Source of the DNA: Promethearchaeota archaeon
GTDB lineage: Archaea; Asgardarchaeota; Lokiarchaeia; Sigyniarchaeales; SOKP01
NCBI GenBank assembly: GCA_019058425.1
Contig: JAHPYZ010000002.1
Coordinates: 27,880-91,879 of the forward strand
Reading direction: 5' to 3'
DNA: 64,000 bases
Under the pieces are notes generated by a model. The model made no database searches, was not told the origin of the DNA, and was given only the letters and a program-made list of their open reading frames with translations. Every line of letters begins with the position of its first letter. Positions within the stretch are counted from its first letter, which is position 1. The position numbers and the translations under genes are program-made. Shown piece by piece: positions 1-64,000 of this stretch.

Positions 1-194
<194 letters not shown>

Positions 195-252
195 AGTTAC
201 TGCCAAGAGTAAGCTAAAATGAAAACTATAATTAAATGATATTATTGTAGCT

Positions 253-1092
253 TTATTTCTTTTCAATAGTTTTTCTGATCCTATCAATTCTTTCGTTTCT
301 CGACATTCCATTAGTTATAGGATTATGATCTCCATATAACACTTTATGATACACAGGTCTTGTAGTTCTATAAAATACTCCTACAGTAAACTTATGTTTC
401 TCTTTAGCAGCTTTAATAGCTTCAAACTGAGTATCTGGTTCTTTTTCAAGATATTCAATATTGTTTCGGTATTCCTCCCAATTATGGTATGGAACAGCAG
501 GTTGTAGGACTTCTATAAAAGTGAATCCTTCATGTTCTACTCCTTGTACTATAAGATCGGTGAGATGCTTTATATCCCCCGAAAAACCTCTCGCTACGAA
601 TGTAGCACCGGCTTCGATCATCAACGATATTGGATTAAATGGTTCTTCATAGCTACCTTTGGGTGTGGAGGGCCCTTTCCAACCTTTTTCCGCTAAAGGC
701 GAGAATTGCCCGGTAGTAAGAGCATACACACTATTATTATGTAAAATGTAGGTTATGTCTTGATTTCTTTTTGCCGCGAAAATTGTATGGGCTAAACCTT
801 CTGCTAATCCATTCGCATCTCCAGAAAAGTTAATTACTTTTAGGTCGGGATTTGCAATTTTAATACCTTCTGAATTTGAACAATTACGTCCATGTAACCC
901 ATAAATCCCACTTAAATTAAGGTAATCGAATATTTTCGCATGGCAGCCTATGCCCGCTGTCATAACAATATTTTCTCTTTTGATACCTTTTTGTTCTAAT
1001 AGAGGAATAGCATTTCTTATTGCAGTAAAAATTCCAAAATTTCCACATCCTGGACACCATGTAATTTCAGCATGAGTTTTGAGATCTTCCAT
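253..1092 (-). CDS. 2-oxoacid:ferredoxin oxidoreductase, beta (thiamine-diphosphate binding) subunit
   Basis: 279 aa. N-terminal WCPGCGNFGI Cys motif and SGDANGLAEG (GDG-type ThDP motif) are typical of KorB/PorB-type beta subunits. It starts 1 nt after the alpha gene stop, indicating an operon. Confidence 0.85.
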   Translation of the reverse strand: MEDLKTHAEITWCPGCGNFGIFTAIRNAIPLLEQKGIKRENIVMTAGIGCHAKIFDYLNLSGIYGLHGRNCSNSEGIKIANPDLKVINFSGDANGLAEGLAHTIFAAKRNQDITYILHNNSVYALTTGQFSPLAEKGWKGPSTPKGSYEEPFNPISLMIEAGATFVARGFSGDIKHLTDLIVQGVEHEGFTFIEVLQPAVPYHNWEEYRNNIEYLEKEPDTQFEAIKAAKEKHKFTVGVFYRTTRPVYHKVLYGDHNPITNGMSRNERIDRIRKTIEKK

Positions 1093-1093
1093 C

Positions 1094-2755
1094 CTATCGA
1101 AGCACCTCCTTTATTTTTTGTGATAATTCAATTGGATCAAATGGGCGTCCATCATACTGTTTAATTGTGGATCTTATCTCTAATCCCGCTTTTTCCGTTA
1201 AAAGCTTGGTAAACTGTCCCGTGGAACTCTGTTCTATCACTATATTATCTTGATGTTTGAATTCCTCTAATTCCCATATTGGTAAGGGATTCAGATATAT
1301 AGGTGCAATCGTAGTAGGATTTAATTTTCCATATCTAAGAGCCTCTAAAACACTCATATAGGTTGAACCATAAGAGAAGATATTTGTTGGATGTTCACCA
1401 TATATTTTTCTGACTGTTTCTTGCCCCTTTAAATGTTCAATAAGTGCATCTAACTTTTTATTTCTTTTATCATGCATGAAAGATATTTTTTCTGCTTCTT
1501 CAGTTGTTATACCAAATTCATCATGTTCATAACTATTCCATTTAATTATCTTTTTTGAGGGTGGAAATAACATAGGAGAAATTCCATCTTCAGTATCACG
1601 ATATCGTTTATAATCACCCTTTTCATGCATTTTAGGTTCTGCCCATTTGGTTTTTTCAAAATCAATTTCAATTGTCATGTTACTTTCTGATAGATGTTTT
1701 TCAGTTAGTAATATTCCTGGGGTTTGAAATTTCCATACTAAATCTAACATTTCAGCGGCAAGATAATACGCTTCTCTAACTGTTCTTGGTGAAGCGACAA
1801 TTCTTAAGAAATCCCCATGTCCTACAGTTAATGCAAAAGCTAGATCAGCTTGCTCTGTATAGGTAGGAACTCCTGTCGCTGGTCCAGGTCTCTGAGATAA
1901 TATAATTAAGACAGGTGCTTCAGTCATACCTGCTAGAGAGAAACCCTCTGTCATTAGAGCAAATCCGCCCCCACTTGTACCAACCATTGATCTTGCTCCT
2001 GTAAATGACGAACCAATAGCCATATTAATTACTGCTATTTCACTTTCAGCATGAACAACAGCTAAACCAAAATTTTCAGCTTCATGGGCAAGAAAATGCA
2101 AAATACTTGATGCAGGAGTCATAGGATATCCATAATATACATTTAATCCCCCTGTTATAGCACCTAAACTAATTGCCTCATTTCCTGTAATAATAAGTCT
2201 TTTTTTATCTCCTTTATCCAAAATAAATTTCTTTCCGCAAACAGGATATACCATATTGTAAATTTTATCTGCATAGCTTAAGTTATCTTCAATTCCTCTA
2301 GGATATTCGTCTCTAATAATTTGATTCATTTCATCTTTTTCAAAACCTATAACAGCAGATAATATTGCTACAGCACCAACACCAAACATCAATTCTTTCA
2401 TAGGATATTTTTCTGCTTCTGAAGATAATGGAATTCCGATGCCTTTCTCGACATCTAGTTCATCCGAATTAAAAATCATAATCCCATTTTCTGCAATATT
2501 GTTAATATGAGTTTTATAACTCCTTTTATCAAAATTTACAACTAGATTCGCATTCATGTAATGACTACTAATCCATCTGGGTGCTGTGCTCACCACAGAA
2601 AAATTATGTCCACCCCTTATTAAACTCATATAATCATCCATTTGGAAAACATGACGACCCATACTTGAAAAAATATGTGCTGCTACTGAACCTGCCTTTT
2701 TTACTCCTTCACCAGCTTTACCACCAACAAGAAATGTAAACACATCTGAAGCCAT
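1094..2755 (-). CDS. 2-oxoacid:ferredoxin oxidoreductase, fused gamma-alpha subunit
   Basis: 553 aa. N-terminal gamma-like segment (LVGGKAGEGVKKAG) is followed by alpha-type blocks (GYPMTPASSIL, GTSGGGFALMTEG). It sits directly upstream of the beta subunit gene. Confidence 0.8.
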   Translation of the reverse strand: MASDVFTFLVGGKAGEGVKKAGSVAAHIFSSMGRHVFQMDDYMSLIRGGHNFSVVSTAPRWISSHYMNANLVVNFDKRSYKTHINNIAENGIMIFNSDELDVEKGIGIPLSSEAEKYPMKELMFGVGAVAILSAVIGFEKDEMNQIIRDEYPRGIEDNLSYADKIYNMVYPVCGKKFILDKGDKKRLIITGNEAISLGAITGGLNVYYGYPMTPASSILHFLAHEAENFGLAVVHAESEIAVINMAIGSSFTGARSMVGTSGGGFALMTEGFSLAGMTEAPVLIILSQRPGPATGVPTYTEQADLAFALTVGHGDFLRIVASPRTVREAYYLAAEMLDLVWKFQTPGILLTEKHLSESNMTIEIDFEKTKWAEPKMHEKGDYKRYRDTEDGISPMLFPPSKKIIKWNSYEHDEFGITTEEAEKISFMHDKRNKKLDALIEHLKGQETVRKIYGEHPTNIFSYGSTYMSVLEALRYGKLNPTTIAPIYLNPLPIWELEEFKHQDNIVIEQSSTGQFTKLLTEKAGLEIRSTIKQYDGRPFDPIELSQKIKEVLR

Positions 2756-2954
2756 TTTTTTGCTAACCTTTATTTATTTCTATTATTATTACATTCTAAA
2801 TCGTGTTATTAATTGATTTAGCTATAAATTATTTAAATATATGGTTTATAAAATCTTAATAATTATATTTTGAAAAAATGATTAAATTAATACAAGATTA
2901 TTCTTAAGATTTAAATATCTGAATCGATTAGTAGAAATATATAGTTTTATGTAA

Positions 2955-3878
2955 ATGGGGAAGCTTATGCTAAAAGAACGATTGAAATTAATAAGAATTA
3001 TATATTTGATTTCTATAATTACTTTTTTCGGGTCTTCATTCATCCCGTATCTAGTACATTGGTATACTGGACAACCATATTATCAATTTTTTATGGTTGT
3101 CTTTTATTTTATTGTAAAGTTAATAATATCATTAGTGTTTATGATTTCTTTCTTAGTAACCTATAGAACAATAAGATTAGCTAATTCAATCGCGGGAATT
3201 GGTATTATAGTAATGGGTTTTTTCTTTTTTGCGGATATTGCAACCTTTTTATCTCCTGGTGATGAGTACAATCCAAACGAATCTTGGTTGGGTCTTGGTT
3301 TTTATATGGGAATTATTTCATATGGTGTAATTATTTGGATTAACCTACTGTTATCTAAATATGAAAAAGCAAGAATCAAATCTTTAATTGCAGCGGGTAC
3401 TCAAATAAAATACGTAGAGGTACCTATAAAACAAAGTGTTGAAGCTAAAAGTATTAAAACAGAAAATACTGAAGTTAAAAGGAGTTATATTGGATTTTTT
3501 AGTTATTCCATGAGAGACAGTCAACTTTTTAATATAAAAAAAATCGCGGAATCTCTACAATCTTACAAAGAGATTGATGAAATTTTATGGTGTGAAGAGG
3601 ATACAAGGGATAATTTTATCAAATACATGGATGAAAATATAGGAAAATGTGATGTAATGATCTTATTTTGCTCTCCAAACGCTTTAGAGTCTGGGTTTGT
3701 TGAAGATGAATGGATGGCTGCTCATGCCATGAAAAAGCCGATCATCCCTGTCTTTTTAAATATAGAACATGTTCCCCCACTTCTGAGAGCAAGAATAGGG
3801 GTGGAATTTGATGTTTTTAATTTTAAAAAGAACATTAAAGAAATTTATAATACTATAGAGAAAAAATTGTCTTCTTAA
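2955..3878 (+). CDS. Multi-pass membrane protein with C-terminal TIR-like domain
   Basis: 307 aa with about 4 hydrophobic helices in residues 10-135. The C-terminal 130 aa reads YIGFFSYSMRDSQLFNIKKIAESLQ...CDVMILFCSPNALESGFVEDEWMAAHAMKKPIIPVFL, matching the TIR layout (F-SYS..D strand A; ilf.S.na..S.wv..E block). Assignment rests on motif recognition only. Confidence 0.5.
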   Translation: MGKLMLKERLKLIRIIYLISIITFFGSSFIPYLVHWYTGQPYYQFFMVVFYFIVKLIISLVFMISFLVTYRTIRLANSIAGIGIIVMGFFFFADIATFLSPGDEYNPNESWLGLGFYMGIISYGVIIWINLLLSKYEKARIKSLIAAGTQIKYVEVPIKQSVEAKSIKTENTEVKRSYIGFFSYSMRDSQLFNIKKIAESLQSYKEIDEILWCEEDTRDNFIKYMDENIGKCDVMILFCSPNALESGFVEDEWMAAHAMKKPIIPVFLNIEHVPPLLRARIGVEFDVFNFKKNIKEIYNTIEKKLSS

Positions 3879-5017
3879 AACAAGACAAAACCGCAAGAAG
3901 GACAATTCTTTCTGGCACCCATTATAATTTTACTACAATTAGGACAAATATTTACGTGTGATTTCTTTTTAGTTTCCTTTGATTGGGGTTTTACTTCTTT
4001 TTCTTCAACTTTCGCTCGAATTGCAGCGGCCATAGGATCCTGTGCCTGAATAACTTTGGGCTTGACTTTAGCTTCTAATTCATGTAAATATTCAATAATA
4101 TTCTTTTTCTTAACTTTGTTTAATTCAGCAATAGTGGGTATTTTACCTGCTTTTACATTATTTACATAATTTTTCTCAAGTTTTAAGATATTAAAACAAT
4201 TATGACATCGAAATATATGAGGGATCCCAATATTAGACGTTTCAGACCATTGAGCCCAACATACCTTATGTGCAATAGTCTCACAGGAAGGACATTTAAC
4301 AATATTTTCATTATCTTTTTTAAAACATATAGAACATGTTACCATTTCTTCAACATTTTCAGGCTCATCAGCTAAATTTATATAAAAAGGTTGATTGTCT
4401 GGCAAAATCATCCGTAATCTTTGCTTAACAAATGAAGGATCGGAGACATATTTTTTCTCAGATAAAGTAGTCAGGATGGTATCAAGTTCTCGAATACTAT
4501 CAATTTCATAGAACCCACCATTACTTAATTTTGTTAATTTCATCAATTTTGGACTTATTTCTGAATTTGGTGGTCCTACTCGTATAATATCAATAAAAAA
4601 GGGCATGTCTTTAACAACTTTTACAAGCTCTTCTATTGGTGGGAGGTATTCGGAAGGGATATCATATGCTCCTTCATCAATCAAAATTAATAATCGGAAT
4701 ATTTTTTCAGATATTTTCTTATATACTTCAATTATAAAAGTTATGGCTATAAATATTCCACCAGCGATATTAGCATTAGTAATCTCCCCACTCATAGATT
4801 TTAAAGTTTTGAGTATATGTTCTTGATCAAAAGTAAAATGCTCTAAATAATTCGGACCATCATGTTGAAAGACTATAAGGTTAAATCTGTCAGATGGATC
4901 TGTAATTTGTTTGTTTTTCATAAAGTCTGCAATTGAACTAAAAACTTGACGCATTTTGGTAATTTCTGGAGTAAAGCCATAAAAAATAAGGCAATCTTCA
5001 CTTTTCGTGGATTCCAT
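3875..5017 (-). CDS. vWA-like domain protein with C4HC3 cross-brace (RING/PHD-like) zinc finger and C-terminal zinc ribbon
   Basis: 380 aa. Residues 1-190 have a vWA-type alternating beta/alpha pattern (DRFNLIVF..., RLLILIDEGAY, FFIDIIRVG) but no DxSxS MIDAS. C228-x2-C-x10-C-x2-C-x4-H-x2-C-x17-C-x2-C274 maps to nt 4196-4336. The C-terminal CPNC-x12-CPSC maps to nt 3893-3946. Confidence 0.6.
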   Translation of the reverse strand: MESTKSEDCLIFYGFTPEITKMRQVFSSIADFMKNKQITDPSDRFNLIVFQHDGPNYLEHFTFDQEHILKTLKSMSGEITNANIAGGIFIAITFIIEVYKKISEKIFRLLILIDEGAYDIPSEYLPPIEELVKVVKDMPFFIDIIRVGPPNSEISPKLMKLTKLSNGGFYEIDSIRELDTILTTLSEKKYVSDPSFVKQRLRMILPDNQPFYINLADEPENVEEMVTCSICFKKDNENIVKCPSCETIAHKVCWAQWSETSNIGIPHIFRCHNCFNILKLEKNYVNNVKAGKIPTIAELNKVKKKNIIEYLHELEAKVKPKVIQAQDPMAAAIRAKVEEKEVKPQSKETKKKSHVNICPNCSKIIMGARKNCPSCGFVLF

Positions 5018-5243
5018 GTTCTTTGAAAGGTATTTGAGGGTAATTAAAATTGCGTTTTATTTAATATAAATTTCGTGTAAAGATTAATAAGTTTAAGGGT
5101 AATCTTAATCCATTTTAAGTTTTCATGTATCTTTCTAATGAAGGATGATTAGATATTAAAAATTTTGATTAAATGATTCTTAAAATTTAAATATAGTGTT
5201 GTTTTTCTAATAAAAAGCTTAAAAAATAAGAGTATTAGAAATT

Positions 5244-5783
5244 ATGCTTGAAGGAACAAATATAAACTTAAGAGTTATGGAACAAGAAGATATTCCCCTT
5301 TACCATGAATGGATTAATACACCTGAAATTGTAGGTAAATACAATGCACATACATTTAGACAAATCTCAAAAGATTTATTAACTAAAGCTTTTAGTAATC
5401 TTGCTGATAGTCTTCAAATTTTCATAATTGAGAAAAAAGATAAAACTAGAATTGGTCTAATATTATTTTTTTTAGTAAAGGGAGGACCTGTTGAATTATT
5501 GGAAATTGGGTATTTAATAATTCCATCTGAACGGCAGAAGGGGTTCTGTACCGAAGCAGTCACCATTTTTGTGGATTATTTATTTTTAATAAAAAATATT
5601 TCACGTATTCAAGCTACTGCAGATGTTAGAAATATTGGATCTCATAAAGTTCTTGAAAATACAGGATTCACAAAAGAAGGTATTATACGAGATATGATAT
5701 TTAACCAAGGGAATTGGAGAGATTTCGCTCTTCATAGCATCCTTAGAAATGAATGGAAAGAACCAGTTCTTCTGAAAATTTAA
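5244..5783 (+). CDS. GNAT family N-acetyltransferase (RimJ/RimL-like)
   Basis: 179 aa. N-terminal LRVMEQEDIPLYHEWINTPE and core QKGFCTEAV...ATADVRNIGSHKVLENTGFTKEG resemble RimJ/RimL-type GNATs. Confidence 0.75.
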   Translation: MLEGTNINLRVMEQEDIPLYHEWINTPEIVGKYNAHTFRQISKDLLTKAFSNLADSLQIFIIEKKDKTRIGLILFFLVKGGPVELLEIGYLIIPSERQKGFCTEAVTIFVDYLFLIKNISRIQATADVRNIGSHKVLENTGFTKEGIIRDMIFNQGNWRDFALHSILRNEWKEPVLLKI

Positions 5784-5820
5784 ACTTTAAATGATTAGAA
5801 TCTGTAATTATTTTTTTCTA

Positions 5821-6903
5821 TTACTTCTTCTTTTTCTTCTTTTTCTTTTTCTTTTTTGAACCTTTTGATTCAACTCTTTTTGCATCTATCATAGCTCGTA
5901 TATCAGCAGCAAATGGATCTTCGGCGTGAACAACTTGAGGTTTACTTTGAGTTTCAATTTCTCGTAAATAATCAGTAACATCTTTCTTTTTCATCTTATT
6001 TAATTCAGCAATAGTAGGAATTCTACCAGTCTGAACGTCCATAATATAATTCTTATCTAATTTTAAAATATTAAAACAGTTATGGCACCTATATACATGT
6101 GGAATTCCAATATTGGATGTTTCAGCCCATTGCGCCCAACATACTTCATGAACGTCTGTATGACATGAGGGACACTTCACAATACCCTCATCACCTTGTT
6201 GAAAACAAATTGAGCAAGTTGCTATGCTAGTTACTCTTTCAGGCTCATCAGCTAGATTTATGTAAAACGGTTGATTTTCCTTAGAAATAAGAGGAGTTTC
6301 CTGCTTACTAAATGCGGGTTTTATTATTTTCTTCTTATAAGAAAGCTCCATTAACATGGGATTTAGTTCACTAATATCACTAATCTCATGATAATCACCC
6401 TTACTCAGGTTCACTAATTGAGTTAGATTATTACGTGCTTCATATTCAGGATGACCTATATGAATAACATCGATGAAAAATGGCATATCTTTAACTTTTT
6501 TAATTAACTCTTCTAATGCTGGAAGATAATGGGTTGGAATTGGATAAGCTCCATCATCTACTATGATTAATAAGCGAAAAATCTTCTCTGATATCCTTTT
6601 ATATACTTCTATAACAAAAGTAGTTGCTACAAATACACCCCCTGCAATATTCGCAGTTGAAATCTCATTCTCCACAGATTTTAGCATTGATAATATATTA
6701 TTTGTATCAAAAGTAAAGTGATCTAAATAATTTGGTCCATCTGGTAAAAATAAAATTAAATTAAACCTATCAGAGGGATCTTTACTTTGCTTCTTTTCCA
6801 TATACTCTGAAATTGAATTGTATATGCTTTTGATTTTAGTTAAATCTGGTGTTAAGCCATAGAAAATTAATGTATCCTCAGATTTAGTTATTTTTAGTTC
6901 CAT
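5821..6903 (-). CDS. vWA-like + C4HC3 cross-brace zinc-finger protein, paralog of 3875-5017, with a 12-Lys C-terminal tail
   Basis: 360 aa, colinear with the 380-aa paralog and with identical Cys/His spacing (CSIC-x10-CPSC-x4-H-x2-C-x17-CHNC). It lacks the terminal zinc ribbon and ends in SKGSKKKKKKKKKKKK. Confidence 0.6.
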   Translation of the reverse strand: MELKITKSEDTLIFYGLTPDLTKIKSIYNSISEYMEKKQSKDPSDRFNLILFLPDGPNYLDHFTFDTNNILSMLKSVENEISTANIAGGVFVATTFVIEVYKRISEKIFRLLIIVDDGAYPIPTHYLPALEELIKKVKDMPFFIDVIHIGHPEYEARNNLTQLVNLSKGDYHEISDISELNPMLMELSYKKKIIKPAFSKQETPLISKENQPFYINLADEPERVTSIATCSICFQQGDEGIVKCPSCHTDVHEVCWAQWAETSNIGIPHVYRCHNCFNILKLDKNYIMDVQTGRIPTIAELNKMKKKDVTDYLREIETQSKPQVVHAEDPFAADIRAMIDAKRVESKGSKKKKKKKKKKK

Positions 6904-7244
6904 TATTTAAACCATATAGATTTGATTAATCCTTATCTAATATAATTTTCGTGGGAGGATTAATAAGTTTAGGTATAAACTAACCTTTATTTAGATTTTA
7001 TTAGATATTGTGGATAATACTTCAAATAGCAAATTTTTGAATTTATATTATAAAATTATAGCATAGTGCTTTTTACTAGGTGAACTTTTACATTCTTACA
7101 CGAAATTTTTTATAAAAAAATACTTTCTACAATTTAAGTTAAGTTAAAATATCGAAGGATATTATTAAACGTTTATACATCTACAAATATTTTACGCTAA
7201 TGTAACAAATCACTGCTTAATCTATTTGAATATGAGGGAAAAAA

Positions 7245-7502
7245 ATGCAGATTTATCGATTAAAAATAAATAAGAACATATGTATAGGCTGTAATGACTG
7301 TGTAGTTAGTTGTCCACTCAATTTCCAGCAACTAAAGGACAAAGGTTATTTAACGCAAGAAAATGCTGTGGTATTAGTCAAAAATGGGATGGCTTATGAC
7401 ATTTATGTTGAAGGTAGAGATGTGAACTGTGATGGATGTGGTGTTTGCTTAAAATATTGTCCTGTAAATGCAATTGAATTACAATTAATTAAAGTTAAAT
7501 GA
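7245..7502 (+). CDS. 2x[4Fe-4S] ferredoxin, FwdG-like
   Basis: 85 aa with two CxxCxxCxxxCP motifs (CIGCNDCVVSCP, CDGCGVCLKYCP). GAGGG Shine-Dalgarno-like sequence lies 8 nt upstream. It is the first gene of the fwd cluster. Confidence 0.6.
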   Translation: MQIYRLKINKNICIGCNDCVVSCPLNFQQLKDKGYLTQENAVVLVKNGMAYDIYVEGRDVNCDGCGVCLKYCPVNAIELQLIKVK

Positions 7503-7512
7503 GGTAATAAAA

Positions 7513-8232
7513 ATGTCATTTCCAAAAATATCAAGATCAATCAGTAAAGATATTGAGCATGTAAAAGTACAATTCCTTACTGAAAGTTTAGAGCTAATCT
7601 TAGACAGAACTAAATGTGTAGGCTGTGGCACTTGCGCACGAGTCTGTCCAAAGGAGGCAATCTCGCGTGGACCGGTAGCTGCAGCTCGTCGGTTTCCTAA
7701 TATGGAAGATATAATTCCAGAAATATATGATCCTAAGCTATGCGTATTTTGTGGCACATGTGTAGTTATGTGCCCATTTAGTGCTTTAACGCTTAAAAAA
7801 GACGGAGAGTTTATTGAACTAAATGATATTCAAATTGTCAAGGAAAATGTAGTTCCAAAACTTGAGTTTGAAGCAAAAAAAATTAAAGATAATGCGGGAA
7901 TTGAAAGGATCGCGAAAATTTATGTTGATGGTGAGGTTGATATCGTTGACCCAGAATGTGCGGGTGGTTGCGAAGCTTGCGCTGATGTATGCCCTAGTGG
8001 TGCTATTACTGTTCCGGAAAAATCTGATAAGGGTTGGGAAACAGTACCTAATGTTGTAGTAGACCCAAAAAAATGTATTTTCTGTGGTTCTTGTGATAAT
8101 GCTTGTCCTACGGGGGCTGTTAAACTGAAAATTACCGATGTAAAATCTTCAGGAGATTTTAGTGAACTCTTTTGGGAACCCCTTTTAAAGAGAATAAAAA
8201 CATTAAGGTGGAGCGAACAGAAGGAGGAATAA
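7513..8232 (+). CDS. Polyferredoxin (four [4Fe-4S] motifs), FwdF-like
   Basis: 239 aa with CVGCGTCARVCP, CVFCGTCVVMCP, CAGGCEACADVCP and CIFCGSCDNACP. It lies between the small ferredoxin and fwdD. Confidence 0.6.
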   Translation: MSFPKISRSISKDIEHVKVQFLTESLELILDRTKCVGCGTCARVCPKEAISRGPVAAARRFPNMEDIIPEIYDPKLCVFCGTCVVMCPFSALTLKKDGEFIELNDIQIVKENVVPKLEFEAKKIKDNAGIERIAKIYVDGEVDIVDPECAGGCEACADVCPSGAITVPEKSDKGWETVPNVVVDPKKCIFCGSCDNACPTGAVKLKITDVKSSGDFSELFWEPLLKRIKTLRWSEQKEE

Positions 8233-8236
8233 TCAA

Positions 8237-8632
8237 ATGAGTATGAATAATTTAATTTTGATAACTTGCCGAACAATAAATCAAGGTGTAGCGCTTGAAG
8301 GAGGTAAAAACACTAAAGAAAATGTTCGTGCAGCGGGAATCTGTGCTTTTGACAGCGATGATTTTAAGAAATTAGATTGCCTTGTTGGGACACCAGTCAA
8401 GGTTATCACTGATTTTGGTGAAGTTATAGTATATTCTACGATTTCCGAAGAAGGGCCACATCCAGGAATAATTTTTATCCCAATGGGTCCTTGGGCAAAT
8501 CAAGTTGTCAATCCTGATTCACAATCATGTGGTACTCCCACTTATAAAGGAATGAAAGCACAAGTAGAAGTAATTTCTAGTGGAAAAGTTTTGGATGCTG
8601 TAGAATTAATTAATTTATTAAAGGAGGCTTAA
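8237..8632 (+). CDS. fwdD: Formylmethanofuran dehydrogenase subunit D
   Basis: 131 aa. LITCRTINQGVALEGGK ... IFIPMGPWANQVVNPDSQSCGTPTYKGMKAQVE matches the FwdD/molybdopterin-dinucleotide-binding barrel pattern. AAGGAGG RBS lies upstream. Confidence 0.8.
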   Translation: MSMNNLILITCRTINQGVALEGGKNTKENVRAAGICAFDSDDFKKLDCLVGTPVKVITDFGEVIVYSTISEEGPHPGIIFIPMGPWANQVVNPDSQSCGTPTYKGMKAQVEVISSGKVLDAVELINLLKEA

Positions 8633-8635
8633 AAA

Positions 8636-9961
8636 ATGGTAGAAAAAATTAGAACGGTCACTGACGTGATCTGTCCTTTTTGTGGGACTCTTTGTGATGA
8701 TCTTGAAATAGATGTTGATATAAATGAGGAAAAAGTAGTTGAAGTTCGTAATGGATGCCAAATAGGCACGAAGAAATATTTCTCTTCCAACCCAAGTGAA
8801 CATCGATATGACAAACCATTAATAAAAGATAATGGAGCGTATAAAGAAGTATCTTGGGATGAAGCTATTGATAAAGCTGCAGATATTCTCATAAATACGA
8901 AAAGACCATTATTATATGGATTTTCAAGTACTGAATGTGAAGCTCAGGGAAAAGGTGTGGAATTAGCTGAATTATTAGGAGGTATTTTAGATAACACTGC
9001 TTCAGTATGCCATGGCCCTTCATTACTAGCAATTCAAGACGTTGGTGCCCCTACCTCAACTTTAGGTGAATACAAAAATAGAGCAGACCTCGTTGTTTTT
9101 TGGGGAAGCAATCCTGTTCATGCGCATCCACGACATCTTGGAAGATATAGTGACTTTATCCGTGGTTATTTCAGAAAAGATGGTACAAATGATAGATTTA
9201 TTGTAGTTGTTGATCCTAGAAATACCCATACTGCTCAATTAGCTGATATGCATATTCAAGTTAATCCGAGTGAAGATTATGAATTATTAAATGCTATTAG
9301 AGCAACCTTGAGGGGTACTGAATTGGATGGTGATATGATTTCCGGTGTTCCAAAGAAAAAAATCATAGAATTAGTAAATATTCTAAAATCATGCAATTTT
9401 GGAGTTATCTTTTTCGGGATGGGATTAACTCAAACCTTTTCACATCATCGAAATATCGATGCTGCTATTTGTCTTGTAAGGGAATTAAATGATCATACTA
9501 AATTCTTATTAACGCCCATGCGTGGACATTATAATGTCGCTGGAGCAAATCAAGTTTTTGCATGGCAGACAGGATATTCATATTCTATCGATTTTTCGAA
9601 GAAGTATCCTCGTTATAATCCCGGGGAATACTCTTCTGTAGATGTTTTGTTAAAAGATGAAATTGATGCATCGTTAATTGTAGCCTCTGATCCTGCGAGT
9701 AATTTTCCAGCAGCAGCAGTGAAAAATTTGTTTAAGCATCCTATAATTACAATTGAACCTCATCATACTCCTACATCTGTGAATTCAGATATTATTTTAC
9801 CACCTGCAATTGCGGGGATAGAATGTGAAGGTACAGCATATCGAATGGATAGTGTTCCATTAAGATTAAGAAAAGTAAAAGAAGCTCCAGGTGATTGTTT
9901 AACAGATAGAGAGATATTAGAACGACTAGTTGAAGCTGTAAAACAAAAAAAGGGGGAATAG
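8636..9961 (+). CDS. fwdB: Formylmethanofuran dehydrogenase subunit B (Mo/W-bis-pterin subunit; Cys-type, not Sec)
   Basis: 441 aa. N-terminal CPFCGTLCDDLE cluster motif and ASVCHGPS active-site region with Cys. AAGGAGG RBS lies upstream. Confidence 0.85.
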   Translation: MVEKIRTVTDVICPFCGTLCDDLEIDVDINEEKVVEVRNGCQIGTKKYFSSNPSEHRYDKPLIKDNGAYKEVSWDEAIDKAADILINTKRPLLYGFSSTECEAQGKGVELAELLGGILDNTASVCHGPSLLAIQDVGAPTSTLGEYKNRADLVVFWGSNPVHAHPRHLGRYSDFIRGYFRKDGTNDRFIVVVDPRNTHTAQLADMHIQVNPSEDYELLNAIRATLRGTELDGDMISGVPKKKIIELVNILKSCNFGVIFFGMGLTQTFSHHRNIDAAICLVRELNDHTKFLLTPMRGHYNVAGANQVFAWQTGYSYSIDFSKKYPRYNPGEYSSVDVLLKDEIDASLIVASDPASNFPAAAVKNLFKHPIITIEPHHTPTSVNSDIILPPAIAGIECEGTAYRMDSVPLRLRKVKEAPGDCLTDREILERLVEAVKQKKGE

Positions 9962-9965
9962 AAAG

Positions 9966-10817
9966 ATGGCAGAAATCAAATTAAAATTAAAAACTAAACC
10001 TGAGTTTCCATTAGAAGCTGAAAATATATCACCAGATAAATTTGCTGGTAAATCAGCAGCAGATATCAAGAAACTAGTTGTTTATCATGGAAATGAAGAA
10101 AAATCACTTGGAGATTATTTTGATGTTTCGGGAGCGGGCGGAGAAATCAATGAAATGAAAATTATTATTGAAGGAGATCTTTCAAATGTTAAAAGAATTG
10201 GAGAGAAAATGACTAGTGGAGAAATTGTCATAAATGGTAATATCGGAATGCATGTAGGAAATACAATGACTGGAGGTAAAATTTTAGTAAATGGCAATGC
10301 TGACGATTGGGCGGGAGCTATGTTAAAGGGAGGCGAATTAGAGATTACTGGTGATGCTGGGCATTATGTAGGAGCAGCATATAGAGGATTTTGGAAAGGA
10401 ATGCAAAATGGCGTTATCAAGGTACATGGAAAAATAGGGAATGAAGCATTAACATGGGTAAATGGTTCAAAACCAGCTAAAAGATTTCCAACATTAATTT
10501 GTGGAAGTGCTGGTTCATTCTTAGGAATTCATGGTCATGGAGGAACAATTATAGTAGAAGGTGATTGTGATAGATGCATTGGAGCAGACCAGGTGCGAGG
10601 GACGATTGTTGTAAAAGGAAAAATTTCAAGAATTCTACCCTCATATAAGAAACTTGGTGAAATAAAAGAAATCGAATTGATGAGTGGAGAAAAAATTCAA
10701 GGAAAGTTTATGGAATATAGTGGAGACCATTCAGTTGAAAAAAATCATTCTAAAATCGATAAAAAAACGGGTGAAATTTCAAATAGCTCTAATGGGCGAT
10801 TATTTGTAGCTGTTTAA
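9966..10817 (+). CDS. fwdC: Formylmethanofuran dehydrogenase subunit C
   Basis: 283 aa with repeated G-rich beta-helix turns (INGNIGMHVGNTMTGGKILVNGNADDWAGAMLKGGELEITGDAGHYVGAAY), as in FwdC/GltB C-terminal domains. Confidence 0.8.
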   Translation: MAEIKLKLKTKPEFPLEAENISPDKFAGKSAADIKKLVVYHGNEEKSLGDYFDVSGAGGEINEMKIIIEGDLSNVKRIGEKMTSGEIVINGNIGMHVGNTMTGGKILVNGNADDWAGAMLKGGELEITGDAGHYVGAAYRGFWKGMQNGVIKVHGKIGNEALTWVNGSKPAKRFPTLICGSAGSFLGIHGHGGTIIVEGDCDRCIGADQVRGTIVVKGKISRILPSYKKLGEIKEIELMSGEKIQGKFMEYSGDHSVEKNHSKIDKKTGEISNSSNGRLFVAV

Positions 10818-10863
10818 ATCTCACATAATATAATTATAATAAATAACAAAAAAGGTTAAAGAT

Positions 10864-11496
10864 ATGCGGACCAAATTAGGAATAATTTTGCTAATTATTG
10901 GTGGAATATTAATGATAATTAGTTCTGCCATTGGGAGTATTGGAATTTATGAGATTCTTTATGGTTTAGTAGCTACTCAAATTCCCGCAAATTTCTCGTG
11001 GATAATACCGATATTAAATGTATTGATTACAATTATGAGATATATCGCGGATTTTGGGGGAGGAGCTGTAATAGTAGGTGCGATTTTTATAGCGTTGGGT
11101 ATTGTTAGATTTGGAAAATGGCTTGTTGGTATTGGTCTTACTTTCGGTACTCTTGCTTTAATTATCTGGGTAGTTTCACAAATTGCTAATAATACTAATT
11201 TAATTACAGATCCCCAAATCTTGAGTTATTTAGCTACTTTAAAAGGATTCTTTACATATAATACAGGTCTGCAATTTGGGGGTGTTGCAACCGCGATTAT
11301 TGGACGAAACTTCGTCAAGAAACCTAAAAAAGCTGAAGAAGAAATCGAAGAAGAAGAAGATATTGATTTCGAGGAAGAAATTGAATCATCAACACCATTG
11401 CCTTTTCAAAACATCAATTGTCCAAATTGTGGAACATCAATACCATTTAATGCTGAATTCTGTAGTGAATGCGGACACACTATTGAAAAGATATAA
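10864..11496 (+). CDS. Membrane protein with acidic linker and C-terminal zinc ribbon
   Basis: 210 aa with about 4 TM helices, an EEEIEEEEDIDFEEEIE linker, then CPNCG-x11-CSECG. Confidence 0.5.
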   Translation: MRTKLGIILLIIGGILMIISSAIGSIGIYEILYGLVATQIPANFSWIIPILNVLITIMRYIADFGGGAVIVGAIFIALGIVRFGKWLVGIGLTFGTLALIIWVVSQIANNTNLITDPQILSYLATLKGFFTYNTGLQFGGVATAIIGRNFVKKPKKAEEEIEEEEDIDFEEEIESSTPLPFQNINCPNCGTSIPFNAEFCSECGHTIEKI

Positions 11497-11613
11497 TAAT
11501 TTCTTAATTTGAAATAATATTATTTATTGAAAATCTACAATAAATAATATTATTACCATAGGCTAATATTTTAGACCAAATATTTAAATATCTAAGGATA
11601 TCTTGTAGATACT

Positions 11614-12552
11614 ATGAATGCGAATTCTTTTAAGATTAAACCTTATGATAATTCACTAGGGGTTTCTATTCTAGTAGATTTATATAATAAAATGAAAAAA
11701 TATTTAAATCCTGAATCAACAGTTTTAATAACTGAAGAGGTAATTCATACATTTTTAGGTAAAGAAACCGTTCTTTCACGAGATTTCATAATATTTGAAA
11801 CTAACCAAAACAATATTGTTGCACTTGCGGGTATATCCCGTATGCCATTTTTTAAGGATGCATGGTTAGTTATTTATGCTATCTTACCCGAATATTTTGA
11901 ATCAGAACTACCTGGAGTATTAATTGATGCCGTTTTGAATCTTGGAAAGAAATTAAATGCCCCAGGTCTCATATTTCAAACATTTGGAGTTCTATCAGCA
12001 CCTTTAGAGGAGAAATTAGAAAGTATTGGTATCAATCCTGCATTTTATAACTGGTCTATGCATCTGGATAATTTTAAATTATTTTCAAAACCTGATATTC
12101 CACAAGATATAATAATTCGGGATCTCAAGAAGATAGAAGATTATACCAGTTTTATTACTATAATAAACGAGGCTTTTAAAGATTCATTTAAATTTCAACC
12201 ATTCACAACAGCGACATGGAAAATGATGGATGATATGCTAAAAAAGACTTTTAGTGTTGAATATTGCATTGTTTATGAAAATAATAAACTTGTGGGGGGG
12301 TGTATTATTCATTTCAATCTGGAAAAAGATCAAATTGGTTTAATTTCAACTTTATGTGTTCTACCAAACTATCAACATCGCAAAATTGGGACCGGTTTAT
12401 TGGCATTTGGAATTGAAACACTTCATAAAAGAGGGTGTAAAAAATTTGAACTATCTGTTGAAACTAAAAATGAAAGAGCCTTAGGACTCTATAAAAAGTT
12501 TGGTTTTAAAGTAAAGAAAAATATGACACAAAAAACGTATCAAATTATATAA
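11614..12552 (+). CDS. GNAT acetyltransferase (two-domain, MshD-like layout)
   Basis: 312 aa. The C-terminal half carries the acetyl-CoA motif LCVLPNYQHRKIGTGLLAFG...NERALGLYKKFGFKV. Confidence 0.6.
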   Translation: MNANSFKIKPYDNSLGVSILVDLYNKMKKYLNPESTVLITEEVIHTFLGKETVLSRDFIIFETNQNNIVALAGISRMPFFKDAWLVIYAILPEYFESELPGVLIDAVLNLGKKLNAPGLIFQTFGVLSAPLEEKLESIGINPAFYNWSMHLDNFKLFSKPDIPQDIIIRDLKKIEDYTSFITIINEAFKDSFKFQPFTTATWKMMDDMLKKTFSVEYCIVYENNKLVGGCIIHFNLEKDQIGLISTLCVLPNYQHRKIGTGLLAFGIETLHKRGCKKFELSVETKNERALGLYKKFGFKVKKNMTQKTYQII

Positions 12553-12687
12553 GATCTTGTTTGAATTTTAAATGTCTTCTATTTATTTTTTTAAATTTAA
12601 TCTTTAATTACTTCAATTTATTTAAATTAAATAATATATATTATTCAATCTAATAAAAATCAGATCTACATATTAGAAGGTTGAAGC

Positions 12688-13503
12688 TTGTTTAAGAGAA
12701 AAGTAAAAATTTCAAAAATAACGAAAGACAAGAAGGTAGAAATAGAAGATATAATCCTATATGAAACTCCTATTGATTTATACGTGAATTCTAAGCCTTT
12801 AGTTAATATCATTTGCCTTGCTAATGATTTAAAAGAATTAACTGTTGGTTTTTTATTTTCTATAGGAATTATAGACTCGATTAAGGATATTAAAGATATC
12901 GATGTGAATGAATTAGAAAATTCTGTTTATGTAAAATTAAAAAAAGAGATCAATTTTGATATCGAAGCACTCGATGTTAATCCTATAAGTCGCGTGGTTG
13001 ATACGACATGTGGTATATCCTCTCCATGGCGAGAAGTTATCAAAAAATCTTTAGATAAAGCTAATATAAAAGAAGAACTTAAAGCGAAAGATAATATTAC
13101 CATTGAAGCTACAACGATATTATCTGCCATAAAAAAAATGCAAACTTCAACTCCACTTTATCGTGAAACAGGAGGTTGTCATGGAGCTGCTATATTTAAC
13201 AATGAGGGAAATTTACAGACTGTGAAGGAAGATATTGGTAGACACAACGCAATTGACAAAATCATTGGAGATCTGTTATTGAAAGAAATTAGTTTTGAAA
13301 ATGTTTTCTTAACATCAACTGGTAGGTTAACGGGCGATTCAGTGTTAAAAGCAATAAGAGCAAAGATCCCTATTGTTGCTTCTCTTTCTGCAGCAATTGA
13401 ATCTGGGATTCGATTAGCTTTCGCTTACGGGATAACTCTAATTGGTTTTGCCCGTGGTTCTAGAATGAATATCTATACCCATCCTGAAAGGATAATTGTA
13501 TAA
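12688..13503 (+). CDS. fdhD: FdhD sulfurtransferase (Mo/W-bisPGD cofactor sulfuration accessory protein)
   Basis: 271 aa with a TTG start. TGGCHGAA ... DIGRHNAIDKIIG ... TSTGRLTGDSVLKA blocks are characteristic of FdhD. Confidence 0.85.
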   Translation: MFKRKVKISKITKDKKVEIEDIILYETPIDLYVNSKPLVNIICLANDLKELTVGFLFSIGIIDSIKDIKDIDVNELENSVYVKLKKEINFDIEALDVNPISRVVDTTCGISSPWREVIKKSLDKANIKEELKAKDNITIEATTILSAIKKMQTSTPLYRETGGCHGAAIFNNEGNLQTVKEDIGRHNAIDKIIGDLLLKEISFENVFLTSTGRLTGDSVLKAIRAKIPIVASLSAAIESGIRLAFAYGITLIGFARGSRMNIYTHPERIIV

Positions 13504-13645
13504 CACTTAGAATTTAGAGATTTAATAATGTAAAAAAAAAGATAAAAGTTTGAATGATTGTTATTAGTATTTAAAACATATTATCTATAATATATTATCT
13601 CAAATTGAATAATAAATTAAATTAATAAAAATCTAATCCATTCTA

Positions 13646-14281
13646 ATGGCGACAGAAGATTTTCTTGTATATGTTAGTCTAGGGGTTTCAATTGCGGTAC
13701 TTCTCTCTATAATCTGGGATCATATCAAAGATGATAGAATTTTAACCGTTGAAGTTCAAGATTTTTATAGTGATATCGAGATGTTAATCTTTACAAACCT
13801 CCAAGTTAAATATTATGAAATGCTCCAAACTAACAAGGGAAAAATGGAAGAGCAAGAATTAAAAATCATTATCAAGAATAAAAATCGAGATGTGATTCAA
13901 AAGAATTACCTAGAAGCAAAAATCAAACAAAATTTCAAATTATTTGCTCAATATCTTGGATTGACTTATAATAAGGAAAAAAATTCCTATTTAAACGGAA
14001 CTATATATATATTAAAGAATGAAGGTAGTCTACTGAAAAGGAATGTTGAATCTTATACTGAAGAAGATATAATCTCTTCTTTTACTGAAATTAAACCCCA
14101 ACAAATAAAAGAATTATTAATATACCTTAATAGCTTGCGATTCTATTGGAAAAAAAAATATTATAAGCTTATTTTTCGTCCACAATTACACCAAAAAATA
14201 AGCTTTGATGAGTTACTTGGGTATGCAAAACCTTTAGAAAAAAAGAAGAAGAAATTCTATCGAAAGGTACTGGATAGTTAA
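13646..14281 (+). CDS. Hypothetical protein with one N-terminal TM helix
   Basis: 211-aa ORF with no recognisable motif. The C-terminus is Lys-rich. Confidence 0.4.
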   Translation: MATEDFLVYVSLGVSIAVLLSIIWDHIKDDRILTVEVQDFYSDIEMLIFTNLQVKYYEMLQTNKGKMEEQELKIIIKNKNRDVIQKNYLEAKIKQNFKLFAQYLGLTYNKEKNSYLNGTIYILKNEGSLLKRNVESYTEEDIISSFTEIKPQQIKELLIYLNSLRFYWKKKYYKLIFRPQLHQKISFDELLGYAKPLEKKKKKFYRKVLDS

Positions 14282-14394
14282 ATTAATTCATATATTCTTT
14301 CAAAATTCTTTTATATATTAGAAATTTTTATCCCATAGTTATTTTAAATTAATTGATGAGATGAGTAGCGATTTCTGAAGAAAAATATACAAAA

Positions 14395-14907
14395 ATGTTT
14401 AACATGATCTCTGGTCTGGTCATAATTTTATTTTCCATAATAATTTTGGTTTTTTCAACAGTAGCTTTATTAGGCATCATGATATTATTATCTATCACTT
14501 TTATTGTATTTGGGACAGGGAGATTATCTGATTCTTTTTCAGATGAAAAACTTAATAGGTTTGGAGTTATTGCTAGATTCATTACTGGATTGTTAGCGAT
14601 TCTCATAGGAATCATCAATCTTATCATTGCTTTGGTTAATCCAAGTTATTCGATATTACTTCTAATAAACATTTTTGCAATGGTTTTATTTATAATTGGA
14701 ATCACCAGAATATTTATAGGTGTTTTTACACAGGAATATTCAAAAGATTATCGAATATTTTTAATTCTAATAGGGTTAATGAGTTTAATTTTATCTTTAA
14801 TCGTGATGATCGTTCCTTATGTTGGTTATTATATACTAGTACTTTTATTATCTTTAGCACTTTTATTAAATGGATTAATCCGTTTCTTGTCGGGACTGTT
14901 TAAATGA
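14395..14907 (+). CDS. HdeD/DUF308-like small membrane protein
   Basis: 170 aa with 6 hydrophobic helices and repeated G(I/L)xRIFxG-type motifs. Paralog of 16436-17014. Confidence 0.55.
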   Translation: MFNMISGLVIILFSIIILVFSTVALLGIMILLSITFIVFGTGRLSDSFSDEKLNRFGVIARFITGLLAILIGIINLIIALVNPSYSILLLINIFAMVLFIIGITRIFIGVFTQEYSKDYRIFLILIGLMSLILSLIVMIVPYVGYYILVLLLSLALLLNGLIRFLSGLFK

Positions 14908-14966
14908 AGACACAAATAAAATTCTAATGCTCTTTCTGCTCGAAACTATTGCATAAAGAAAAAAAA

Positions 14967-15161
14967 TTATTTTGAAGCAATTAATATAAGAAATATTGTA
15001 ATTTTGAATTGATTTAGAAAAATAGTTAAAGGAGAGAATCTTCTTGAAAGCATTAATTCATTATGGCCATACTTTTCCAATTTAGACATAACCTCCTTAG
15101 AGCTTATTCCCTTAACTCCCAGATTAGATTTCAATAAAGTATCTTTTATATATAAAGGATT
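14967..15161 (-). pseudogene. Relic of a P-type cation ATPase N-terminus (Cation_ATPase_N-like fragment)
   Basis: Minus-strand frame reads NPLYIKDTLLKSNLGVKGISSKEVMSKLEKYGHNELMLSRRFSPLTIFLNQFKITIFLILIASK*. The G(L/I)S..E...RL.KYG.NEL....S.l..fl.QF pattern is the classic P-type ATPase N-terminal domain. The frame is bounded by TGA upstream and TAA after only about 64 codons, and no ATPase body follows. Confidence 0.5.
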
Positions 15162-15386
15162 TCATGCCACATCTTTGTTTATTCAAGTTTTTAAGTGTTT
15201 AATAAATTTTAAGCGTTGTTATCTTCTCATAAAACTAATGCTACCATTTTTGATCATTACTGCAAAAATTTACTATTATTTACAATCAATAGTATAAGTA
15301 AGTTTAAAAAGCTCCTTTTATTATTCAAAAGTTATATGATAATTGGTCTTATATAAAAATTTTTAGAATGTGAAAGATTGTAAAAA

Positions 15387-16013
15387 ATGAACGAGATTAA
15401 AACAATAATTTTTGATTTGGGAGGAGTCTATTTTACACCAGGATCTTTTTTAGCGATCGAAAAAATTAGAGAAATTTATGATATAAAAAATGAAAAATTA
15501 CTTAGAGAATTCTTTAGTGATAATCCAAATTCAGAAGGTAATTTGATAAGGAAAGGATTAATAAGTATTGATGAGTTTGAGGAAAAATTATTTTCAAAAT
15601 TAGAAATTAACAAAAAAGAAAAAAAACACACGCGATATATATGGTTTGGATCTTATTGCATTCATTATGGTATTGAAAATTTAATAAAAGCATTAAAAAA
15701 AAAATATCGATTGCTAATTTTCAGTGGTAATGTTAGAGAGCGTATTGAATACTTAGACAAAAAATGTGATTTTTTAAAATATTTTGATGATGCCCTATTT
15801 AGTTTTGATTATCAGAAAAATAAAGATGATATTGAATTCTATGAAGAATTAGTCAAACATATCAAATGCGAGCCATCAGAAGCAATATTAATTGATGATG
15901 AAAAGAAAAATGTAAAGATTGCTAGATCTTTAGGTTTGAAAGGAATCCATTATTATTATACAGAAAAATTGATAGATGACCTTAAGAATTACGGTATAAT
16001 TCTAGATATTTGA
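15387..16013 (+). CDS. HAD-superfamily hydrolase (subfamily IA-like)
   Basis: 208 aa with motif I IIFDLGGV, later FSGN and a terminal LIDDEKKNV (motif IV). Confidence 0.7.
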   Translation: MNEIKTIIFDLGGVYFTPGSFLAIEKIREIYDIKNEKLLREFFSDNPNSEGNLIRKGLISIDEFEEKLFSKLEINKKEKKHTRYIWFGSYCIHYGIENLIKALKKKYRLLIFSGNVRERIEYLDKKCDFLKYFDDALFSFDYQKNKDDIEFYEELVKHIKCEPSEAILIDDEKKNVKIARSLGLKGIHYYYTEKLIDDLKNYGIILDI

Positions 16014-16435
16014 AATGTTTATAAAAAAACGTAAATGTGTAAAAATAGAAGAAGTTATTTTTTGCTTGTTATATAATATTGAAAAATCTACTTGGTAGGA
16101 ATTCTCAGTTATAAAAAAACTTTATAATAAAAAAATTTAAAACTTAAAAATAAGGATTTTAGTAAAACTGTATTCTTATATATTCACTAATTAAATATAC
16201 TTTTAATTAATAAACTAATTTCTTTAATTCTTGATGAAATAATATAATTTTATCTTACATTTTCTAAATTTGCTTAAAAGTAGATTGATTGAACCTATTT
16301 TTACTAAAAATACGAATTCCTTAATAACATTTTCTCAAAGAATTCATTCGATGATTAGATTTAAAATTTTAATTCAATCCGTAATATTAATAAATTACTT
16401 TTTCCTAAAATATTAGTAATTCATAAAAAAATTAT

Positions 16436-17014
16436 ATGTGTGATATCCTCGTGAGTAAGAGATCAGTTGAGAAAGGACAAGATGCTTCAAATATAATAAA
16501 TGGCCTAGTGGTTATGATACTAGCTATCACAATCTTCTTTTTTTCTGGTGGAGCAATTATAATGCTTATCCTATTATTTGCGACAATTTTAATAATATCA
16601 GGAATGGCTAGAATTATGAATGCGTTCTCAAATGAAGAACTAAGTGGTGCTGGGGCTATTGTAAAATTTATTTCAGGAATACTCTTAATTATAATTTCAT
16701 TTTATATGATATTTGCTCTATTGGCAGATCCTACATTTTCAATAGCAATTGTAATCGTTATTTATTCGATTTCTATACTAATTGTTGGAATTGCGAGAAT
16801 CTTTATGGGTACAGCAGGTGCTAATTATATACAATGGTTTCGAATATTCCTCTTAATTATAGGAATTGTAGCAGTAGTTCTATCATTAATTTTACTTCTT
16901 GTACCAAATTTGGAAAACTCAATGATTTTTTTTCTGTTGGCTATTTCCATGTTTCTGAGTGGTTTTGCTAGATTTCTGCTTGGTTTTACAGGAAAAGAAA
17001 AATTTAAAAAATAA
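16436..17014 (+). CDS. HdeD/DUF308-like small membrane protein (paralog)
   Basis: 192 aa with the same helix layout and motifs (GMARIMNAF, GIARIFMG, SGFARFLLGF) as 14395-14907. Confidence 0.55.
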   Translation: MCDILVSKRSVEKGQDASNIINGLVVMILAITIFFFSGGAIIMLILLFATILIISGMARIMNAFSNEELSGAGAIVKFISGILLIIISFYMIFALLADPTFSIAIVIVIYSISILIVGIARIFMGTAGANYIQWFRIFLLIIGIVAVVLSLILLLVPNLENSMIFFLLAISMFLSGFARFLLGFTGKEKFKK

Positions 17015-17207
17015 ATTTAAAATTTCTTTCTTTTTTTTTAATTTCTTAATTCTTCCTTCTTTCTGATATTTTGAGTTAAGTGAAGAAGTGAATATCTAAG
17101 GAAATCCTGAACTTCCAGTTTTGAATTCTTAATTCATATATTTTTAATTATCTTTGTATATATGACTCAAAAATAACAGATTTATACCATAAATTTATGA
17201 TTCTTAA

Positions 17208-18128
17208 CTAAATTTTAAGTTTATAAATTATATTATAAACATCTTGAGCAAATTTCGGTTGAAAATCAAAAATTTTTTGTGGATTGAATGTTAATAATCG
17301 AAATTTAACAATAATACTAATATTAAAAGTTATAACATCGAATTGAGGTTTAATCCTGAAGATATTTTTCTCATTGTATAAATCACAGAGTGCTGCAACT
17401 TTTTTCATTATCATCCTAAATCCTTTATATGGAAAAGCCATTATAAATGTATAATTATATAACTTAGGATAATATTTTGATGTGAAGGAATCATATGCTT
17501 TTTTCAAATTAGCTTCAAATTCTAATTTTGATTCTGGAGTAATTTCATAAATATCATCAAATCCAATATCTTGAGGTGCTAAAATTTTAGTTTTAAAATC
17601 TTCAAAAGATTTTTTTTTGCCAAGTTTTTTTGTATAATTAACAATTTTTGAAGATAGAATTTGATTATTAGACTTTTCTATTATAATATTATCAAAAGTT
17701 TCTAATTTCATCTTTGTTAAACTGATTTCTCTTACAATCCCTTTGTCTCCTTCAATTTTAATCAAATCACCAACTTCAAAGAGTCTTACTAACATTAATA
17801 TAATCCCTGAAACAAAATTTGCAAATATACCACTAGAGGCAAATGCAATCGCAGTACTAATTGCTCCTGTAATTACTGCTGTGTAAGTTGGATCTATTTC
17901 AGAAATGATGGGAAAGCCTTCAATGATAAAATATGCAATTACAAGAACAGTGGCGATTTTTAAGGTAAAATTTATAATAGCTTTTTGTTTCAAGGGAATC
18001 TTTTTACTTTTACCGACAGTAAAAGACACTAATTTATTTAATATATATAAACTAATACCAATGATTATTACATAAATTAGTGCTTCAAAATTTGTTTTAA
18101 ATATACTCTCTGTACTTATTTTAATCAC
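17208..18128 (-). CDS. MscS-family mechanosensitive channel
   Basis: 306 aa with 3 TM helices followed by VGDLIKIEGDKGIVREISLTKMKLETFDNIII (MscS beta-domain signature). Confidence 0.7.
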   Translation of the reverse strand: MIKISTESIFKTNFEALIYVIIIGISLYILNKLVSFTVGKSKKIPLKQKAIINFTLKIATVLVIAYFIIEGFPIISEIDPTYTAVITGAISTAIAFASSGIFANFVSGIILMLVRLFEVGDLIKIEGDKGIVREISLTKMKLETFDNIIIEKSNNQILSSKIVNYTKKLGKKKSFEDFKTKILAPQDIGFDDIYEITPESKLEFEANLKKAYDSFTSKYYPKLYNYTFIMAFPYKGFRMIMKKVAALCDLYNEKNIFRIKPQFDVITFNISIIVKFRLLTFNPQKIFDFQPKFAQDVYNIIYKLKI

Positions 18129-19068
18129 CTCTTAAAATATTATGTGAATTATTTCTATCTACAGAGTTCCACCCATAATTTATGTCTGGTTCGTAAATTT
18201 TAAAAAGAATCTCTTTCAATAATGGATCTGTATATGTTAAGATTAATTTTGGATCTTCTGTAATAATTTGTATTGTAATACTTAATCGATTCAAGATCCC
18301 ACTCACTGTATTATTAGCATAGAAATAAGGTTTTGTTCCAAATATGGGTTCATACTTTTTAAAAATAGGTTCTAATAATTCTTCAAGTTTCTCTGGATCT
18401 ACTGATGCTAAAAGTTCTACTACTTTAATATATCGTGTAACTTTTTTTTCACGAAATATTAATTTACTAAATTTTTTAACTACCATTGAAAAATCTATTT
18501 TTTTATCTTTTTTAATAGGTTTGTGAGTAAACCGAACCACCGAAGAGTTAAAAGCAGTTTTATTGGGGATATAAGTAATTGACCCGTCAAAATCTTCTAG
18601 TCTTAAATTATTTAATGTAATTTCTTTAATAATACCAACAATTCCATTTGTTTCAATTAAATCACCCACTTCAAAACCTTCTGATGATAATAGCATTATC
18701 CCTGAGGCAATGTTATTGATAATACTTTGAAATGTTAAAGAGATTGCTACCACTAAAAATGAGATTATTGCCACAAAATAAATCGGTGAGGCTATAGAAA
18801 TGAACAAAAATGGAAATACTAACCATGTAATATTTATTATTATCATTAATATATACCGAATAAACAAATTTTTGATCAGACTCTGAAATAAATCAATTAA
18901 AATTGATCTTACAAAATAAGCGACAATATTCAGGATTAATAAATTCAATAATAATTTGTCAAAACCAAAATAATCAAATAATAGTTGCTCAAGACCATAA
19001 AAATAATAAATTAAGATAAAAATTCCTATAAATGATATCCAGATAATTATTTTATAAAGCTTTTTCAA
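18121..19068 (-). CDS. MscS-family mechanosensitive channel (tandem paralog)
   Basis: 315 aa with VGDLIETNGIVGIIKEITLNNLRLEDFDGSITYIPN. It overlaps the downstream paralog by 8 nt. Confidence 0.7.
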   Translation of the reverse strand: MKKLYKIIIWISFIGIFILIYYFYGLEQLLFDYFGFDKLLLNLLILNIVAYFVRSILIDLFQSLIKNLFIRYILMIIINITWLVFPFLFISIASPIYFVAIISFLVVAISLTFQSIINNIASGIMLLSSEGFEVGDLIETNGIVGIIKEITLNNLRLEDFDGSITYIPNKTAFNSSVVRFTHKPIKKDKKIDFSMVVKKFSKLIFREKKVTRYIKVVELLASVDPEKLEELLEPIFKKYEPIFGTKPYFYANNTVSGILNRLSITIQIITEDPKLILTYTDPLLKEILFKIYEPDINYGWNSVDRNNSHNILRGD

Positions 19069-19210
19069 AGGAAGTCACGTAATTATTTTAGTTGTTTTTT
19101 TGCGATTATATAACTCTTAGTTAAAAAAGATATAAAAAAACTTTTATTTTAAAAGATAGTTAATAAATTAATTGTCCAAAATAACCTATAGCGTATTTAA
19201 GTGAGATGAA

Positions 19211-20299
19211 TTGAGAAGATTTTCAAAACCTCTAAAAGATGTAATTTCTTCAAGTAAAAAGAAGAAAAAAATTGGTCTTCCTCCAGGAACTTTAGTTTAT
19301 ACAGGAGATAAAATTAAAGAAAAAACTAAAATTAAAGTTACAGATTATACTGAAGATCAATTCGATTTCAAGGAATTTGAAGATCTTCAGATTGATCTAA
19401 CAAAATTTGAAGAACCTTTAATTAAATGGATTGATATATATGGTCTTGCAAAAATAGATATTATTGAAGAAATTGGGCGTCAATTTGATTTACATCCTCT
19501 GGTTTTAGAAGATATATTAAGTCCAAATCAACGTCCTAAAATGGAAGATTATGGGCGTTATATTTTTGTTGTATTGAAAAAGTTAAGTTGGAATGTAGAT
19601 CAAGAGGATTTTGAATATGAACAAATTAGTTTAATATTGGGGGAAAGTTACGTAATATCATTCCAAGAAAGGGATACTAACCTTTTTAATCCTATTTACG
19701 AGCGGATTCAAATTCCAAAAGGAAAAGTTCGAGTAATGGGGGCAGATTACCTATTTTATGTTTTAATTGACATAATAATTGATGATTATTTTATTGTATT
19801 AGAAAAAGTAGGTGAGGACATAGAAAATATTGAAGACATTTTAATAAAGAATCCTGATCCAGAAACATTACAAAATATTTATCGATTGAAAAGATCTTCC
19901 ATTGAGTTGAGAAAATCAATATGGCCTATTAGAGAAATAATCAATAAATTACAACGTGAACAATCAAATCTAATTGGTGATGAATTACAGATCTATCTAA
20001 GAGATATATATGAACACATTTTTAGAATAAGTGATCTGTTAGAAAATTATCGGGATATAATTTTTGGAATGTTGGATATGTATCTATCAAGTGTGAGCAA
20101 TAGAATGAATGATATTATGAAAGTATTAACTATTATCTCTACGATTTTTATACCTCTTTCATTTATAGCAGGATTTTATGGGATGAATTTTATCTTTTAC
20201 CAAAATTATCAATACAACCTGCTTTTTTTGGTTATAATAGTAATGATAATTATTGCAGTAACTATGTTACTATTTTTTAAAAAGAAGAAATGGATCTGA
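19211..20299 (+). CDS. corA: CorA-type Mg2+/Co2+ transporter
   Basis: 362 aa with a TTG start and the C-terminal YGMNF motif between two TM helices. Confidence 0.85.
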   Translation: MRRFSKPLKDVISSSKKKKKIGLPPGTLVYTGDKIKEKTKIKVTDYTEDQFDFKEFEDLQIDLTKFEEPLIKWIDIYGLAKIDIIEEIGRQFDLHPLVLEDILSPNQRPKMEDYGRYIFVVLKKLSWNVDQEDFEYEQISLILGESYVISFQERDTNLFNPIYERIQIPKGKVRVMGADYLFYVLIDIIIDDYFIVLEKVGEDIENIEDILIKNPDPETLQNIYRLKRSSIELRKSIWPIREIINKLQREQSNLIGDELQIYLRDIYEHIFRISDLLENYRDIIFGMLDMYLSSVSNRMNDIMKVLTIISTIFIPLSFIAGFYGMNFIFYQNYQYNLLFLVIIVMIIIAVTMLLFFKKKKWI

Positions 20300-20341
20300 A
20301 AATTCAAATCTCTTTATTATCTCAATTTCAAGTTTTAAAAT

Positions 20342-21010
20342 TTAATGGGCAAGAATAACTCCCGGATGTCTAATTTTTTCTCTTTCAGCAAATTTCAAAG
20401 AGAGTTCCTTCTTCAAATCAGCCAATTTATTTTCTTTTTTTCTGACGTCTTTTTCTTTATCAAGTACATCATTTTTCCGTTTTAATAATTTTTTTTTTTG
20501 ATTCTCTAGATTATTTTTCGCATTCATTATTTTATTTTCAGGTGCTTGTGCTCGTGCAACCTTCAAGTATTTGCTTTGAATATTAGCTAATTTTACTCGT
20601 ACTTTTGCAACATCTATTCTTTCTTTAGCTAATTTCAATTTTTGTTCAGCAATTTGTTTTTCTGCCAAGGCAATTTTTTTATTTACCTCAGCTATTTCCT
20701 TCTGATTTTTTGAAATCTGCTCATTATATACAGCATAATTATTTTCAATTTTTAATTCATCATCAGAAAAATCTAAGATATGATTTTTCTTTATTTCTGT
20801 CTTTTCTTTGGCTAGGAGTTTTCTTTTAATTGCTAAATCCTTTTTTATTTCAGCGAGGTCATACTCAATTTTTTGCAAGGTCTCTCTGGCTTTTGCTTTT
20901 TTAATTTCAATTAATGCATTACTTTTCAATTTTTCAGCTAATTCTTTCTCAGATTGAGCAATTTTAAGATTATTTTCTGCTTCTTTTTCGATTTGTTTTA
21001 AATTTTCCAT
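20342..21010 (-). CDS. Coiled-coil protein, unknown function (paralog of 22024-22668)
   Basis: 222 aa, K/E-rich heptad-like sequence. Blocks shared with the paralog: KAKARE(T/M)L, A(V/I)YNE(Q/K)I, NKLADLKK(E/D)LS.K.AEREKIR.P. Confidence 0.5.
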   Translation of the reverse strand: MENLKQIEKEAENNLKIAQSEKELAEKLKSNALIEIKKAKARETLQKIEYDLAEIKKDLAIKRKLLAKEKTEIKKNHILDFSDDELKIENNYAVYNEQISKNQKEIAEVNKKIALAEKQIAEQKLKLAKERIDVAKVRVKLANIQSKYLKVARAQAPENKIMNAKNNLENQKKKLLKRKNDVLDKEKDVRKKENKLADLKKELSLKFAEREKIRHPGVILAH

Positions 21011-21022
21011 TTCTTTTTCCTT

Positions 21023-21598
21023 TCATGCCGATTTAATTTTAAATTCAAGATGTATTAGATTAGAAGTTTTTTCTTCAAAATTGGTAGTAAAATCCAATTC
21101 AAAATATTCAGATATTAGATATTTATAAAATTTTGTGAAAAAATTTGAATAAACCTCATCCATATCATGTAAACCTCTAAATGTGAAAGCATTATCTCGA
21201 TTCTGAATGTCAAGAGTATTAAACCATTTTAATCCATTTTTACCAAAAAAATTAATTAAAAAACTTGTATATGACTTTAAAGTATCTTCATTCATAGGTT
21301 TTGCTGTTGAGAATTTCATAATATCTGAGAACAAATCACCAAAATCTTTAGCGATGATCTCAAGAGATTGGTTATCCAATTTAGAAAGAATTTTCGAAAA
21401 AATAGATTTAGATATCATAATCATTTCATTAGTTTGATTGAATAATTCTAAATTGAGCCATTGTTCAATGGCATCTTTGGCAACCAATCCACGTGTCTTA
21501 TTTTCTTGTTTCGCAATTAGTTCTAATTTATTCATTATTTCTTCTGAAAGCCTGAATCCAAGAAAATTACTTTTTTTTTTAAGAGGTTTTTTTGACAT
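21023..21598 (-). CDS. Ribbon-helix-helix (CopG-like) domain protein with unknown C-terminal domain
   Basis: 191 aa. FLGFRLSEEIMNKLELIAKQENKTRGLVAKDAIEQWL fits a beta-alpha-alpha RHH. It ends 12 nt upstream of the coiled-coil gene. Confidence 0.5.
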   Translation of the reverse strand: MSKKPLKKKSNFLGFRLSEEIMNKLELIAKQENKTRGLVAKDAIEQWLNLELFNQTNEMIMISKSIFSKILSKLDNQSLEIIAKDFGDLFSDIMKFSTAKPMNEDTLKSYTSFLINFFGKNGLKWFNTLDIQNRDNAFTFRGLHDMDEVYSNFFTKFYKYLISEYFELDFTTNFEEKTSNLIHLEFKIKSA

Positions 21599-21774
21599 GC
21601 TTTTATTCTAATTATTACTCCTTATAGATTCCTTTTTATAAATAATTAGATGATATCAAAGTATATAAAGTTGTCGATCGTGGGATCTGTTTTCAAATGA
21701 AAACATTTAAATACTATGTAGACTTTAAAAATTCTCAAATAGTCTAATAAAAAATAAGAGGAAAATCAGATAAA

Positions 21775-21936
21775 ATGAATGTAGATACAAAAGAAAAAAA
21801 GAAGAAATATAATTACGAAAATGATGAATATGATGATGAAAATGATGGTGATTACGAAAGTGATGATGATGATTGGGACAATGAAAACGACGATGATGGA
21901 GAATATATAGATGATGATGACACTATCTACAGTTAA
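21775..21936 (+). CDS. Possible hyper-acidic micro-protein (53 aa)
   Basis: ATG...TAA ORF reading MNVDTKEKKKKYNYENDEYDDENDGDYESDDDDWDNENDDDGEYIDDDDTIYS. It is absent from the ORF track (under 60 aa). The GAGG motif is about 16 nt upstream, so the RBS is weak. It could instead be non-coding GAT-rich low complexity. Confidence 0.3.
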   Translation: MNVDTKEKKKKYNYENDEYDDENDGDYESDDDDWDNENDDDGEYIDDDDTIYS

Positions 21937-22023
21937 TAATAGTTAAAATAAAAAAAAAAATTATTTTAAAGCAAATTAAAATCAATATTGAATATACAAA
22001 TATAACTAAAGTTGGTGATTAAT

Positions 22024-22668
22024 ATGGAAGAAGCGAAAAATGTTGAAAAATTGGCTCAAGAAAATACCGAAATAGCTAAGAATGAAAGAAATACAGCAAA
22101 TGAAATGAAAGCTTTAGCAAAACAAGCATTAAAAAGAGCTAAAGCCAGAGAGATGTTAGTAAAAAACGAAATAGAGTTAACAAAAATAAGAGAACGATTA
22201 GCAGAGAAGAGCAAGAAACTAGTTGAAAGAAAGGAAAAAGTAAAAAGCCTTTTAAAATTTAGTGAGGATCTTATAAAAACAGAAAAAAATCAAGCGATTT
22301 ACAATGAAAAAATTGCAGAAATTCAAACAGCAGTAGCTGAAATTCAACGAAAGATCGCGAATGTTGAGACTGAAATTGTTGAAATAAAAGTGAAACTTGC
22401 GAATAAAAAACTTAGTGAAGCTAAAGAAAGAGGAAATCTTGGTAAAAAGCAATTTGCTTATGTAAAGTTAGTAAATGCTAATGCTCTCCCTGAAAAAACC
22501 GCAAAAGCAGAAGAAGCCTATCTCAAAATTCAGAAAGATCTAACTAAGCTTGAAACAGATGTAATGGATATAAACAAAGGAATAATCAGTAAACAGAATA
22601 AATTAGCTGATCTTAAAAAAGATCTTTCTGAAAAATTAGCAGAACGAGAAAAAATCAGACCTCTTTAA
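22024..22668 (+). CDS. Coiled-coil protein, unknown function (paralog of 20342-21010)
   Basis: The track ORF begins at TTG 22012. ATG 22024 (MEEAKN...) has GGTGA 6 nt upstream and aligns with the paralog N-terminus. Confidence 0.5.
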   Translation: MEEAKNVEKLAQENTEIAKNERNTANEMKALAKQALKRAKAREMLVKNEIELTKIRERLAEKSKKLVERKEKVKSLLKFSEDLIKTEKNQAIYNEKIAEIQTAVAEIQRKIANVETEIVEIKVKLANKKLSEAKERGNLGKKQFAYVKLVNANALPEKTAKAEEAYLKIQKDLTKLETDVMDINKGIISKQNKLADLKKDLSEKLAEREKIRPL

Positions 22669-22745
22669 TTGAGCACTTAAAAAATCCATTAAATTTTTTT
22701 TTTTAATTTTTACTATATCAAAAAACAAATTAGAAATGGTTTATA

Positions 22746-22937
22746 ATGGCAAATTATTTAATATTGTTATTTATGTTTTCACTTGGATTAATAATTATAT
22801 CCTCCATAGTAATGATTTATATACTTATCAAACACTTGAAAGAAGATACAAATGCTTATTTATTTATTCTTGCTTTATTAGGGATCGTGTTAAGTTTGCT
22901 AATATCAACAACGCTAGGGATAATTAAAGATATATGA
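22746..22937 (+). CDS. Small two-TM membrane protein
   Basis: 63 aa with two hydrophobic helices separated by KHLKEDTN. Preferred over the overlapping 22736 frame, which looks non-protein-like. Confidence 0.35.
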   Translation: MANYLILLFMFSLGLIIISSIVMIYILIKHLKEDTNAYLFILALLGIVLSLLISTTLGIIKDI

Positions 22938-22954
22938 TTATAAAATTGAATAAC

Positions 22955-23536
22955 TCAATGACTTTCTTTATGACTTTTCTCTATTTTTTTTTTTAATCCT
23001 TCAAGTTCTATTTGATGATTTTCTATATCATTATTTAATTTTTTATATTCAACCTCCAAATCCTCTAATTCTTTAGAAATCTCCTTTTTAAATCCTTCAG
23101 CTGTTCCGTCCTCTATGTCTTTTAACTCCATAGTTAATTTTTCAATTGAATTTTTTTTCTCATTAAGTAATTCTTTTAATCGTTTGAGTTCTTCTTCTTT
23201 TGTTATTATTTCTTGAATTATCAATTCTCTTTCATCCATATCTATTAATTCTTCAATTCTAGTTAAGTACCTTTTAATAGCAGTTAACTTAAGTTCTTTC
23301 TCTTCTTCTCTCTTGAAAAAAAAGGCGATGTTACTATCCTCACCTAATTTCAAAATAATAATAGACATATCATCAGTTTCAAAAATTAATTTTTTGTAAT
23401 CTTCAATATTATAATTACAGATATTATAAAGTTTTTTTACGTGATTCAAGATTTTTGCTAAATTTTCACCTAGTTTTGGTATATTAATATCTTGTTCAAA
23501 TGTAGTTTGATAAATTGTACCATTATTGTAGAACAT
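22955..23536 (-). CDS. Coiled-coil protein; N-terminal half possibly Roadblock/LC7-like
   Basis: 193 aa. KKLIFETDDMSIIILKLGEDSNIAFFF resembles the Roadblock/MglB core strands (weak). The C-terminal 90 aa are E/K-rich coiled coil. Confidence 0.3.
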   Translation of the reverse strand: MFYNNGTIYQTTFEQDINIPKLGENLAKILNHVKKLYNICNYNIEDYKKLIFETDDMSIIILKLGEDSNIAFFFKREEEKELKLTAIKRYLTRIEELIDMDERELIIQEIITKEEELKRLKELLNEKKNSIEKLTMELKDIEDGTAEGFKKEISKELEDLEVEYKKLNNDIENHQIELEGLKKKIEKSHKESH

Positions 23537-23603
23537 GGCAACATGTTTTACTTCTGGTAAAGCTGTTTTTATTCGTAGAATATTTTTAAATACTATTTTA
23601 TAA

Positions 23604-25049
23604 TCACCTTATAATGATTTCTCTTACTTTATTTGTAAAAATAGATATATGTAACTTAATGGTTTGGGGACCATATTTATTCAAACAAAAGATTACTACT
23701 AAAATTAAACCCACAATCCCTAAAATAATAATCCCTATTTGGAAATAAAATACTAAACAATAATAGAGTGAAAGAATTATTAATTGATAGTTAGTCGTAA
23801 TAAATCCTAATTTAAAAAAGGATTTAAAAGTTATTGGCCGTTTATTTTGTTCAGCAATATTCATTACAAGAATATTATCCCCTAAAGGTGTTAAATTATC
23901 TCCCCAATTTGATCCAAATGCAAGACTGTAAAATATTTGCTTTCTATTAATTAAGGATGCAGTTTCTGTCATAGTATCGGCAACCGGGATTAATACTTTA
24001 GTAATAGGTATGTTATCAATACAACTACTTAAGTATGCTGAAAACCATAGAATTAAAAGAAGTTGTAAAAAGAGATTACTCCCACCAAGATTTAATATAG
24101 AAAGTCCAATAACTTCAGTTGCTCCTGTAATTTCCAATCCTCCAACTATAATAAAAATACCTAGTAAATAAAAGATCAACTCAAAATCTATTTTATTTAT
24201 AATTTCTTTTGGTTCTAACTTCGTGATAATGATTAATATTATAGCAGTAGTTAATGCAATGATATCTGGAGATAGAATTGAAGATGGAATAGTTGTGAGT
24301 AATGTGAATAATATAATTAAAGAAAATAATGATTGATATAATAGTCTTTTATTTTGAACAACATTCCATATATCAAACTCTTTTAATGCTTTTTGACCTT
24401 CTTCTGGAATTGATAGTTCTTTTTTATAGATAACAATGAAAAAAAATAGAGTAAATATGAAAATTATTAAGGAAATCAAACCCACGTTGATAAAAAATTC
24501 AATAAATTCTATCCTTACATACGAAGTGATCAAGATATTTGGAATTGATGAAATTGAAAAAACTGTGCCACCAGCATTTACTAATATTGCTTGCGTAAGG
24601 ATATACGGAGAAGGATTAATATTTAAAATTCTTGAAACTGTAATAGTAAGTGGTATAATAATAATAACTGTTAAAATGTTGTTTAATATTGCCGATAAAA
24701 GTACGGTTACACAACAAAATATAACCATTAAACGAACAGGTTTACCTTTTGAGAGTTTAATAAGCTTTCCTGCAACAAATTGAAAAGTCCCTACCTCATG
24801 TGAGATTTGTACGATCATCATCATCCCAATAATTAAAATTAGGGAATGCAAATTCACAAAACCTTCATCACTTGAACCAAATAATAGATCGACAATTACT
24901 GAAAAATCTAAATTCTCAATAAATATTAAAACGAAATAAGTTAAAATAGCCCCTAATAATGACACAACGGCTCTATTCATCTTTTCAGTAATAATAAAAA
25001 ATATTACTCCGATAAAAGTTGAAAGTATGATAAATATGCTTAAGAGCAT
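23604..25049 (-). CDS. ArsB/NhaD-superfamily (CitMHS-like) anion permease
   Basis: 481 aa with about 11-12 TM helices. AFGSNWGDNLTPLGDNILVMNI resembles the conserved ArsB/NhaD hairpin motif. Confidence 0.6.
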   Translation of the reverse strand: MLLSIFIILSTFIGVIFFIITEKMNRAVVSLLGAILTYFVLIFIENLDFSVIVDLLFGSSDEGFVNLHSLILIIGMMMIVQISHEVGTFQFVAGKLIKLSKGKPVRLMVIFCCVTVLLSAILNNILTVIIIIPLTITVSRILNINPSPYILTQAILVNAGGTVFSISSIPNILITSYVRIEFIEFFINVGLISLIIFIFTLFFFIVIYKKELSIPEEGQKALKEFDIWNVVQNKRLLYQSLFSLIILFTLLTTIPSSILSPDIIALTTAIILIIITKLEPKEIINKIDFELIFYLLGIFIIVGGLEITGATEVIGLSILNLGGSNLFLQLLLILWFSAYLSSCIDNIPITKVLIPVADTMTETASLINRKQIFYSLAFGSNWGDNLTPLGDNILVMNIAEQNKRPITFKSFFKLGFITTNYQLIILSLYYCLVFYFQIGIIILGIVGLILVVIFCLNKYGPQTIKLHISIFTNKVREIIIR

Positions 25050-25294
25050 TTTTCCTTTGAACTTACCTTAAATCTGCTTTTGTTTTAAGAATTATAATTG
25101 AAGAAAAATTTATAGTCATAAAAAAATTTACCTCTAATTCGAATTAAGTATAATGGAATCTAATTTTCAATAATTTTTTTCTAATAATTATTATATTCCT
25201 AAATCTCCAAATTAATAGAGAGAAGATTTTTAAAAAATTCAATATTTACAAATACAAATTATTGTTAATAACAAAAAACTTAAGATGACTTAAT

Positions 25295-26179
25295 ATGGCT
25301 AAAGCAGAAGAATATAAAATGTTTCAAGGATGTGTTATAGGCAACAGAATTCCTTTTATTGAAGCGTCTGCAAGAAAAGTGTTTGAGAAACTTGGAATTA
25401 ATACTTCTGATGCTGCATTTGCTTGCTGTCCAGATCCAGTTGGATTCAATAGCACTGATCATTTAAGCTGGATGGCTATGGGTGCAAGAAATCTTACTCT
25501 CGCTGAAGATGAAGGAAAAGATATCATTTCTTTATGTAATGGATGTTTTCAAACATTAAAACTAGTTAATGAAGAATTAAAGCATGACGATCATGAAAAA
25601 GAACAGATAAATACCATCCTAAAATCAGTTGGGAAAGAATTTAAAGGCACAATTAATGTGAAACATTTTGTAGAAGTATTACATGAGTATGTAGATAATA
25701 TAAAGGAGAATATAACGAAGGAACTTGAGGGGTTAAAAGTTGCGTGCCACACTGGTTGTCATTATAATAGACCATCAGAAAAAGTACAAACTGACGATCC
25801 TATGAATCCTGTGAAATTGAGGGAAATCGTTGCTGCCGCAGGAGTAACCCCAGTTGATTATGAAGAAGAAATGTTATGTTGTGGTACAGGAACAGGAAAT
25901 ACAGAAGAAGAACCTGCAATGCAAATATTATCAAATAAACTAACAAGTGCGAAGAATGCTGGAGCGGAAGTTATAATTGTAAATTGTCCTGCATGTTTCC
26001 AACAATTTGATAACAATCAGAAAAAAGCGGGAGAAATTGGGGGTCAAGCTTTTGATATTCCAGTCTTATATGTAACTGAATTACTAGCTCTTGTTTTTGG
26101 TGAAAATCATGATGATCTTGGATTGAAGTTCCATCGAACCAGATTAACAAAGTTTTTAGAAAAATATGGTTTAAAATGA
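25295..26179 (+). CDS. hdrB: Heterodisulfide reductase subunit B-like (two CCG domains)
   Basis: 294 aa. MFQGCVIGNRIPFIE..., ACCPDPVG, ARNLTLAEDEGKDIISLCNGCFQTL and MLCCGTGTG match the duplicated CCG-domain pattern of HdrB. Confidence 0.8.
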   Translation: MAKAEEYKMFQGCVIGNRIPFIEASARKVFEKLGINTSDAAFACCPDPVGFNSTDHLSWMAMGARNLTLAEDEGKDIISLCNGCFQTLKLVNEELKHDDHEKEQINTILKSVGKEFKGTINVKHFVEVLHEYVDNIKENITKELEGLKVACHTGCHYNRPSEKVQTDDPMNPVKLREIVAAAGVTPVDYEEEMLCCGTGTGNTEEEPAMQILSNKLTSAKNAGAEVIIVNCPACFQQFDNNQKKAGEIGGQAFDIPVLYVTELLALVFGENHDDLGLKFHRTRLTKFLEKYGLK

Positions 26180-26273
26180 TATATAAAAAAACTTCTTAAT
26201 TTTATTATAAACTCTTTTTAATTATTCCTTACATTTAAGGTTTCAAGTGAATGAATTCTTTTAATTAGGGCTT

Positions 26274-27443
26274 TTAATCAGTGGAAATATATGAAATGAC
26301 TTCAGAAATTATATTATCTGGCATATTTTCTAGAAAACCCTGAGAAGATTTAGAATTTCCACCTCCTTTTCCACCATACTTTTGAATTAAAATCTGCATT
26401 AATTTATTAGAATCAATAGTTTCACTGAGTGAGAGTAATCTTAATTTAACTCCTTCAAATTTAACAAGAATTAATGAATTTAAGGGAAAATTCTCCAAAG
26501 ACTTATTCAATAATTTTATATCTACGTTGAAATCAATATAAAAGAGTGGTATATTCCCGATAATTTTAATTGGGGTTTTAGATATTAATTCTAAAAACTT
26601 AATAGATAAGACTTTTTGTTGGTCCTGGATAGTATCAAGAAGTTCCAAACGCTTTTTTATGAGGTTAACAGTATTTTCTAAAGGGGAATTTAGTCTATTG
26701 GCAAGATATATTATATCTACATTGTCGTTTGAACTCATTAGTAATGATTTATCTCCAATAAAATATCTAATCTTATTTCCTTTTTTGAAATCATAAATGT
26801 AAATCTTTCCTATTTCCGTGGTATTCTTAATATGAGTTCCTCCACAACATACTAAATCTAAATCTTCTATTTCCATTAATCTTATGTTAGATTCATCTGG
26901 GATTGCGCTTCTTATTTTCTCAGAACATTTCCTTGCATCTTTATTTGACATTACATTTGATTTGACCTTTAAATTATTCGAAGAGCAAATTTTATTTACT
27001 TCAATTAAGACTTCTTTTAATTGATTATATTCTATTTTTTGAGATATACTGAGAAATACTTCTTCAAAAGCAAGATTAGCTCGAACGGTTTTAATATTGA
27101 ACTTATTTTTAAAAACTGCTGAAAAAATATGTTGAGAAGTGTGAGCTTTCATAATTCCATAGCGATAATCCCAATCAATTTGTCCCTTAACGTTGTCTCC
27201 TATATTAACTTGATTTTTAAAATCAGAGGTAATATGATGCAATATCTCTTCTCCATCTTTAATCACTTTTTCAATTTTAAGTTTGGTATTTTCTATAACT
27301 AATTCTCCTCGATCACTTGCTTGGTTTCCACTTTCGGGATAAAATAAAGTTTTATCAAGAACAATCCCCTCCTCTCTAATCTCTGTTATTTTAGCAGTGA
27401 ACTTAATATCATAAGCATTTTCCCAATATAATTTTTCAGTCAT
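26274..27443 (-). CDS. alaX: AlaX-L type alanyl-tRNA editing protein (editing domain + DHHA1-like C-terminus)
   Basis: HTSQH...CCGGTH zinc/editing motifs and a C-terminal GGKGGGNSKSSQG. The track ORF starts at TTG 27467, but ATG 27443 (MTEKLYWEN) has AAGGTG 7 nt upstream. Confidence 0.8.
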   Translation of the reverse strand: MTEKLYWENAYDIKFTAKITEIREEGIVLDKTLFYPESGNQASDRGELVIENTKLKIEKVIKDGEEILHHITSDFKNQVNIGDNVKGQIDWDYRYGIMKAHTSQHIFSAVFKNKFNIKTVRANLAFEEVFLSISQKIEYNQLKEVLIEVNKICSSNNLKVKSNVMSNKDARKCSEKIRSAIPDESNIRLMEIEDLDLVCCGGTHIKNTTEIGKIYIYDFKKGNKIRYFIGDKSLLMSSNDNVDIIYLANRLNSPLENTVNLIKKRLELLDTIQDQQKVLSIKFLELISKTPIKIIGNIPLFYIDFNVDIKLLNKSLENFPLNSLILVKFEGVKLRLLSLSETIDSNKLMQILIQKYGGKGGGNSKSSQGFLENMPDNIISEVISYISTD

Positions 27444-27559
27444 AAAATACACCTTTTTTGGCAACACTCTCTTTTTAGATAAAATTAATATGAGATTATA
27501 TCAATTAATTATCAAACTTATTTTAAATTGTATAAACTTTCATTATTTCTATTCCTTAT

Positions 27560-28873
27560 TTAAATAAGACTTCCAAAAAGATTAAATCCATCAACTTTGT
27601 CTATTTTAGCGTTGACAAATGAGCCATATTTACCTTTAAAATTATCTATAAATATATTTTTATACGCAAAATTTCTTCCAAAAGCTTGATTACTCTCTGT
27701 TCCTTCATGTAAAATCAAGACTTCTCCCTCCCAATCTTTCCAATTTCTATTTATATCCATCAAATTATTACGAAAAACTCGTGATAATCTTATAGATCTT
27801 TCTTTTATAGTCTTACTGCTAAGTTGCTCCATTTTTTTTGCTTTAGTTCCTGGTCGAGGCGTGAACTTAGATATATTTAGGATTTCGGGTTTCAACCATT
27901 TTATAAAATTAATTGTTCTATGGAAATCATACTCAGATTCTCCAGGAAATCCGCATATAATATCAGTAGAAACTGTTAGATTCTTGAAATTTTTCTTTAA
28001 TAAATCAAGATTATCAATTATATCAGAGATTACATATTTTCTTTGCATTCTCTTTAAGACATCATCACTTCCAGATTGAATTGGAGTGTGAAGAAACTGA
28101 TAGACTTTCTTTTGATTAAAAATTGAGATTAGTTGGTTAGTTTGATCAAGTAAAAAACTAGGATTTATCATTCCTATTCTTAGAAGAAATTTATAATCTA
28201 ATTTGATTATTCTTTCTACTAATTTAGATAGAGTAGTTCCATTATATTGATATGTACTGCAGTCTTGCGAAGTTAAATATATTTGCTTAATCCCTTGATC
28301 TAACTGATATTCTACATTTTGAACAATGTGTTCTGGATCATAACAATTTAGCTTTCCCCTTGCATTTTTAACACAACAATAAGTACAAGAACCTAAACAT
28401 CCTTCTGAAATTGGTATTATTCCAGTAATTTTCCCAGGAGAATGGTCTATAGAAAACTTAGCTTTATCAATTAGTTTGTTTGACTTTGAAATTATATTCT
28501 TCTTACCACTCTTAATTTCTTGAAGGATTTCAGGTAGATCGATTATCATATTTAAATCAATTATGGCTGCAAATGAAGGAACGATTTTTTTAATAACATC
28601 AATATAATTTGGAGCGATATGAGGCAAACATCCTGCAATAATAATATATTTTTTAAAAGAACTATGAAACCATTCATAAAATTTTTCCAAGCGTGCTTTA
28701 ATTTTATTTTCTGTTTGTTCTTTAACTGCACATGTGTTAATAATTATAAATTGGGCATTTTTCAGTGTTGTTTCTAAATAATTAGCTTTTCTTAAAACAT
28801 TCGAGATTATATATGAGTCCGCTTTATTTGAGGCACATCCATAAGTTTCAATATAGAATGAGTTTTCTAACAC
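27560..28873 (-). CDS. Radical-SAM methylthiotransferase, MiaB/MtaB (CDKAL1-like) family
   Basis: 437 aa. N-terminal UPF0004 domain (IETYGCASNKADS...NTCAVK), radical-SAM CLGSCTYC and a C-terminal TRAM-like region. GTG start. Confidence 0.8.
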   Translation of the reverse strand: MLENSFYIETYGCASNKADSYIISNVLRKANYLETTLKNAQFIIINTCAVKEQTENKIKARLEKFYEWFHSSFKKYIIIAGCLPHIAPNYIDVIKKIVPSFAAIIDLNMIIDLPEILQEIKSGKKNIISKSNKLIDKAKFSIDHSPGKITGIIPISEGCLGSCTYCCVKNARGKLNCYDPEHIVQNVEYQLDQGIKQIYLTSQDCSTYQYNGTTLSKLVERIIKLDYKFLLRIGMINPSFLLDQTNQLISIFNQKKVYQFLHTPIQSGSDDVLKRMQRKYVISDIIDNLDLLKKNFKNLTVSTDIICGFPGESEYDFHRTINFIKWLKPEILNISKFTPRPGTKAKKMEQLSSKTIKERSIRLSRVFRNNLMDINRNWKDWEGEVLILHEGTESNQAFGRNFAYKNIFIDNFKGKYGSFVNAKIDKVDGFNLFGSLI

Positions 28874-28976
28874 ATTAATCCATTTTTAAACAATCTAATA
28901 CTTTATAAAAAGAACATGATTATTATTTATTTAATCAAAATAATCAATTAATCTGAAGATTGGTGAAAATTTCAGT

Positions 28977-29420
28977 ATGAAAATCAAATATATGTACTGC
29001 AAAATATGTAAAAAAGAGGTAGAAGAAGCACGCAGAAAACCACTAGAAACAATGCAGAAAGTAGTTTGGGTTATTGTCATTGTAGCTACAATAGGAATCG
29101 CGGCTATTGCTTATGCGATATATTTGTCTAATAGACCAAAACACTATTGCCCAACTTGCTATACAAAATTAGACTTTTCAGACAAACCTTTTGAAAAACC
29201 AAAAAAGAAAATTGAAGAAATGACAGCTAAAGAAAAAATACTAGCAAAAACTGGTGTGGAAGAAGAAGCGGAAGAAGAGGTTCTAGTTGAAGATAAACCT
29301 GCTGATAAGAAAAAAGAGAAAAAAGAGAAGAAGAAAATTATTTGTTCCTATTGCGGAGAAGAATTAGAGGAAGAGGTCGCAATTTGTCCCTTCTGTCAAG
29401 CAACACTGAAATCTAAATAA
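28977..29420 (+). CDS. Single-TM protein with split zinc-ribbon Cys pairs
   Basis: 147 aa with CKIC ... TM ... CPTC and a C-terminal CSYCG-x11-CPFC, plus a K/E-rich linker. Confidence 0.45.
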   Translation: MKIKYMYCKICKKEVEEARRKPLETMQKVVWVIVIVATIGIAAIAYAIYLSNRPKHYCPTCYTKLDFSDKPFEKPKKKIEEMTAKEKILAKTGVEEEAEEEVLVEDKPADKKKEKKEKKKIICSYCGEELEEEVAICPFCQATLKSK

Positions 29421-29559
29421 AAAACAAATTTCTCATAACTTAATCTATTTTCTTATCAATAAACTAATAAAAATAAATAATAGTAAAACTAATAATTAAA
29501 ATATAGAAATTTGAATACCAATATAAAATAAATTAAAAATATAATAAGATGATATAATT

Positions 29560-30333
29560 ATGCCACGTGGTGCTAGAAAAGCTCCTAACAGGGTGCCTGA
29601 TCCTTTAGATGATTATTCTACTTGGGATATTAGAATTGCAAAAGTTATATATTATGGTCTTATACTAGCTACGGCTATTGTTGTTCTCGGAATTTGGGCA
29701 GTAATCTTAACAGGTTTATTTGGAACTACTGCTTGGCAAATCTTCGTAGGCCTACATCTCGGAATACAGATTGCTATCATTGCTGCTGCTATTACGGGAC
29801 ACTTATTTTTACTTGTCCTTTTTTATACTTTATTCCGAGGCGGTATGGTAAAACTATGTAAAGCTATGTTTAAAGATCGTCGATTAGCAAAAAAATGGGA
29901 AGATTATAGTACTTTAAGACTTCTTATCGGTGTCGCTTTATTTGGTTTATATATTACCATACTTGCACTGCTAATAGGTTTACTTCCTGCTACCTTTTGG
30001 AATGCTATCTGGAATTTATGGGTATGGATGCTGAATAATTTTGGGCTCGGATTATGGATACTATGGTTTGGTCTTGTGGTCTTTATAATAGTTGGAATTA
30101 TCTTCATAGGTTTTATTTTATGGAATCATGGTGTATTTTGGGTTCTAAAACATGTAAAAACTATAGAAGATGAAATGGAAGTTGATGAGCGTATCAAGAA
30201 AGAAGCACTAAAAGAAATGGATGAAAGAACACTACAATCGGTTTATAAAAATGAGACAGGTAAGAAAGCAATACACCGCGGAAAAGAGACAAGAGGCTAT
30301 ATAGAGTGGAAAAAGAAACAGATGGTAGGATAA
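29560..30333 (+). CDS. Multi-pass membrane protein, unknown function
   Basis: 257 aa with about 5 Trp-rich TM helices and a charged C-terminal tail. Confidence 0.4.
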   Translation: MPRGARKAPNRVPDPLDDYSTWDIRIAKVIYYGLILATAIVVLGIWAVILTGLFGTTAWQIFVGLHLGIQIAIIAAAITGHLFLLVLFYTLFRGGMVKLCKAMFKDRRLAKKWEDYSTLRLLIGVALFGLYITILALLIGLLPATFWNAIWNLWVWMLNNFGLGLWILWFGLVVFIIVGIIFIGFILWNHGVFWVLKHVKTIEDEMEVDERIKKEALKEMDERTLQSVYKNETGKKAIHRGKETRGYIEWKKKQMVG

Positions 30334-30560
30334 ACCATAGCTAAAATTTTTTTTAAATTTTTTTTTGTAATCTATAATAATTGAATTTCAATCAAAATCA
30401 TTTTATTTTAATCAAAATCCCTCTGTTATACAAACATAAGGGGTAAATTCTTCGTGTTTTAATTTAATTTTCTTATATAAATGGCATTCTGATGAAAAAT
30501 AGATAATAAATTTGAAAATTAATTAGAAAAAAAAAGAATAAAAAAGAATAAGTTTGAATT

Positions 30561-31520
30561 TTAACGTCTCATCATTCTAGGGTTCCTAAATAACATTAAC
30601 TCTTGATTAGGTATTTTATAATCTGTGGTTGCAGTCTTTTTCATCTTTTTATAGAGCTGTTTAACCAACTTCTCAGCAACTCTCATAAAATTACATGTAA
30701 TTCCGAATAATATCATGTAGACAACAAACATTTTATCTTTTGCATATGTTTCATCAAGAATTTGAATTTCAAAGTTTTTCTGAACTCTCTGACCGTCAAT
30801 TCTCGCGATCTTCTGGTCTCCGATGTAGATCCAGTAGTTTCTTCCTGGTCCTACAATTCCTTTTGCTGAAACCACCTGTAGTTTATCATCACTCTGTTCT
30901 GGAAGTAAGGGCCATGACCAACGTGTACCCATTAATCTCCACCCTCTCACACATCGTGCTAAGTATATTGTTCTTGGGATTTGAAGGAAAAACACGGGAG
31001 CGGGTGTTCTAATTTCATAACTCTGAACCAATGAATGGGCAATACTTAATTCAACACCCCCTTTGAAATTACCGCCTTTAGCTGTTTTCGCGTCTGTGAT
31101 TTTCTCTTCCATAATTGTAAAAATACGGCATGATAATCTTTTTTCCTCAAGAGGGCTCTCTTCCCATTGCTCCTTATTGAAAGCGATAATATATTTTTTC
31201 TCACCATCTTCCTCAACTACACCTTCAATATCAAAATTCTTACTAAACCAACGAGTCTTTGCTTGATATTTAAGCTGCTGATGGACTCCTAATTCTTCAT
31301 CATGCAATCGGGTTCGCCAAAAGTTTACTTTCAGTTTCTTATAAACCGCACGCGCTGGTTTTACAGGTGCTTCGGGTGTAGCCTCTTTTTTTGCTGGTTT
31401 TTTCACTTTCTTTTTTGTTGGAGTTGTTCTAGATTTTTCACGAGGTTTTTTTGCTGCTTTTACTGCAGTTTTTTCAATTTCTTCAACCGGATCCTCAGAT
31501 TCTTCTTCTTTTTTTGACAT
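30561..31520 (-). CDS. Hypothetical protein with Lys/Pro/Ala-rich N-terminal tail and one C-terminal hydrophobic helix
   Basis: 319 aa. The first 60 aa are KKPREKSRTTPTKKKVKKPAKKEATPEAPVKPA-like. A globular beta-rich body follows, then MFVVYMILFGITCNFM near the C-terminus. Confidence 0.4.
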   Translation of the reverse strand: MSKKEEESEDPVEEIEKTAVKAAKKPREKSRTTPTKKKVKKPAKKEATPEAPVKPARAVYKKLKVNFWRTRLHDEELGVHQQLKYQAKTRWFSKNFDIEGVVEEDGEKKYIIAFNKEQWEESPLEEKRLSCRIFTIMEEKITDAKTAKGGNFKGGVELSIAHSLVQSYEIRTPAPVFFLQIPRTIYLARCVRGWRLMGTRWSWPLLPEQSDDKLQVVSAKGIVGPGRNYWIYIGDQKIARIDGQRVQKNFEIQILDETYAKDKMFVVYMILFGITCNFMRVAEKLVKQLYKKMKKTATTDYKIPNQELMLFRNPRMMRR

Positions 31521-31685
31521 AAAATCACTTCTATAATTTAGTTTTTAAATAATTTTTATGTTAAATTTAAGTTCATTTGGATTATTAATATTTTTTACGT
31601 TAAACAATTGTTTTATAAAATCATATATACAATTTCTTATTTAAAAGATTTTTCAGTTTAATTTATTAAATAATCTTAATTATAC

Positions 31686-33353
31686 CTAACTTTTTTTAAA
31701 AAAATCTTGATATTCAGTTCTCATTACTTTTTTATTAAGCTTCCCTACGCTAGTTCTAGGAATTGATTCTACAAATAAAATCTCTTCAGGTAATTGCCAC
31801 TTAGCGAAGTTTTTAGCAAGATGTCTTTGGATTTCTTCTTTTTTCATTGATTGAAATTCTTCTCGTAAAACAATTAATGCTAAGGGTCTTTCATCCCATT
31901 TCGGATGAGAAACACCAATAACTGCAGCTTCAAGGACTTCTGGAAGTGATACTAACGAATTTTCCATATCAATTGAGCTAATCCACTCTCCACCGCTTTT
32001 AATTACATCTTTCATTCTATCAGTTATTTTAAGATATCCTTCAGAGTCAATACAACCAGCATCACCACTCCTAAAGTATCCATCTTCAGTAAAACAATTC
32101 ATTGTATGAGGTGCCTTATAGTAATTTGTAGTAACCCACGGTCCACGGAAAAGAACTTCACCTGAAGATTTACCATCATGAGGTAGTTCATTACCATTCT
32201 CATCAACAACTTTTACATCAAGCCCAGAAACGATTATCCCTTGTTTTTTCTTAAGTTCCCATAGTTCTTCTTCTGGAAGTTCTTTTTTAAGCCATGGTTT
32301 AAATGAATTTAAGGTGCTATTTGACATAGCTTCAGTAGAACCGTAAGAATGAATTATTTCTCCACCAGTTTCATCCCAAAAACCACGCATTAATGTAATT
32401 GGCGGTTCAGAACCGCCACAGATCAAACGAGTACCATTAAAATCTGGTTTTTTTTCCATTTTTTTTATAACTTCTAGCATTGCCATAAAAACAGCTGGAA
32501 CACCTCCAGTTAGAGATACCTTTTCTCGAACCATAATTTTAGTAAGTGCTTCAACATCATTCAAATTCCACTTTCCTGAGAAAATTAATTTAGCGCCAAC
32601 ATAAGTCGCAGCATACGGCATTGACCAACCCAAAACATGAAACATAGGTACTAACTGTAAAACAACATCATTTACTGTAAATGAAAAATAAGCTGCGAAC
32701 ATTAAAGTTTGCAAATATAAATTTCGATGAGAGTAATAAACGCCCTTAGGTTTTCCTGTAGTACCTGTAGTATAACAAGCCGCATAAGCCGAATTTTCAT
32801 CAAGATTTAACCATTTATATTCTGGTAAAGCATTACTTAAGATTTCTTCATAATTATAAATCGGAATCAGATTCGTCTCTATATCCTTTAAATTCTTTTC
32901 AGTGATAATAATATAACCTTTTACTTTATCACATAAATTCGCTATATTTTCTGCTATCTGTATTAAATCTTCATCAACAATAATATATTTTGCTTCAGAA
33001 TGATTTACAATATAAGCTAAATCATGAGGAGCTAGACGTAAATTCAAGGTAACCATTACTGCGCCCATACCTGGTAATCCATAATATATCTCATAATGTT
33101 GATGTGTATTCCATGCTAAAACACCAACCCTGTCAGCTACTTTAACTCCAATTGATTCTAATGCATTTGCTAATCGTTGCATTCTTTCATATGATTCCTT
33201 ATATGTATATCGAAAAAGAGTACCATCTAATTTTCTACTGATAATCTCTTGTCTTGCGAAATTTCTAACCGCATGTTTCATGAAATTTATAACGTTTAAT
33301 TGGTAAATAGGTCCTCCTTCAGTTTCAGCTGGAAATCCTTTAATCAATTTCAT
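31686..33353 (-). CDS. AMP-forming acyl-CoA synthetase (medium/long-chain fatty acid-CoA ligase-like)
   Basis: 555 aa with the canonical ANL motifs YTTGTTGKPKGV, YGSTE, FRSGDAG and GEWISS...GK. Confidence 0.85.
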   Translation of the reverse strand: MKLIKGFPAETEGGPIYQLNVINFMKHAVRNFARQEIISRKLDGTLFRYTYKESYERMQRLANALESIGVKVADRVGVLAWNTHQHYEIYYGLPGMGAVMVTLNLRLAPHDLAYIVNHSEAKYIIVDEDLIQIAENIANLCDKVKGYIIITEKNLKDIETNLIPIYNYEEILSNALPEYKWLNLDENSAYAACYTTGTTGKPKGVYYSHRNLYLQTLMFAAYFSFTVNDVVLQLVPMFHVLGWSMPYAATYVGAKLIFSGKWNLNDVEALTKIMVREKVSLTGGVPAVFMAMLEVIKKMEKKPDFNGTRLICGGSEPPITLMRGFWDETGGEIIHSYGSTEAMSNSTLNSFKPWLKKELPEEELWELKKKQGIIVSGLDVKVVDENGNELPHDGKSSGEVLFRGPWVTTNYYKAPHTMNCFTEDGYFRSGDAGCIDSEGYLKITDRMKDVIKSGGEWISSIDMENSLVSLPEVLEAAVIGVSHPKWDERPLALIVLREEFQSMKKEEIQRHLAKNFAKWQLPEEILFVESIPRTSVGKLNKKVMRTEYQDFFKKS

Positions 33354-33532
33354 AATACTCTCACCTCAATTTCTTAATAATCACTATTATTAGTTTTTTT
33401 TAAATTATTCTATAATTAATGATTTTTCGTGATTATAAATAGTATTTTAATGTTAAAGCTAAAATGAATTTTTATCTATAGTTAAATTACAAATGAGAAT
33501 TTTTTCAGAAATTTAATACGATATTTATTTGG

Positions 33533-35776
33533 TTAAAATCGAACCTCACAACGGTCAGAATCGCAAAACTTTTCTCCAATCGCTCTATCTCTTGTTTCAT
33601 CTAAATTAAATGAACTAAGTTTACTTATTGTTACTTCATATTGTTCTTTAGTAATCTCTTCATAAGGAGCTTGTTTATAACCATGTTCCTTAATTGGTAA
33701 GAAGCTTACACTTTTTAGCTTATCTTCATAACATTCAAGGACGTGCTTTATTTGATCTGCTTCGTCTTCTTGGAATGTAATAGTTATTGATACTTGATTA
33801 TCTGACCAGTATTTTTGATAAGCGGCAGCATTCTCAGCTTGCTCCCAAATTGAAACTTCATTTTTAGACCGATCAAAAAATTTTTCATGGATAGGGAATT
33901 CAGCCACTACTGTATTAGGTGAATATAAATCGTCTTCAATTTTATAACCAGCGTTCTGAATATGTTTAATAAGATCGGAATTATTAGAAAGACGAATTCT
34001 TCTAATATAATATTCTGAATGGGGATAATGAATTCCTGGTGGAACTCCAGGGAGTAAACTAACAGTACCACTTGGTTTTACTGTGGTTATTTTAATTGAA
34101 CGAGGAATGCAAAGCCATCCAGAATATTGTTCATCTAATTCTTGTAGATAATTATAACCTCTACCACACCATTCTAATATTTTTCTCCTTCCATGTCTCA
34201 CGAAAGCTTCAATTATGCCTGTTTGTGAAATACCCATTCGTCTGTTCTTTAACATAACGGCATTAGTTTCCTGCCAATGAGTATTCACTAAAGTTACTGA
34301 TTTGGAATAAAGATATGCATATTTCAATGTCTCCTGAAATTCCTCATATGATTCATGCCGGGATGGAAAGGTTTCAACAAGACAACATAATTCAAAGCTC
34401 TCAAGTGTCTGTTCTCCACAAGGATTGACTCCTGCTGCTTTTTTATCTTTAAAATCGGGTGTATCTCCCATCCTTGAATATGCCTTAGCATTTTCAAGCC
34501 AAAACACTCCCGGTTCTCCATTTACTGCGATTTGATTTGCTATAAATGAATAATCCAACCCTCTAACAGCGAACACTGAGTTATTACTAGCCCATCTATG
34601 AGAATATAAAGCTTTTTCATCTTGTTTACATGTTACAAAATCTAAATCTGCGGGATCACCTAGGGCAATCTCAGCACTCCTGCGTACATTCCCGGCTACA
34701 ACACATTTTCCTATATGATTCATTATATCTACAATGTCAACAGAAGTTATCTTTTGTCCTATACGAGATTCCAATATCTTTTGAACATCTTCTAACATCT
34801 GTTTTAAAGGTTCAGGACCAGAAGCAATCCCTCCGAACCCCCGTATTGGCTCTCCAGCAGTTCTAATTAAACTAAAATCATAATGAGGAGCTTGCTTTCC
34901 TAAGAAATATGCTTCTAACAGTAATTTCAAGGATTCAACCCATCCTTCTCTACTATCAGGTAGTTGAAAATCGAAGTTTCCTTCCTTTGGTTGCTTTATT
35001 GTAATTTTTTCTGCTCCTTTGGTATCAAATCCAACTCCAACACCAAGCATCAATGCATCCATGACGAATTCAAAGGCTTTAGAATATTTTAGATTGATAT
35101 CTTCAGTAGATGCAAAACCACAGTTATTTAAAGACATTGAACCATGCCGTGCTATGAATTCTGTACCCATCATCCATAATCCTCGCCCAGGAGGAAGGAA
35201 TTTAAAGTTCCAAATCTTTTCGAACATTATTTGAGCAGAGTGTTGAGCTTTTTCATCAGTCCAAGGCAAACTTAGCTTTATACAGTGTTCTTTCTGAATT
35301 GAATAGCAGCCTTCTACAACTCTTCTAATGGTTTCCCAGAATTCTTCTTTTCTATTTTCCTTTTCAATAATTCTTGCATAAGTACGTTTATAAGTAATAT
35401 ATCCTAAAGGGCCCCAATCAGGTTGTTTCCCTTTAAATTTATTTAAAAATTCTTCATCTAATGTAAAGGAAATATTTTCTAAATTAATCGCACGTGCAAA
35501 AAGATTTCTATATTTATTCATCCCTCGCTGAGTTAATTCAACACACACCAATTCTCTTATATAATTTGTCGTAATTTCATCCATTCCAAGACCTATTATT
35601 TTTCGAATGACATCTTCAGCTACTTCCTCAGAAATATGCATATCAAGTCCAGTTTCTTTGTTTAATATCTTAGCGATGCTATCTTCATCGAACTTTTGCT
35701 TTTCACCTTTGGAATTAATAACATATTTTGGATATAAATCTATTAACGAGAAGGAATTATCGGGCATTTTCTTCAT
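33533..35776 (-). CDS. nrdJ: Class II (adenosylcobalamin-dependent) ribonucleotide reductase, monomeric RTPR-like, with N-terminal ATP-cone-like segment
   Basis: 747 aa. FWETIRRVVEG, PPGRGLWMMGT and the active-site NPCGEQTLESFELCCL resemble Lactobacillus-leichmannii-type class II RNRs. Confidence 0.8.
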   Translation of the reverse strand: MKKMPDNSFSLIDLYPKYVINSKGEKQKFDEDSIAKILNKETGLDMHISEEVAEDVIRKIIGLGMDEITTNYIRELVCVELTQRGMNKYRNLFARAINLENISFTLDEEFLNKFKGKQPDWGPLGYITYKRTYARIIEKENRKEEFWETIRRVVEGCYSIQKEHCIKLSLPWTDEKAQHSAQIMFEKIWNFKFLPPGRGLWMMGTEFIARHGSMSLNNCGFASTEDINLKYSKAFEFVMDALMLGVGVGFDTKGAEKITIKQPKEGNFDFQLPDSREGWVESLKLLLEAYFLGKQAPHYDFSLIRTAGEPIRGFGGIASGPEPLKQMLEDVQKILESRIGQKITSVDIVDIMNHIGKCVVAGNVRRSAEIALGDPADLDFVTCKQDEKALYSHRWASNNSVFAVRGLDYSFIANQIAVNGEPGVFWLENAKAYSRMGDTPDFKDKKAAGVNPCGEQTLESFELCCLVETFPSRHESYEEFQETLKYAYLYSKSVTLVNTHWQETNAVMLKNRRMGISQTGIIEAFVRHGRRKILEWCGRGYNYLQELDEQYSGWLCIPRSIKITTVKPSGTVSLLPGVPPGIHYPHSEYYIRRIRLSNNSDLIKHIQNAGYKIEDDLYSPNTVVAEFPIHEKFFDRSKNEVSIWEQAENAAAYQKYWSDNQVSITITFQEDEADQIKHVLECYEDKLKSVSFLPIKEHGYKQAPYEEITKEQYEVTISKLSSFNLDETRDRAIGEKFCDSDRCEVRF

Positions 35777-36184
35777 CTATAATTATGTATAATTTTGATA
35801 TTTTAATTTTATCGGCTAAATTCATTATATACTAATTTTTATTGCCTTAACCGTCCTATAAACTTATGATTTCTTTTAATTTAAAATTAATTATTCCTTT
35901 ATATTAAGCTATTGATTAATCTCTTTAATGCTTACTTATTTAAAGTTTGATAAATCTATGGAATATACACAAATTTATACATATATTTTTATTGATTTTA
36001 TTAAATAGAATCCTAAATATTATTTTGTCGAGATTATATCGGTTTTCTATTATTAAAAATAATCTATTACATTTAAAAGAAAATTCCGATATAAATTACT
36101 AATTTGTAAATTTATGTTTTGCAAAGATTTTTATTCTTAAAGTTTGAATTGGAATTTAATAAAACTGTTCTTAACTTTAAACTT

Positions 36185-36919
36185 ATGACACTTGAATTAA
36201 TCGAAATTATAAACAGTTTCTTTAGCTTATTGTCAGTTACTGTGTTTGCAATTGTTGGAATAATTATTATCATACGGTATTTCGAGTATATGAATAAAAA
36301 TTTATTATATATGGGTGCTGCTTGGGCAATAATGGGGTTACCTTGGTTACCCTCTGCTGTAGCATTCATAGTTTATTTAGCAAGTAGTCAATTTTTACCA
36401 CTTTGGCTCTATTTAATTCTTGGATATCCTCTAGTTCCAGTACAAATAATATTGTTTTCAATTGTATTAACTGAAGCAAAATATAAAGAAAAGCAAAGAC
36501 TTATCGTATTATTCTTAACTCTATTCGGAGCTGTTTTTGAAATATTCTTTTTTACCTTCTTATTTGTTAATCCGTTATTTCTCGCAGAGCCTACGCTTAG
36601 CCCTGTTGATATTGATTTTGGTGGTATTATGATTGGATGTTTAGTGACCTTTTTAATATTGAACGTATCTATGGGTATACTTATTGGTAGAGAGTCTCTA
36701 AAATCTGAAATTCCTGAAGTAAGATTAAAAGGTAAATTTATTCTTTCAGCATTTATTATAGTTTTGTTTGGGGCAGGTATTGATGCAATACTCCCAATCA
36801 CGTTTATAGCATTACCTGTTGTGAGAATTCTTTTAATATTGACAGCAATTCTCTTCTACTTTGGTTTTATAACGCCAGATTGGCTTAAAAAACGTCTTTT
36901 AGATAAAAAGAAGGATTAA
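36185..36919 (+). CDS. Multi-pass membrane protein, unknown function
   Basis: The track ORF starts at TTG 36119. ATG 36185 (MTLELIEIINS...) is the first ATG and precedes about 7 TM helices. Confidence 0.4.
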   Translation: MTLELIEIINSFFSLLSVTVFAIVGIIIIIRYFEYMNKNLLYMGAAWAIMGLPWLPSAVAFIVYLASSQFLPLWLYLILGYPLVPVQIILFSIVLTEAKYKEKQRLIVLFLTLFGAVFEIFFFTFLFVNPLFLAEPTLSPVDIDFGGIMIGCLVTFLILNVSMGILIGRESLKSEIPEVRLKGKFILSAFIIVLFGAGIDAILPITFIALPVVRILLILTAILFYFGFITPDWLKKRLLDKKKD

Positions 36920-37033
36920 ATTTCAGTTCTAATAATTTTTATTTTTTTAATATAAGATAAAACAATAAAAATATCGTCTGATTAATTTTTTTAAATAATT
37001 TGATTTTAAAAACATGTAAAGAGTGAATTATTT

Positions 37034-37861
37034 ATGACATCTATAGAAAATATGTTAATTATTATTGGATTCTCTGCACTAATTCTTTTATTTTATCTTA
37101 TAATAGCTTTTATAGTCGGTACAATAAAAAAAGATAATGGTCTAATGGATGTCTTCTATGGCCCTGGATATTCTGTAGTAGCTCTAACAAGTATTATCTA
37201 TTATTTTATTTTAGAAAATACAATTAATATTCGACAAATTGTAGTAACATTATTAGTTATCATATGGTCAATAAGACTTGCTTCATACGTGTTCATTAGA
37301 AATCGAGGGAAACCAGAAGATTATCGCTATAAAGCTATGAGAGAACGATGGAAAACTAATATCATATTAAAAAGTCTGATTAGAGTATATATTTTTCAAG
37401 GTATCGTTATCTTCATAGTGGCATTTCCTGTATGGTTTGTGAATATGAGCACTAATCCACCCATATTTAATTTATTAGACTTTACTGGAATAACTTTATG
37501 GCTTGGTACGCTTATTTGGTTAATAGGATTTCTTTTTGAAACAATCGGCGATTACACACTCTATAAATTCTTGCAAAAACCAGAAAATAAAGGAGAAGTT
37601 ATGGATAGAGGAGTATGGAAATTGTCACAACATCCAAACTACTTTGGAGAGGTAACTCAGTGGTGGGGAATATATATAATTGCTATAGCAACTCCATTTG
37701 GGTTTATTAGTATTCTAGGACCAATTTTTATTACCTACATGATTATTAAAGTATCTGGAATAAAACTTTTAGATAAAAGATTTGAAACCGATGATAAATA
37801 TGCTGAATATAAGCGAAGAACTAGTGTATTCTTTCCTTGGTTTCCCAAAAAAAAGAAATAA
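37034..37861 (+). CDS. DUF1295 / steroid 5-alpha-reductase-like membrane protein
   Basis: 275 aa. GVWKLSQHPNYFGEVTQWWGIYI is the family signature (S.HPNYFGE..WWG). Confidence 0.7.
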   Translation: MTSIENMLIIIGFSALILLFYLIIAFIVGTIKKDNGLMDVFYGPGYSVVALTSIIYYFILENTINIRQIVVTLLVIIWSIRLASYVFIRNRGKPEDYRYKAMRERWKTNIILKSLIRVYIFQGIVIFIVAFPVWFVNMSTNPPIFNLLDFTGITLWLGTLIWLIGFLFETIGDYTLYKFLQKPENKGEVMDRGVWKLSQHPNYFGEVTQWWGIYIIAIATPFGFISILGPIFITYMIIKVSGIKLLDKRFETDDKYAEYKRRTSVFFPWFPKKKK

Positions 37862-37999
37862 TCTACATTTTCTTCTTTCAACTTTTTATTTTTTTCTCCA
37901 CTAATCCTATGATATTGAATCTGAAAATTTTTAAATATTCAAAAGTATATACACAAAAAAGTAATTGAAAAGCACTTAGAAAAGAAATTTATAACCTTA

Positions 38000-38935
38000 A
38001 TGGGAAAAAAATTGGATTCAAATAACTCCGATCAGAAAAACGAATCTGATAACAAGGTAATTAAAGAAGAAATTAGCTTAAATTTACGCTTATGGCTTCC
38101 TTTATTCTATGTTATTTACTATTGCTCCTTTTTAATACCAGGTATCCTTTTCATGTTGTTCATAATGTTTTTTTATTTACCTCATTTCTTAGAAGTAAGA
38201 AATTTTATTCTACTTTTTACTAATATACCATCTCTTATAGCCTCTTTAACAATACCCGTCGTGATAATTATTTGTTATTTAATCCATTTATTTATTGTTG
38301 CATTAATTACTCGATTATTTTGGAGTTACTCGGAAAGAAAATCTCCATCTAAATCTGGAATAATACCACGGAACATCCCAAGCAAAACATTAAATTTTTA
38401 TCACTTTCGCAGTTTTATTATTAAATATCCTAAAAATGCATTTTCTCGTGGTCCATTTCCCTGGTTATCAAAATGGATGTTTAACTTTGTGGGTACAAAT
38501 CAAATAGGAAAAGGATCTGTGATTGAAGAACAAGTTGCCGGAGATAGATTTGTAGAAGTCGGAGAAAATTCCTATATCGGAGCAAATCCAGGAATAAGTT
38601 CACATTCTGTGGATGGAGTCTTTGGTAATATTTCATTTGCAAAAGTAAAAATCGGAAATAATGTTACTGCTGCAGCTTTTAATTGTTTTGCTCCAGGTAT
38701 AGAATCTGGAGATAATTCTTGGTGGTTGCCGATGACGGGAGCAACAAAATATAATATTATGAAAGGAAATAATTACTATTACGGCACACCTCTTAGAAAA
38801 ATCTTTAAAAAAAGAGTAATGGAATATCTTCAAATTACAGAAGAGGATTTGAAAAGAGGAGAAGAATTATCAAATACTTGGAAATTGTCAAAAAGGAAAA
38901 AAAGCAGGAGAGATAAAGTAAATGGATTTAAATGA
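38000..38935 (+). CDS. TM-hairpin + hexapeptide (left-handed beta-helix) module protein, module type 1 of 3 (Pls/PosA C-terminal-repeat-like)
   Basis: 311 aa. Two long TM helices are followed by RKSPSKSGIIPRNIPSKTLNFYHFRSF...GPFPWLSKWMFNFVGTNQIGKGS. Hexapeptide-periodic VEVGENSYIGANPGISSHSVDGVFGNISFAKVKIGNNVTAAA comes next. It aligns with the N-terminal halves of 48758-50587 and 51086-52939. Confidence 0.6.
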   Translation: MGKKLDSNNSDQKNESDNKVIKEEISLNLRLWLPLFYVIYYCSFLIPGILFMLFIMFFYLPHFLEVRNFILLFTNIPSLIASLTIPVVIIICYLIHLFIVALITRLFWSYSERKSPSKSGIIPRNIPSKTLNFYHFRSFIIKYPKNAFSRGPFPWLSKWMFNFVGTNQIGKGSVIEEQVAGDRFVEVGENSYIGANPGISSHSVDGVFGNISFAKVKIGNNVTAAAFNCFAPGIESGDNSWWLPMTGATKYNIMKGNNYYYGTPLRKIFKKRVMEYLQITEEDLKRGEELSNTWKLSKRKKSRRDKVNGFK

Positions 38936-39803
38936 AAAAACTGAAAAGACTGTGGATTATACTATTGATTTTGTTACTACTAGTGCGATAAGTAAAATAG
39001 GTTATAAATTTCTTGCTTTATATATTCCTATCTTATGGGTATCTGGATATATGACATTTGCAGTGTTTTTCGATGTATCACATTACATACCATGGTATAT
39101 AAATATGTTTTTAATACCTGTATGGTTATTCGTTTTATATTTTATTTTCGTTTTTGGGATAACCATTTTTACAAAAGCTTTTTTACTCATTATAAATATG
39201 GTTCATAAGCCTAAGGAGGGCGTTTTTAGAGCAGAAGAAGGCAATAAAGACTACGAATTCTGGCGAGTGAGGGTGGAACTTAAAAAACTTGTCTTTTGGT
39301 TTATGAATAATGGCCCCATAACTTGGATAGTTATGTGGGGTTTTAGATGGATGGGTATTAAGGTGGATTTTTCAAGTCACATGCAGGATGCTTGGGCGGA
39401 TGGAGGATTTATAGAATTCGGTAGAAATGTTACTGTAGGTCAAGGAGCCGTGGTTATGAGCTCAATGGTAGTAGGAAAATATTTGATAATTAAAAAAATA
39501 GATCTGGGAGACTACAATGTTGTTGGAGGTTTATCACTTATTTCCCCAGGTACTATTATGGGTAAAGAATCTATAATTGGAGCTTTTTCTGGTACAATCC
39601 CAAATCAAAAATTAGAGTCTGGATGGATTTATTTAGGTCCAAATAACGCTAGGAAATTAAAACCAAACAAATTTGCAGAACAGAGAAGAGATCAAATATA
39701 TCAGAAGCATGTTGATGATGAAGTGAAATATAAAGTTACACAAGAAGTGAATATTGAAGATGATAAGAAAGATCTTATAAATAATCATGGTGAGGATGGA
39801 TAA
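38922..39803 (+). CDS. TM-hairpin + hexapeptide beta-helix module protein, module type 2 of 3
   Basis: 293 aa. TM hairpin, then HKPKEGVFRAEEGNKDYEFWRVR..., then IEFGRNVTVGQGAVVMSSMVVGKYLIIKKIDLGDYNVVGGLSLISPGTIMGKESIIGAFS. The start overlaps the module-1 gene by 14 nt. It aligns with the C-terminal halves of the 609- and 617-aa proteins. Confidence 0.6.
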   Translation: MDLNEKTEKTVDYTIDFVTTSAISKIGYKFLALYIPILWVSGYMTFAVFFDVSHYIPWYINMFLIPVWLFVLYFIFVFGITIFTKAFLLIINMVHKPKEGVFRAEEGNKDYEFWRVRVELKKLVFWFMNNGPITWIVMWGFRWMGIKVDFSSHMQDAWADGGFIEFGRNVTVGQGAVVMSSMVVGKYLIIKKIDLGDYNVVGGLSLISPGTIMGKESIIGAFSGTIPNQKLESGWIYLGPNNARKLKPNKFAEQRRDQIYQKHVDDEVKYKVTQEVNIEDDKKDLINNHGEDG

Positions 39804-39805
39804 TT

Positions 39806-40654
39806 ATGTCAGTACCTTCAAGTTTAAAAGTAGGTCCTAATACAACCCTTATTTTAGCAAAAAAGAGATATCTTATTTTCTATATTTTCCTTGTCTGGAT
39901 TAGTCTGTTTTCAATTCAATTTGAGTTTTGGGTGCTCTGGATACTCTATGAACCAAAATTTATTCACTTTTTATTGTTCCTTCCTCTAGTTATTTTTCTA
40001 ATGTATCTTTCTTCAATATTAGTATCATTAATCTTCGCTAAAATAATTCTTATTATTGTGAATCTTATTCATAAACCACGTGAAGGAGTATTTTTAAGGC
40101 ATCAATCAGATAAAGATTATAGATATTGGAGTCTAAGAAGTACTATCAAGAAATGGCCAATATGGTTATCTCATAAATTTCCTTTTCCTTTTATGGATAA
40201 TCTATGTTTCAAGATGTTCGGAGTACGAACTAAACTTTCCAGTTCATTATTTGAAGGATGGGTAGATACTGAATTTATCGAATTTGGAAAAAATGTTGTG
40301 GTAGGACAAGGAGCTATTGTTCAATCTGCAATTATAGTTGGAAATCTGTTTATTATAAGAAAAACTATCATTGAGGATAATGTTGTAATTGGTGCTCAAT
40401 CTGTTGTTATGCCTGGCACACATATGAAAAGAAATTCAATTCTAGGAGGGCATTCCCTAACCACAGTAGGTCAAGAACTTGAAGAATGTTTCATCTATTT
40501 AGGAGCTCCGGCAAAAAAATTCAAAAAAAATGTATTCCTTGAAGATGGATTGGAAGAAATCATACAAGAGCAAGGAGAAAAGCAAATTAAATCAAAAGTT
40601 AGTGTTGAAGAATTATACACGGTACGCAAAGATAAAGAAACTAAGGTCGAATGA
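39806..40654 (+). CDS. TM-hairpin + hexapeptide beta-helix module protein, module type 3 of 3
   Basis: 282 aa. TM hairpin, then IHKPREGVFLRHQSDKDYRYWSLRS..., then IEFGKNVVVGQGAIVQSAIIVGNLFIIRKTIIEDNVVIGAQSVVMPGTHM. It starts 3 nt after module 2. Ortholog-like paralog at 52936-53886. Confidence 0.6.
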   Translation: MSVPSSLKVGPNTTLILAKKRYLIFYIFLVWISLFSIQFEFWVLWILYEPKFIHFLLFLPLVIFLMYLSSILVSLIFAKIILIIVNLIHKPREGVFLRHQSDKDYRYWSLRSTIKKWPIWLSHKFPFPFMDNLCFKMFGVRTKLSSSLFEGWVDTEFIEFGKNVVVGQGAIVQSAIIVGNLFIIRKTIIEDNVVIGAQSVVMPGTHMKRNSILGGHSLTTVGQELEECFIYLGAPAKKFKKNVFLEDGLEEIIQEQGEKQIKSKVSVEELYTVRKDKETKVE

Positions 40655-41505
40655 TAAAAATCTTTCCTAATGTTTTATCAAACTCCCAAGGTAGACTAAA
40701 TATGAAAATTGGATATATTCAATCATCTCCATTATTTGGGGATAAGGAGCAAAATTTTGAAGAAATTAAAAACCTTACATCAAATATAAAAGCAGATTTA
40801 ATTGTTTTACCAGAATTATTTGTTACAGGGTATACCTTTATATCCAAAAAAGAAGCAGAATCTTTGGCAGAAGATCTTGAAGGGGAAACGGCTCAATTTT
40901 TAACTGACATCTCCCAATCAACAGGTGCTATTGTAGTTGGAGGATATATTGAAAAAGATCGTCAGAAGATCTATAATTCAGCAATGATTGTATCAAAAAA
41001 TGGAGTTATTGGCTCTTATAGAAAAATTCATTTATATTTCAAGGAAAAAATGTGGTTTTCTCCAGGAGATAAGCCATTAAAAGTATATGATATTAATGGA
41101 ATTAAAATAGGTATAATGATTTGTTTTGATTGGATTTTTCCAGAGACTGCGCGTACTCTAGCAATCTTAGGCGCGGATATAATTGCCCATCCTGCAAATT
41201 TAGTCCTTCCATATTGTCAAAGTGCGATGGTTACAAGATGTTTAGAAAACAGGGTATATGCGATTACTTCGAATAGAATAGGTGAAGAAATAAGAGGAGA
41301 TGATCATTTTAAATTTACTGGAAAAAGTCAAATAACTTCATATAACGGTGAAATCTTATCATCTGCTCCTAATGATAAAAGTTTTATTGATGTTATAGAA
41401 ATTGATATTCAAAAAGCTAGATATAAAAAACTTAATGAATTTAATGATTTACGTAATGATCGTCGACCAGAATTTTACAATTCCATTGTAAATCAAAAAA
41501 AATAG
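40651..41505 (+). CDS. Carbon-nitrogen hydrolase (nitrilase superfamily)
   Basis: 284 aa with Glu-Lys-Cys triad contexts PELFVTGY, YRKIHLY and GIMICFDWIFPE. ATGA overlap with the module-3 gene; an alternative start is ATG 40702. Confidence 0.8.
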   Translation: MIKIFPNVLSNSQGRLNMKIGYIQSSPLFGDKEQNFEEIKNLTSNIKADLIVLPELFVTGYTFISKKEAESLAEDLEGETAQFLTDISQSTGAIVVGGYIEKDRQKIYNSAMIVSKNGVIGSYRKIHLYFKEKMWFSPGDKPLKVYDINGIKIGIMICFDWIFPETARTLAILGADIIAHPANLVLPYCQSAMVTRCLENRVYAITSNRIGEEIRGDDHFKFTGKSQITSYNGEILSSAPNDKSFIDVIEIDIQKARYKKLNEFNDLRNDRRPEFYNSIVNQKK

Positions 41506-41515
41506 TTATAATTTT

Positions 41516-42421
41516 ATGAAAATTGGATATCCTTGTATAAATTTAACTTTAAATTGCAGAAGTAGTAGAACTTTTCGCTTGGAAAATTATTCAGAAGAAA
41601 GACTTATAGGAACTATTGATAATAACTTAAAATGTTTATCTAAAATCTTAAAATTTAACACTGAAAATAATCTTCTGTTTTTTCGAATTACTTCGGATTT
41701 GATACCATTTGCTTCACATCCAATCATGAAATTCAATTGGCAAAATTATTTCAAATCTAAATTCAAAGAAATTGGGTCATATATAAAAAAGAAATCAATG
41801 CGGATCAGCATGCATCCTGGGCAATATACTGTACTTAACTCAAAAAATAAAAATGTGGTTCAAAATAGCATAAAAGAATTAAAATACCATGTAGAAGTTT
41901 TAGAGGTATTAGGTTTAAATTCAGAAGCGAAAGTGATAACTCATGTGGGAGGTGTTTATGGAGATAAGAAAAGCAGTATTAAACGCTTTCTCCAGATGTA
42001 TAAAACTCTCAGTGATAACATAAAGATGCATTTCATAATTGAAAATGATGATAAAAGTTATAATATAAAGGATTGCTTAAAAATCAATGACAACATAGGA
42101 ATTCCAATTGTTTTCGATTCATATCATCATTTTTGTTATAACCAAGGGGAATCTATTGAAGAGGCTATCCAACTTATCTCGAAAACTTGGAAAAAAAAAG
42201 ATGGATTACCTATTCTACATTACAGTTCTGAACATCCAATTAAGGGAAAATATAGACATGCTGATGAAATTGATATAAGTCATTTTAACAATTTTTTAAA
42301 AAAGTCATGTAATTATGATTTTGATCTAATGTTAGAAGTTAAAAATAAAGAAAAAAGTGCTATTCTTGCCAGAGAGCAATTAATTAATGATGTAAGATTT
42401 AAAACAAATTCAGAACTATGA
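41516..42421 (+). CDS. uvdE: UV-damage endonuclease (UvdE/Uve1 family)
   Basis: 301 aa. MKIGYPCINLTL...RTFRL...NL..L..IL.FN.ENNLLFFRITSDLIPFASHP and later HVGG..GDK / FDSYHH blocks are typical of UvdE TIM-barrel endonucleases. Confidence 0.75.
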   Translation: MKIGYPCINLTLNCRSSRTFRLENYSEERLIGTIDNNLKCLSKILKFNTENNLLFFRITSDLIPFASHPIMKFNWQNYFKSKFKEIGSYIKKKSMRISMHPGQYTVLNSKNKNVVQNSIKELKYHVEVLEVLGLNSEAKVITHVGGVYGDKKSSIKRFLQMYKTLSDNIKMHFIIENDDKSYNIKDCLKINDNIGIPIVFDSYHHFCYNQGESIEEAIQLISKTWKKKDGLPILHYSSEHPIKGKYRHADEIDISHFNNFLKKSCNYDFDLMLEVKNKEKSAILAREQLINDVRFKTNSEL

Positions 42422-42464
42422 AAAAATTAGCAGTATATTTTTAATGTAAAAAAAGCTGATATTA

Positions 42465-42938
42465 ATGATGAAAGTTATTAAATTACCTAAAATGGAAGAA
42501 AGGGAGATATTAGAAGCGATAAATTCACAAAATTTGTGTAGAATCGCTTTTATAGATGGTGATTATCCTTATATTGCTCCATTTCAATATATTTGTATAA
42601 ATAATGAGTTATATTTTCATTTTACGGATTATGGTAAAAAAAAGGAGATTATTTCAAAAAATACTAATGTATGTGTCTCAATAGAAAGATTTGAAACAGA
42701 TCTTAGTAGTTATTATTTTATATCGATGCAAGGTAAATTGGAATTAGTTGAAAATACAGATTTGAAAACGAAAGTCATCTTTCAAATGAAAAATTCTGCG
42801 GGAAGTAGTTATTCAGAGAATTTTCTTTCAGCGCATGGTTTTGATAAGAATCTTGGTTGGGAAGGATTTATAGTCAAAAATCAACTCATTTACAAACTTT
42901 CTCAATCAAGAGATCCAATTGGATTAAAGTCTATTTAA
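42465..42938 (+). CDS. Pyridoxamine-5'-phosphate-oxidase-like (split-barrel) flavin-binding protein
   Basis: 157 aa. LCRIAFIDGDYPYIAPFQYICINNELYFHFTDYGKKKEI matches the PNPOx-like (Pyridox_ox_2) N-terminal pattern. Confidence 0.6.
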   Translation: MMKVIKLPKMEEREILEAINSQNLCRIAFIDGDYPYIAPFQYICINNELYFHFTDYGKKKEIISKNTNVCVSIERFETDLSSYYFISMQGKLELVENTDLKTKVIFQMKNSAGSSYSENFLSAHGFDKNLGWEGFIVKNQLIYKLSQSRDPIGLKSI

Positions 42939-43004
42939 AATTACTTTGATTTCTTAATTTGGTTAATAGTTTAAAATGTTTTTAAAAAGAATTTATTGAT
43001 TTGG

Positions 43005-43057
43005 AAAAGTTTGGCTAACTTTTGGCAATAAAATCTAACATTTATCATTTTATTCCC
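43005..43057 (-). promoter_or_regulatory. Two consecutive hairpins in the 3' UTR of the TGA-containing redoxin gene (candidate SECIS and/or terminator)
   Basis: RNA sense: GGGAAUAAAAU[GAUAAAUGUUAG]AUUUUAUUGCC (43057-43024; 8 A-U pairs, a G-G mismatch, then 2 G-C pairs; 12-nt loop). It starts 7 nt after the stop and is immediately followed by AAAAGUU[AGCCA]AACUUUU (43023-43005). Structure is seen by eye only and I cannot match it to a SECIS consensus. Confidence 0.25.
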
Positions 43058-43063
43058 TCCAAA

Positions 43064-43543
43064 TCATTGATTTTTATTAATTTCTTCAAGAACTTGTAAT
43101 ATTTCATCATTTTCTGGGATATCATGCATATTCTTGCCATAATAAGCATATTGTATTATTCCTTTTTTGTCAATGACTAATAGTCCAGGCATTCGACCAA
43201 GTTTTATCCACCTTGTTTCTTGTTTCAACATCTCAGCAACTGATTTTGATTGGTCGTAAAATATAGCATATTTTCGTGCATATTTCTGCTCCATTTTTTT
43301 AGCATTTTTTTCATTATCTACTAAAATTGGATAGAGAAATCCATCTAATTGTTCAAATTTCTCAATATCTCTTCTTAATCTCGCAGCATGCCATCGGCAG
43401 AAAGGTCAATTAATATCTCTAAATAATATAATAACTACATTCTTTTTATTTTCGAAATCTCGTATGTTAATTGTTTCTCCTCTAGAATTTGGCAAACTAA
43501 ATTCACTTATTTTAGATCCCACTACATTAAATTTATCTTTCAT
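43064..43543 (-). CDS. Thioredoxin-fold redoxin/peroxiredoxin-like protein with in-frame TGA at the catalytic Cys position (probable selenoprotein, UPFC motif)
   Basis: A 160-codon frame from ATG 43543 (GAAGG RBS about 10 nt upstream) reads MKDKFNVVGSKISEFSLPNSRGETINIRDFENKKNVVIILFRDIN[TGA]PFCRWHAARL...LGRMPGLLVIDKKGIIQYAYYG.... The TGA (43406-43408) replaces the first Cys of the F...W-C-P-F-C redox motif. The track shows only the 76-aa part downstream of the TGA. Confidence 0.65.
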
Positions 43544-43575
43544 ATTTATTTACCTTCTTTTTTTAAATTTAAATT

Positions 43576-44041
43576 TTAGATTTCCTTAAGAATCTTAAAG
43601 ATTTCTTCAATTGTAGGTATATCATCCATATAATCACTGTAATAGGCGTATTTTATAATTCCCTTTTTATCGATTATGAGTAATGCGGGCATCCTACCCA
43701 ATTTAAAAGGTTTTACTTCCTGTTTTAATATCTTATTTACTTTCTTTTTACGATCATAAAAAAATTGGATATTTTTTTGCAAAATTGGCTTCAAATTTCT
43801 TAGCACTTTCATAGTCATCTGGTAGAATTGCATATAATAAAGCATTGTAATTCTGAGACTTTTCAAACATATTACTTAACTTTTGAGCATAAACTTTAGC
43901 ATATGGTCAACTTTTACTTCGAAATAAAACTATTACTACACTACTGCCCATATAGTCTCGAATAATCCTAGTTTCACCTCTTGAGTTCGGTAATTCGAAT
44001 TCTTTTATTTTAGAACCTACTAAATTAAATTTATCTTTCAT
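43576..44041 (-). pseudogene. Paralogous redoxin gene with TGA at the same position (UPYA) plus a frameshift in an A7/T7 run; pseudogene, sequencing error or recoding
   Basis: From ATG 44041: MKDKFNLVGSKIKEFELPNSRGETRIIRDYMGSSVVIVLFRSKS[TGA 43907-43909]PYAKVYAQKL...EANFAKKYPIF. The frame then shifts by 1 at the homopolymer 43758-43764 to continue YDRKKKVNKILKQEVKPFKLGRMPALLIIDKKGIIKYAYY.... The span is 466 nt, not a multiple of 3. Confidence 0.5.
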
Positions 44042-44276
44042 TATGCTCACATAATATCAATTTGTAGATTTATCAAATAAGAATTAAATATTATTCATAT
44101 ATATTCCTTTATATTAATTCTAAATGTGTTTAATATTATTAATCTGGATATAGATCGAATTCTCTATATTTTATTAATTAATTTCATTTTTTTTTTCAAA
44201 TTTTAAAGAATAGAATGTCATAAATTTATAAATTTAAGTAACATAAGTTAAAATCTAATTTCACATATTTTGAATT

Positions 44277-45116
44277 ATGAATTCTATTGAAAAAACAGAA
44301 GAAGGTTGGTTAATTCCAAAATCTCCTATTACTTTCGATTACCTAAAAAAATTCAATCGGAATATGGGTATTTTACATTTGATACAAGGGTTACTAATGG
44401 TGCTTTTTGGGTTTTTACCTCAACTAGCTTTTTCCAGAGACATTTACACTTTTTACCTCAAGTTTGAACTCGTTGGTCCAGATTTCGTTATTTCACCAAA
44501 TCCTACAGTGTTGTTTGTCTTTAGTGCTTTAGGGGCATTTGTTGGCTCTTTTCTATTAATGTCTGCCATCGCTCATTTGTTAATAGCTTATCCGCTAAAT
44601 AAAAGCTATGTTAGAAATTTAAAAAGAGGAATAAACAAAGTACGTTGGTTTGAGTACGCCCTATCAAGTTCCGTAATGATTTTCTTAATAGCTATCTTTT
44701 TTGGAGTCTGGGATTTTTGGTCATTGTTTATGATTTTTATTTCTAATGCCTTGATGAATATGTTTGGCTTAATGATGGAATCATATAATGTATATACAAG
44801 AGAAAGAAATGAGAAGGTTAAATGGGGACCATATTATTTAGGTGTAATCGCAGGAGCCGTTCCTTGGATTGTTATTACTGCATATTTTATAAGTACTGAA
44901 ACCATTGGAGGAGAAGTACCACTATTTGTCTATTTGATTTATGGAATCGAACTATTTTTCTTTAACACATTCGCAATCAATATGATACTGCAATATAAAG
45001 GAGTGGGAAAATGGAAGGATTATCTATACGGTGAAAGAGTATATCAACTACTAAGTCTTGTATCTAAAACCTTTTTAGCATGGCTCGTATTTGCTGGAGT
45101 ATTTAGTCCTACATAA
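44277..45116 (+). CDS. Heliorhodopsin
   Basis: 279 aa with 7 TM helices. Strong colinear similarity, from my memory of heliorhodopsin 48C12: KKFNRNMGILHLIQ, AIAHLLI, KVRWFEYALSSSVMIFLIA, GAVPWIV, FFFNTFAINMILQYKGVGKWKDYLYGERVYQLLSLVSKTFLAWLVFAG. The Schiff-base Lys candidate is K264 (nt 45066-45068) and the counterion-position Glu is E126. Confidence 0.85.
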   Translation: MNSIEKTEEGWLIPKSPITFDYLKKFNRNMGILHLIQGLLMVLFGFLPQLAFSRDIYTFYLKFELVGPDFVISPNPTVLFVFSALGAFVGSFLLMSAIAHLLIAYPLNKSYVRNLKRGINKVRWFEYALSSSVMIFLIAIFFGVWDFWSLFMIFISNALMNMFGLMMESYNVYTRERNEKVKWGPYYLGVIAGAVPWIVITAYFISTETIGGEVPLFVYLIYGIELFFFNTFAINMILQYKGVGKWKDYLYGERVYQLLSLVSKTFLAWLVFAGVFSPT

Positions 45117-45154
45117 TATAATAGTCTATATTTTTTTCTTTTTTTTTAGTTAAA

Positions 45155-46795
45155 TTATACATCTAATACATAAATCGGCCACTTTTTCAAAATACCTTTG
45201 GGATTTTTCCCGTTTCGGACTTTATTTAACATTACAGATCTGGTTGCTAAGAAGTCTACCGGATTATTTTTGATTAATTCTAATTTAATATCTCTGTTTA
45301 AAATGGCTCGTTTAAAATTTTCATTTTTAATACACTTTACCAATATCTCACGATAATCTTGTAAATTTGAACATTTTGTATTGTCACTCGAGTAAAGATA
45401 TAATTTCTTTGCGTTATTCGTAGATCTAATATGGTTTATTAAAAGAAGTGAGTCAATATATAAAGCACAATTCTCTTTCAAGCAATTTAATAGTAACCGT
45501 GGATTATTAATATCGAAATTTGGAAAAGTAAAATAATCACCCGCATAGACTTTATAATTCGATGGTAAACTAATCTCACTTGATACATTTATTGGATATT
45601 TTAGTTGAAAACTTGATCTTAAGATTTTTCCGTCAATTTGAGGAAGCCCATTCTGATTTAAAAGAGAGATTACATCCCCTATATTTATATTAATTAATAC
45701 TCCTGTGGTATGAAGCCGAGAAACATAAAGCTTACCAAATTTATTTTGTGATCTAGAAACTGGTTCTCTCTTTCCATCATATTCTATTGCAGGTAAGGTT
45801 AAGGGAAAGATGTACATTCTATTAGAACGAGATATTTCAAAATCTCCCGCGTTAATACTTGCCGCAAATGGCCCAATTTCAGAAGCGACATAGAGATTAG
45901 TAAATTTTTCTGTGCCTTCTTCCCATTTCATAAATTTACGAATTAATAACCAATCTGATTTTGATAACGAACTAATACTAAAAATTAAAGTTGCCCTCGA
46001 TATTTTTTTTGATAATTCTTTCTGAATTTGTTTTGAAGTATTATACAATCCATTTTTTTCTATTTTCAACAAGAGATCTTGAAGTTTAGGATTTTTATTT
46101 TTTTTAATTAAATCAAGTGATCTTCTTATCCCCTCCTGGAGTCTATTAATATCTGCCCATCCTAAAATTGTTATAGCGGGAGCAGAAATAACTGAGATAT
46201 TATTCATCGTTAGAATTTGAGCTATAATCGCTAAATTCCTTGAATTTTTATATTCATAGAACAAATAAGATTTTGGTTTAATAATAGAAAGCATGATCCT
46301 TTGAGAAAATTCTGAAGAATAGAGTGAGACGTACTTCTTTGACTCAAAAGTACTAATTCCATCAAATTTCAATCTCGAGGGTACGAAAATTATAGCAGAT
46401 GATTTTGAATCTAATCCACTGGATTCAAAAATTGCTTGCATACCAGGAGCCCATTGCCTCTTTACAATATCTTTTGCCATATGAAACCATTTTAGCATAG
46501 ATAACTTACTGTTTGTTGTCCCTGATGTATGACAAAAGATTAGGGGATCATTTTCTTGTTTTTTTTTCAAGAAATCTTCTAAATCTATTGAGAAACTTCT
46601 TGATTCAGTGGTATCAGACTTTAATCTTTCGAAAATGTCTTCAACAGACGATAATCCCGAGAATTTTAAAGATATTTCCTCATATTCTTCCCGAGAACTA
46701 ATATCAAGCCATTTCTTCCAATCTGTTCTTTGAATATTGGAGAAATTATTATCGAAGATTCTTTGAGTCTCTAAATCAAAATCAAACGCATTCAA
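45155..46795 (-). CDS. Divergent adenylate-forming (ANL / PaaK-F390-synthetase / GH3-like) enzyme, putative
   Basis: 546 aa. FCHTSGTTNSKLSMLKW resembles the (T/S)SGTTG.PK P-loop motif. LYVASEIGP, NIGDVISL and PQIDGKILRS sit where motifs A5, A7 and A8 would be. All motifs are degenerate, so the call is tentative. Confidence 0.35.
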   Translation of the reverse strand: MNAFDFDLETQRIFDNNFSNIQRTDWKKWLDISSREEYEEISLKFSGLSSVEDIFERLKSDTTESRSFSIDLEDFLKKKQENDPLIFCHTSGTTNSKLSMLKWFHMAKDIVKRQWAPGMQAIFESSGLDSKSSAIIFVPSRLKFDGISTFESKKYVSLYSSEFSQRIMLSIIKPKSYLFYEYKNSRNLAIIAQILTMNNISVISAPAITILGWADINRLQEGIRRSLDLIKKNKNPKLQDLLLKIEKNGLYNTSKQIQKELSKKISRATLIFSISSLSKSDWLLIRKFMKWEEGTEKFTNLYVASEIGPFAASINAGDFEISRSNRMYIFPLTLPAIEYDGKREPVSRSQNKFGKLYVSRLHTTGVLININIGDVISLLNQNGLPQIDGKILRSSFQLKYPINVSSEISLPSNYKVYAGDYFTFPNFDINNPRLLLNCLKENCALYIDSLLLINHIRSTNNAKKLYLYSSDNTKCSNLQDYREILVKCIKNENFKRAILNRDIKLELIKNNPVDFLATRSVMLNKVRNGKNPKGILKKWPIYVLDV

Positions 46796-46852
46796 TTCAA
46801 AACCAATATAAATTTATGTAAAAAAAAAGGAAAAAGAAAATAAATAATTATG

Positions 46853-47401
46853 TTAAAATCTTATAGAATGCGGAATAATACCATAAAGACCAGTCTCGGA
46901 ATCTAGAAATAATTGTATGTTTGGAGGAAAATATGTGAATATTGCAAATAATAACCCAAATCCAATGAATATCAACAAAGAAGTAATCATATACCACTTA
47001 GATAATTGGTCTTTTGTCATAATTTTATAACTTACATATTGACCTATTATAACTCCGAATACAAAACTTAATATATCTATAATGAGTAATTCCGTTCCGA
47101 GTATAGCGGTATAAGAATAAAAAATAATCAGTATTGTACTAATAGCTATTAAAAATGAAATGGTTTTTCCTATAATGAAATTTTTCGCTTCTTCTTTAAT
47201 GAAATTATATTCTATTATTGAAAATATGATTAATGGCCAATATGGTAATTTGAGATGCTCCCACACACTTTCATTGACGGGAAAGATCGCGCCTAAAGGA
47301 CTCCAGTAATTCAATATTGCGAACATAAAATGGAATAAAGCACCAAGTATAACAATGACAAGTATTCCTAATGATTCCCATTTTAATATTGTATTTTTCA
47401 T
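46853..47401 (-). CDS. Small multi-pass membrane protein, unknown function
   Basis: 182 aa with 5 TM helices and no diagnostic motif. Confidence 0.4.
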   Translation of the reverse strand: MKNTILKWESLGILVIVILGALFHFMFAILNYWSPLGAIFPVNESVWEHLKLPYWPLIIFSIIEYNFIKEEAKNFIIGKTISFLIAISTILIIFYSYTAILGTELLIIDILSFVFGVIIGQYVSYKIMTKDQLSKWYMITSLLIFIGFGLLFAIFTYFPPNIQLFLDSETGLYGIIPHSIRF

Positions 47402-47614
47402 AATTTTACTCCTTCAAATTTAATTTTAGAATTAAAATACTTAGAAATTGTATTTAAAAGTAGGAGTTCTGATGATCTATATTTATTTTTAGATAAAAAA
47501 GTGCTGTTTAGATTATATAAACTTTATAGGAAAAAAGATTAATTATAAACTATATTTGAGCAATTTTAATTATAATTTCTAATATCAAATAATGTACTAA
47601 TTTAAGATGAACAA

Positions 47615-48625
47615 GTGATGAAAGCAGCTATCTTTGATGGTAAAGAAATCAAAATTGAAAATGTGCCTGAACCGATGATAAATGATTCTCAAGTATTGGT
47701 TCGTGTCAAGGCAGTAGGTATATGTGGAACAGATTTGGCTATAGCTCATGGAGATTTACCAACTCCTACGCCAATAATTCTAGGTCACGAATTCGTAGGA
47801 GAAGTGGTGAAATTAGGCAATAAAATTGAAAAAGATTGGCTTAATAAACGGGTGACTTCTGAAATAAATAGTAATATTGATTTTAGTTGCTATTATTGTA
47901 AGCAAGGACTATATACTCAGTGTTTATCTCGTAAAGCATTAGGTATTGATATAGATGGTGCTCTAGCAGAATATATCGCATTAGATCCTTATCTATTGCA
48001 TGAAATACCTGATTCAATAAGTTATGTGGAAGCAACCTTTATTGAACCTCTCGCTGCTGCCTATCAAACATTTGAAATGATGCCAATTGATAAAAATGAT
48101 GAGACTATGGTAATATTTGGGCTTGGAAAGTTAGGATTACTTATTACTCAAGTAGCATTGTCTAAAGGATTAAAGTTAATAGTTATAGATGGTTCAGATA
48201 AAAAACTGAATTTAGCAAAAAAATATGGAGCAATTCAGGGCTTAAATAGACATAATATTAAAGAAATTCCAATGGAAATTAAAAATCTTACTGCAGGATT
48301 AGGGGCGGATATAGTAGTTGATACAACTGGTAATCCCAATGCTCTTAAAGATATTATTTCATCTTGTAGAACTCGTGGAAAAGTTCATATAAAGAGCACT
48401 CATGGTCTTGAAACACCAATTAATTTAACAGATATCGTAGTTCGAGAGCTTACTCTTTATAGCAGTCGATGTGGACCATTTGAAAAAGCAATCGAAGGTC
48501 TGAAATCTGGGGATATACAAGTTAAAGAATTAATTTCAAAAAAATTTGATTTAGATAATGTACATGAGGCTTTTGACTCTTATAGCATAAGTAGTGATTA
48601 TATTAAGACTCTAATTTTGATTTAA
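47615..48625 (+). CDS. Zinc-dependent medium-chain alcohol/polyol dehydrogenase
   Basis: 336 aa with GICGTDL, GHEFVGEV, a structural-zinc Cys cluster (CYYCKQGLYTQC) and a GLGKLG Rossmann motif. Confidence 0.8.
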   Translation: MMKAAIFDGKEIKIENVPEPMINDSQVLVRVKAVGICGTDLAIAHGDLPTPTPIILGHEFVGEVVKLGNKIEKDWLNKRVTSEINSNIDFSCYYCKQGLYTQCLSRKALGIDIDGALAEYIALDPYLLHEIPDSISYVEATFIEPLAAAYQTFEMMPIDKNDETMVIFGLGKLGLLITQVALSKGLKLIVIDGSDKKLNLAKKYGAIQGLNRHNIKEIPMEIKNLTAGLGADIVVDTTGNPNALKDIISSCRTRGKVHIKSTHGLETPINLTDIVVRELTLYSSRCGPFEKAIEGLKSGDIQVKELISKKFDLDNVHEAFDSYSISSDYIKTLILI

Positions 48626-48757
48626 TGCTCTATTGTGTATTAAAACTCAAAAATTTATAAGCACAAGTAAAAAAACATTGAATTTTTTAGAAAATAAATT
48701 TTAATTATAACATATATAATTAAAACCATAATTTAGTACTTTTAAGGAAAAGTAAAG

Positions 48758-50587
48758 ATGGGGATGACAGAATTAACTTCAATTGAGACTGTCCCAGAGA
48801 AGCACTCTATTCGAGAGGAAATTGATACTCAATATTTTTGGTATCTATTTGTTCTTTTCGCAATATTTTTAGCATCATTAGTTATTCCTGCTATTATATT
48901 CATTTTTTATATGATTTTCTTCTTTATACCTAATTTTTTAGAAGTTCCAAGTTTTTTAGCTCTTTTTACACAATTTAAACCTTTATTAGCCTTAGTCTCT
49001 ATGCCTTTAGTCCTAATCGGTTGTTATCTTATTCGTTTATATTTTATTGGATTAATAACACGTGGTTTTAAGTTTTTAACCGAAAAAAGATCTCCTAGTA
49101 AAGAAGGTATTATTCCAAGAAATTTTCCCAGCAAAACCTTAAGTTACTATCAAATCAGAGGGTTTATGATAAAATATGGAAAGAATGCGTTCATGAAAGG
49201 ACCTTTTCCATGGCTTGGCAATTGGTATTTTAATTTTATAGGTGCTAGTAAAATTGGAAAAGGCACTACATTTGAAGAATCCCCCAGTAATGATAAATTT
49301 ATTGAAGTAGGAGAGAATTCCTATATTGGAGTTAATTCATCTTTAGCTAGTCACGTTATTGAGGGAATTTTTGGAAACATTTCATATTTTAAAGTAAAAA
49401 CTGGAAATAATTTTACTGCTGCAGCCAGTAATGTTTTAGGTCCTGGTTCTGAGGCATATGATAATTCTTATTTACTTCCTTTAGCAGCAACCCCAAAGCA
49501 TAGTGTAATTAAAGGAAATAATTATTATTGGGGTATGCCTTTAAGGAAAATTTTCAGAAAAAAGATAATGAATTTTTTAAGATTAACACCAAAAGATTTA
49601 GAGAGAGGTGAAAATGTTGGAGGTTTTCGGGACAAAAAATTGTTAAAAAAATTAAAAACTAGAAAACTCTCAAAACACCTTGAATCTGAGACAAAAATAC
49701 AACAAGAAAACACAGAATCTAGAGAGAGTCTTATAAACCATAATAATATAGATGAAGAAAATCTAAAAATTGATTTTACTACAAGTAGTGCGATTTCAAG
49801 AGTAAATATTAGATTTTTAGTTTTATATATCCCAATTTTTTGGTTATCTGGGATGTTAGATACTGCAATCTTTTATTCTTTCACTTCATATGTTCACAAT
49901 TGGATATTAATGGCCTTTTTTCTACCTGCTATATTTATTATTATGTGGTTTGTTTTCATTTTTGGGTGTTTTATTTTCAGTAAACTTTTCCTAGTCTTAA
50001 TAAATTTAATACATAAGCCAAAAGAAGGAATCTTCAAGGCGGAAAAGGGTGATTCTGATTTTGAGTTTTGGTGTTTACGAACTGAATTAAAAAAGATAGC
50101 ATTTTGGCTTATAAGAAATTGGCCGCTTCCATGGATGGATATTTTAGCCTTTAAATGGTTTGGAATTAAAATGAAATTATCAAGTACCTTATGGGATTCC
50201 TACACTGATGGTGAGTTTATTCAGTTTGGACGTAGAGTAATAGTTGGACAAGGTGCTAGTGTTATGTCTTCAATGGTAATAGGTAAATATTTACTGATTA
50301 AGAAAGTCTTCTTTGATGATTATGTTGTTATTGGAGGGCAGAGTATCATCGCCCCAGGAACGATTGTTGGTAAGGATTCTGTGGTTGGGGCTCTCAGTAC
50401 GACTACTTATAATCAAGTTCTTGAACCAGGTTGGATTTATTTTGGAATTCCAGTAATTAAATTAAAACCAAATAAGTATGCTGAGGGAAGAAGGGAAATT
50501 CTTATGAAAAGAGATGTTGATGGGGAGAAAAAGTTTGAAATAAAGTATGATGTCAATGTCGATGAAGATAAGAAAGATATCGCTTAG
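48758..50587 (+). CDS. Fused module-1 + module-2 TM/hexapeptide beta-helix protein (locus 2)
   Basis: 609 aa. Residues 1-300 are colinear with 38000-38935 (KRSPSKEGIIPRNFPSKTLSYYQIRGF...GPFPWLGNWYFNFIGASKIGKG). Residues 330-609 are colinear with 38922-39803 (IHKPKEGIFKAEKGDSDFEFW...IQFGRRVIVGQGASVMSSMVIGKYLLIKK). No module-3 gene follows. Confidence 0.6.
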   Translation: MGMTELTSIETVPEKHSIREEIDTQYFWYLFVLFAIFLASLVIPAIIFIFYMIFFFIPNFLEVPSFLALFTQFKPLLALVSMPLVLIGCYLIRLYFIGLITRGFKFLTEKRSPSKEGIIPRNFPSKTLSYYQIRGFMIKYGKNAFMKGPFPWLGNWYFNFIGASKIGKGTTFEESPSNDKFIEVGENSYIGVNSSLASHVIEGIFGNISYFKVKTGNNFTAAASNVLGPGSEAYDNSYLLPLAATPKHSVIKGNNYYWGMPLRKIFRKKIMNFLRLTPKDLERGENVGGFRDKKLLKKLKTRKLSKHLESETKIQQENTESRESLINHNNIDEENLKIDFTTSSAISRVNIRFLVLYIPIFWLSGMLDTAIFYSFTSYVHNWILMAFFLPAIFIIMWFVFIFGCFIFSKLFLVLINLIHKPKEGIFKAEKGDSDFEFWCLRTELKKIAFWLIRNWPLPWMDILAFKWFGIKMKLSSTLWDSYTDGEFIQFGRRVIVGQGASVMSSMVIGKYLLIKKVFFDDYVVIGGQSIIAPGTIVGKDSVVGALSTTTYNQVLEPGWIYFGIPVIKLKPNKYAEGRREILMKRDVDGEKKFEIKYDVNVDEDKKDIA

Positions 50588-50605
50588 GTTTTCATTAATT
50601 TTTTA

Positions 50606-50998
50606 CTATATCTTTAAATTGAGTTGTTTTTTCAAGAATTTCTTCAAATTTTTACAAGTATTATTCAATACAGCTTTTTCTTTATAAAATAGATGAGTTC
50701 GAGGACAATACTTATCATATATACATTTTTGTTTTTCAAAATCAAAAATTAGAGGATAAAATCTACAACCTTGTGGCCTATATTCATAAATATTACATAT
50801 TTTTGAATTTTTCTCAAAAAAAATACAATTACCTTCAATATTTTTCAATTGAAAAAGGTTATCTTCATTTTTAAAATAAAATGCTTGATTAGGTAAATAA
50901 TTTTGGCATTTTCTTATTATTAAGCTAATATCATCTTCGGAGACAATCATCTCTGTCTCTATACAACACTTTCCGCAATCCTTACATTTATCAGACAT
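50606..50998 (-). CDS. YkgJ/UPF0153-type CxxCxxCC Cys-cluster protein
   Basis: 130 aa. CKDCGKCC near the N-terminus plus later Cys residues (CIFF, CNIYEYRPQGCRFYP) fit the putative Zn/Fe-chelating YkgJ family. Confidence 0.55.
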   Translation of the reverse strand: MSDKCKDCGKCCIETEMIVSEDDISLIIRKCQNYLPNQAFYFKNEDNLFQLKNIEGNCIFFEKNSKICNIYEYRPQGCRFYPLIFDFEKQKCIYDKYCPRTHLFYKEKAVLNNTCKNLKKFLKKQLNLKI

Positions 50999-51085
50999 TA
51001 TGATTTGTTCTTTTTATCTGAGACTAATACTTTTAAAAGAAAAAAAAATATCTATTAAATTATAATAAGTATCAATTGTTTTTTA

Positions 51086-52939
51086 ATGAAGAAAAAATTA
51101 CTGAAACCTAGCGAAGAAGTTATAAAAGAAGAAGTAAGTCTTCAATTTCATTTATATATTATAATATTCGCTATAATCTATTATGTTTCATGGGTTATTC
51201 CAGGATTTGTTTTTTGGCTATATTTTTTCTTTCCCTTTCGAATATTTTTTCTAGAAAATATTGGATTTTTTTCTTTATTTACTAATCTTAGTTCTCTAAT
51301 AAGCTTGTTGATTATGCCGTTGGTGATTATTGGCTGCTATTTGCTTCATTTATTTTTTCTTGGATTAATTACACGATTAATTTGGGGAATTACAGAAAGG
51401 ATTTCTCCATCCAAATCAGGAATAATACCAAGAAATATTAAAAGTAGGGCTGCCAATTATTACCATATACGAAGTTTCATGATAAAATATGGAAAGAATA
51501 CATTTACAAAAGGAATGTTTCCATGGCTCTCGAATTGGTTTTTTAATTTTGTAGGAACAAACAAAATAGGAAAAGGCTCTACTTTTGAGGAATCTGTAGG
51601 AAATGATAAATTTGTTGAAGTAGGAGAGAATTGCTATTTCGGAGTTAATTCTACTTTAGCAAGTCATCTGATCCAAGGAGTCTTTGGAAACATATCATAT
51701 TTTAAAATTAATGTTGGAAATAATGTTACTTTTGCTGCAATGTGCGGAGTAGGTCCTGGGTCAGAACTTTATGATAATGCTTATCTATTACCGCTAGCTT
51801 CAACTCCAAAACATAGTGTGATGAAAGGAAGTAATTACTATTTTGGAATGCCAATGAGGAAAATCTTTAGGAAGAAAATAATGAATTATCTTGATGTAGT
51901 TCCAAAAGATTTGGAAATGAGTGATAATATTCAGGGGTATTCTGATAAGAAATTATTAAAAGAAATAAAAGAAAAAAAAGGGGTTTTAAAAACTTTTGAT
52001 GAAAAACTCGATAAAGAACAATTATTAAGTAATCAAGAAGATGAAGTAGTAAATATAGAAAATCTAACTGAACAAGATTTAAGGATTGATTTCACCACTA
52101 GTTCAGCAATAAGTAGGGTAAATGCAAAATTCTTACTTGTTTATATACCTATTTTTTGGCTATCAGGACTAGTAGTAACAATAATTTGGTATTGGTACTC
52201 TAGAACACAAGTTGCAACAAACTTTCAATGGTCTTTTTTCTTTGCTTTCCCACTTGTTTTGTTCGGATTAACGTATATCTTTATTTTAGGGTGTCTTCTT
52301 TTTAGTAAGCTTTTTTTGATATTAGTCAACTTAATTCACAGACCTAAGGAGGGGGTTTTCAAAGCTGCGATTGGGAATACTGATTTTGAGTTTTGGCAGT
52401 TGAGAACTGAGTTAAAGAAGATTCCTTTATGGTTTTTTCGGAATTCACCATTTCCATGGACTGATGTTTTAGCTTTCAAACAAATGGGGGTTAATATGGA
52501 TTTTTCTAGCCATTTAGCTGACACATGGTGTGACTCGGAATTTATTAAATTTGGTCGGAAAGTTATGATTGGGCAAGGAGCTACTTTAATGTCTTCAATG
52601 GTAGTTGGTAAATATTTATTAATTAAGAAAGTATTTTTTGAGGACTATGTTATGGTTGGAGGACATACTACAATATCCCCTGGAACCGTAATAGGGAAAG
52701 AAACTGTTATTGGTGCTCTCAGTACAAGTACTTATGAACAGGTTTTAGAACCAGCATGGATATACTTCGGAATTCCAGCTATGAAAATGAAAGAAAACAA
52801 GTATGCTGAAGAGAGAAGAGATATAATAATAAAACGAGAAGTTGCAGATGCTAAAAAGACTGAATTAATACATGATGTAAATATTGATGAAGATAAAAAA
52901 AAATTAATCAAATTAGAAAAAGAGAGTGAGGAAAAATGA
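51086..52939 (+). CDS. Fused module-1 + module-2 TM/hexapeptide beta-helix protein (locus 3)
   Basis: 617 aa, colinear with 48758-50587 over its full length (ERISPSKSGIIPRNIKSRAANYYHIRSF...; IHRPKEGVFKAAIGNTDFEFW...IKFGRKVMIGQGATLMSSMVVGKYLLIKK). Confidence 0.6.
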   Translation: MKKKLLKPSEEVIKEEVSLQFHLYIIIFAIIYYVSWVIPGFVFWLYFFFPFRIFFLENIGFFSLFTNLSSLISLLIMPLVIIGCYLLHLFFLGLITRLIWGITERISPSKSGIIPRNIKSRAANYYHIRSFMIKYGKNTFTKGMFPWLSNWFFNFVGTNKIGKGSTFEESVGNDKFVEVGENCYFGVNSTLASHLIQGVFGNISYFKINVGNNVTFAAMCGVGPGSELYDNAYLLPLASTPKHSVMKGSNYYFGMPMRKIFRKKIMNYLDVVPKDLEMSDNIQGYSDKKLLKEIKEKKGVLKTFDEKLDKEQLLSNQEDEVVNIENLTEQDLRIDFTTSSAISRVNAKFLLVYIPIFWLSGLVVTIIWYWYSRTQVATNFQWSFFFAFPLVLFGLTYIFILGCLLFSKLFLILVNLIHRPKEGVFKAAIGNTDFEFWQLRTELKKIPLWFFRNSPFPWTDVLAFKQMGVNMDFSSHLADTWCDSEFIKFGRKVMIGQGATLMSSMVVGKYLLIKKVFFEDYVMVGGHTTISPGTVIGKETVIGALSTSTYEQVLEPAWIYFGIPAMKMKENKYAEERRDIIIKREVADAKKTELIHDVNIDEDKKKLIKLEKESEEK

Positions 52940-53886
52940 GTGTTCCAAATACAATGAGAATCGGACCTTTTGTTACAAATGTTTTAGTAAAAAAAAGTTA
53001 TTTAATTTTATATATTTTTATTATATGGGCAAGTCTCATTCCAATCCTTTTGGAATTCTGGATTTATTGGCGATTTTTATGGAATGCAGTGAGACCTGTC
53101 CATTTTTATACATTTCTTCCACTCTTAGCTTTTCTGATGTATATTACTCTCGTTTTTTCTGCAATTATTTTTGCTAAGATCATATTGCTGGTCGTAAATG
53201 TTATTCATAAACCCCGAGAAGGTGTTTTTTTACGAATTCCAGAGGATCAAGATTATAGATATTGGAGTCTTCGAAGTGTTATAAAGAGATGGCCAATCTG
53301 GCTCGCTCACAGATTTCCTTTCCCAGGATTTATGGATAATATTTGTTTCAAAATGTTTGGAGTGAAAACAAAGATTTCGAACTCTTTATTTGAAGGGTGG
53401 GTTGATGCTGAATTTGTAGAGTTTGGTAAAGATGTAGTAGTAGGACAAGGAGCAATTGTACAATCTGCTGTAATTATTGGTAATCTATTAATAATCAGGA
53501 AAACAATCGTTGAAGAAAATGTTAGAATAGGTTCACATGCTATAATAATGCCAGGTACACATATCGGATATAATTGTATTTTAGCAGCGAATTCAGTGAC
53601 TACAGTTGGCCAAGTTTTAGAGAGAGGTTATATTTATGCGGGAGTTCCAGCAAAGAAATTTAAGAAGAATTATTTTTTTGAAGATGGTTTAGAAGATAGA
53701 ATAGGTCATGTAGAAGATGTTGAAGCGTTAAGAGAGAAATATGAAGAAATATATACTAAAAGGCATGATCAAATTACCCGTAAAGACCGCAGGGAAATCA
53801 AGAGAGAAAAGAAGGAAGAAGAAAAGAAGAGATTTGATATCGCCGCCGAAGAATGGGAAGAATTTGATGATGGTTTCAATATATAG
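52936..53886 (+). CDS. Module-3 TM/hexapeptide beta-helix protein (locus 3)
   Basis: 316 aa. ATGA overlap with the preceding gene. Colinear with 39806-40654 (IHKPREGVFLRIPEDQDYRYWSLRS...VEFGKDVVVGQGAIVQSAVIIGNLLIIRK). The C-terminal tail is charged. Confidence 0.6.
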   Translation: MSVPNTMRIGPFVTNVLVKKSYLILYIFIIWASLIPILLEFWIYWRFLWNAVRPVHFYTFLPLLAFLMYITLVFSAIIFAKIILLVVNVIHKPREGVFLRIPEDQDYRYWSLRSVIKRWPIWLAHRFPFPGFMDNICFKMFGVKTKISNSLFEGWVDAEFVEFGKDVVVGQGAIVQSAVIIGNLLIIRKTIVEENVRIGSHAIIMPGTHIGYNCILAANSVTTVGQVLERGYIYAGVPAKKFKKNYFFEDGLEDRIGHVEDVEALREKYEEIYTKRHDQITRKDRREIKREKKEEEKKRFDIAAEEWEEFDDGFNI

Positions 53887-54088
53887 TACAGAAATCATGA
53901 TTTAACTAACTATAGTTTTTACTATTAATTTAATTAGTTTTATAATAGTAATTTTCTTAATATGTAACTTAAATATTATAAGTTAGAATCCAAATTTTTC
54001 AAAAACAAGTTATAAGGATATCTCTTCACTTGAACTAATGATCAATGAGATCTTTATCAGTAAAACAATCTAGTTTAAACAATTTAGC

Positions 54089-54796
54089 TTATTTTAATAT
54101 GAAGTACATTCTTCTATTGTTTTTACCTTTATTGACTGTTTTAGTTACCTCAATTTTGCCAATTTCTTTTAGATGATTGATATGTGTGCCTCCGTCTACT
54201 TGTTCATCGATATCTCCAATTCTAACAATTCTAAATTCTTTGATATTCTTAGGTAATCCTACAGCTAGGCGTGCTAATTCAGGTTTTCCTAAAACCTCAT
54301 CCCTAGTCATGTAATCGATAGTAGTTGGTAAGTCTTGCTCGATAATACTATTAGCTTCATCTACAAAATCTCTCAATTTTTCAGGAGAATAATCTAGCAT
54401 TGAGAAATCCATTCTTGTTTTATCCATTTCTATTTGATTCCCTGTAATTTTCGCATCAGCTCTCTTATAAAGTATATTACTAATGAGATGAGAAGCTGTA
54501 TGATATCGCATATAGGTATATCTACGTTCCCAATTGAGTTCACAATGAACCTTATCACCTTCTTTTAACCCTGACTTATCTACTTCATGACTAATATTCC
54601 CTGAAAACTTTCCAACATAAACCACCTTATACTCTTGATCATCCTTTATGATTGAGCCTTCATCCCAAGGTTGACCTCCTCCTTTAGGGTAGAAAGCAGT
54701 ATTATCTAATACCACATATTTATCATCTGTGACACTTACCACTTTCGCATTCCAGCTTTTAAGGTAAGAATCATCCATATAGAGTGCTCTAGCCAT
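54089..54796 (-). CDS. alaX: AlaX-M type alanyl-tRNA editing protein
   Basis: 235 aa with an N-terminal beta-barrel region, YHTASHL and VDGGTHINHL editing-site motifs. Confidence 0.8.
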   Translation of the reverse strand: MARALYMDDSYLKSWNAKVVSVTDDKYVVLDNTAFYPKGGGQPWDEGSIIKDDQEYKVVYVGKFSGNISHEVDKSGLKEGDKVHCELNWERRYTYMRYHTASHLISNILYKRADAKITGNQIEMDKTRMDFSMLDYSPEKLRDFVDEANSIIEQDLPTTIDYMTRDEVLGKPELARLAVGLPKNIKEFRIVRIGDIDEQVDGGTHINHLKEIGKIEVTKTVNKGKNNRRMYFILK

Positions 54797-54827
54797 AAAA
54801 AGAAAAATAATCCTTTACCTTATAACT

Positions 54828-54980
54828 TTAATCCTTTTCATGGATTTCAGAAGGTTTTACGCCATCAAATAATTCAAGTTTCAAAAATTTAACTTCTTTT
54901 TCACATTGAGGGCAATAATAATACCCGGGTTCTTTATTTTCAAAATGAAAACCACATTCTTTACAAACAGCGTAAAACAT
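54828..54980 (-). CDS. Zinc-ribbon micro-protein (50 aa), copy 1 of 3
   Basis: MFYAVCKECGFHFENKEPGYYYCPQCEKEVKFLKLELFDGVKPSEIHEKD, with CxxC-x13-CxxC. Absent from the ORF track (under 60 aa). Support comes from conservation with the two neighbours. Confidence 0.55.
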   Translation of the reverse strand: MFYAVCKECGFHFENKEPGYYYCPQCEKEVKFLKLELFDGVKPSEIHEKD

Positions 54981-55005
54981 ATATAAAGAAAAAGAAATTT
55001 AGTAT

Positions 55006-55158
55006 TTAATTTATTTCATTGAGTTCATTAGGTTTAGCACCACAAAAGGCTTTCACTGTAATAAACTTCATTTCTTTCGAACAATTCGGACAATAATATT
55101 TTCCTTGTTCTATATCTTCGAAAGAGTATCCACAGTTCTTACATGCTATAGCATTCAT
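55006..55158 (-). CDS. Zinc-ribbon micro-protein (50 aa), copy 2 of 3
   Basis: MNAIACKNCGYSFEDIEQGKYYCPNCSKEMKFITVKAFCGAKPNELNEIN, with the same length and Cys spacing as copy 1. Confidence 0.55.
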   Translation of the reverse strand: MNAIACKNCGYSFEDIEQGKYYCPNCSKEMKFITVKAFCGAKPNELNEIN

Positions 55159-55374
55159 AATAATCATATCCTAAATAGAGCTTTAATAAGTTCTCATTAT
55201 GATTTAGAAAAGACGTGAAAAATAATTAATAAAAAGATAAGTTTTAACTAAAGCAATGTATAAAATAAAGAAAAACTGATGAATCCCTTTACCATTGCGG
55301 GTTGTCATCCTACAACAATAATTTATTTGAAGGAGTCATTCTTAACAAGGTTCATCTTTTTTTGATATTGCTTA

Positions 55375-55485
55375 TCACTTAAAGCTTAAGACCATAAAAT
55401 ATGTTGGTTTTCCACAAGTCGAACAATAATAATAACCGTCTTTATTTTCATTTCTTTTGTATCCACAATTCAAACAGAAAATCAT
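55375..55485 (-). CDS. Zinc-ribbon micro-protein (36 aa), copy 3 of 3
   Basis: MIFCLNCGYKRNENKDGYYYCSTCGKPTYFMVLSFK. It has the same CxxCG(Y/F)...YYC.xC core and a shorter tail. Confidence 0.45.
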   Translation of the reverse strand: MIFCLNCGYKRNENKDGYYYCSTCGKPTYFMVLSFK

Positions 55486-55644
55486 TCTGCATCATATGGT
55501 TAATGAGGAACAGGTTTTAAAATATTTGAGTTATAAGATAAAAGTGGATTTTAAGAATTATAAATAAATAAGAAGTCTTATATAATTATACATACGGATT
55601 TAGAATAATTTCGTTAATTTTGAAAGCCTAATAAGGGAGTACAC

Positions 55645-56682
55645 ATGAAAGTTGTTGAAGTAGCTGGCACTAAATTTGAGGTTAAAAAAGGATTTCTTGA
55701 TTTAAGTCTTTTAGAAATAAAAAATATTAATGAAATACAAGGATTGTCAAAAATAAAAGATTTAAAGAATCTTGAATTAAGCTCAAATGATATTGGAACA
55801 GTAGAAGGGTTAGATGATTTAGCTGAGTTGGAGATTTTAAATTTGGGTAATAATAATATAATTGACATACAAGGATTAGACAATTTACAAAATCTTAAGA
55901 TTCTACATCTTATAAGCAATCGAATATCTGAAATTAAAGGATTAGAGAATTTAACAAATTTGGAGGAACTGTATCTAAGGGGAAATCAGATATCTGAGTT
56001 AAAAGGGTTAAAAGAATTAACTTCACTAATAAGATTAGATCTTTCTTGGAATGAGATTTCAGAAATAAAGGGGTTTGAAACACTAAGAAATCTCGAAGTG
56101 CTATGGATTGCGGGAAATAAGTTAGAAGAAATCAAAAATTTAGATAAATTAGAGAACTTAGAAGTATTAAATCTTGCAGGAAATCAGATTAAAAATATTG
56201 GAGGTTTAGAGAATTTAAAAAGTCTAAAAAGTCTCTATTTAAATAATAATTTAATTCAAGAAATTCATGGTTTGGATACTCAGGAAAGCTTGGAAACGTT
56301 ATGGCTCAATACCAATCACATTTCAAATATAAGAGGATTAGATAATTGCAAAAGTTTAAAAATTCTAAACCTAAAGCAAAACAACATATCTCAGATAAGA
56401 GGATTATATTCCTTAAATGAATTAGAAACACTTTTTCTTTCAGAGAATAGTATTGGTGAAATTAAAGGTCTAGAGGCATTAACTAAATTAGAAACGCTTG
56501 ATTTAGGTCAAAATCGTATAATTCAGATAAAAGGATTAGAATCTTTAATGAATTTAAAGGATTTATGGCTAGCAGATAATGTCATCCCTCAGAAAATATT
56601 GGAGGAATTAGGAGGTTTAGACTCAGGTGGATGTGCACACGATCCTTTAAAATTTGTCCAATATAGTCTTATTAATTTATAA
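55645..56682 (+). CDS. Leucine-rich repeat protein (about 14 tandem 22-residue SDS22-like LRRs)
   Basis: 345 aa with the repeating unit NLxxLxLxxNxIxxIxGLExLxxL at 66-nt DNA periodicity from about 55730 to 56590. No signal peptide or TM helix is visible. Confidence 0.85.
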   Translation: MKVVEVAGTKFEVKKGFLDLSLLEIKNINEIQGLSKIKDLKNLELSSNDIGTVEGLDDLAELEILNLGNNNIIDIQGLDNLQNLKILHLISNRISEIKGLENLTNLEELYLRGNQISELKGLKELTSLIRLDLSWNEISEIKGFETLRNLEVLWIAGNKLEEIKNLDKLENLEVLNLAGNQIKNIGGLENLKSLKSLYLNNNLIQEIHGLDTQESLETLWLNTNHISNIRGLDNCKSLKILNLKQNNISQIRGLYSLNELETLFLSENSIGEIKGLEALTKLETLDLGQNRIIQIKGLESLMNLKDLWLADNVIPQKILEELGGLDSGGCAHDPLKFVQYSLINL

Positions 56683-56781
56683 ATTCGTTAGAAATTTTTT
56701 AAATATTAAAGAGTAATAATACTGATCATATATCATAATCAAGTTAAATTTAAAATTCACAAATTTAAATGGTAAAAATTT

Positions 56782-58032
56782 ATGGTAATAAGTGCATTTG
56801 ACGTAGTAAAAAAGCAAATTGATATTGTTGCTAAAGAAATGGGATTAGATCCAAATATAGCTAAATATCTTAAAAGAGTAGAACGTTCTTTAATTGTGAC
56901 TATTCCTATTAGAATGGATAATGGCGATCTTGAGATTTTTGAAGGATATAGAGTACATCATAGTACAGTAAGAGGTCCTGGTAAGGGTGGTTTACGATTT
57001 TCACCTGAAGTTAATTTAGATGAGGTTAAAGCGTTAGCTACATGGATGACCTGGAAATGTAGTCTTTTGAATCTCCCATTAGGAGGAGCAAAAGGTGGAA
57101 TATGTGTCGATCCAAGAAAGTTAACGCGAAGTGAATTAGAACGACTTACTCGAAGATTTACTTCGGAAATAATTAATATGATTGGTCCGGATATTGATAT
57201 ACCTGCTCCTGATGTCAATACTAACGCTCAAATAATGGCTTGGATAATGGACACTTATTCGATGAATAAAGGAAGATCTATACCAGGAGTAGTAACAGGA
57301 AAACCAATAGAGATAGGGGGGTCTATCGGACGAGAACAAGCTACAGGAATGGGATTATATATTATATTTGAAGCAATGTGTGAAAAATTGGGATTAGATT
57401 TAAAAGCTCAAAAGATTGTTATTCAAGGTTTTGGGAATGTAGGAGGTACCATTGCTCAAATATTATTTGAACAAGGCTGTAAAATATTGGCGGTGTCAGA
57501 TATTTCTGGAGGGATTTATTATTCAGAAGGCTTAGACATTGACAAATTGTTAGATTGGACTCATGAAGGTAATTATTTAAAGGATTATAAGGATGATCGT
57601 TATAAATTGATTAAAAACGAAGATTTGCTTACAATTGAATGTGATTGCTTAGTTCCTGCTGCTTTAGAAAATCAAATAACAATAAATAATGCCCGCGCAA
57701 TAAAGTGTAAAATTGTATTAGAAGGTGCAAATGGTCCTGTTACCCCTGAAGCAGATAGAATTTTATTTGAAAAGGGAATTCATGTGCTTCCTGATATTCT
57801 TGCAAATGGAGGGGGAGTCTGTGTATCATATTTCGAATATGTTCAAGATATTCGTGCCTACTTTTGGAGCTTAGATAGAATTAATAAAGAACTGAAAAGA
57901 ATAATGCTTGAAGCATTCGAAGAAGTGTATCGAATTGCAAAAGAAAGAAATATCGCACTTCGTACCGCAGCATATATAATTGCAGTTTCTAGGATTGCGC
58001 GAGCAATAGAATTAAGAGGATTTTTCCCATAA
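56782..58032 (+). CDS. gdhA: Glutamate dehydrogenase
   Basis: 416 aa with GPGKGGLRF, PLGGAKGG and GFGNVG Rossmann motifs. Confidence 0.9.
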   Translation: MVISAFDVVKKQIDIVAKEMGLDPNIAKYLKRVERSLIVTIPIRMDNGDLEIFEGYRVHHSTVRGPGKGGLRFSPEVNLDEVKALATWMTWKCSLLNLPLGGAKGGICVDPRKLTRSELERLTRRFTSEIINMIGPDIDIPAPDVNTNAQIMAWIMDTYSMNKGRSIPGVVTGKPIEIGGSIGREQATGMGLYIIFEAMCEKLGLDLKAQKIVIQGFGNVGGTIAQILFEQGCKILAVSDISGGIYYSEGLDIDKLLDWTHEGNYLKDYKDDRYKLIKNEDLLTIECDCLVPAALENQITINNARAIKCKIVLEGANGPVTPEADRILFEKGIHVLPDILANGGGVCVSYFEYVQDIRAYFWSLDRINKELKRIMLEAFEEVYRIAKERNIALRTAAYIIAVSRIARAIELRGFFP

Positions 58033-58074
58033 AATTTAAATTATTATTATTTTAACTAATTTGAGGATCTTATT

Positions 58075-58368
58075 ATGAGAAATAGAATAATATTAATTTT
58101 ATTTATTTCAATCATTGAAGGACTTCTAATTACATATATTACAGGATTCTTTATCTATCCTATGAATGGATTAATAGGTAGTGAGAGATGGGGCTTTCCA
58201 TTTTATTGGATAACTCAGGCCATTGTACCAGGGGCTGAAAAAGTTATTAATTGGACTAATTTTATTATAAATACTATGTTCTGGGGATCTATAGTCTTCA
58301 TAGTTAATTATCTTATAGTATACTTATTATTCAAATATAAGAATAGAAAAGATAATAAAAAAAGTTAA
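58075..58368 (+). CDS. Small membrane protein, unknown function
   Basis: 97 aa with 2-3 hydrophobic helices and a basic C-terminus. Confidence 0.35.
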   Translation: MRNRIILILFISIIEGLLITYITGFFIYPMNGLIGSERWGFPFYWITQAIVPGAEKVINWTNFIINTMFWGSIVFIVNYLIVYLLFKYKNRKDNKKS

Positions 58369-58415
58369 AGTTAATGTTTAAGATCAATCTCTATATACTG
58401 AAGGATTTACTTTCC

Positions 58416-58838
58416 TTAAAGTTCCTTTAATACATCCCCGACCATTCCATTAATTTCTCCATATGCTATTGCATCTTGGAGATTACCTTCAATTTGCAGA
58501 TCCCCCGCCATATAAGCACTAGTAGCTTCTAATTCCCCAGATCCTAAAGCACCCCAGGTAGCACCAGTTGCTATCATGGTTACAGAGGGATCTTCTGCTT
58601 CTCCTTCTGCATATTCAACTTGACCTTCCCCAAATTTCACCCAATACTTGTAACCAACATCAGACCATTCAAATTGAACAACTGTGAGGTCCATATCTTC
58701 TACTTCTTCTTTAATATCTTCATTTTCAGCAGCGAGTTGTTTAAAAGCTTCACACAATAAAAGAGCATCGGATGGTTTTCTTTCTCCTTTTCCATCTCTC
58801 ATCTCTGCCAATTTTTTTAATAAGTCTTCACTAACCAT
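58416..58838 (-). CDS. SCP2 (sterol carrier protein 2-like) lipid-binding domain protein
   Basis: 140 aa. TWGALGSGELEATSAYMAGDLQIEGNLQDAIAYGEI matches the SCP2 C-terminal pattern (G.l....a.m.G.L.i.G). Confidence 0.6.
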   Translation of the reverse strand: MVSEDLLKKLAEMRDGKGERKPSDALLLCEAFKQLAAENEDIKEEVEDMDLTVVQFEWSDVGYKYWVKFGEGQVEYAEGEAEDPSVTMIATGATWGALGSGELEATSAYMAGDLQIEGNLQDAIAYGEINGMVGDVLKEL

Positions 58839-59056
58839 ATTTTATACCACTTTTTTTTATATTTTAACTTCTATCTTTAATTAAAAGATAATTAAATATA
58901 TCATGTATATTTTAAAAGGTTTTTAATTGATTTACAATAATGTAATTCCAGAGTAAAATAAGATAGATTGATTCTAATAAGAAATTGAATGTTTCTTAAA
59001 AAATTTTTATTAAATATTAGAGAAAATTAAAAAAAAAAAAATTAAAGATTATAGAT

Positions 59057-60142
59057 TTATAAACTTTGACCGATCACTTCTATACTCCCTGTTGATGTAG
59101 AAATACCTAATGTGTACTTATTAATTGCAGTAGAATAATCCGTAGAAGATATAACTCCCCCAGCTTTACTCATGCCTCCTAAACCTAGTGGATTATATGA
59201 GATGGAGCCTGTACCTACAGAACATGTAAATTGTGCACCAATATTGCTTAATGAATCATCGTATATTATATCTATACTTCCAGTAGAAGATCCTATGGAT
59301 CCGGTGATGCTAGCATTCATTTCAATATATTGTCGAATTTCAATATCAACACTCCCAGTACTTGTATGTACATTCCAAACAGAATCTTTTATATATCTCA
59401 TATTATAGCTGTTAAGAGTTACTGAGCCTGTGGAAACAAATCCGATTAGATTATCACCCATTACACATTGCGAAAAGTTTAAAATAAGAGAGCCTGTTGA
59501 TGAACTTGTACTTAATCCACGAGAAAAATTTGTTTGTTTAGCATATAGACTAACTTTTCCTGTACTAGTACTCATTCCTAGTAATCCTTGAAATGTTGTA
59601 TTTTTTGCTGAATTTAAGACAACAGATCCAGTAGCCGTACTTAAAGAAGTATTGTTAATAACTATGTTATCTGGAACATTCATATCTATAGCCCCTGTGC
59701 TACAATATGCATTTATATCATAAACTACATCAGTTCTAAGAGTTATATCAATGATTATTCTATGTGAGAGCCCAAAAATAAATACTGGATTAGTCTTTGC
59801 ATCAAGTTTAAAAGTTATAGGACTACTGACATTTGACCATTCAATAGGGTGAAAGAAATCAGAGAAAGATGTTTCAGCAACAAAACCTCCTACAACTCTA
59901 ATATCTAAATCTATATGAGCAATATGATTAGTCGGTGTCGTATTATATTTAATATTTACTTGTCCGATGTCACTAATGACATTTAATTTCTCAATTGGTG
60001 AAGAAATATCTGGATTATATTGATAAGAATCAGTAAATTCATATTCTCCCCATGTAGTTGCTATTACAATTCCAAATGCTGTTCCACCAAATACAATGCA
60101 GGCAGCGATAACCATTAAAACTATACTTGTTTTTCTTTTCAC
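59057..60142 (-). CDS. N-terminally anchored beta-helix repeat protein (DUF4097/putative-adhesin-like), STGS-repeat version
   Basis: 361 aa with one N-terminal TM helix followed by about 10 repeats, each containing (S/A)TGS(V/I/L).(L/I). Confidence 0.5.
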   Translation of the reverse strand: MKRKTSIVLMVIAACIVFGGTAFGIVIATTWGEYEFTDSYQYNPDISSPIEKLNVISDIGQVNIKYNTTPTNHIAHIDLDIRVVGGFVAETSFSDFFHPIEWSNVSSPITFKLDAKTNPVFIFGLSHRIIIDITLRTDVVYDINAYCSTGAIDMNVPDNIVINNTSLSTATGSVVLNSAKNTTFQGLLGMSTSTGKVSLYAKQTNFSRGLSTSSSTGSLILNFSQCVMGDNLIGFVSTGSVTLNSYNMRYIKDSVWNVHTSTGSVDIEIRQYIEMNASITGSIGSSTGSIDIIYDDSLSNIGAQFTCSVGTGSISYNPLGLGGMSKAGGVISSTDYSTAINKYTLGISTSTGSIEVIGQSL

Positions 60143-60297
60143 TTAGATCACTCTTTTAAAATACTTATAACTTATGAAAGAGCAATAATTATATGTATTT
60201 AAATAAACTTTAGACTAATTTTTGATTTTTTTATAAAAATCTATAAAAAGAGAAAACTATAGAAAAAAAATTGATTTGATTATATAAATTAAATTAG

Positions 60298-61386
60298 CTA
60301 GAAGCTTTGACCATTAATATTGATATTACCTGTAGTAGATGTAAGATCAAGATTGAAAGTATAATTAGCAGTTGAATAATCACTAGTTCTAAAGTTATCA
60401 AATGTAGGAGTATCAAATCCGCCTGAACTTACTGGATTAAAGCTACCAGTAGAAGTAGATGCTGTAAATGTAGCACCTACTGTAGAGAGCCCATCAATAT
60501 AGTCTAGATTGATATTTCCCGTAGTTACAACCCAAATACCATCAACATTTCCACCCATATCTACATATTGGATGATATTGCTATTCAAATTGCCCGTAGT
60601 AGTTGTCAAATCCCAACTAACAACACTACTACATCTTGCATTATATGAATTAAATGTAAGCCATCCTGTTGTTACTTCTGCGGTAATATCACCGTTAAGA
60701 AAACAATTAGAAAAATTCAATCTAAGATTTCCCGTAGTTGCTTCTGCAGTTATAGATGTAAAGTTCGATTTCTTACCATATATAGATAATCCCCCTGTAG
60801 TTGCATCTGCTAGAATGCTTCCTATTGATGCCTCTTCTAATGTAGTAATTGAATTTCCAGTGGTTGTCTCAAGTGTTAGATCCTCAATGTTTACACCAGT
60901 TGGAATGTCATTTACTATATTACCTGTAGTAGCATATTCTTCAATTTGATATATTATATCCGTTCTAAGAGTTACGTTAATTGTGATTCTTTTTATCGAG
61001 AACCAATTTGATGGATCTAAATTAACTCCAGGTTTGATACTTAAAAGGAAACTCGTTTTCTCAGTTGGTTGTGAGGTTATATTATCCCATTCTATAAGAA
61101 AAAAGCTTGAAATAGACTTTCCAATCATATAGGTACCACTCATACTAATGTCATAATCAACCTTCATTACATATTGTGTGGCAGATGTATTATATCTAAC
61201 ATTAATATTTCCAATATCGGTACGTATAAGAATTGGTTCTGGAGACCTAGCTATCAATGGAGCATAGGTATGAGATCCAGATGATTGAATGGTACCATAA
61301 GTCAAAAATCCCACTAAGAAAAAAATTCCAGTACCAGCTGCAACTGCTATGGTTAAAATAAGACCTATAAGTCTAAATCTTCTCAT
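60298..61386 (-). CDS. N-terminally anchored beta-helix repeat protein (DUF4097-like), TTGN-repeat version; paralog of 59057-60142
   Basis: 362 aa with the same architecture and length. The repeat core is (T/A)TTGN(L/I/S). Confidence 0.5.
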   Translation of the reverse strand: MRRFRLIGLILTIAVAAGTGIFFLVGFLTYGTIQSSGSHTYAPLIARSPEPILIRTDIGNINVRYNTSATQYVMKVDYDISMSGTYMIGKSISSFFLIEWDNITSQPTEKTSFLLSIKPGVNLDPSNWFSIKRITINVTLRTDIIYQIEEYATTGNIVNDIPTGVNIEDLTLETTTGNSITTLEEASIGSILADATTGGLSIYGKKSNFTSITAEATTGNLRLNFSNCFLNGDITAEVTTGWLTFNSYNARCSSVVSWDLTTTTGNLNSNIIQYVDMGGNVDGIWVVTTGNINLDYIDGLSTVGATFTASTSTGSFNPVSSGGFDTPTFDNFRTSDYSTANYTFNLDLTSTTGNININGQSF

Positions 61387-61510
61387 TTATTTAAATACTC
61401 TCATTCTAATTAGATTTCATTAATTGACTTAATGTGTCTTTACAAATAAAAATTCATCTATTTTCCTTTAAGAATATAAAAAAAATTAGAGTTTTAAAAA
61501 TTTCAATCAT

Positions 61511-62041
61511 TTATAGCTTATCTATAACAGATTGCGTAAACTTCTTCGCATTTTCGAGATCTTCTTCATTTGGATGTCCTTTTACATATTTTAGATATGT
61601 TTCTTCTGCTTCCTTCCTTTCTTCAAGTGAAAGTCTAGAATACATTGCCTCTCGCTGCTCTTGTGCTTTAGGGACTAAATTTTCTCCACAACAATCAAAT
61701 TCGCCTAATACATCACAATTCTGTTTAAGAATTATATTATTTACAGAGTTGAACGCTTTCGGCCATGGAGTTGAGCTTTCATGTGTGTAAAAATAGGCAA
61801 ATTTTGATGGAAGTTGTGTAGCTTTTTTTACCAAGCTAGTAATCTTTCTGCTTACATTAAAACCATAAGTACCTGATCCTAAAAAAGCCAGATCATAAGA
61901 TGAAAGTGTATTTGGATCTACTTCTTTTACCGGGAAAAGATCAACCTCATGTTCTTCTAATGCATCTTTAATTGCTTTTGCAACTTTTTCTGTATTGCCA
62001 GTTCCAGTATAATAAGTAACTAGAATTTTCAAATAAAACAC
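61511..62041 (-). CDS. Flavodoxin-like protein
   Basis: KILVTYYTGTGNTEKVAKAIKDAL is the flavodoxin FMN phosphate-loop pattern. The start is GTG 62041 or TTG 62032 (GGTG upstream). Confidence 0.7.
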   Translation of the reverse strand: MFYLKILVTYYTGTGNTEKVAKAIKDALEEHEVDLFPVKEVDPNTLSSYDLAFLGSGTYGFNVSRKITSLVKKATQLPSKFAYFYTHESSTPWPKAFNSVNNIILKQNCDVLGEFDCCGENLVPKAQEQREAMYSRLSLEERKEAEETYLKYVKGHPNEEDLENAKKFTQSVIDKL

Positions 62042-62101
62042 CCATATTGATAATTTTGTATTAATGAATGAAATTTCATAAAAGAATATTATTCAAAAAA
62101 T

Positions 62102-63010
62102 TTAAATAGTGATTTCAAGATTAAAAAATTGTATAGCATTCTCTACAGTTTTTTCGCTAACAATTTTTTGAGAAATTTGATGGCTGTGAGCAATAGCAGC
62201 TATTGAATATCTCACATTTGAAGGTACATTTATTGGTCCTCTCTTATAGGGATGCTGATAATAAGAATCAGTCTCAGTTAATAATGATTCTAACGGCGAA
62301 AATTTGGAAACTTTTCGCCATCTACTGAAACCATAAGCAGAACTCGGAACAGAAAGCTTAAATCCTTGATTTGGTAATAATCTTCCATATTCTTCTGGTC
62401 CTGAGAAGCAGTGCCATAAAACACGATGAGGATCTATTTTAAATTCGCTTATTATGTTGAGAATTTCTTTATTTACTCCATCTCTTTTATTGAATCTATG
62501 TTTTGGATTTTGCCTATCGATTTCATGCTCTGCTGCATTACGAACATGTAAAACATATGGTTTATTTAGATCCTTTGTCAATTCAAATATATGTTTTAAA
62601 ACCTCAATTTGAGTATTTCTTTTATCTAAAGTTTTGGCATGATGAAAGTCTAATCCAATCTCTCCAATTCCGAGATATTTATTCGGATTATTTTGAATAA
62701 AATCAATCCATTTTTTCCATTCTAATTCATATTTATGTTTTGGCGTATATGTTACTGTTTGTGGAGCCCACCCACACGTAAAACCAAAATTTTTGTCAAA
62801 CTTTTTCATAAAATCTAACGTTATATTTAATGTTTTCATATCTATAGTGCTGGTGATTAAATACACTCCTCCTATTTTAAAAAAATTTAAATATTGTTCT
62901 TTATCTGTTGGTAATTGATCGTTCTTAGGGCGATAAAATGGTAAATGGCAATGAACATCTATAAATTTTAATCCTCCTTCAGGTTCTGGAATGGAAATTC
63001 TGTTGGGCAT
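62102..63010 (-). CDS. tatD: TatD-family metal-dependent hydrolase
   Basis: 302 aa with IDVHCHL, GEIGLDFHH and later His/Asp ligand motifs (HVRNA..., HCFSG, TETDSYY). Confidence 0.75.
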   Translation of the reverse strand: MPNRISIPEPEGGLKFIDVHCHLPFYRPKNDQLPTDKEQYLNFFKIGGVYLITSTIDMKTLNITLDFMKKFDKNFGFTCGWAPQTVTYTPKHKYELEWKKWIDFIQNNPNKYLGIGEIGLDFHHAKTLDKRNTQIEVLKHIFELTKDLNKPYVLHVRNAAEHEIDRQNPKHRFNKRDGVNKEILNIISEFKIDPHRVLWHCFSGPEEYGRLLPNQGFKLSVPSSAYGFSRWRKVSKFSPLESLLTETDSYYQHPYKRGPINVPSNVRYSIAAIAHSHQISQKIVSEKTVENAIQFFNLEITI

Positions 63011-63115
63011 TATAAGGTTAAGAAAGATTAATATATCCTATTTTTTGATTAAGTTAAATTTTTAAATAAATTGTAGTATTAAGATTTTATCAAATCAATA
63101 AATTTTGAACTTAAA

Positions 63116-64000
63116 ATGACGTTGGATACAGAAAAAAAAGGGAATCGCAAATTTTTAAGCACTGTTATTGGTTTCGCAGTTTCACTTACAATTTTCTTTG
63201 TAATTTATATATTATCAATATTGCAGAAAAACTGGGCTATGGGAGATTTAATTCCGCATGAATATATTATAGATTTCGTAGCAATCTTACCAGGACCATT
63301 ATGGACAGATACCATTTTACTATATTTATTTCCTTTAACAATCTATGGTTTATTTCATTTAATAGCTCCATACATAACGATATTTTTCCTAAGATTGCAT
63401 CAAATGATTTATAGATCAAAAAAAAGATTTCATTACGGTATAATAAAATTAGGAACTCGAGTAAAACCTTTTATGCTATTTCGTAGATCTGTTATTGTAA
63501 GTCTCTTTGCATTTAGTATTAGCGCCCTTATTGTGCAAGCAGGGTTTGGTTCATTATTCAGATTGGGGATAATGGAAGGATCAGCGTTAAATGAAGCAGA
63601 AGCAATATTTTTGGGAACATTCCTCATTATATCTATTGTTCTATTACTTTTTTTACCATTATGGCTATTGGAAGATTCTGGTATTGTAATTTGTAAATTA
63701 TATTCAGATAGACGTAGACCCCCTCTTATCGAAGGAACTCATGCTCCTTTTGTTAACATTCTCCAAGGATATGCCGGAATTTCAACAATAATAATTCTTG
63801 TAACATATATAGTTCAAACACTTGGCGAATCTGTTGGTCCATCAATACTAACTCCAATAATCTTGATAGTACTTCCATTTTTCGTAACTGGACTTATATC
63901 ATTTGCAGTTTATGTATATGAGAAAAATGTTCCTAAACTTATTGAAAAAATTCAACCACGTTTAGACAGATTAAATATATCTGAGATAGAAATCCCCACA
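63116..64000 (+). CDS. Multi-pass membrane protein, unknown function (3' end outside window)
   Basis: ATG 63116, then 295 codons with no stop up to the window edge (MTLDTEKKGNRKFLSTVIGFAVSLTIFF...). Several TM helices. Not in the track because it is open-ended. Confidence 0.45.
   Translation, partial: MTLDTEKKGNRKFLSTVIGFAVSLTIFFVIYILSILQKNWAMGDLIPHEYIIDFVAILPGPLWTDTILLYLFPLTIYGLFHLIAPYITIFFLRLHQMIYRSKKRFHYGIIKLGTRVKPFMLFRRSVIVSLFAFSISALIVQAGFGSLFRLGIMEGSALNEAEAIFLGTFLIISIVLLLFLPLWLLEDSGIVICKLYSDRRRPPLIEGTHAPFVNILQGYAGISTIIILVTYIVQTLGESVGPSILTPIILIVLPFFVTGLISFAVYVYEKNVPKLIEKIQPRLDRLNISEIEIPT

Follow-up and report, generated by a model that had tools for sequence, protein, structure and literature searches.

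The stretch of DNA analysed here (the window, 64 kb in full length) carries a heliorhodopsin (HeR) gene together with the following genes and features:

41516..42421, plus strand: UV damage endonuclease UvdE/UvsE (Pfam UvdE, E 8.9e-66; TIGR00629, 209.7 bits against a cut-off of 124)
42465..42938, plus strand: flavoprotein with a PNPOx-like split barrel (PF12900), weakly similar to the Nim family
42998..43066, minus strand: conserved structured element of ~70 nt in the prxL 3'UTR, candidate SECIS-like
43064..43543, minus strand: prxL, a Prx-like selenoprotein (AhpC/TSA, BCP-type) of 159 codons, divergent from the HeR gene
43576..44050, minus strand: RdxB, decayed second tandem copy of prxL (sequence and 11-species comparison)
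44225..44261, plus strand: conserved upstream block (upstream alignment, 11 species)
44277..45116, plus strand: HeR CDS, ATG start, 279 aa, intact frame
HeR key residues, first half of the protein: H34, Q37, S96, H100, N120, R123, W124, E126 (counterion), S130/S131
HeR key residues, second half: N157, N161, E168, E225 (unusual), F229, Q239, E253, S260, K264 (Schiff base), W269
45155..46795, minus strand: 546-aa soluble protein of an Asgard-only family (sequence searches and synteny)
46853..47401, minus strand: DUF6512 multi-pass membrane protein, conserved beside the 546-aa gene

The product of 44277-45116 is a heliorhodopsin and an ordinary member of its family. It matched Pfam PF18761 with E 4.8e-86 and 288.5 bits (cut-off 26.7) over profile positions 1-241 of 242, and the NCBIfam equivalog NF038020 with 301.9 bits (cut-off 100), values that are far beyond chance; no competing ORF was found on the opposite strand of the gene. 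A sequence-only reading had described a 279-aa, 7-TM heliorhodopsin, and this description is upheld by full-length curated models, fold, Lys, counterion, His pair and N-in topology, all in agreement. A second HeR was suspected in the first ORF of the window, which also encodes 279 aa, and was rejected, as that product is a TPP-enzyme, similar to the beta subunit of 2-oxoacid:ferredoxin oxidoreductases.

The AF2 model of the HeR protein (pLDDT 86.2) places helices at 20-45, 85-104, 121-141, 147-176, 184-209, 216-241 and 249-275, with a long beta-hairpin in the TM1-TM2 loop at 54-82 (strands 54-66 and 69-82). The top Foldseek match of this model was TaHeR (6is6; TM 0.91, rmsd 1.7 Å, 45% identity), and 48C12 structures were matched at TM 0.80-0.87, whereas type-1 rhodopsins appeared only at E~1e-2 with 10-14% identity. 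The N-terminus and the TM2-3, TM4-5 and TM6-7 loops contain 19 Lys and Arg residues (5/6/4/4), whereas the opposite side has 2/0/0/0; by the positive-inside rule, this distribution supports a predicted cytoplasmic N-terminus, i.e., the inverted N-in topology.

Residues were mapped by HMMER alignments to solved HeR structures, and 48C12 H23/H80/E107/S237/K241 were found to correspond to H34/H100/E126/S260/K264. The sequence blocks noted previously could all be located, namely the N-terminal FNRNMGILHLIQ (residues 26-37, including H34), WFEYALSSSVM (residues 124-134, with E126 as the counterion Glu) and the TM7 block YGERVYQLLSLVSKTFLAWLVFAG (residues 251-274, with K264 as the Schiff-base Lys). 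The homology of this Lys, on which the earlier assignment depended, was confirmed by alignment, where K264 pairs with K241 of 48C12 and K238 of TaHeR, and the reported pair of conserved His residues is H34 in FNRNMGILHLIQ and H100 in SAIAHLLIA. Moreover, K264 lies in the SxxxK motif (S260-L-V-S-K264) and E126 in the E-S-L motif (E126/S130/L137), the polar Schiff-base cavity is complete (H34, H100, N120, R123, Y127, E168, E253, S260), and those cavity residues that the 48C12 structure paper names and that were checked are all conserved. K264, E126 and all retinal-pocket and Schiff-base-cavity residues checked were invariant in a 41-sequence alignment. One entry of the NJ-tree table (L046), with Leu at both His columns, was regarded as an artefact of hand-extended coordinates and left unused.

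Proteins of 76-78% identity are already named 'heliorhodopsin HeR [Lokiarchaeota]' in databases. Clade members occur among Lokiarchaeota/Promethearchaeota MAG proteins at 76-96% identity, including same-locus orthologues (88-96% identical) in ten Promethearchaeia species (GTDB species representatives, MAGs), while more distant Loki-clade HeRs (68-80% identity) lie in unrelated neighbourhoods. Elsewhere, the exact HeR sequence was found only in one 4.9-kb Logan assembly contig of run SRR14817123, the only contig to which the exact 546-aa protein was traced as well. In an NJ tree, which contained no viral HeR sequence, the protein fell inside the Promethearchaeia (Loki-type) clade of archaeal HeRs, in line with the family placement proposed earlier. 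[quoted passage not shown] Furthermore, the dN/dS of the HeR gene was about 0.05 (11 species), below that of every neighbouring gene, which indicates very strong purifying selection in no fewer than 11 species. Taken as a whole, the sequence comparisons support a functional heliorhodopsin of a Promethearchaeia-specific clade (Lokiarchaeia-type Asgard archaea). The probability that the gene is instead a decaying relic, or a misassigned type-1 rhodopsin or schizorhodopsin, is negligible. A non-functional relic, for which the sole support is that the window lacks retinal genes and that the neighbour RdxB has decayed, is ruled out by the intact frame and by the dN/dS over 11 species, and a misassignment by the full-length HeR model matches and the N-in topology.

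The alignment upstream of the HeR gene comprises a TATA-like TTTATAAA at 44225-44232, 45-52 nt 5' of the HeR ATG, and a conserved AAGTTAAAATCTAATTT at 44245-44261. We infer that the block 44225..44261 is the gene's own promoter and 5' leader, although AT-rich promoter motifs carry little information in a genome of 29% GC. Since the next downstream gene is convergent, the HeR gene is considered monocistronic.

On the other side of this block, prxL is divergent from the HeR gene in 11/11 species. Its reading frame contains a TGA (Sec) at 43406-43408, codon 46, within the redox motif U-P-F-C, and the identical codon is found in 11/11 species (motif U-P-F/Y-C), with the protein conserved on both flanks. 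With U replaced by C, the product matched Pfam AhpC-TSA (E 1.7e-19) and its PDB matches were BCP peroxiredoxins; Prx-like is a known selenoprotein family of Asgard archaea. The candidate SECIS-like element starts at the prxL stop codon, which its AUGA overlaps, as published for Lokiarchaeial SECIS elements, and its predicted fold has an outer stem (GAUUUGG/CCAAAUC) around two hairpins. The 3' GA of the core could not be placed, there was no covariation, and no Rfam family matched, neither across the whole window at gathering thresholds nor at E<=10 on 42900-44300, where only chance-level matches, and no SECIS family, were returned. Conservation of the element over the 11 species is too high for compensatory changes, of which none was counted (0 compensatory pairs), so that the support for its structure comes from conservation and folding energy. 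RdxB carries a TGA at 43907-43909 followed by P-Y-A and has lost the resolving Cys; its frame shifts by +1 in a T7 run near 43765, and there is no space for a SECIS of its own. It is probably a pseudogene, and its slot is filled by a DUF1761 membrane-protein gene in eight sister species.

The conserved neighbourhood consists of the divergent prxL, the 546-aa gene and DUF6512, whereas UvdE and the PNPOx-like gene are variable. UvdE is present in five of the 11 species, with a remnant in L021, and lies near HeR also in L080. The PNPOx-like gene occurs in 5/11 species, and genes of this type directly adjoin HeR in at least seven Bathyarchaeia or methanogen loci, including a Methanobacteriaceae genome. 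Convergent with HeR in 10/10 sister species, the 546-aa gene encodes a protein with 314 homologues, all annotated as 'hypothetical protein' of Asgard MAGs, and with no Pfam match even at E<=10, no NCBIfam match and no PDB sequence match. Its motifs HTSGTTNSK, YVASEIGP, IGDVISL and IDGKILRS suggest that it may resemble adenylate-forming enzymes. DUF6512 was also seen near HeR in three Bathyarchaeia loci. Either protein was considered as a HeR-specific partner, and this idea was weakened because L088 has both in the same backbone but no HeR there; in L089 the 546-aa gene adjoins UvdE. As other Asgard genomes (L088, L089) thus show island genes grouped in the absence of HeR, the linkage between HeR and the island is loose.

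The selenoprotein gene pair, in the seemingly empty 1.3 kb upstream, was overlooked in the sequence-only reading, as were the conserved neighbourhood, the strong selection and E225.

Among known systems, TaHeR (Thermoplasmatales archaeon SG8-52-1; 6is6, 7u55, 7clj) is the best solved match, with 45-47% identity. Both proteins have the Lys, the Glu, the His pair, Met at the position of 48C12 Q213 and Asn at that of 48C12 I142; TaHeR differs in having I199 where the window protein has E225 and Thr where it has N157, and in the window protein both the AB-loop hairpin and the N-terminus are longer. Compared with 48C12, the actinobacterial founder of the family (6su3, 6uh3; 38-41% identity), 19 checked functional residues correspond one-to-one (H23, Q26, S76, H80, N101, R104, W105, E107, Y108, S112, N138, M141, E149, W173, Y226, E230, S237, K241 and W246 in 48C12), and the differences are Q213 to M236, I142 to N161 and L202 to E225. 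Regarding gene context, the subgroup E cluster of Thermoprofundales (HeR, crt, PhrB, UvsE) also belongs to an archaeal sediment lineage and links HeR to UvsE/UvdE as here, and it has been interpreted, with its PhrB and UvsE, as a light-stress sensor; the window differs from it in having a Prx-like selenoprotein and Asgard-only genes instead of carotenoid genes and photolyase.

The buried TM6 residue E225 aligns gap-free with TaHeR I199 and V2HeR3 E191, anchored by the block FFN.FAINM.LQYK (the +6 offset of the 6is6 numbering was confirmed at six anchor residues). Glu is a minority state at this position (8/133 family representatives). The Loki clade is fixed for it, in contrast to the Tyr of the sister archaeal groups, and this Glu covaries perfectly with a second polar residue, N161. 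According to an eLife study, E191 is the hallmark of ion-transporting HeRs and E191Q abolishes the current. The same study found E191 essential but insufficient, as EhHeR and McHeR possess it and do not transport, and also implicated W195 in V2HeR3 transport. The HeR could transport protons under light control, as a channel or an inward pump, in the manner of V2HeR3; E225 would then form the gate with the Schiff base and open a path for protons through the extracellular half, which is usually hydrophobic. We judge this unlikely, although the TM6 gate Glu is shared with V2HeR3 and related viral HeRs and is both rare and clade-fixed, with a covarying partner. The further resemblance to these viral proteins, Q239 and E253 at the E/Q205 and E215 positions, is uninformative on transport because both residues are general HeR consensus; and the Trp at 195 is absent, its place being taken by F229, which is Phe in 41/41 relatives, as in non-transporting HeRs. 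The protein groups with archaeal HeRs, far from the viral/haptophyte (algal) clade, in a tree that held no viral HeR sequences, and, while viral HeR genes lack conserved flanking genes, this is a cellular gene in a stress-gene neighbourhood. In addition, E225 and N161 lie near the beta-ionone ring and could equally be a colour-tuning pair. Broader still, and in our view speculative with little chance of being correct, is the proposal that Loki HeRs are a distinct subclass in which the E225 and N161 pair, with N157, by the beta-ionone ring would provide a proton path or protonatable switch in the extracellular half, sealed in other HeRs, or would belong to a sensor of light and redox wired to the divergent selenoprotein peroxiredoxin. 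Were it true, this would be the first cellular prokaryotic HeR moving protons, or a light/redox sensor, in either case in anaerobic sediment archaea, the closest relatives of eukaryotes.

The reading that we consider reasonably probable is that of a HeR of the Promethearchaeia clade acting as a slow-cycling photosensor or 'regulatory helper', not as an energy-harvesting pump, with an output most likely tied to UV and photo-oxidative protection because the island carries prxL, UvdE and the PNPOx-like gene. In such a mechanism, all-trans retinal, either acquired from the environment or synthesised by a pathway not encoded here, would bind K264; the fenestration of TaHeR reportedly serves retinal uptake. 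Light would isomerise the retinal, the Schiff-base proton would enter the cytoplasmic cavity and stay within the protein, and a long-lived intermediate could then alter the cytoplasmic surface, by which one or more partner proteins would be modulated. The gene would be expressed from its own promoter within a variable island made up of the divergent prxL, UvdE and the PNPOx-like flavoprotein. Consistent with this, neighbourhood surveys have reported AhpC/TSA, photolyase and pyridoxamine-5'-phosphate oxidase families near HeRs, matching the island, and a role of HeR as a photo-oxidative-stress sensor has been proposed in the literature. TaHeR, the closest solved relative, is described as non-transporting, which favours the sensor. 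The role of heliorhodopsins had been called physiologically unresolved in the sequence-only reading, and this holds in part, but for individual HeRs the regulation of partners (photolyase, glutamine synthetase and the ABC transporter OmrDE) and, in viral members, proton transport have since been demonstrated experimentally.

Several points count against a photosensor with this output. None of glutamine synthetase, photolyase or the ABC transporter OmrDE is adjacent to HeR here, and the stress-gene families are not HeR-specific, because they are found equally near proton-pump rhodopsins (Chazan et al.). The loose island linkage, the unrelated loci of distant Loki HeRs, the dark sediment, the lack of a retinal pathway in the window and the carboxylate of E225, in a half that is fully hydrophobic in non-transporting HeRs, were counted on the same side. 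As for retinal supply, Pfam scans of the 64-kb window detected no carotenoid or retinal-biosynthesis family. They covered its 57 ORFs of 100 aa or longer (with a second scan at E<=10 for those that lacked annotation), the partial 3'-terminal ORF and a selection of small ORFs lying in gaps. The reported absence of blh/brp/crt is thus correct; it had been framed as an open question, yet it is no peculiarity of this locus, since, according to published work, HeR genes normally have no retinal genes nearby, and missing retinal genes are the rule in HeR-only genomes. This absence, together with hosts that are dark-sediment anaerobes without evident retinal supply, could point to a HeR with a light-independent function, lipid/fatty-acid-related or scaffolding, with or without a chromophore. 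Syntenic relatives of 79% identity come from lightless sediment 2-9 m below the seafloor, the deep-sea MK-D1 encodes a HeR, and the strong purifying selection shows that the protein is in use. HeR crystal structures hold lipids in the fenestration, a lipid-remodelling role has been proposed in the literature, and the 546-aa protein encoded next door is possibly adenylate-forming. Even so, a light-independent role seems quite improbable to us: the invariance of K264, E126 and the checked pocket and cavity residues in 41 sequences is difficult to account for unless a retinal Schiff base is present, and we know of no rhodopsin that works without a chromophore. The neighbouring UvdE makes sense only under UV exposure, and, as has been argued for other Asgard rhodopsins, sediment MAGs may stem from cells of the lit surface layer that later became buried.

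The family assignment itself adds little, as HeRs are known in Asgard archaea and close relatives have already been named by public annotation. What the locus offers is a well-defined clade for HeR-function experiments in Lokiarchaeia, with 11 species, the same locus and a dN/dS about 0.05; since the clade has Glu at the position necessary for viral HeR proton transport, one mutant would separate a transport role from a colour-tuning role. Finally, a strictly conserved photoreceptor gene beside UvdE and a selenoprotein peroxiredoxin, in organisms recovered from dark anoxic sediment, makes it a more pressing question where and when these archaea meet light and oxygen.

The protein is encoded by an ATG-initiated frame whose opposite strand is full of stops:

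44277..45116, plus strand: heliorhodopsin (HeR) coding sequence, 279 codons

Its membership of the heliorhodopsin family is near certain. The Pfam Heliorhodopsin model (PF18761) was matched over the whole profile (E 4.8e-86, 288.5 bits, gathering score 26.7), the NCBIfam equivalog 'heliorhodopsin HeR' gave 301.9 bits (cut-off 100), and the solved structures matched by the sequence were heliorhodopsins only, namely TaHeR from a Thermoplasmatales archaeon (6is6, E 1e-52) and the actinobacterial founder 48C12 (E 9e-40). The sequence-only reading had described a 279-aa, seven-transmembrane HeR, and besides these full-length matches each motif it quoted was found in its place: FNRNMGILHLIQ at residues 26-37, AIAHL around H100, WFEYALSSSVM at 124-134 and YGERVYQLLSLVSKTFLAWLVFAG at 251-274. 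In the HMMER alignments from which residues were mapped, the TM7 lysine it took for the Schiff-base lysine, K264, aligned with 48C12 K241; likewise, both histidines reported as conserved (H34 and H100) correspond to H23 and H80, and the counterion E126 to E107. The other one-to-one pairs (48C12 to window) were Q26-Q37, S76-S96, N101-N120, R104-R123, W105-W124, Y108-Y127, S112-S131, N138-N157, M141-M160, E149-E168, W173-W197, Y226-Y249, E230-E253, S237-S260 and W246-W269, and the residues listed in the 48C12 structure paper for the Schiff-base region and its water-filled cavity are included among those mapping one-to-one. For TaHeR, the 6is6 chain numbering equals the native one plus 6 (verified on H23, E108, F203, Q213, E227 and K238). 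The literature motifs E-S-L in TM3 (E126/S130/L137) and SxxxK in TM7 (S260/K264) were also present.

An AF2 model built from a 41-sequence alignment (pLDDT 86.2, pTM 0.82) had seven helices, with residues 54-82 of the TM1-TM2 loop forming a long beta-hairpin. In Foldseek searches against the PDB, TaHeR ranked first (target-normalised TM 0.91, rmsd 1.7 Å, 45% identity), followed by 48C12 (TM 0.80-0.87), and type-1 rhodopsins appeared only at E~1e-2 with 10-14% identity. Lysine plus arginine counts of 5, 6, 4 and 4 for the N-terminus and the TM2-3, TM4-5 and TM6-7 loops, against 2, 0, 0 and 0 on the other side, point to the N-in topology that defines the family.

In a neighbour-joining tree rooted on 48C12, the protein fell among heliorhodopsins as had been proposed, inside the Promethearchaeia HeR clade, outward from which came other Asgard HeRs, then those of TACK archaea and methanogens, then TaHeR. 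Within a 5.8-billion-protein collection, the best non-exact matches were unnamed metagenome proteins (94% identical), and proteins 76-78% identical are already named 'heliorhodopsin HeR [Candidatus Lokiarchaeota archaeon]', others being from Promethearchaeota. Orthologues 88-96% identical occur in ten MAGs of GTDB species representatives titled Promethearchaeia or Promethearchaeota (hereafter sister species; loci L007-L015 and L021), a few of these bins being labelled with other Asgard names. Kovalev's HeR subfamily 7 includes Asgard and TACK members, and HeRs are on record in Heimdallarchaeia and in the cultured Lokiarchaeon MK-D1; a full-text literature search found no characterised Lokiarchaeial HeR. 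The earlier finding is thus real and its interpretation right, for a gene of an already known kind in a host group likewise already known.

The composition of the HeR gene is unremarkable against a window GC of 25-35%. Across the 11 species (the ten plus the window), median pN was 0.032 and pS 0.445, with dN/dS about 0.05, and by pN/pS HeR (0.07) was the most constrained gene in its neighbourhood, ahead of an upstream peroxiredoxin-like gene, prxL (0.14), a downstream 546-aa gene (0.27) and DUF6512 (0.33). Because of this low dN/dS and the lowest pN/pS of the neighbourhood, we conclude that the gene is in use.

Synteny was followed by tblastn in the window, the ten sister species, and further Asgard and non-Asgard loci, and involves these features:

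43064-43543, minus strand: prxL (copy A), Prx-like (AhpC/TSA) selenoprotein gene, in-frame TGA at 43406-43408, U-P-F-C motif
42998-43066, minus strand: prxL 3'UTR element of ~70 nt, predicted structured, directly after the stop
43576-44050, minus strand: RdxB (copy B), tandem prxL duplicate, TGA kept, resolving Cys changed to Ala
45155-46795, minus strand: soluble 546-aa protein, family confined to Asgard archaea (314 homologues, each named 'hypothetical')
46853-47401, minus strand: DUF6512 membrane protein, next after the 546-aa gene
L008 (sister-species locus) 9473-9874, plus strand: DUF1761, 133-aa membrane protein between prxL and HeR, with equivalents in L009, L010, L012-L015 and L021

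The core block prxL(-)/HeR(+)/546-aa gene(-)/DUF6512(-) was found as far as the contigs allowed: prxL paired with HeR in 10/10 sister species, the 546-aa gene in the 9 contigs extending past HeR, and DUF6512 in 8. In eight sister species DUF1761 precedes HeR by ~126 nt in the same orientation; it is absent from the window, L007 and L011. Five of the 11 species carry UvdE (TIGR00629 equivalog) plus a PNPOx-like flavoprotein gene, the latter also present in L007 and L021. A 79%-identity relative (L002/L003) keeps the same backbone around HeR with none of these island genes, and more distant Loki-clade relatives have unrelated neighbourhoods. Two loci hold island genes without HeR: L088 (DUF6512, 546-aa gene, DUF1761, PNPOx, UvdE; DUF1761 adjoining the 546-aa gene) and L089 (546-aa gene convergent with UvdE). 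The 546-aa protein had no match in Pfam, NCBIfam or PDB sequences, and its motifs look like those of an adenylate-forming enzyme. A conserved block upstream of HeR, whose TATA-like element lies 45-52 nt ahead of the ATG, and a convergent downstream gene suggest that HeR is probably transcribed alone.

Outside Asgard archaea, a PNPOx-like split-barrel gene (PF12900) directly adjoins HeR (~70-320 nt) in six Bathyarchaeia loci and one Methanobacteriaceae locus (L041, L058, L061, L062, L064, L065, L079), mostly divergent and convergent once, making it the phylogenetically most widespread HeR neighbour seen in this analysis; DUF6512 lies near HeR in three loci and UvdE in one. This neighbourhood agrees with published surveys, in which AhpC/TSA, photolyase and pyridoxamine-5'-phosphate oxidase recur beside HeRs, with the caution that proton-pump rhodopsins have these families as neighbours just as often (Chazan et al.). 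Similarly, HeR genes of Thermoprofundales were reported clustered with PhrB and UvsE, and redox genes nearby gave rise to the photo-oxidative-stress sensor hypothesis for HeRs.

The seemingly empty 1.3 kb upstream of HeR comprises two tandem thioredoxin-fold gene copies on the minus strand. Read through its TGA, prxL gives ILFRDIN-U-PFCRWHAARL, the TGA position is identical in 11/11 species with the protein conserved on both sides, and with U replaced by C it matched AhpC-TSA (E 1.7e-19) and BCP-type peroxiredoxin structures. Gene callers break it into 45- and 76-aa fragments. Its 3'UTR element, kept in 11/11 species, is predicted to fold as two inner hairpins within an outer stem, an AUGA overlapping the stop codon. 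Gene and element appear to fit the published account of Asgard selenoproteomes, where the Prx-like protein is one of five widespread families and Lokiarchaeial selenoprotein stop codons often overlap the AUGA of a eukaryote-like SECIS. RdxB lacks the space for a SECIS and its frame shifts by +1 within a T7 run near 43765, so that it is probably a decaying duplicate, a pseudogene; an assembly error is less likely, since a Logan assembly contig (L001) is identical there.

Whether the protein transports ions was weighed at TM6 (Y-G-I-E225-L-F-F-F229-N). E225 corresponds to TaHeR I199 and 48C12 L202, because the alignment to TaHeR is ungapped up to the invariant FFN.FAINM.LQYK block, and hence to E191 of the proton-transporting viral V2HeR3. 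According to the eLife viral HeR study, E191, equivalent to TaHeR I199, forms a gate with the Schiff base, its E191Q mutant abolishes photocurrent, and it is the hallmark of ion-transporting HeRs. However, the same study calls E191 'essential but not sufficient', W195 and E/Q205 being also required; the window has F229 instead of W195 (Phe in 41/41 relatives), and Q239 and E253, at the 205 and 215 positions, are general HeR consensus. Transport is unlikely. In Kovalev et al., viral subfamily 2 has Glu where E225 stands, and archaeal subfamilies 7-9 have Tyr. The 41-sequence alignment had Glu in 14 (Loki clade), Gln in 4 (a few relatives) and Tyr in 23 (TACK/methanogen-type), co-varying perfectly with position 161 (48C12 I142, near the beta-ionone ring), which is N in 14/14 of the Glu group and I in 23/23 of the Tyr group. 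In a set of 133 sequences representing 50%-identity clusters, the E225 position was L 30, Y 27, I 20, M 14, T 9, E 8, V 7 and Q 6. In the Loki clade, N157, N161 and E225 make an unusually polar pocket, in a half of the protein that is wholly hydrophobic in the two structure-solved, non-transporting HeRs; this might be a pair that tunes colour, a switch that can be protonated, or a section of a proton path.

Concerning retinal supply, the absence of blh/brp and crt genes stated for the window was correct, since Pfam scans found no carotenoid, lycopene-cyclase or beta-carotene-dioxygenase family in any of the 57 ORFs of at least 100 aa (the unannotated ones rescanned at E<=10), a partial membrane-protein ORF at the 3' end or selected small gap ORFs. 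For TaHeR, uptake of external retinal through a lateral fenestration was reportedly proposed. This fenestration exists in both structures (48C12 and TaHeR), as the 48C12 paper confirmed. Nor is it exceptional for HeR to lack such neighbours; blh was rare near HeRs, and in genomes with HeR as sole rhodopsin, in the work of Chazan, Rozenberg and colleagues, who suggested an unknown retinal pathway.

The window holds further genes:

2955-3878, plus strand: TIR-domain protein, flanked by two paralogous 360-380-aa proteins
3875-5017 and 5821-6903, both minus strand: the two paralogues flanking the TIR gene, weak prokaryotic-RING-finger matches
7236-10817, plus strand: operon resembling formylmethanofuran/formate dehydrogenase
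12688-13503, plus strand: FdhD, downstream of that operon
26274-27467 and 54089-54796, both minus strand: two free-standing AlaX-like genes (alanyl-tRNA synthetase editing domain)
38000-40654 and 48758-53886, plus strand: two hexapeptide-repeat (left-handed beta-helix) paralogue arrays (311+293+282 aa; 609+617+316 aa)
55645-56682, plus strand: 345-aa protein, almost all leucine-rich repeats (LRR_4, E 1.5e-50)

The TIR/RING-like set (2955-6903) may be a defence or signalling module. The operon encodes ferredoxin-like 4Fe-4S proteins, molybdopterin-dinucleotide-binding and molybdopterin oxidoreductase subunits, and a GXGXG protein. The hexapeptide-repeat arrays flank the HeR island and are syntenic in all sister genomes, with a CxxCxxCC gene interleaved, and by tblastn the long proteins look like fusions of short ones. 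The leucine-rich-repeat gene holds the same place in sister genomes, adjoining glutamate dehydrogenase.

The L002/L003 contigs come from sediment lying 2-9 m beneath the seafloor at IODP Hole U1379B (water depth 127 m), and a photoreceptor with a dN/dS of 0.05 in such sediment organisms is a puzzle. A role independent of light would answer to this setting and is unlikely; it has been argued that Asgard archaea with rhodopsins mainly inhabit the lit top layer and are buried, a view which the UV endonuclease next to HeR fits. The best-supported mechanism, and a reasonably probable one, is that HeR would bind retinal and, with a slow photocycle, act as a photosensor or regulatory helper connected with protection against UV and oxidative stress. 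Two features are worth experiment: the E225/N161 pair, and the divergent pairing of HeR with a selenoprotein peroxiredoxin, which is conserved without exception and may be unreported so far.
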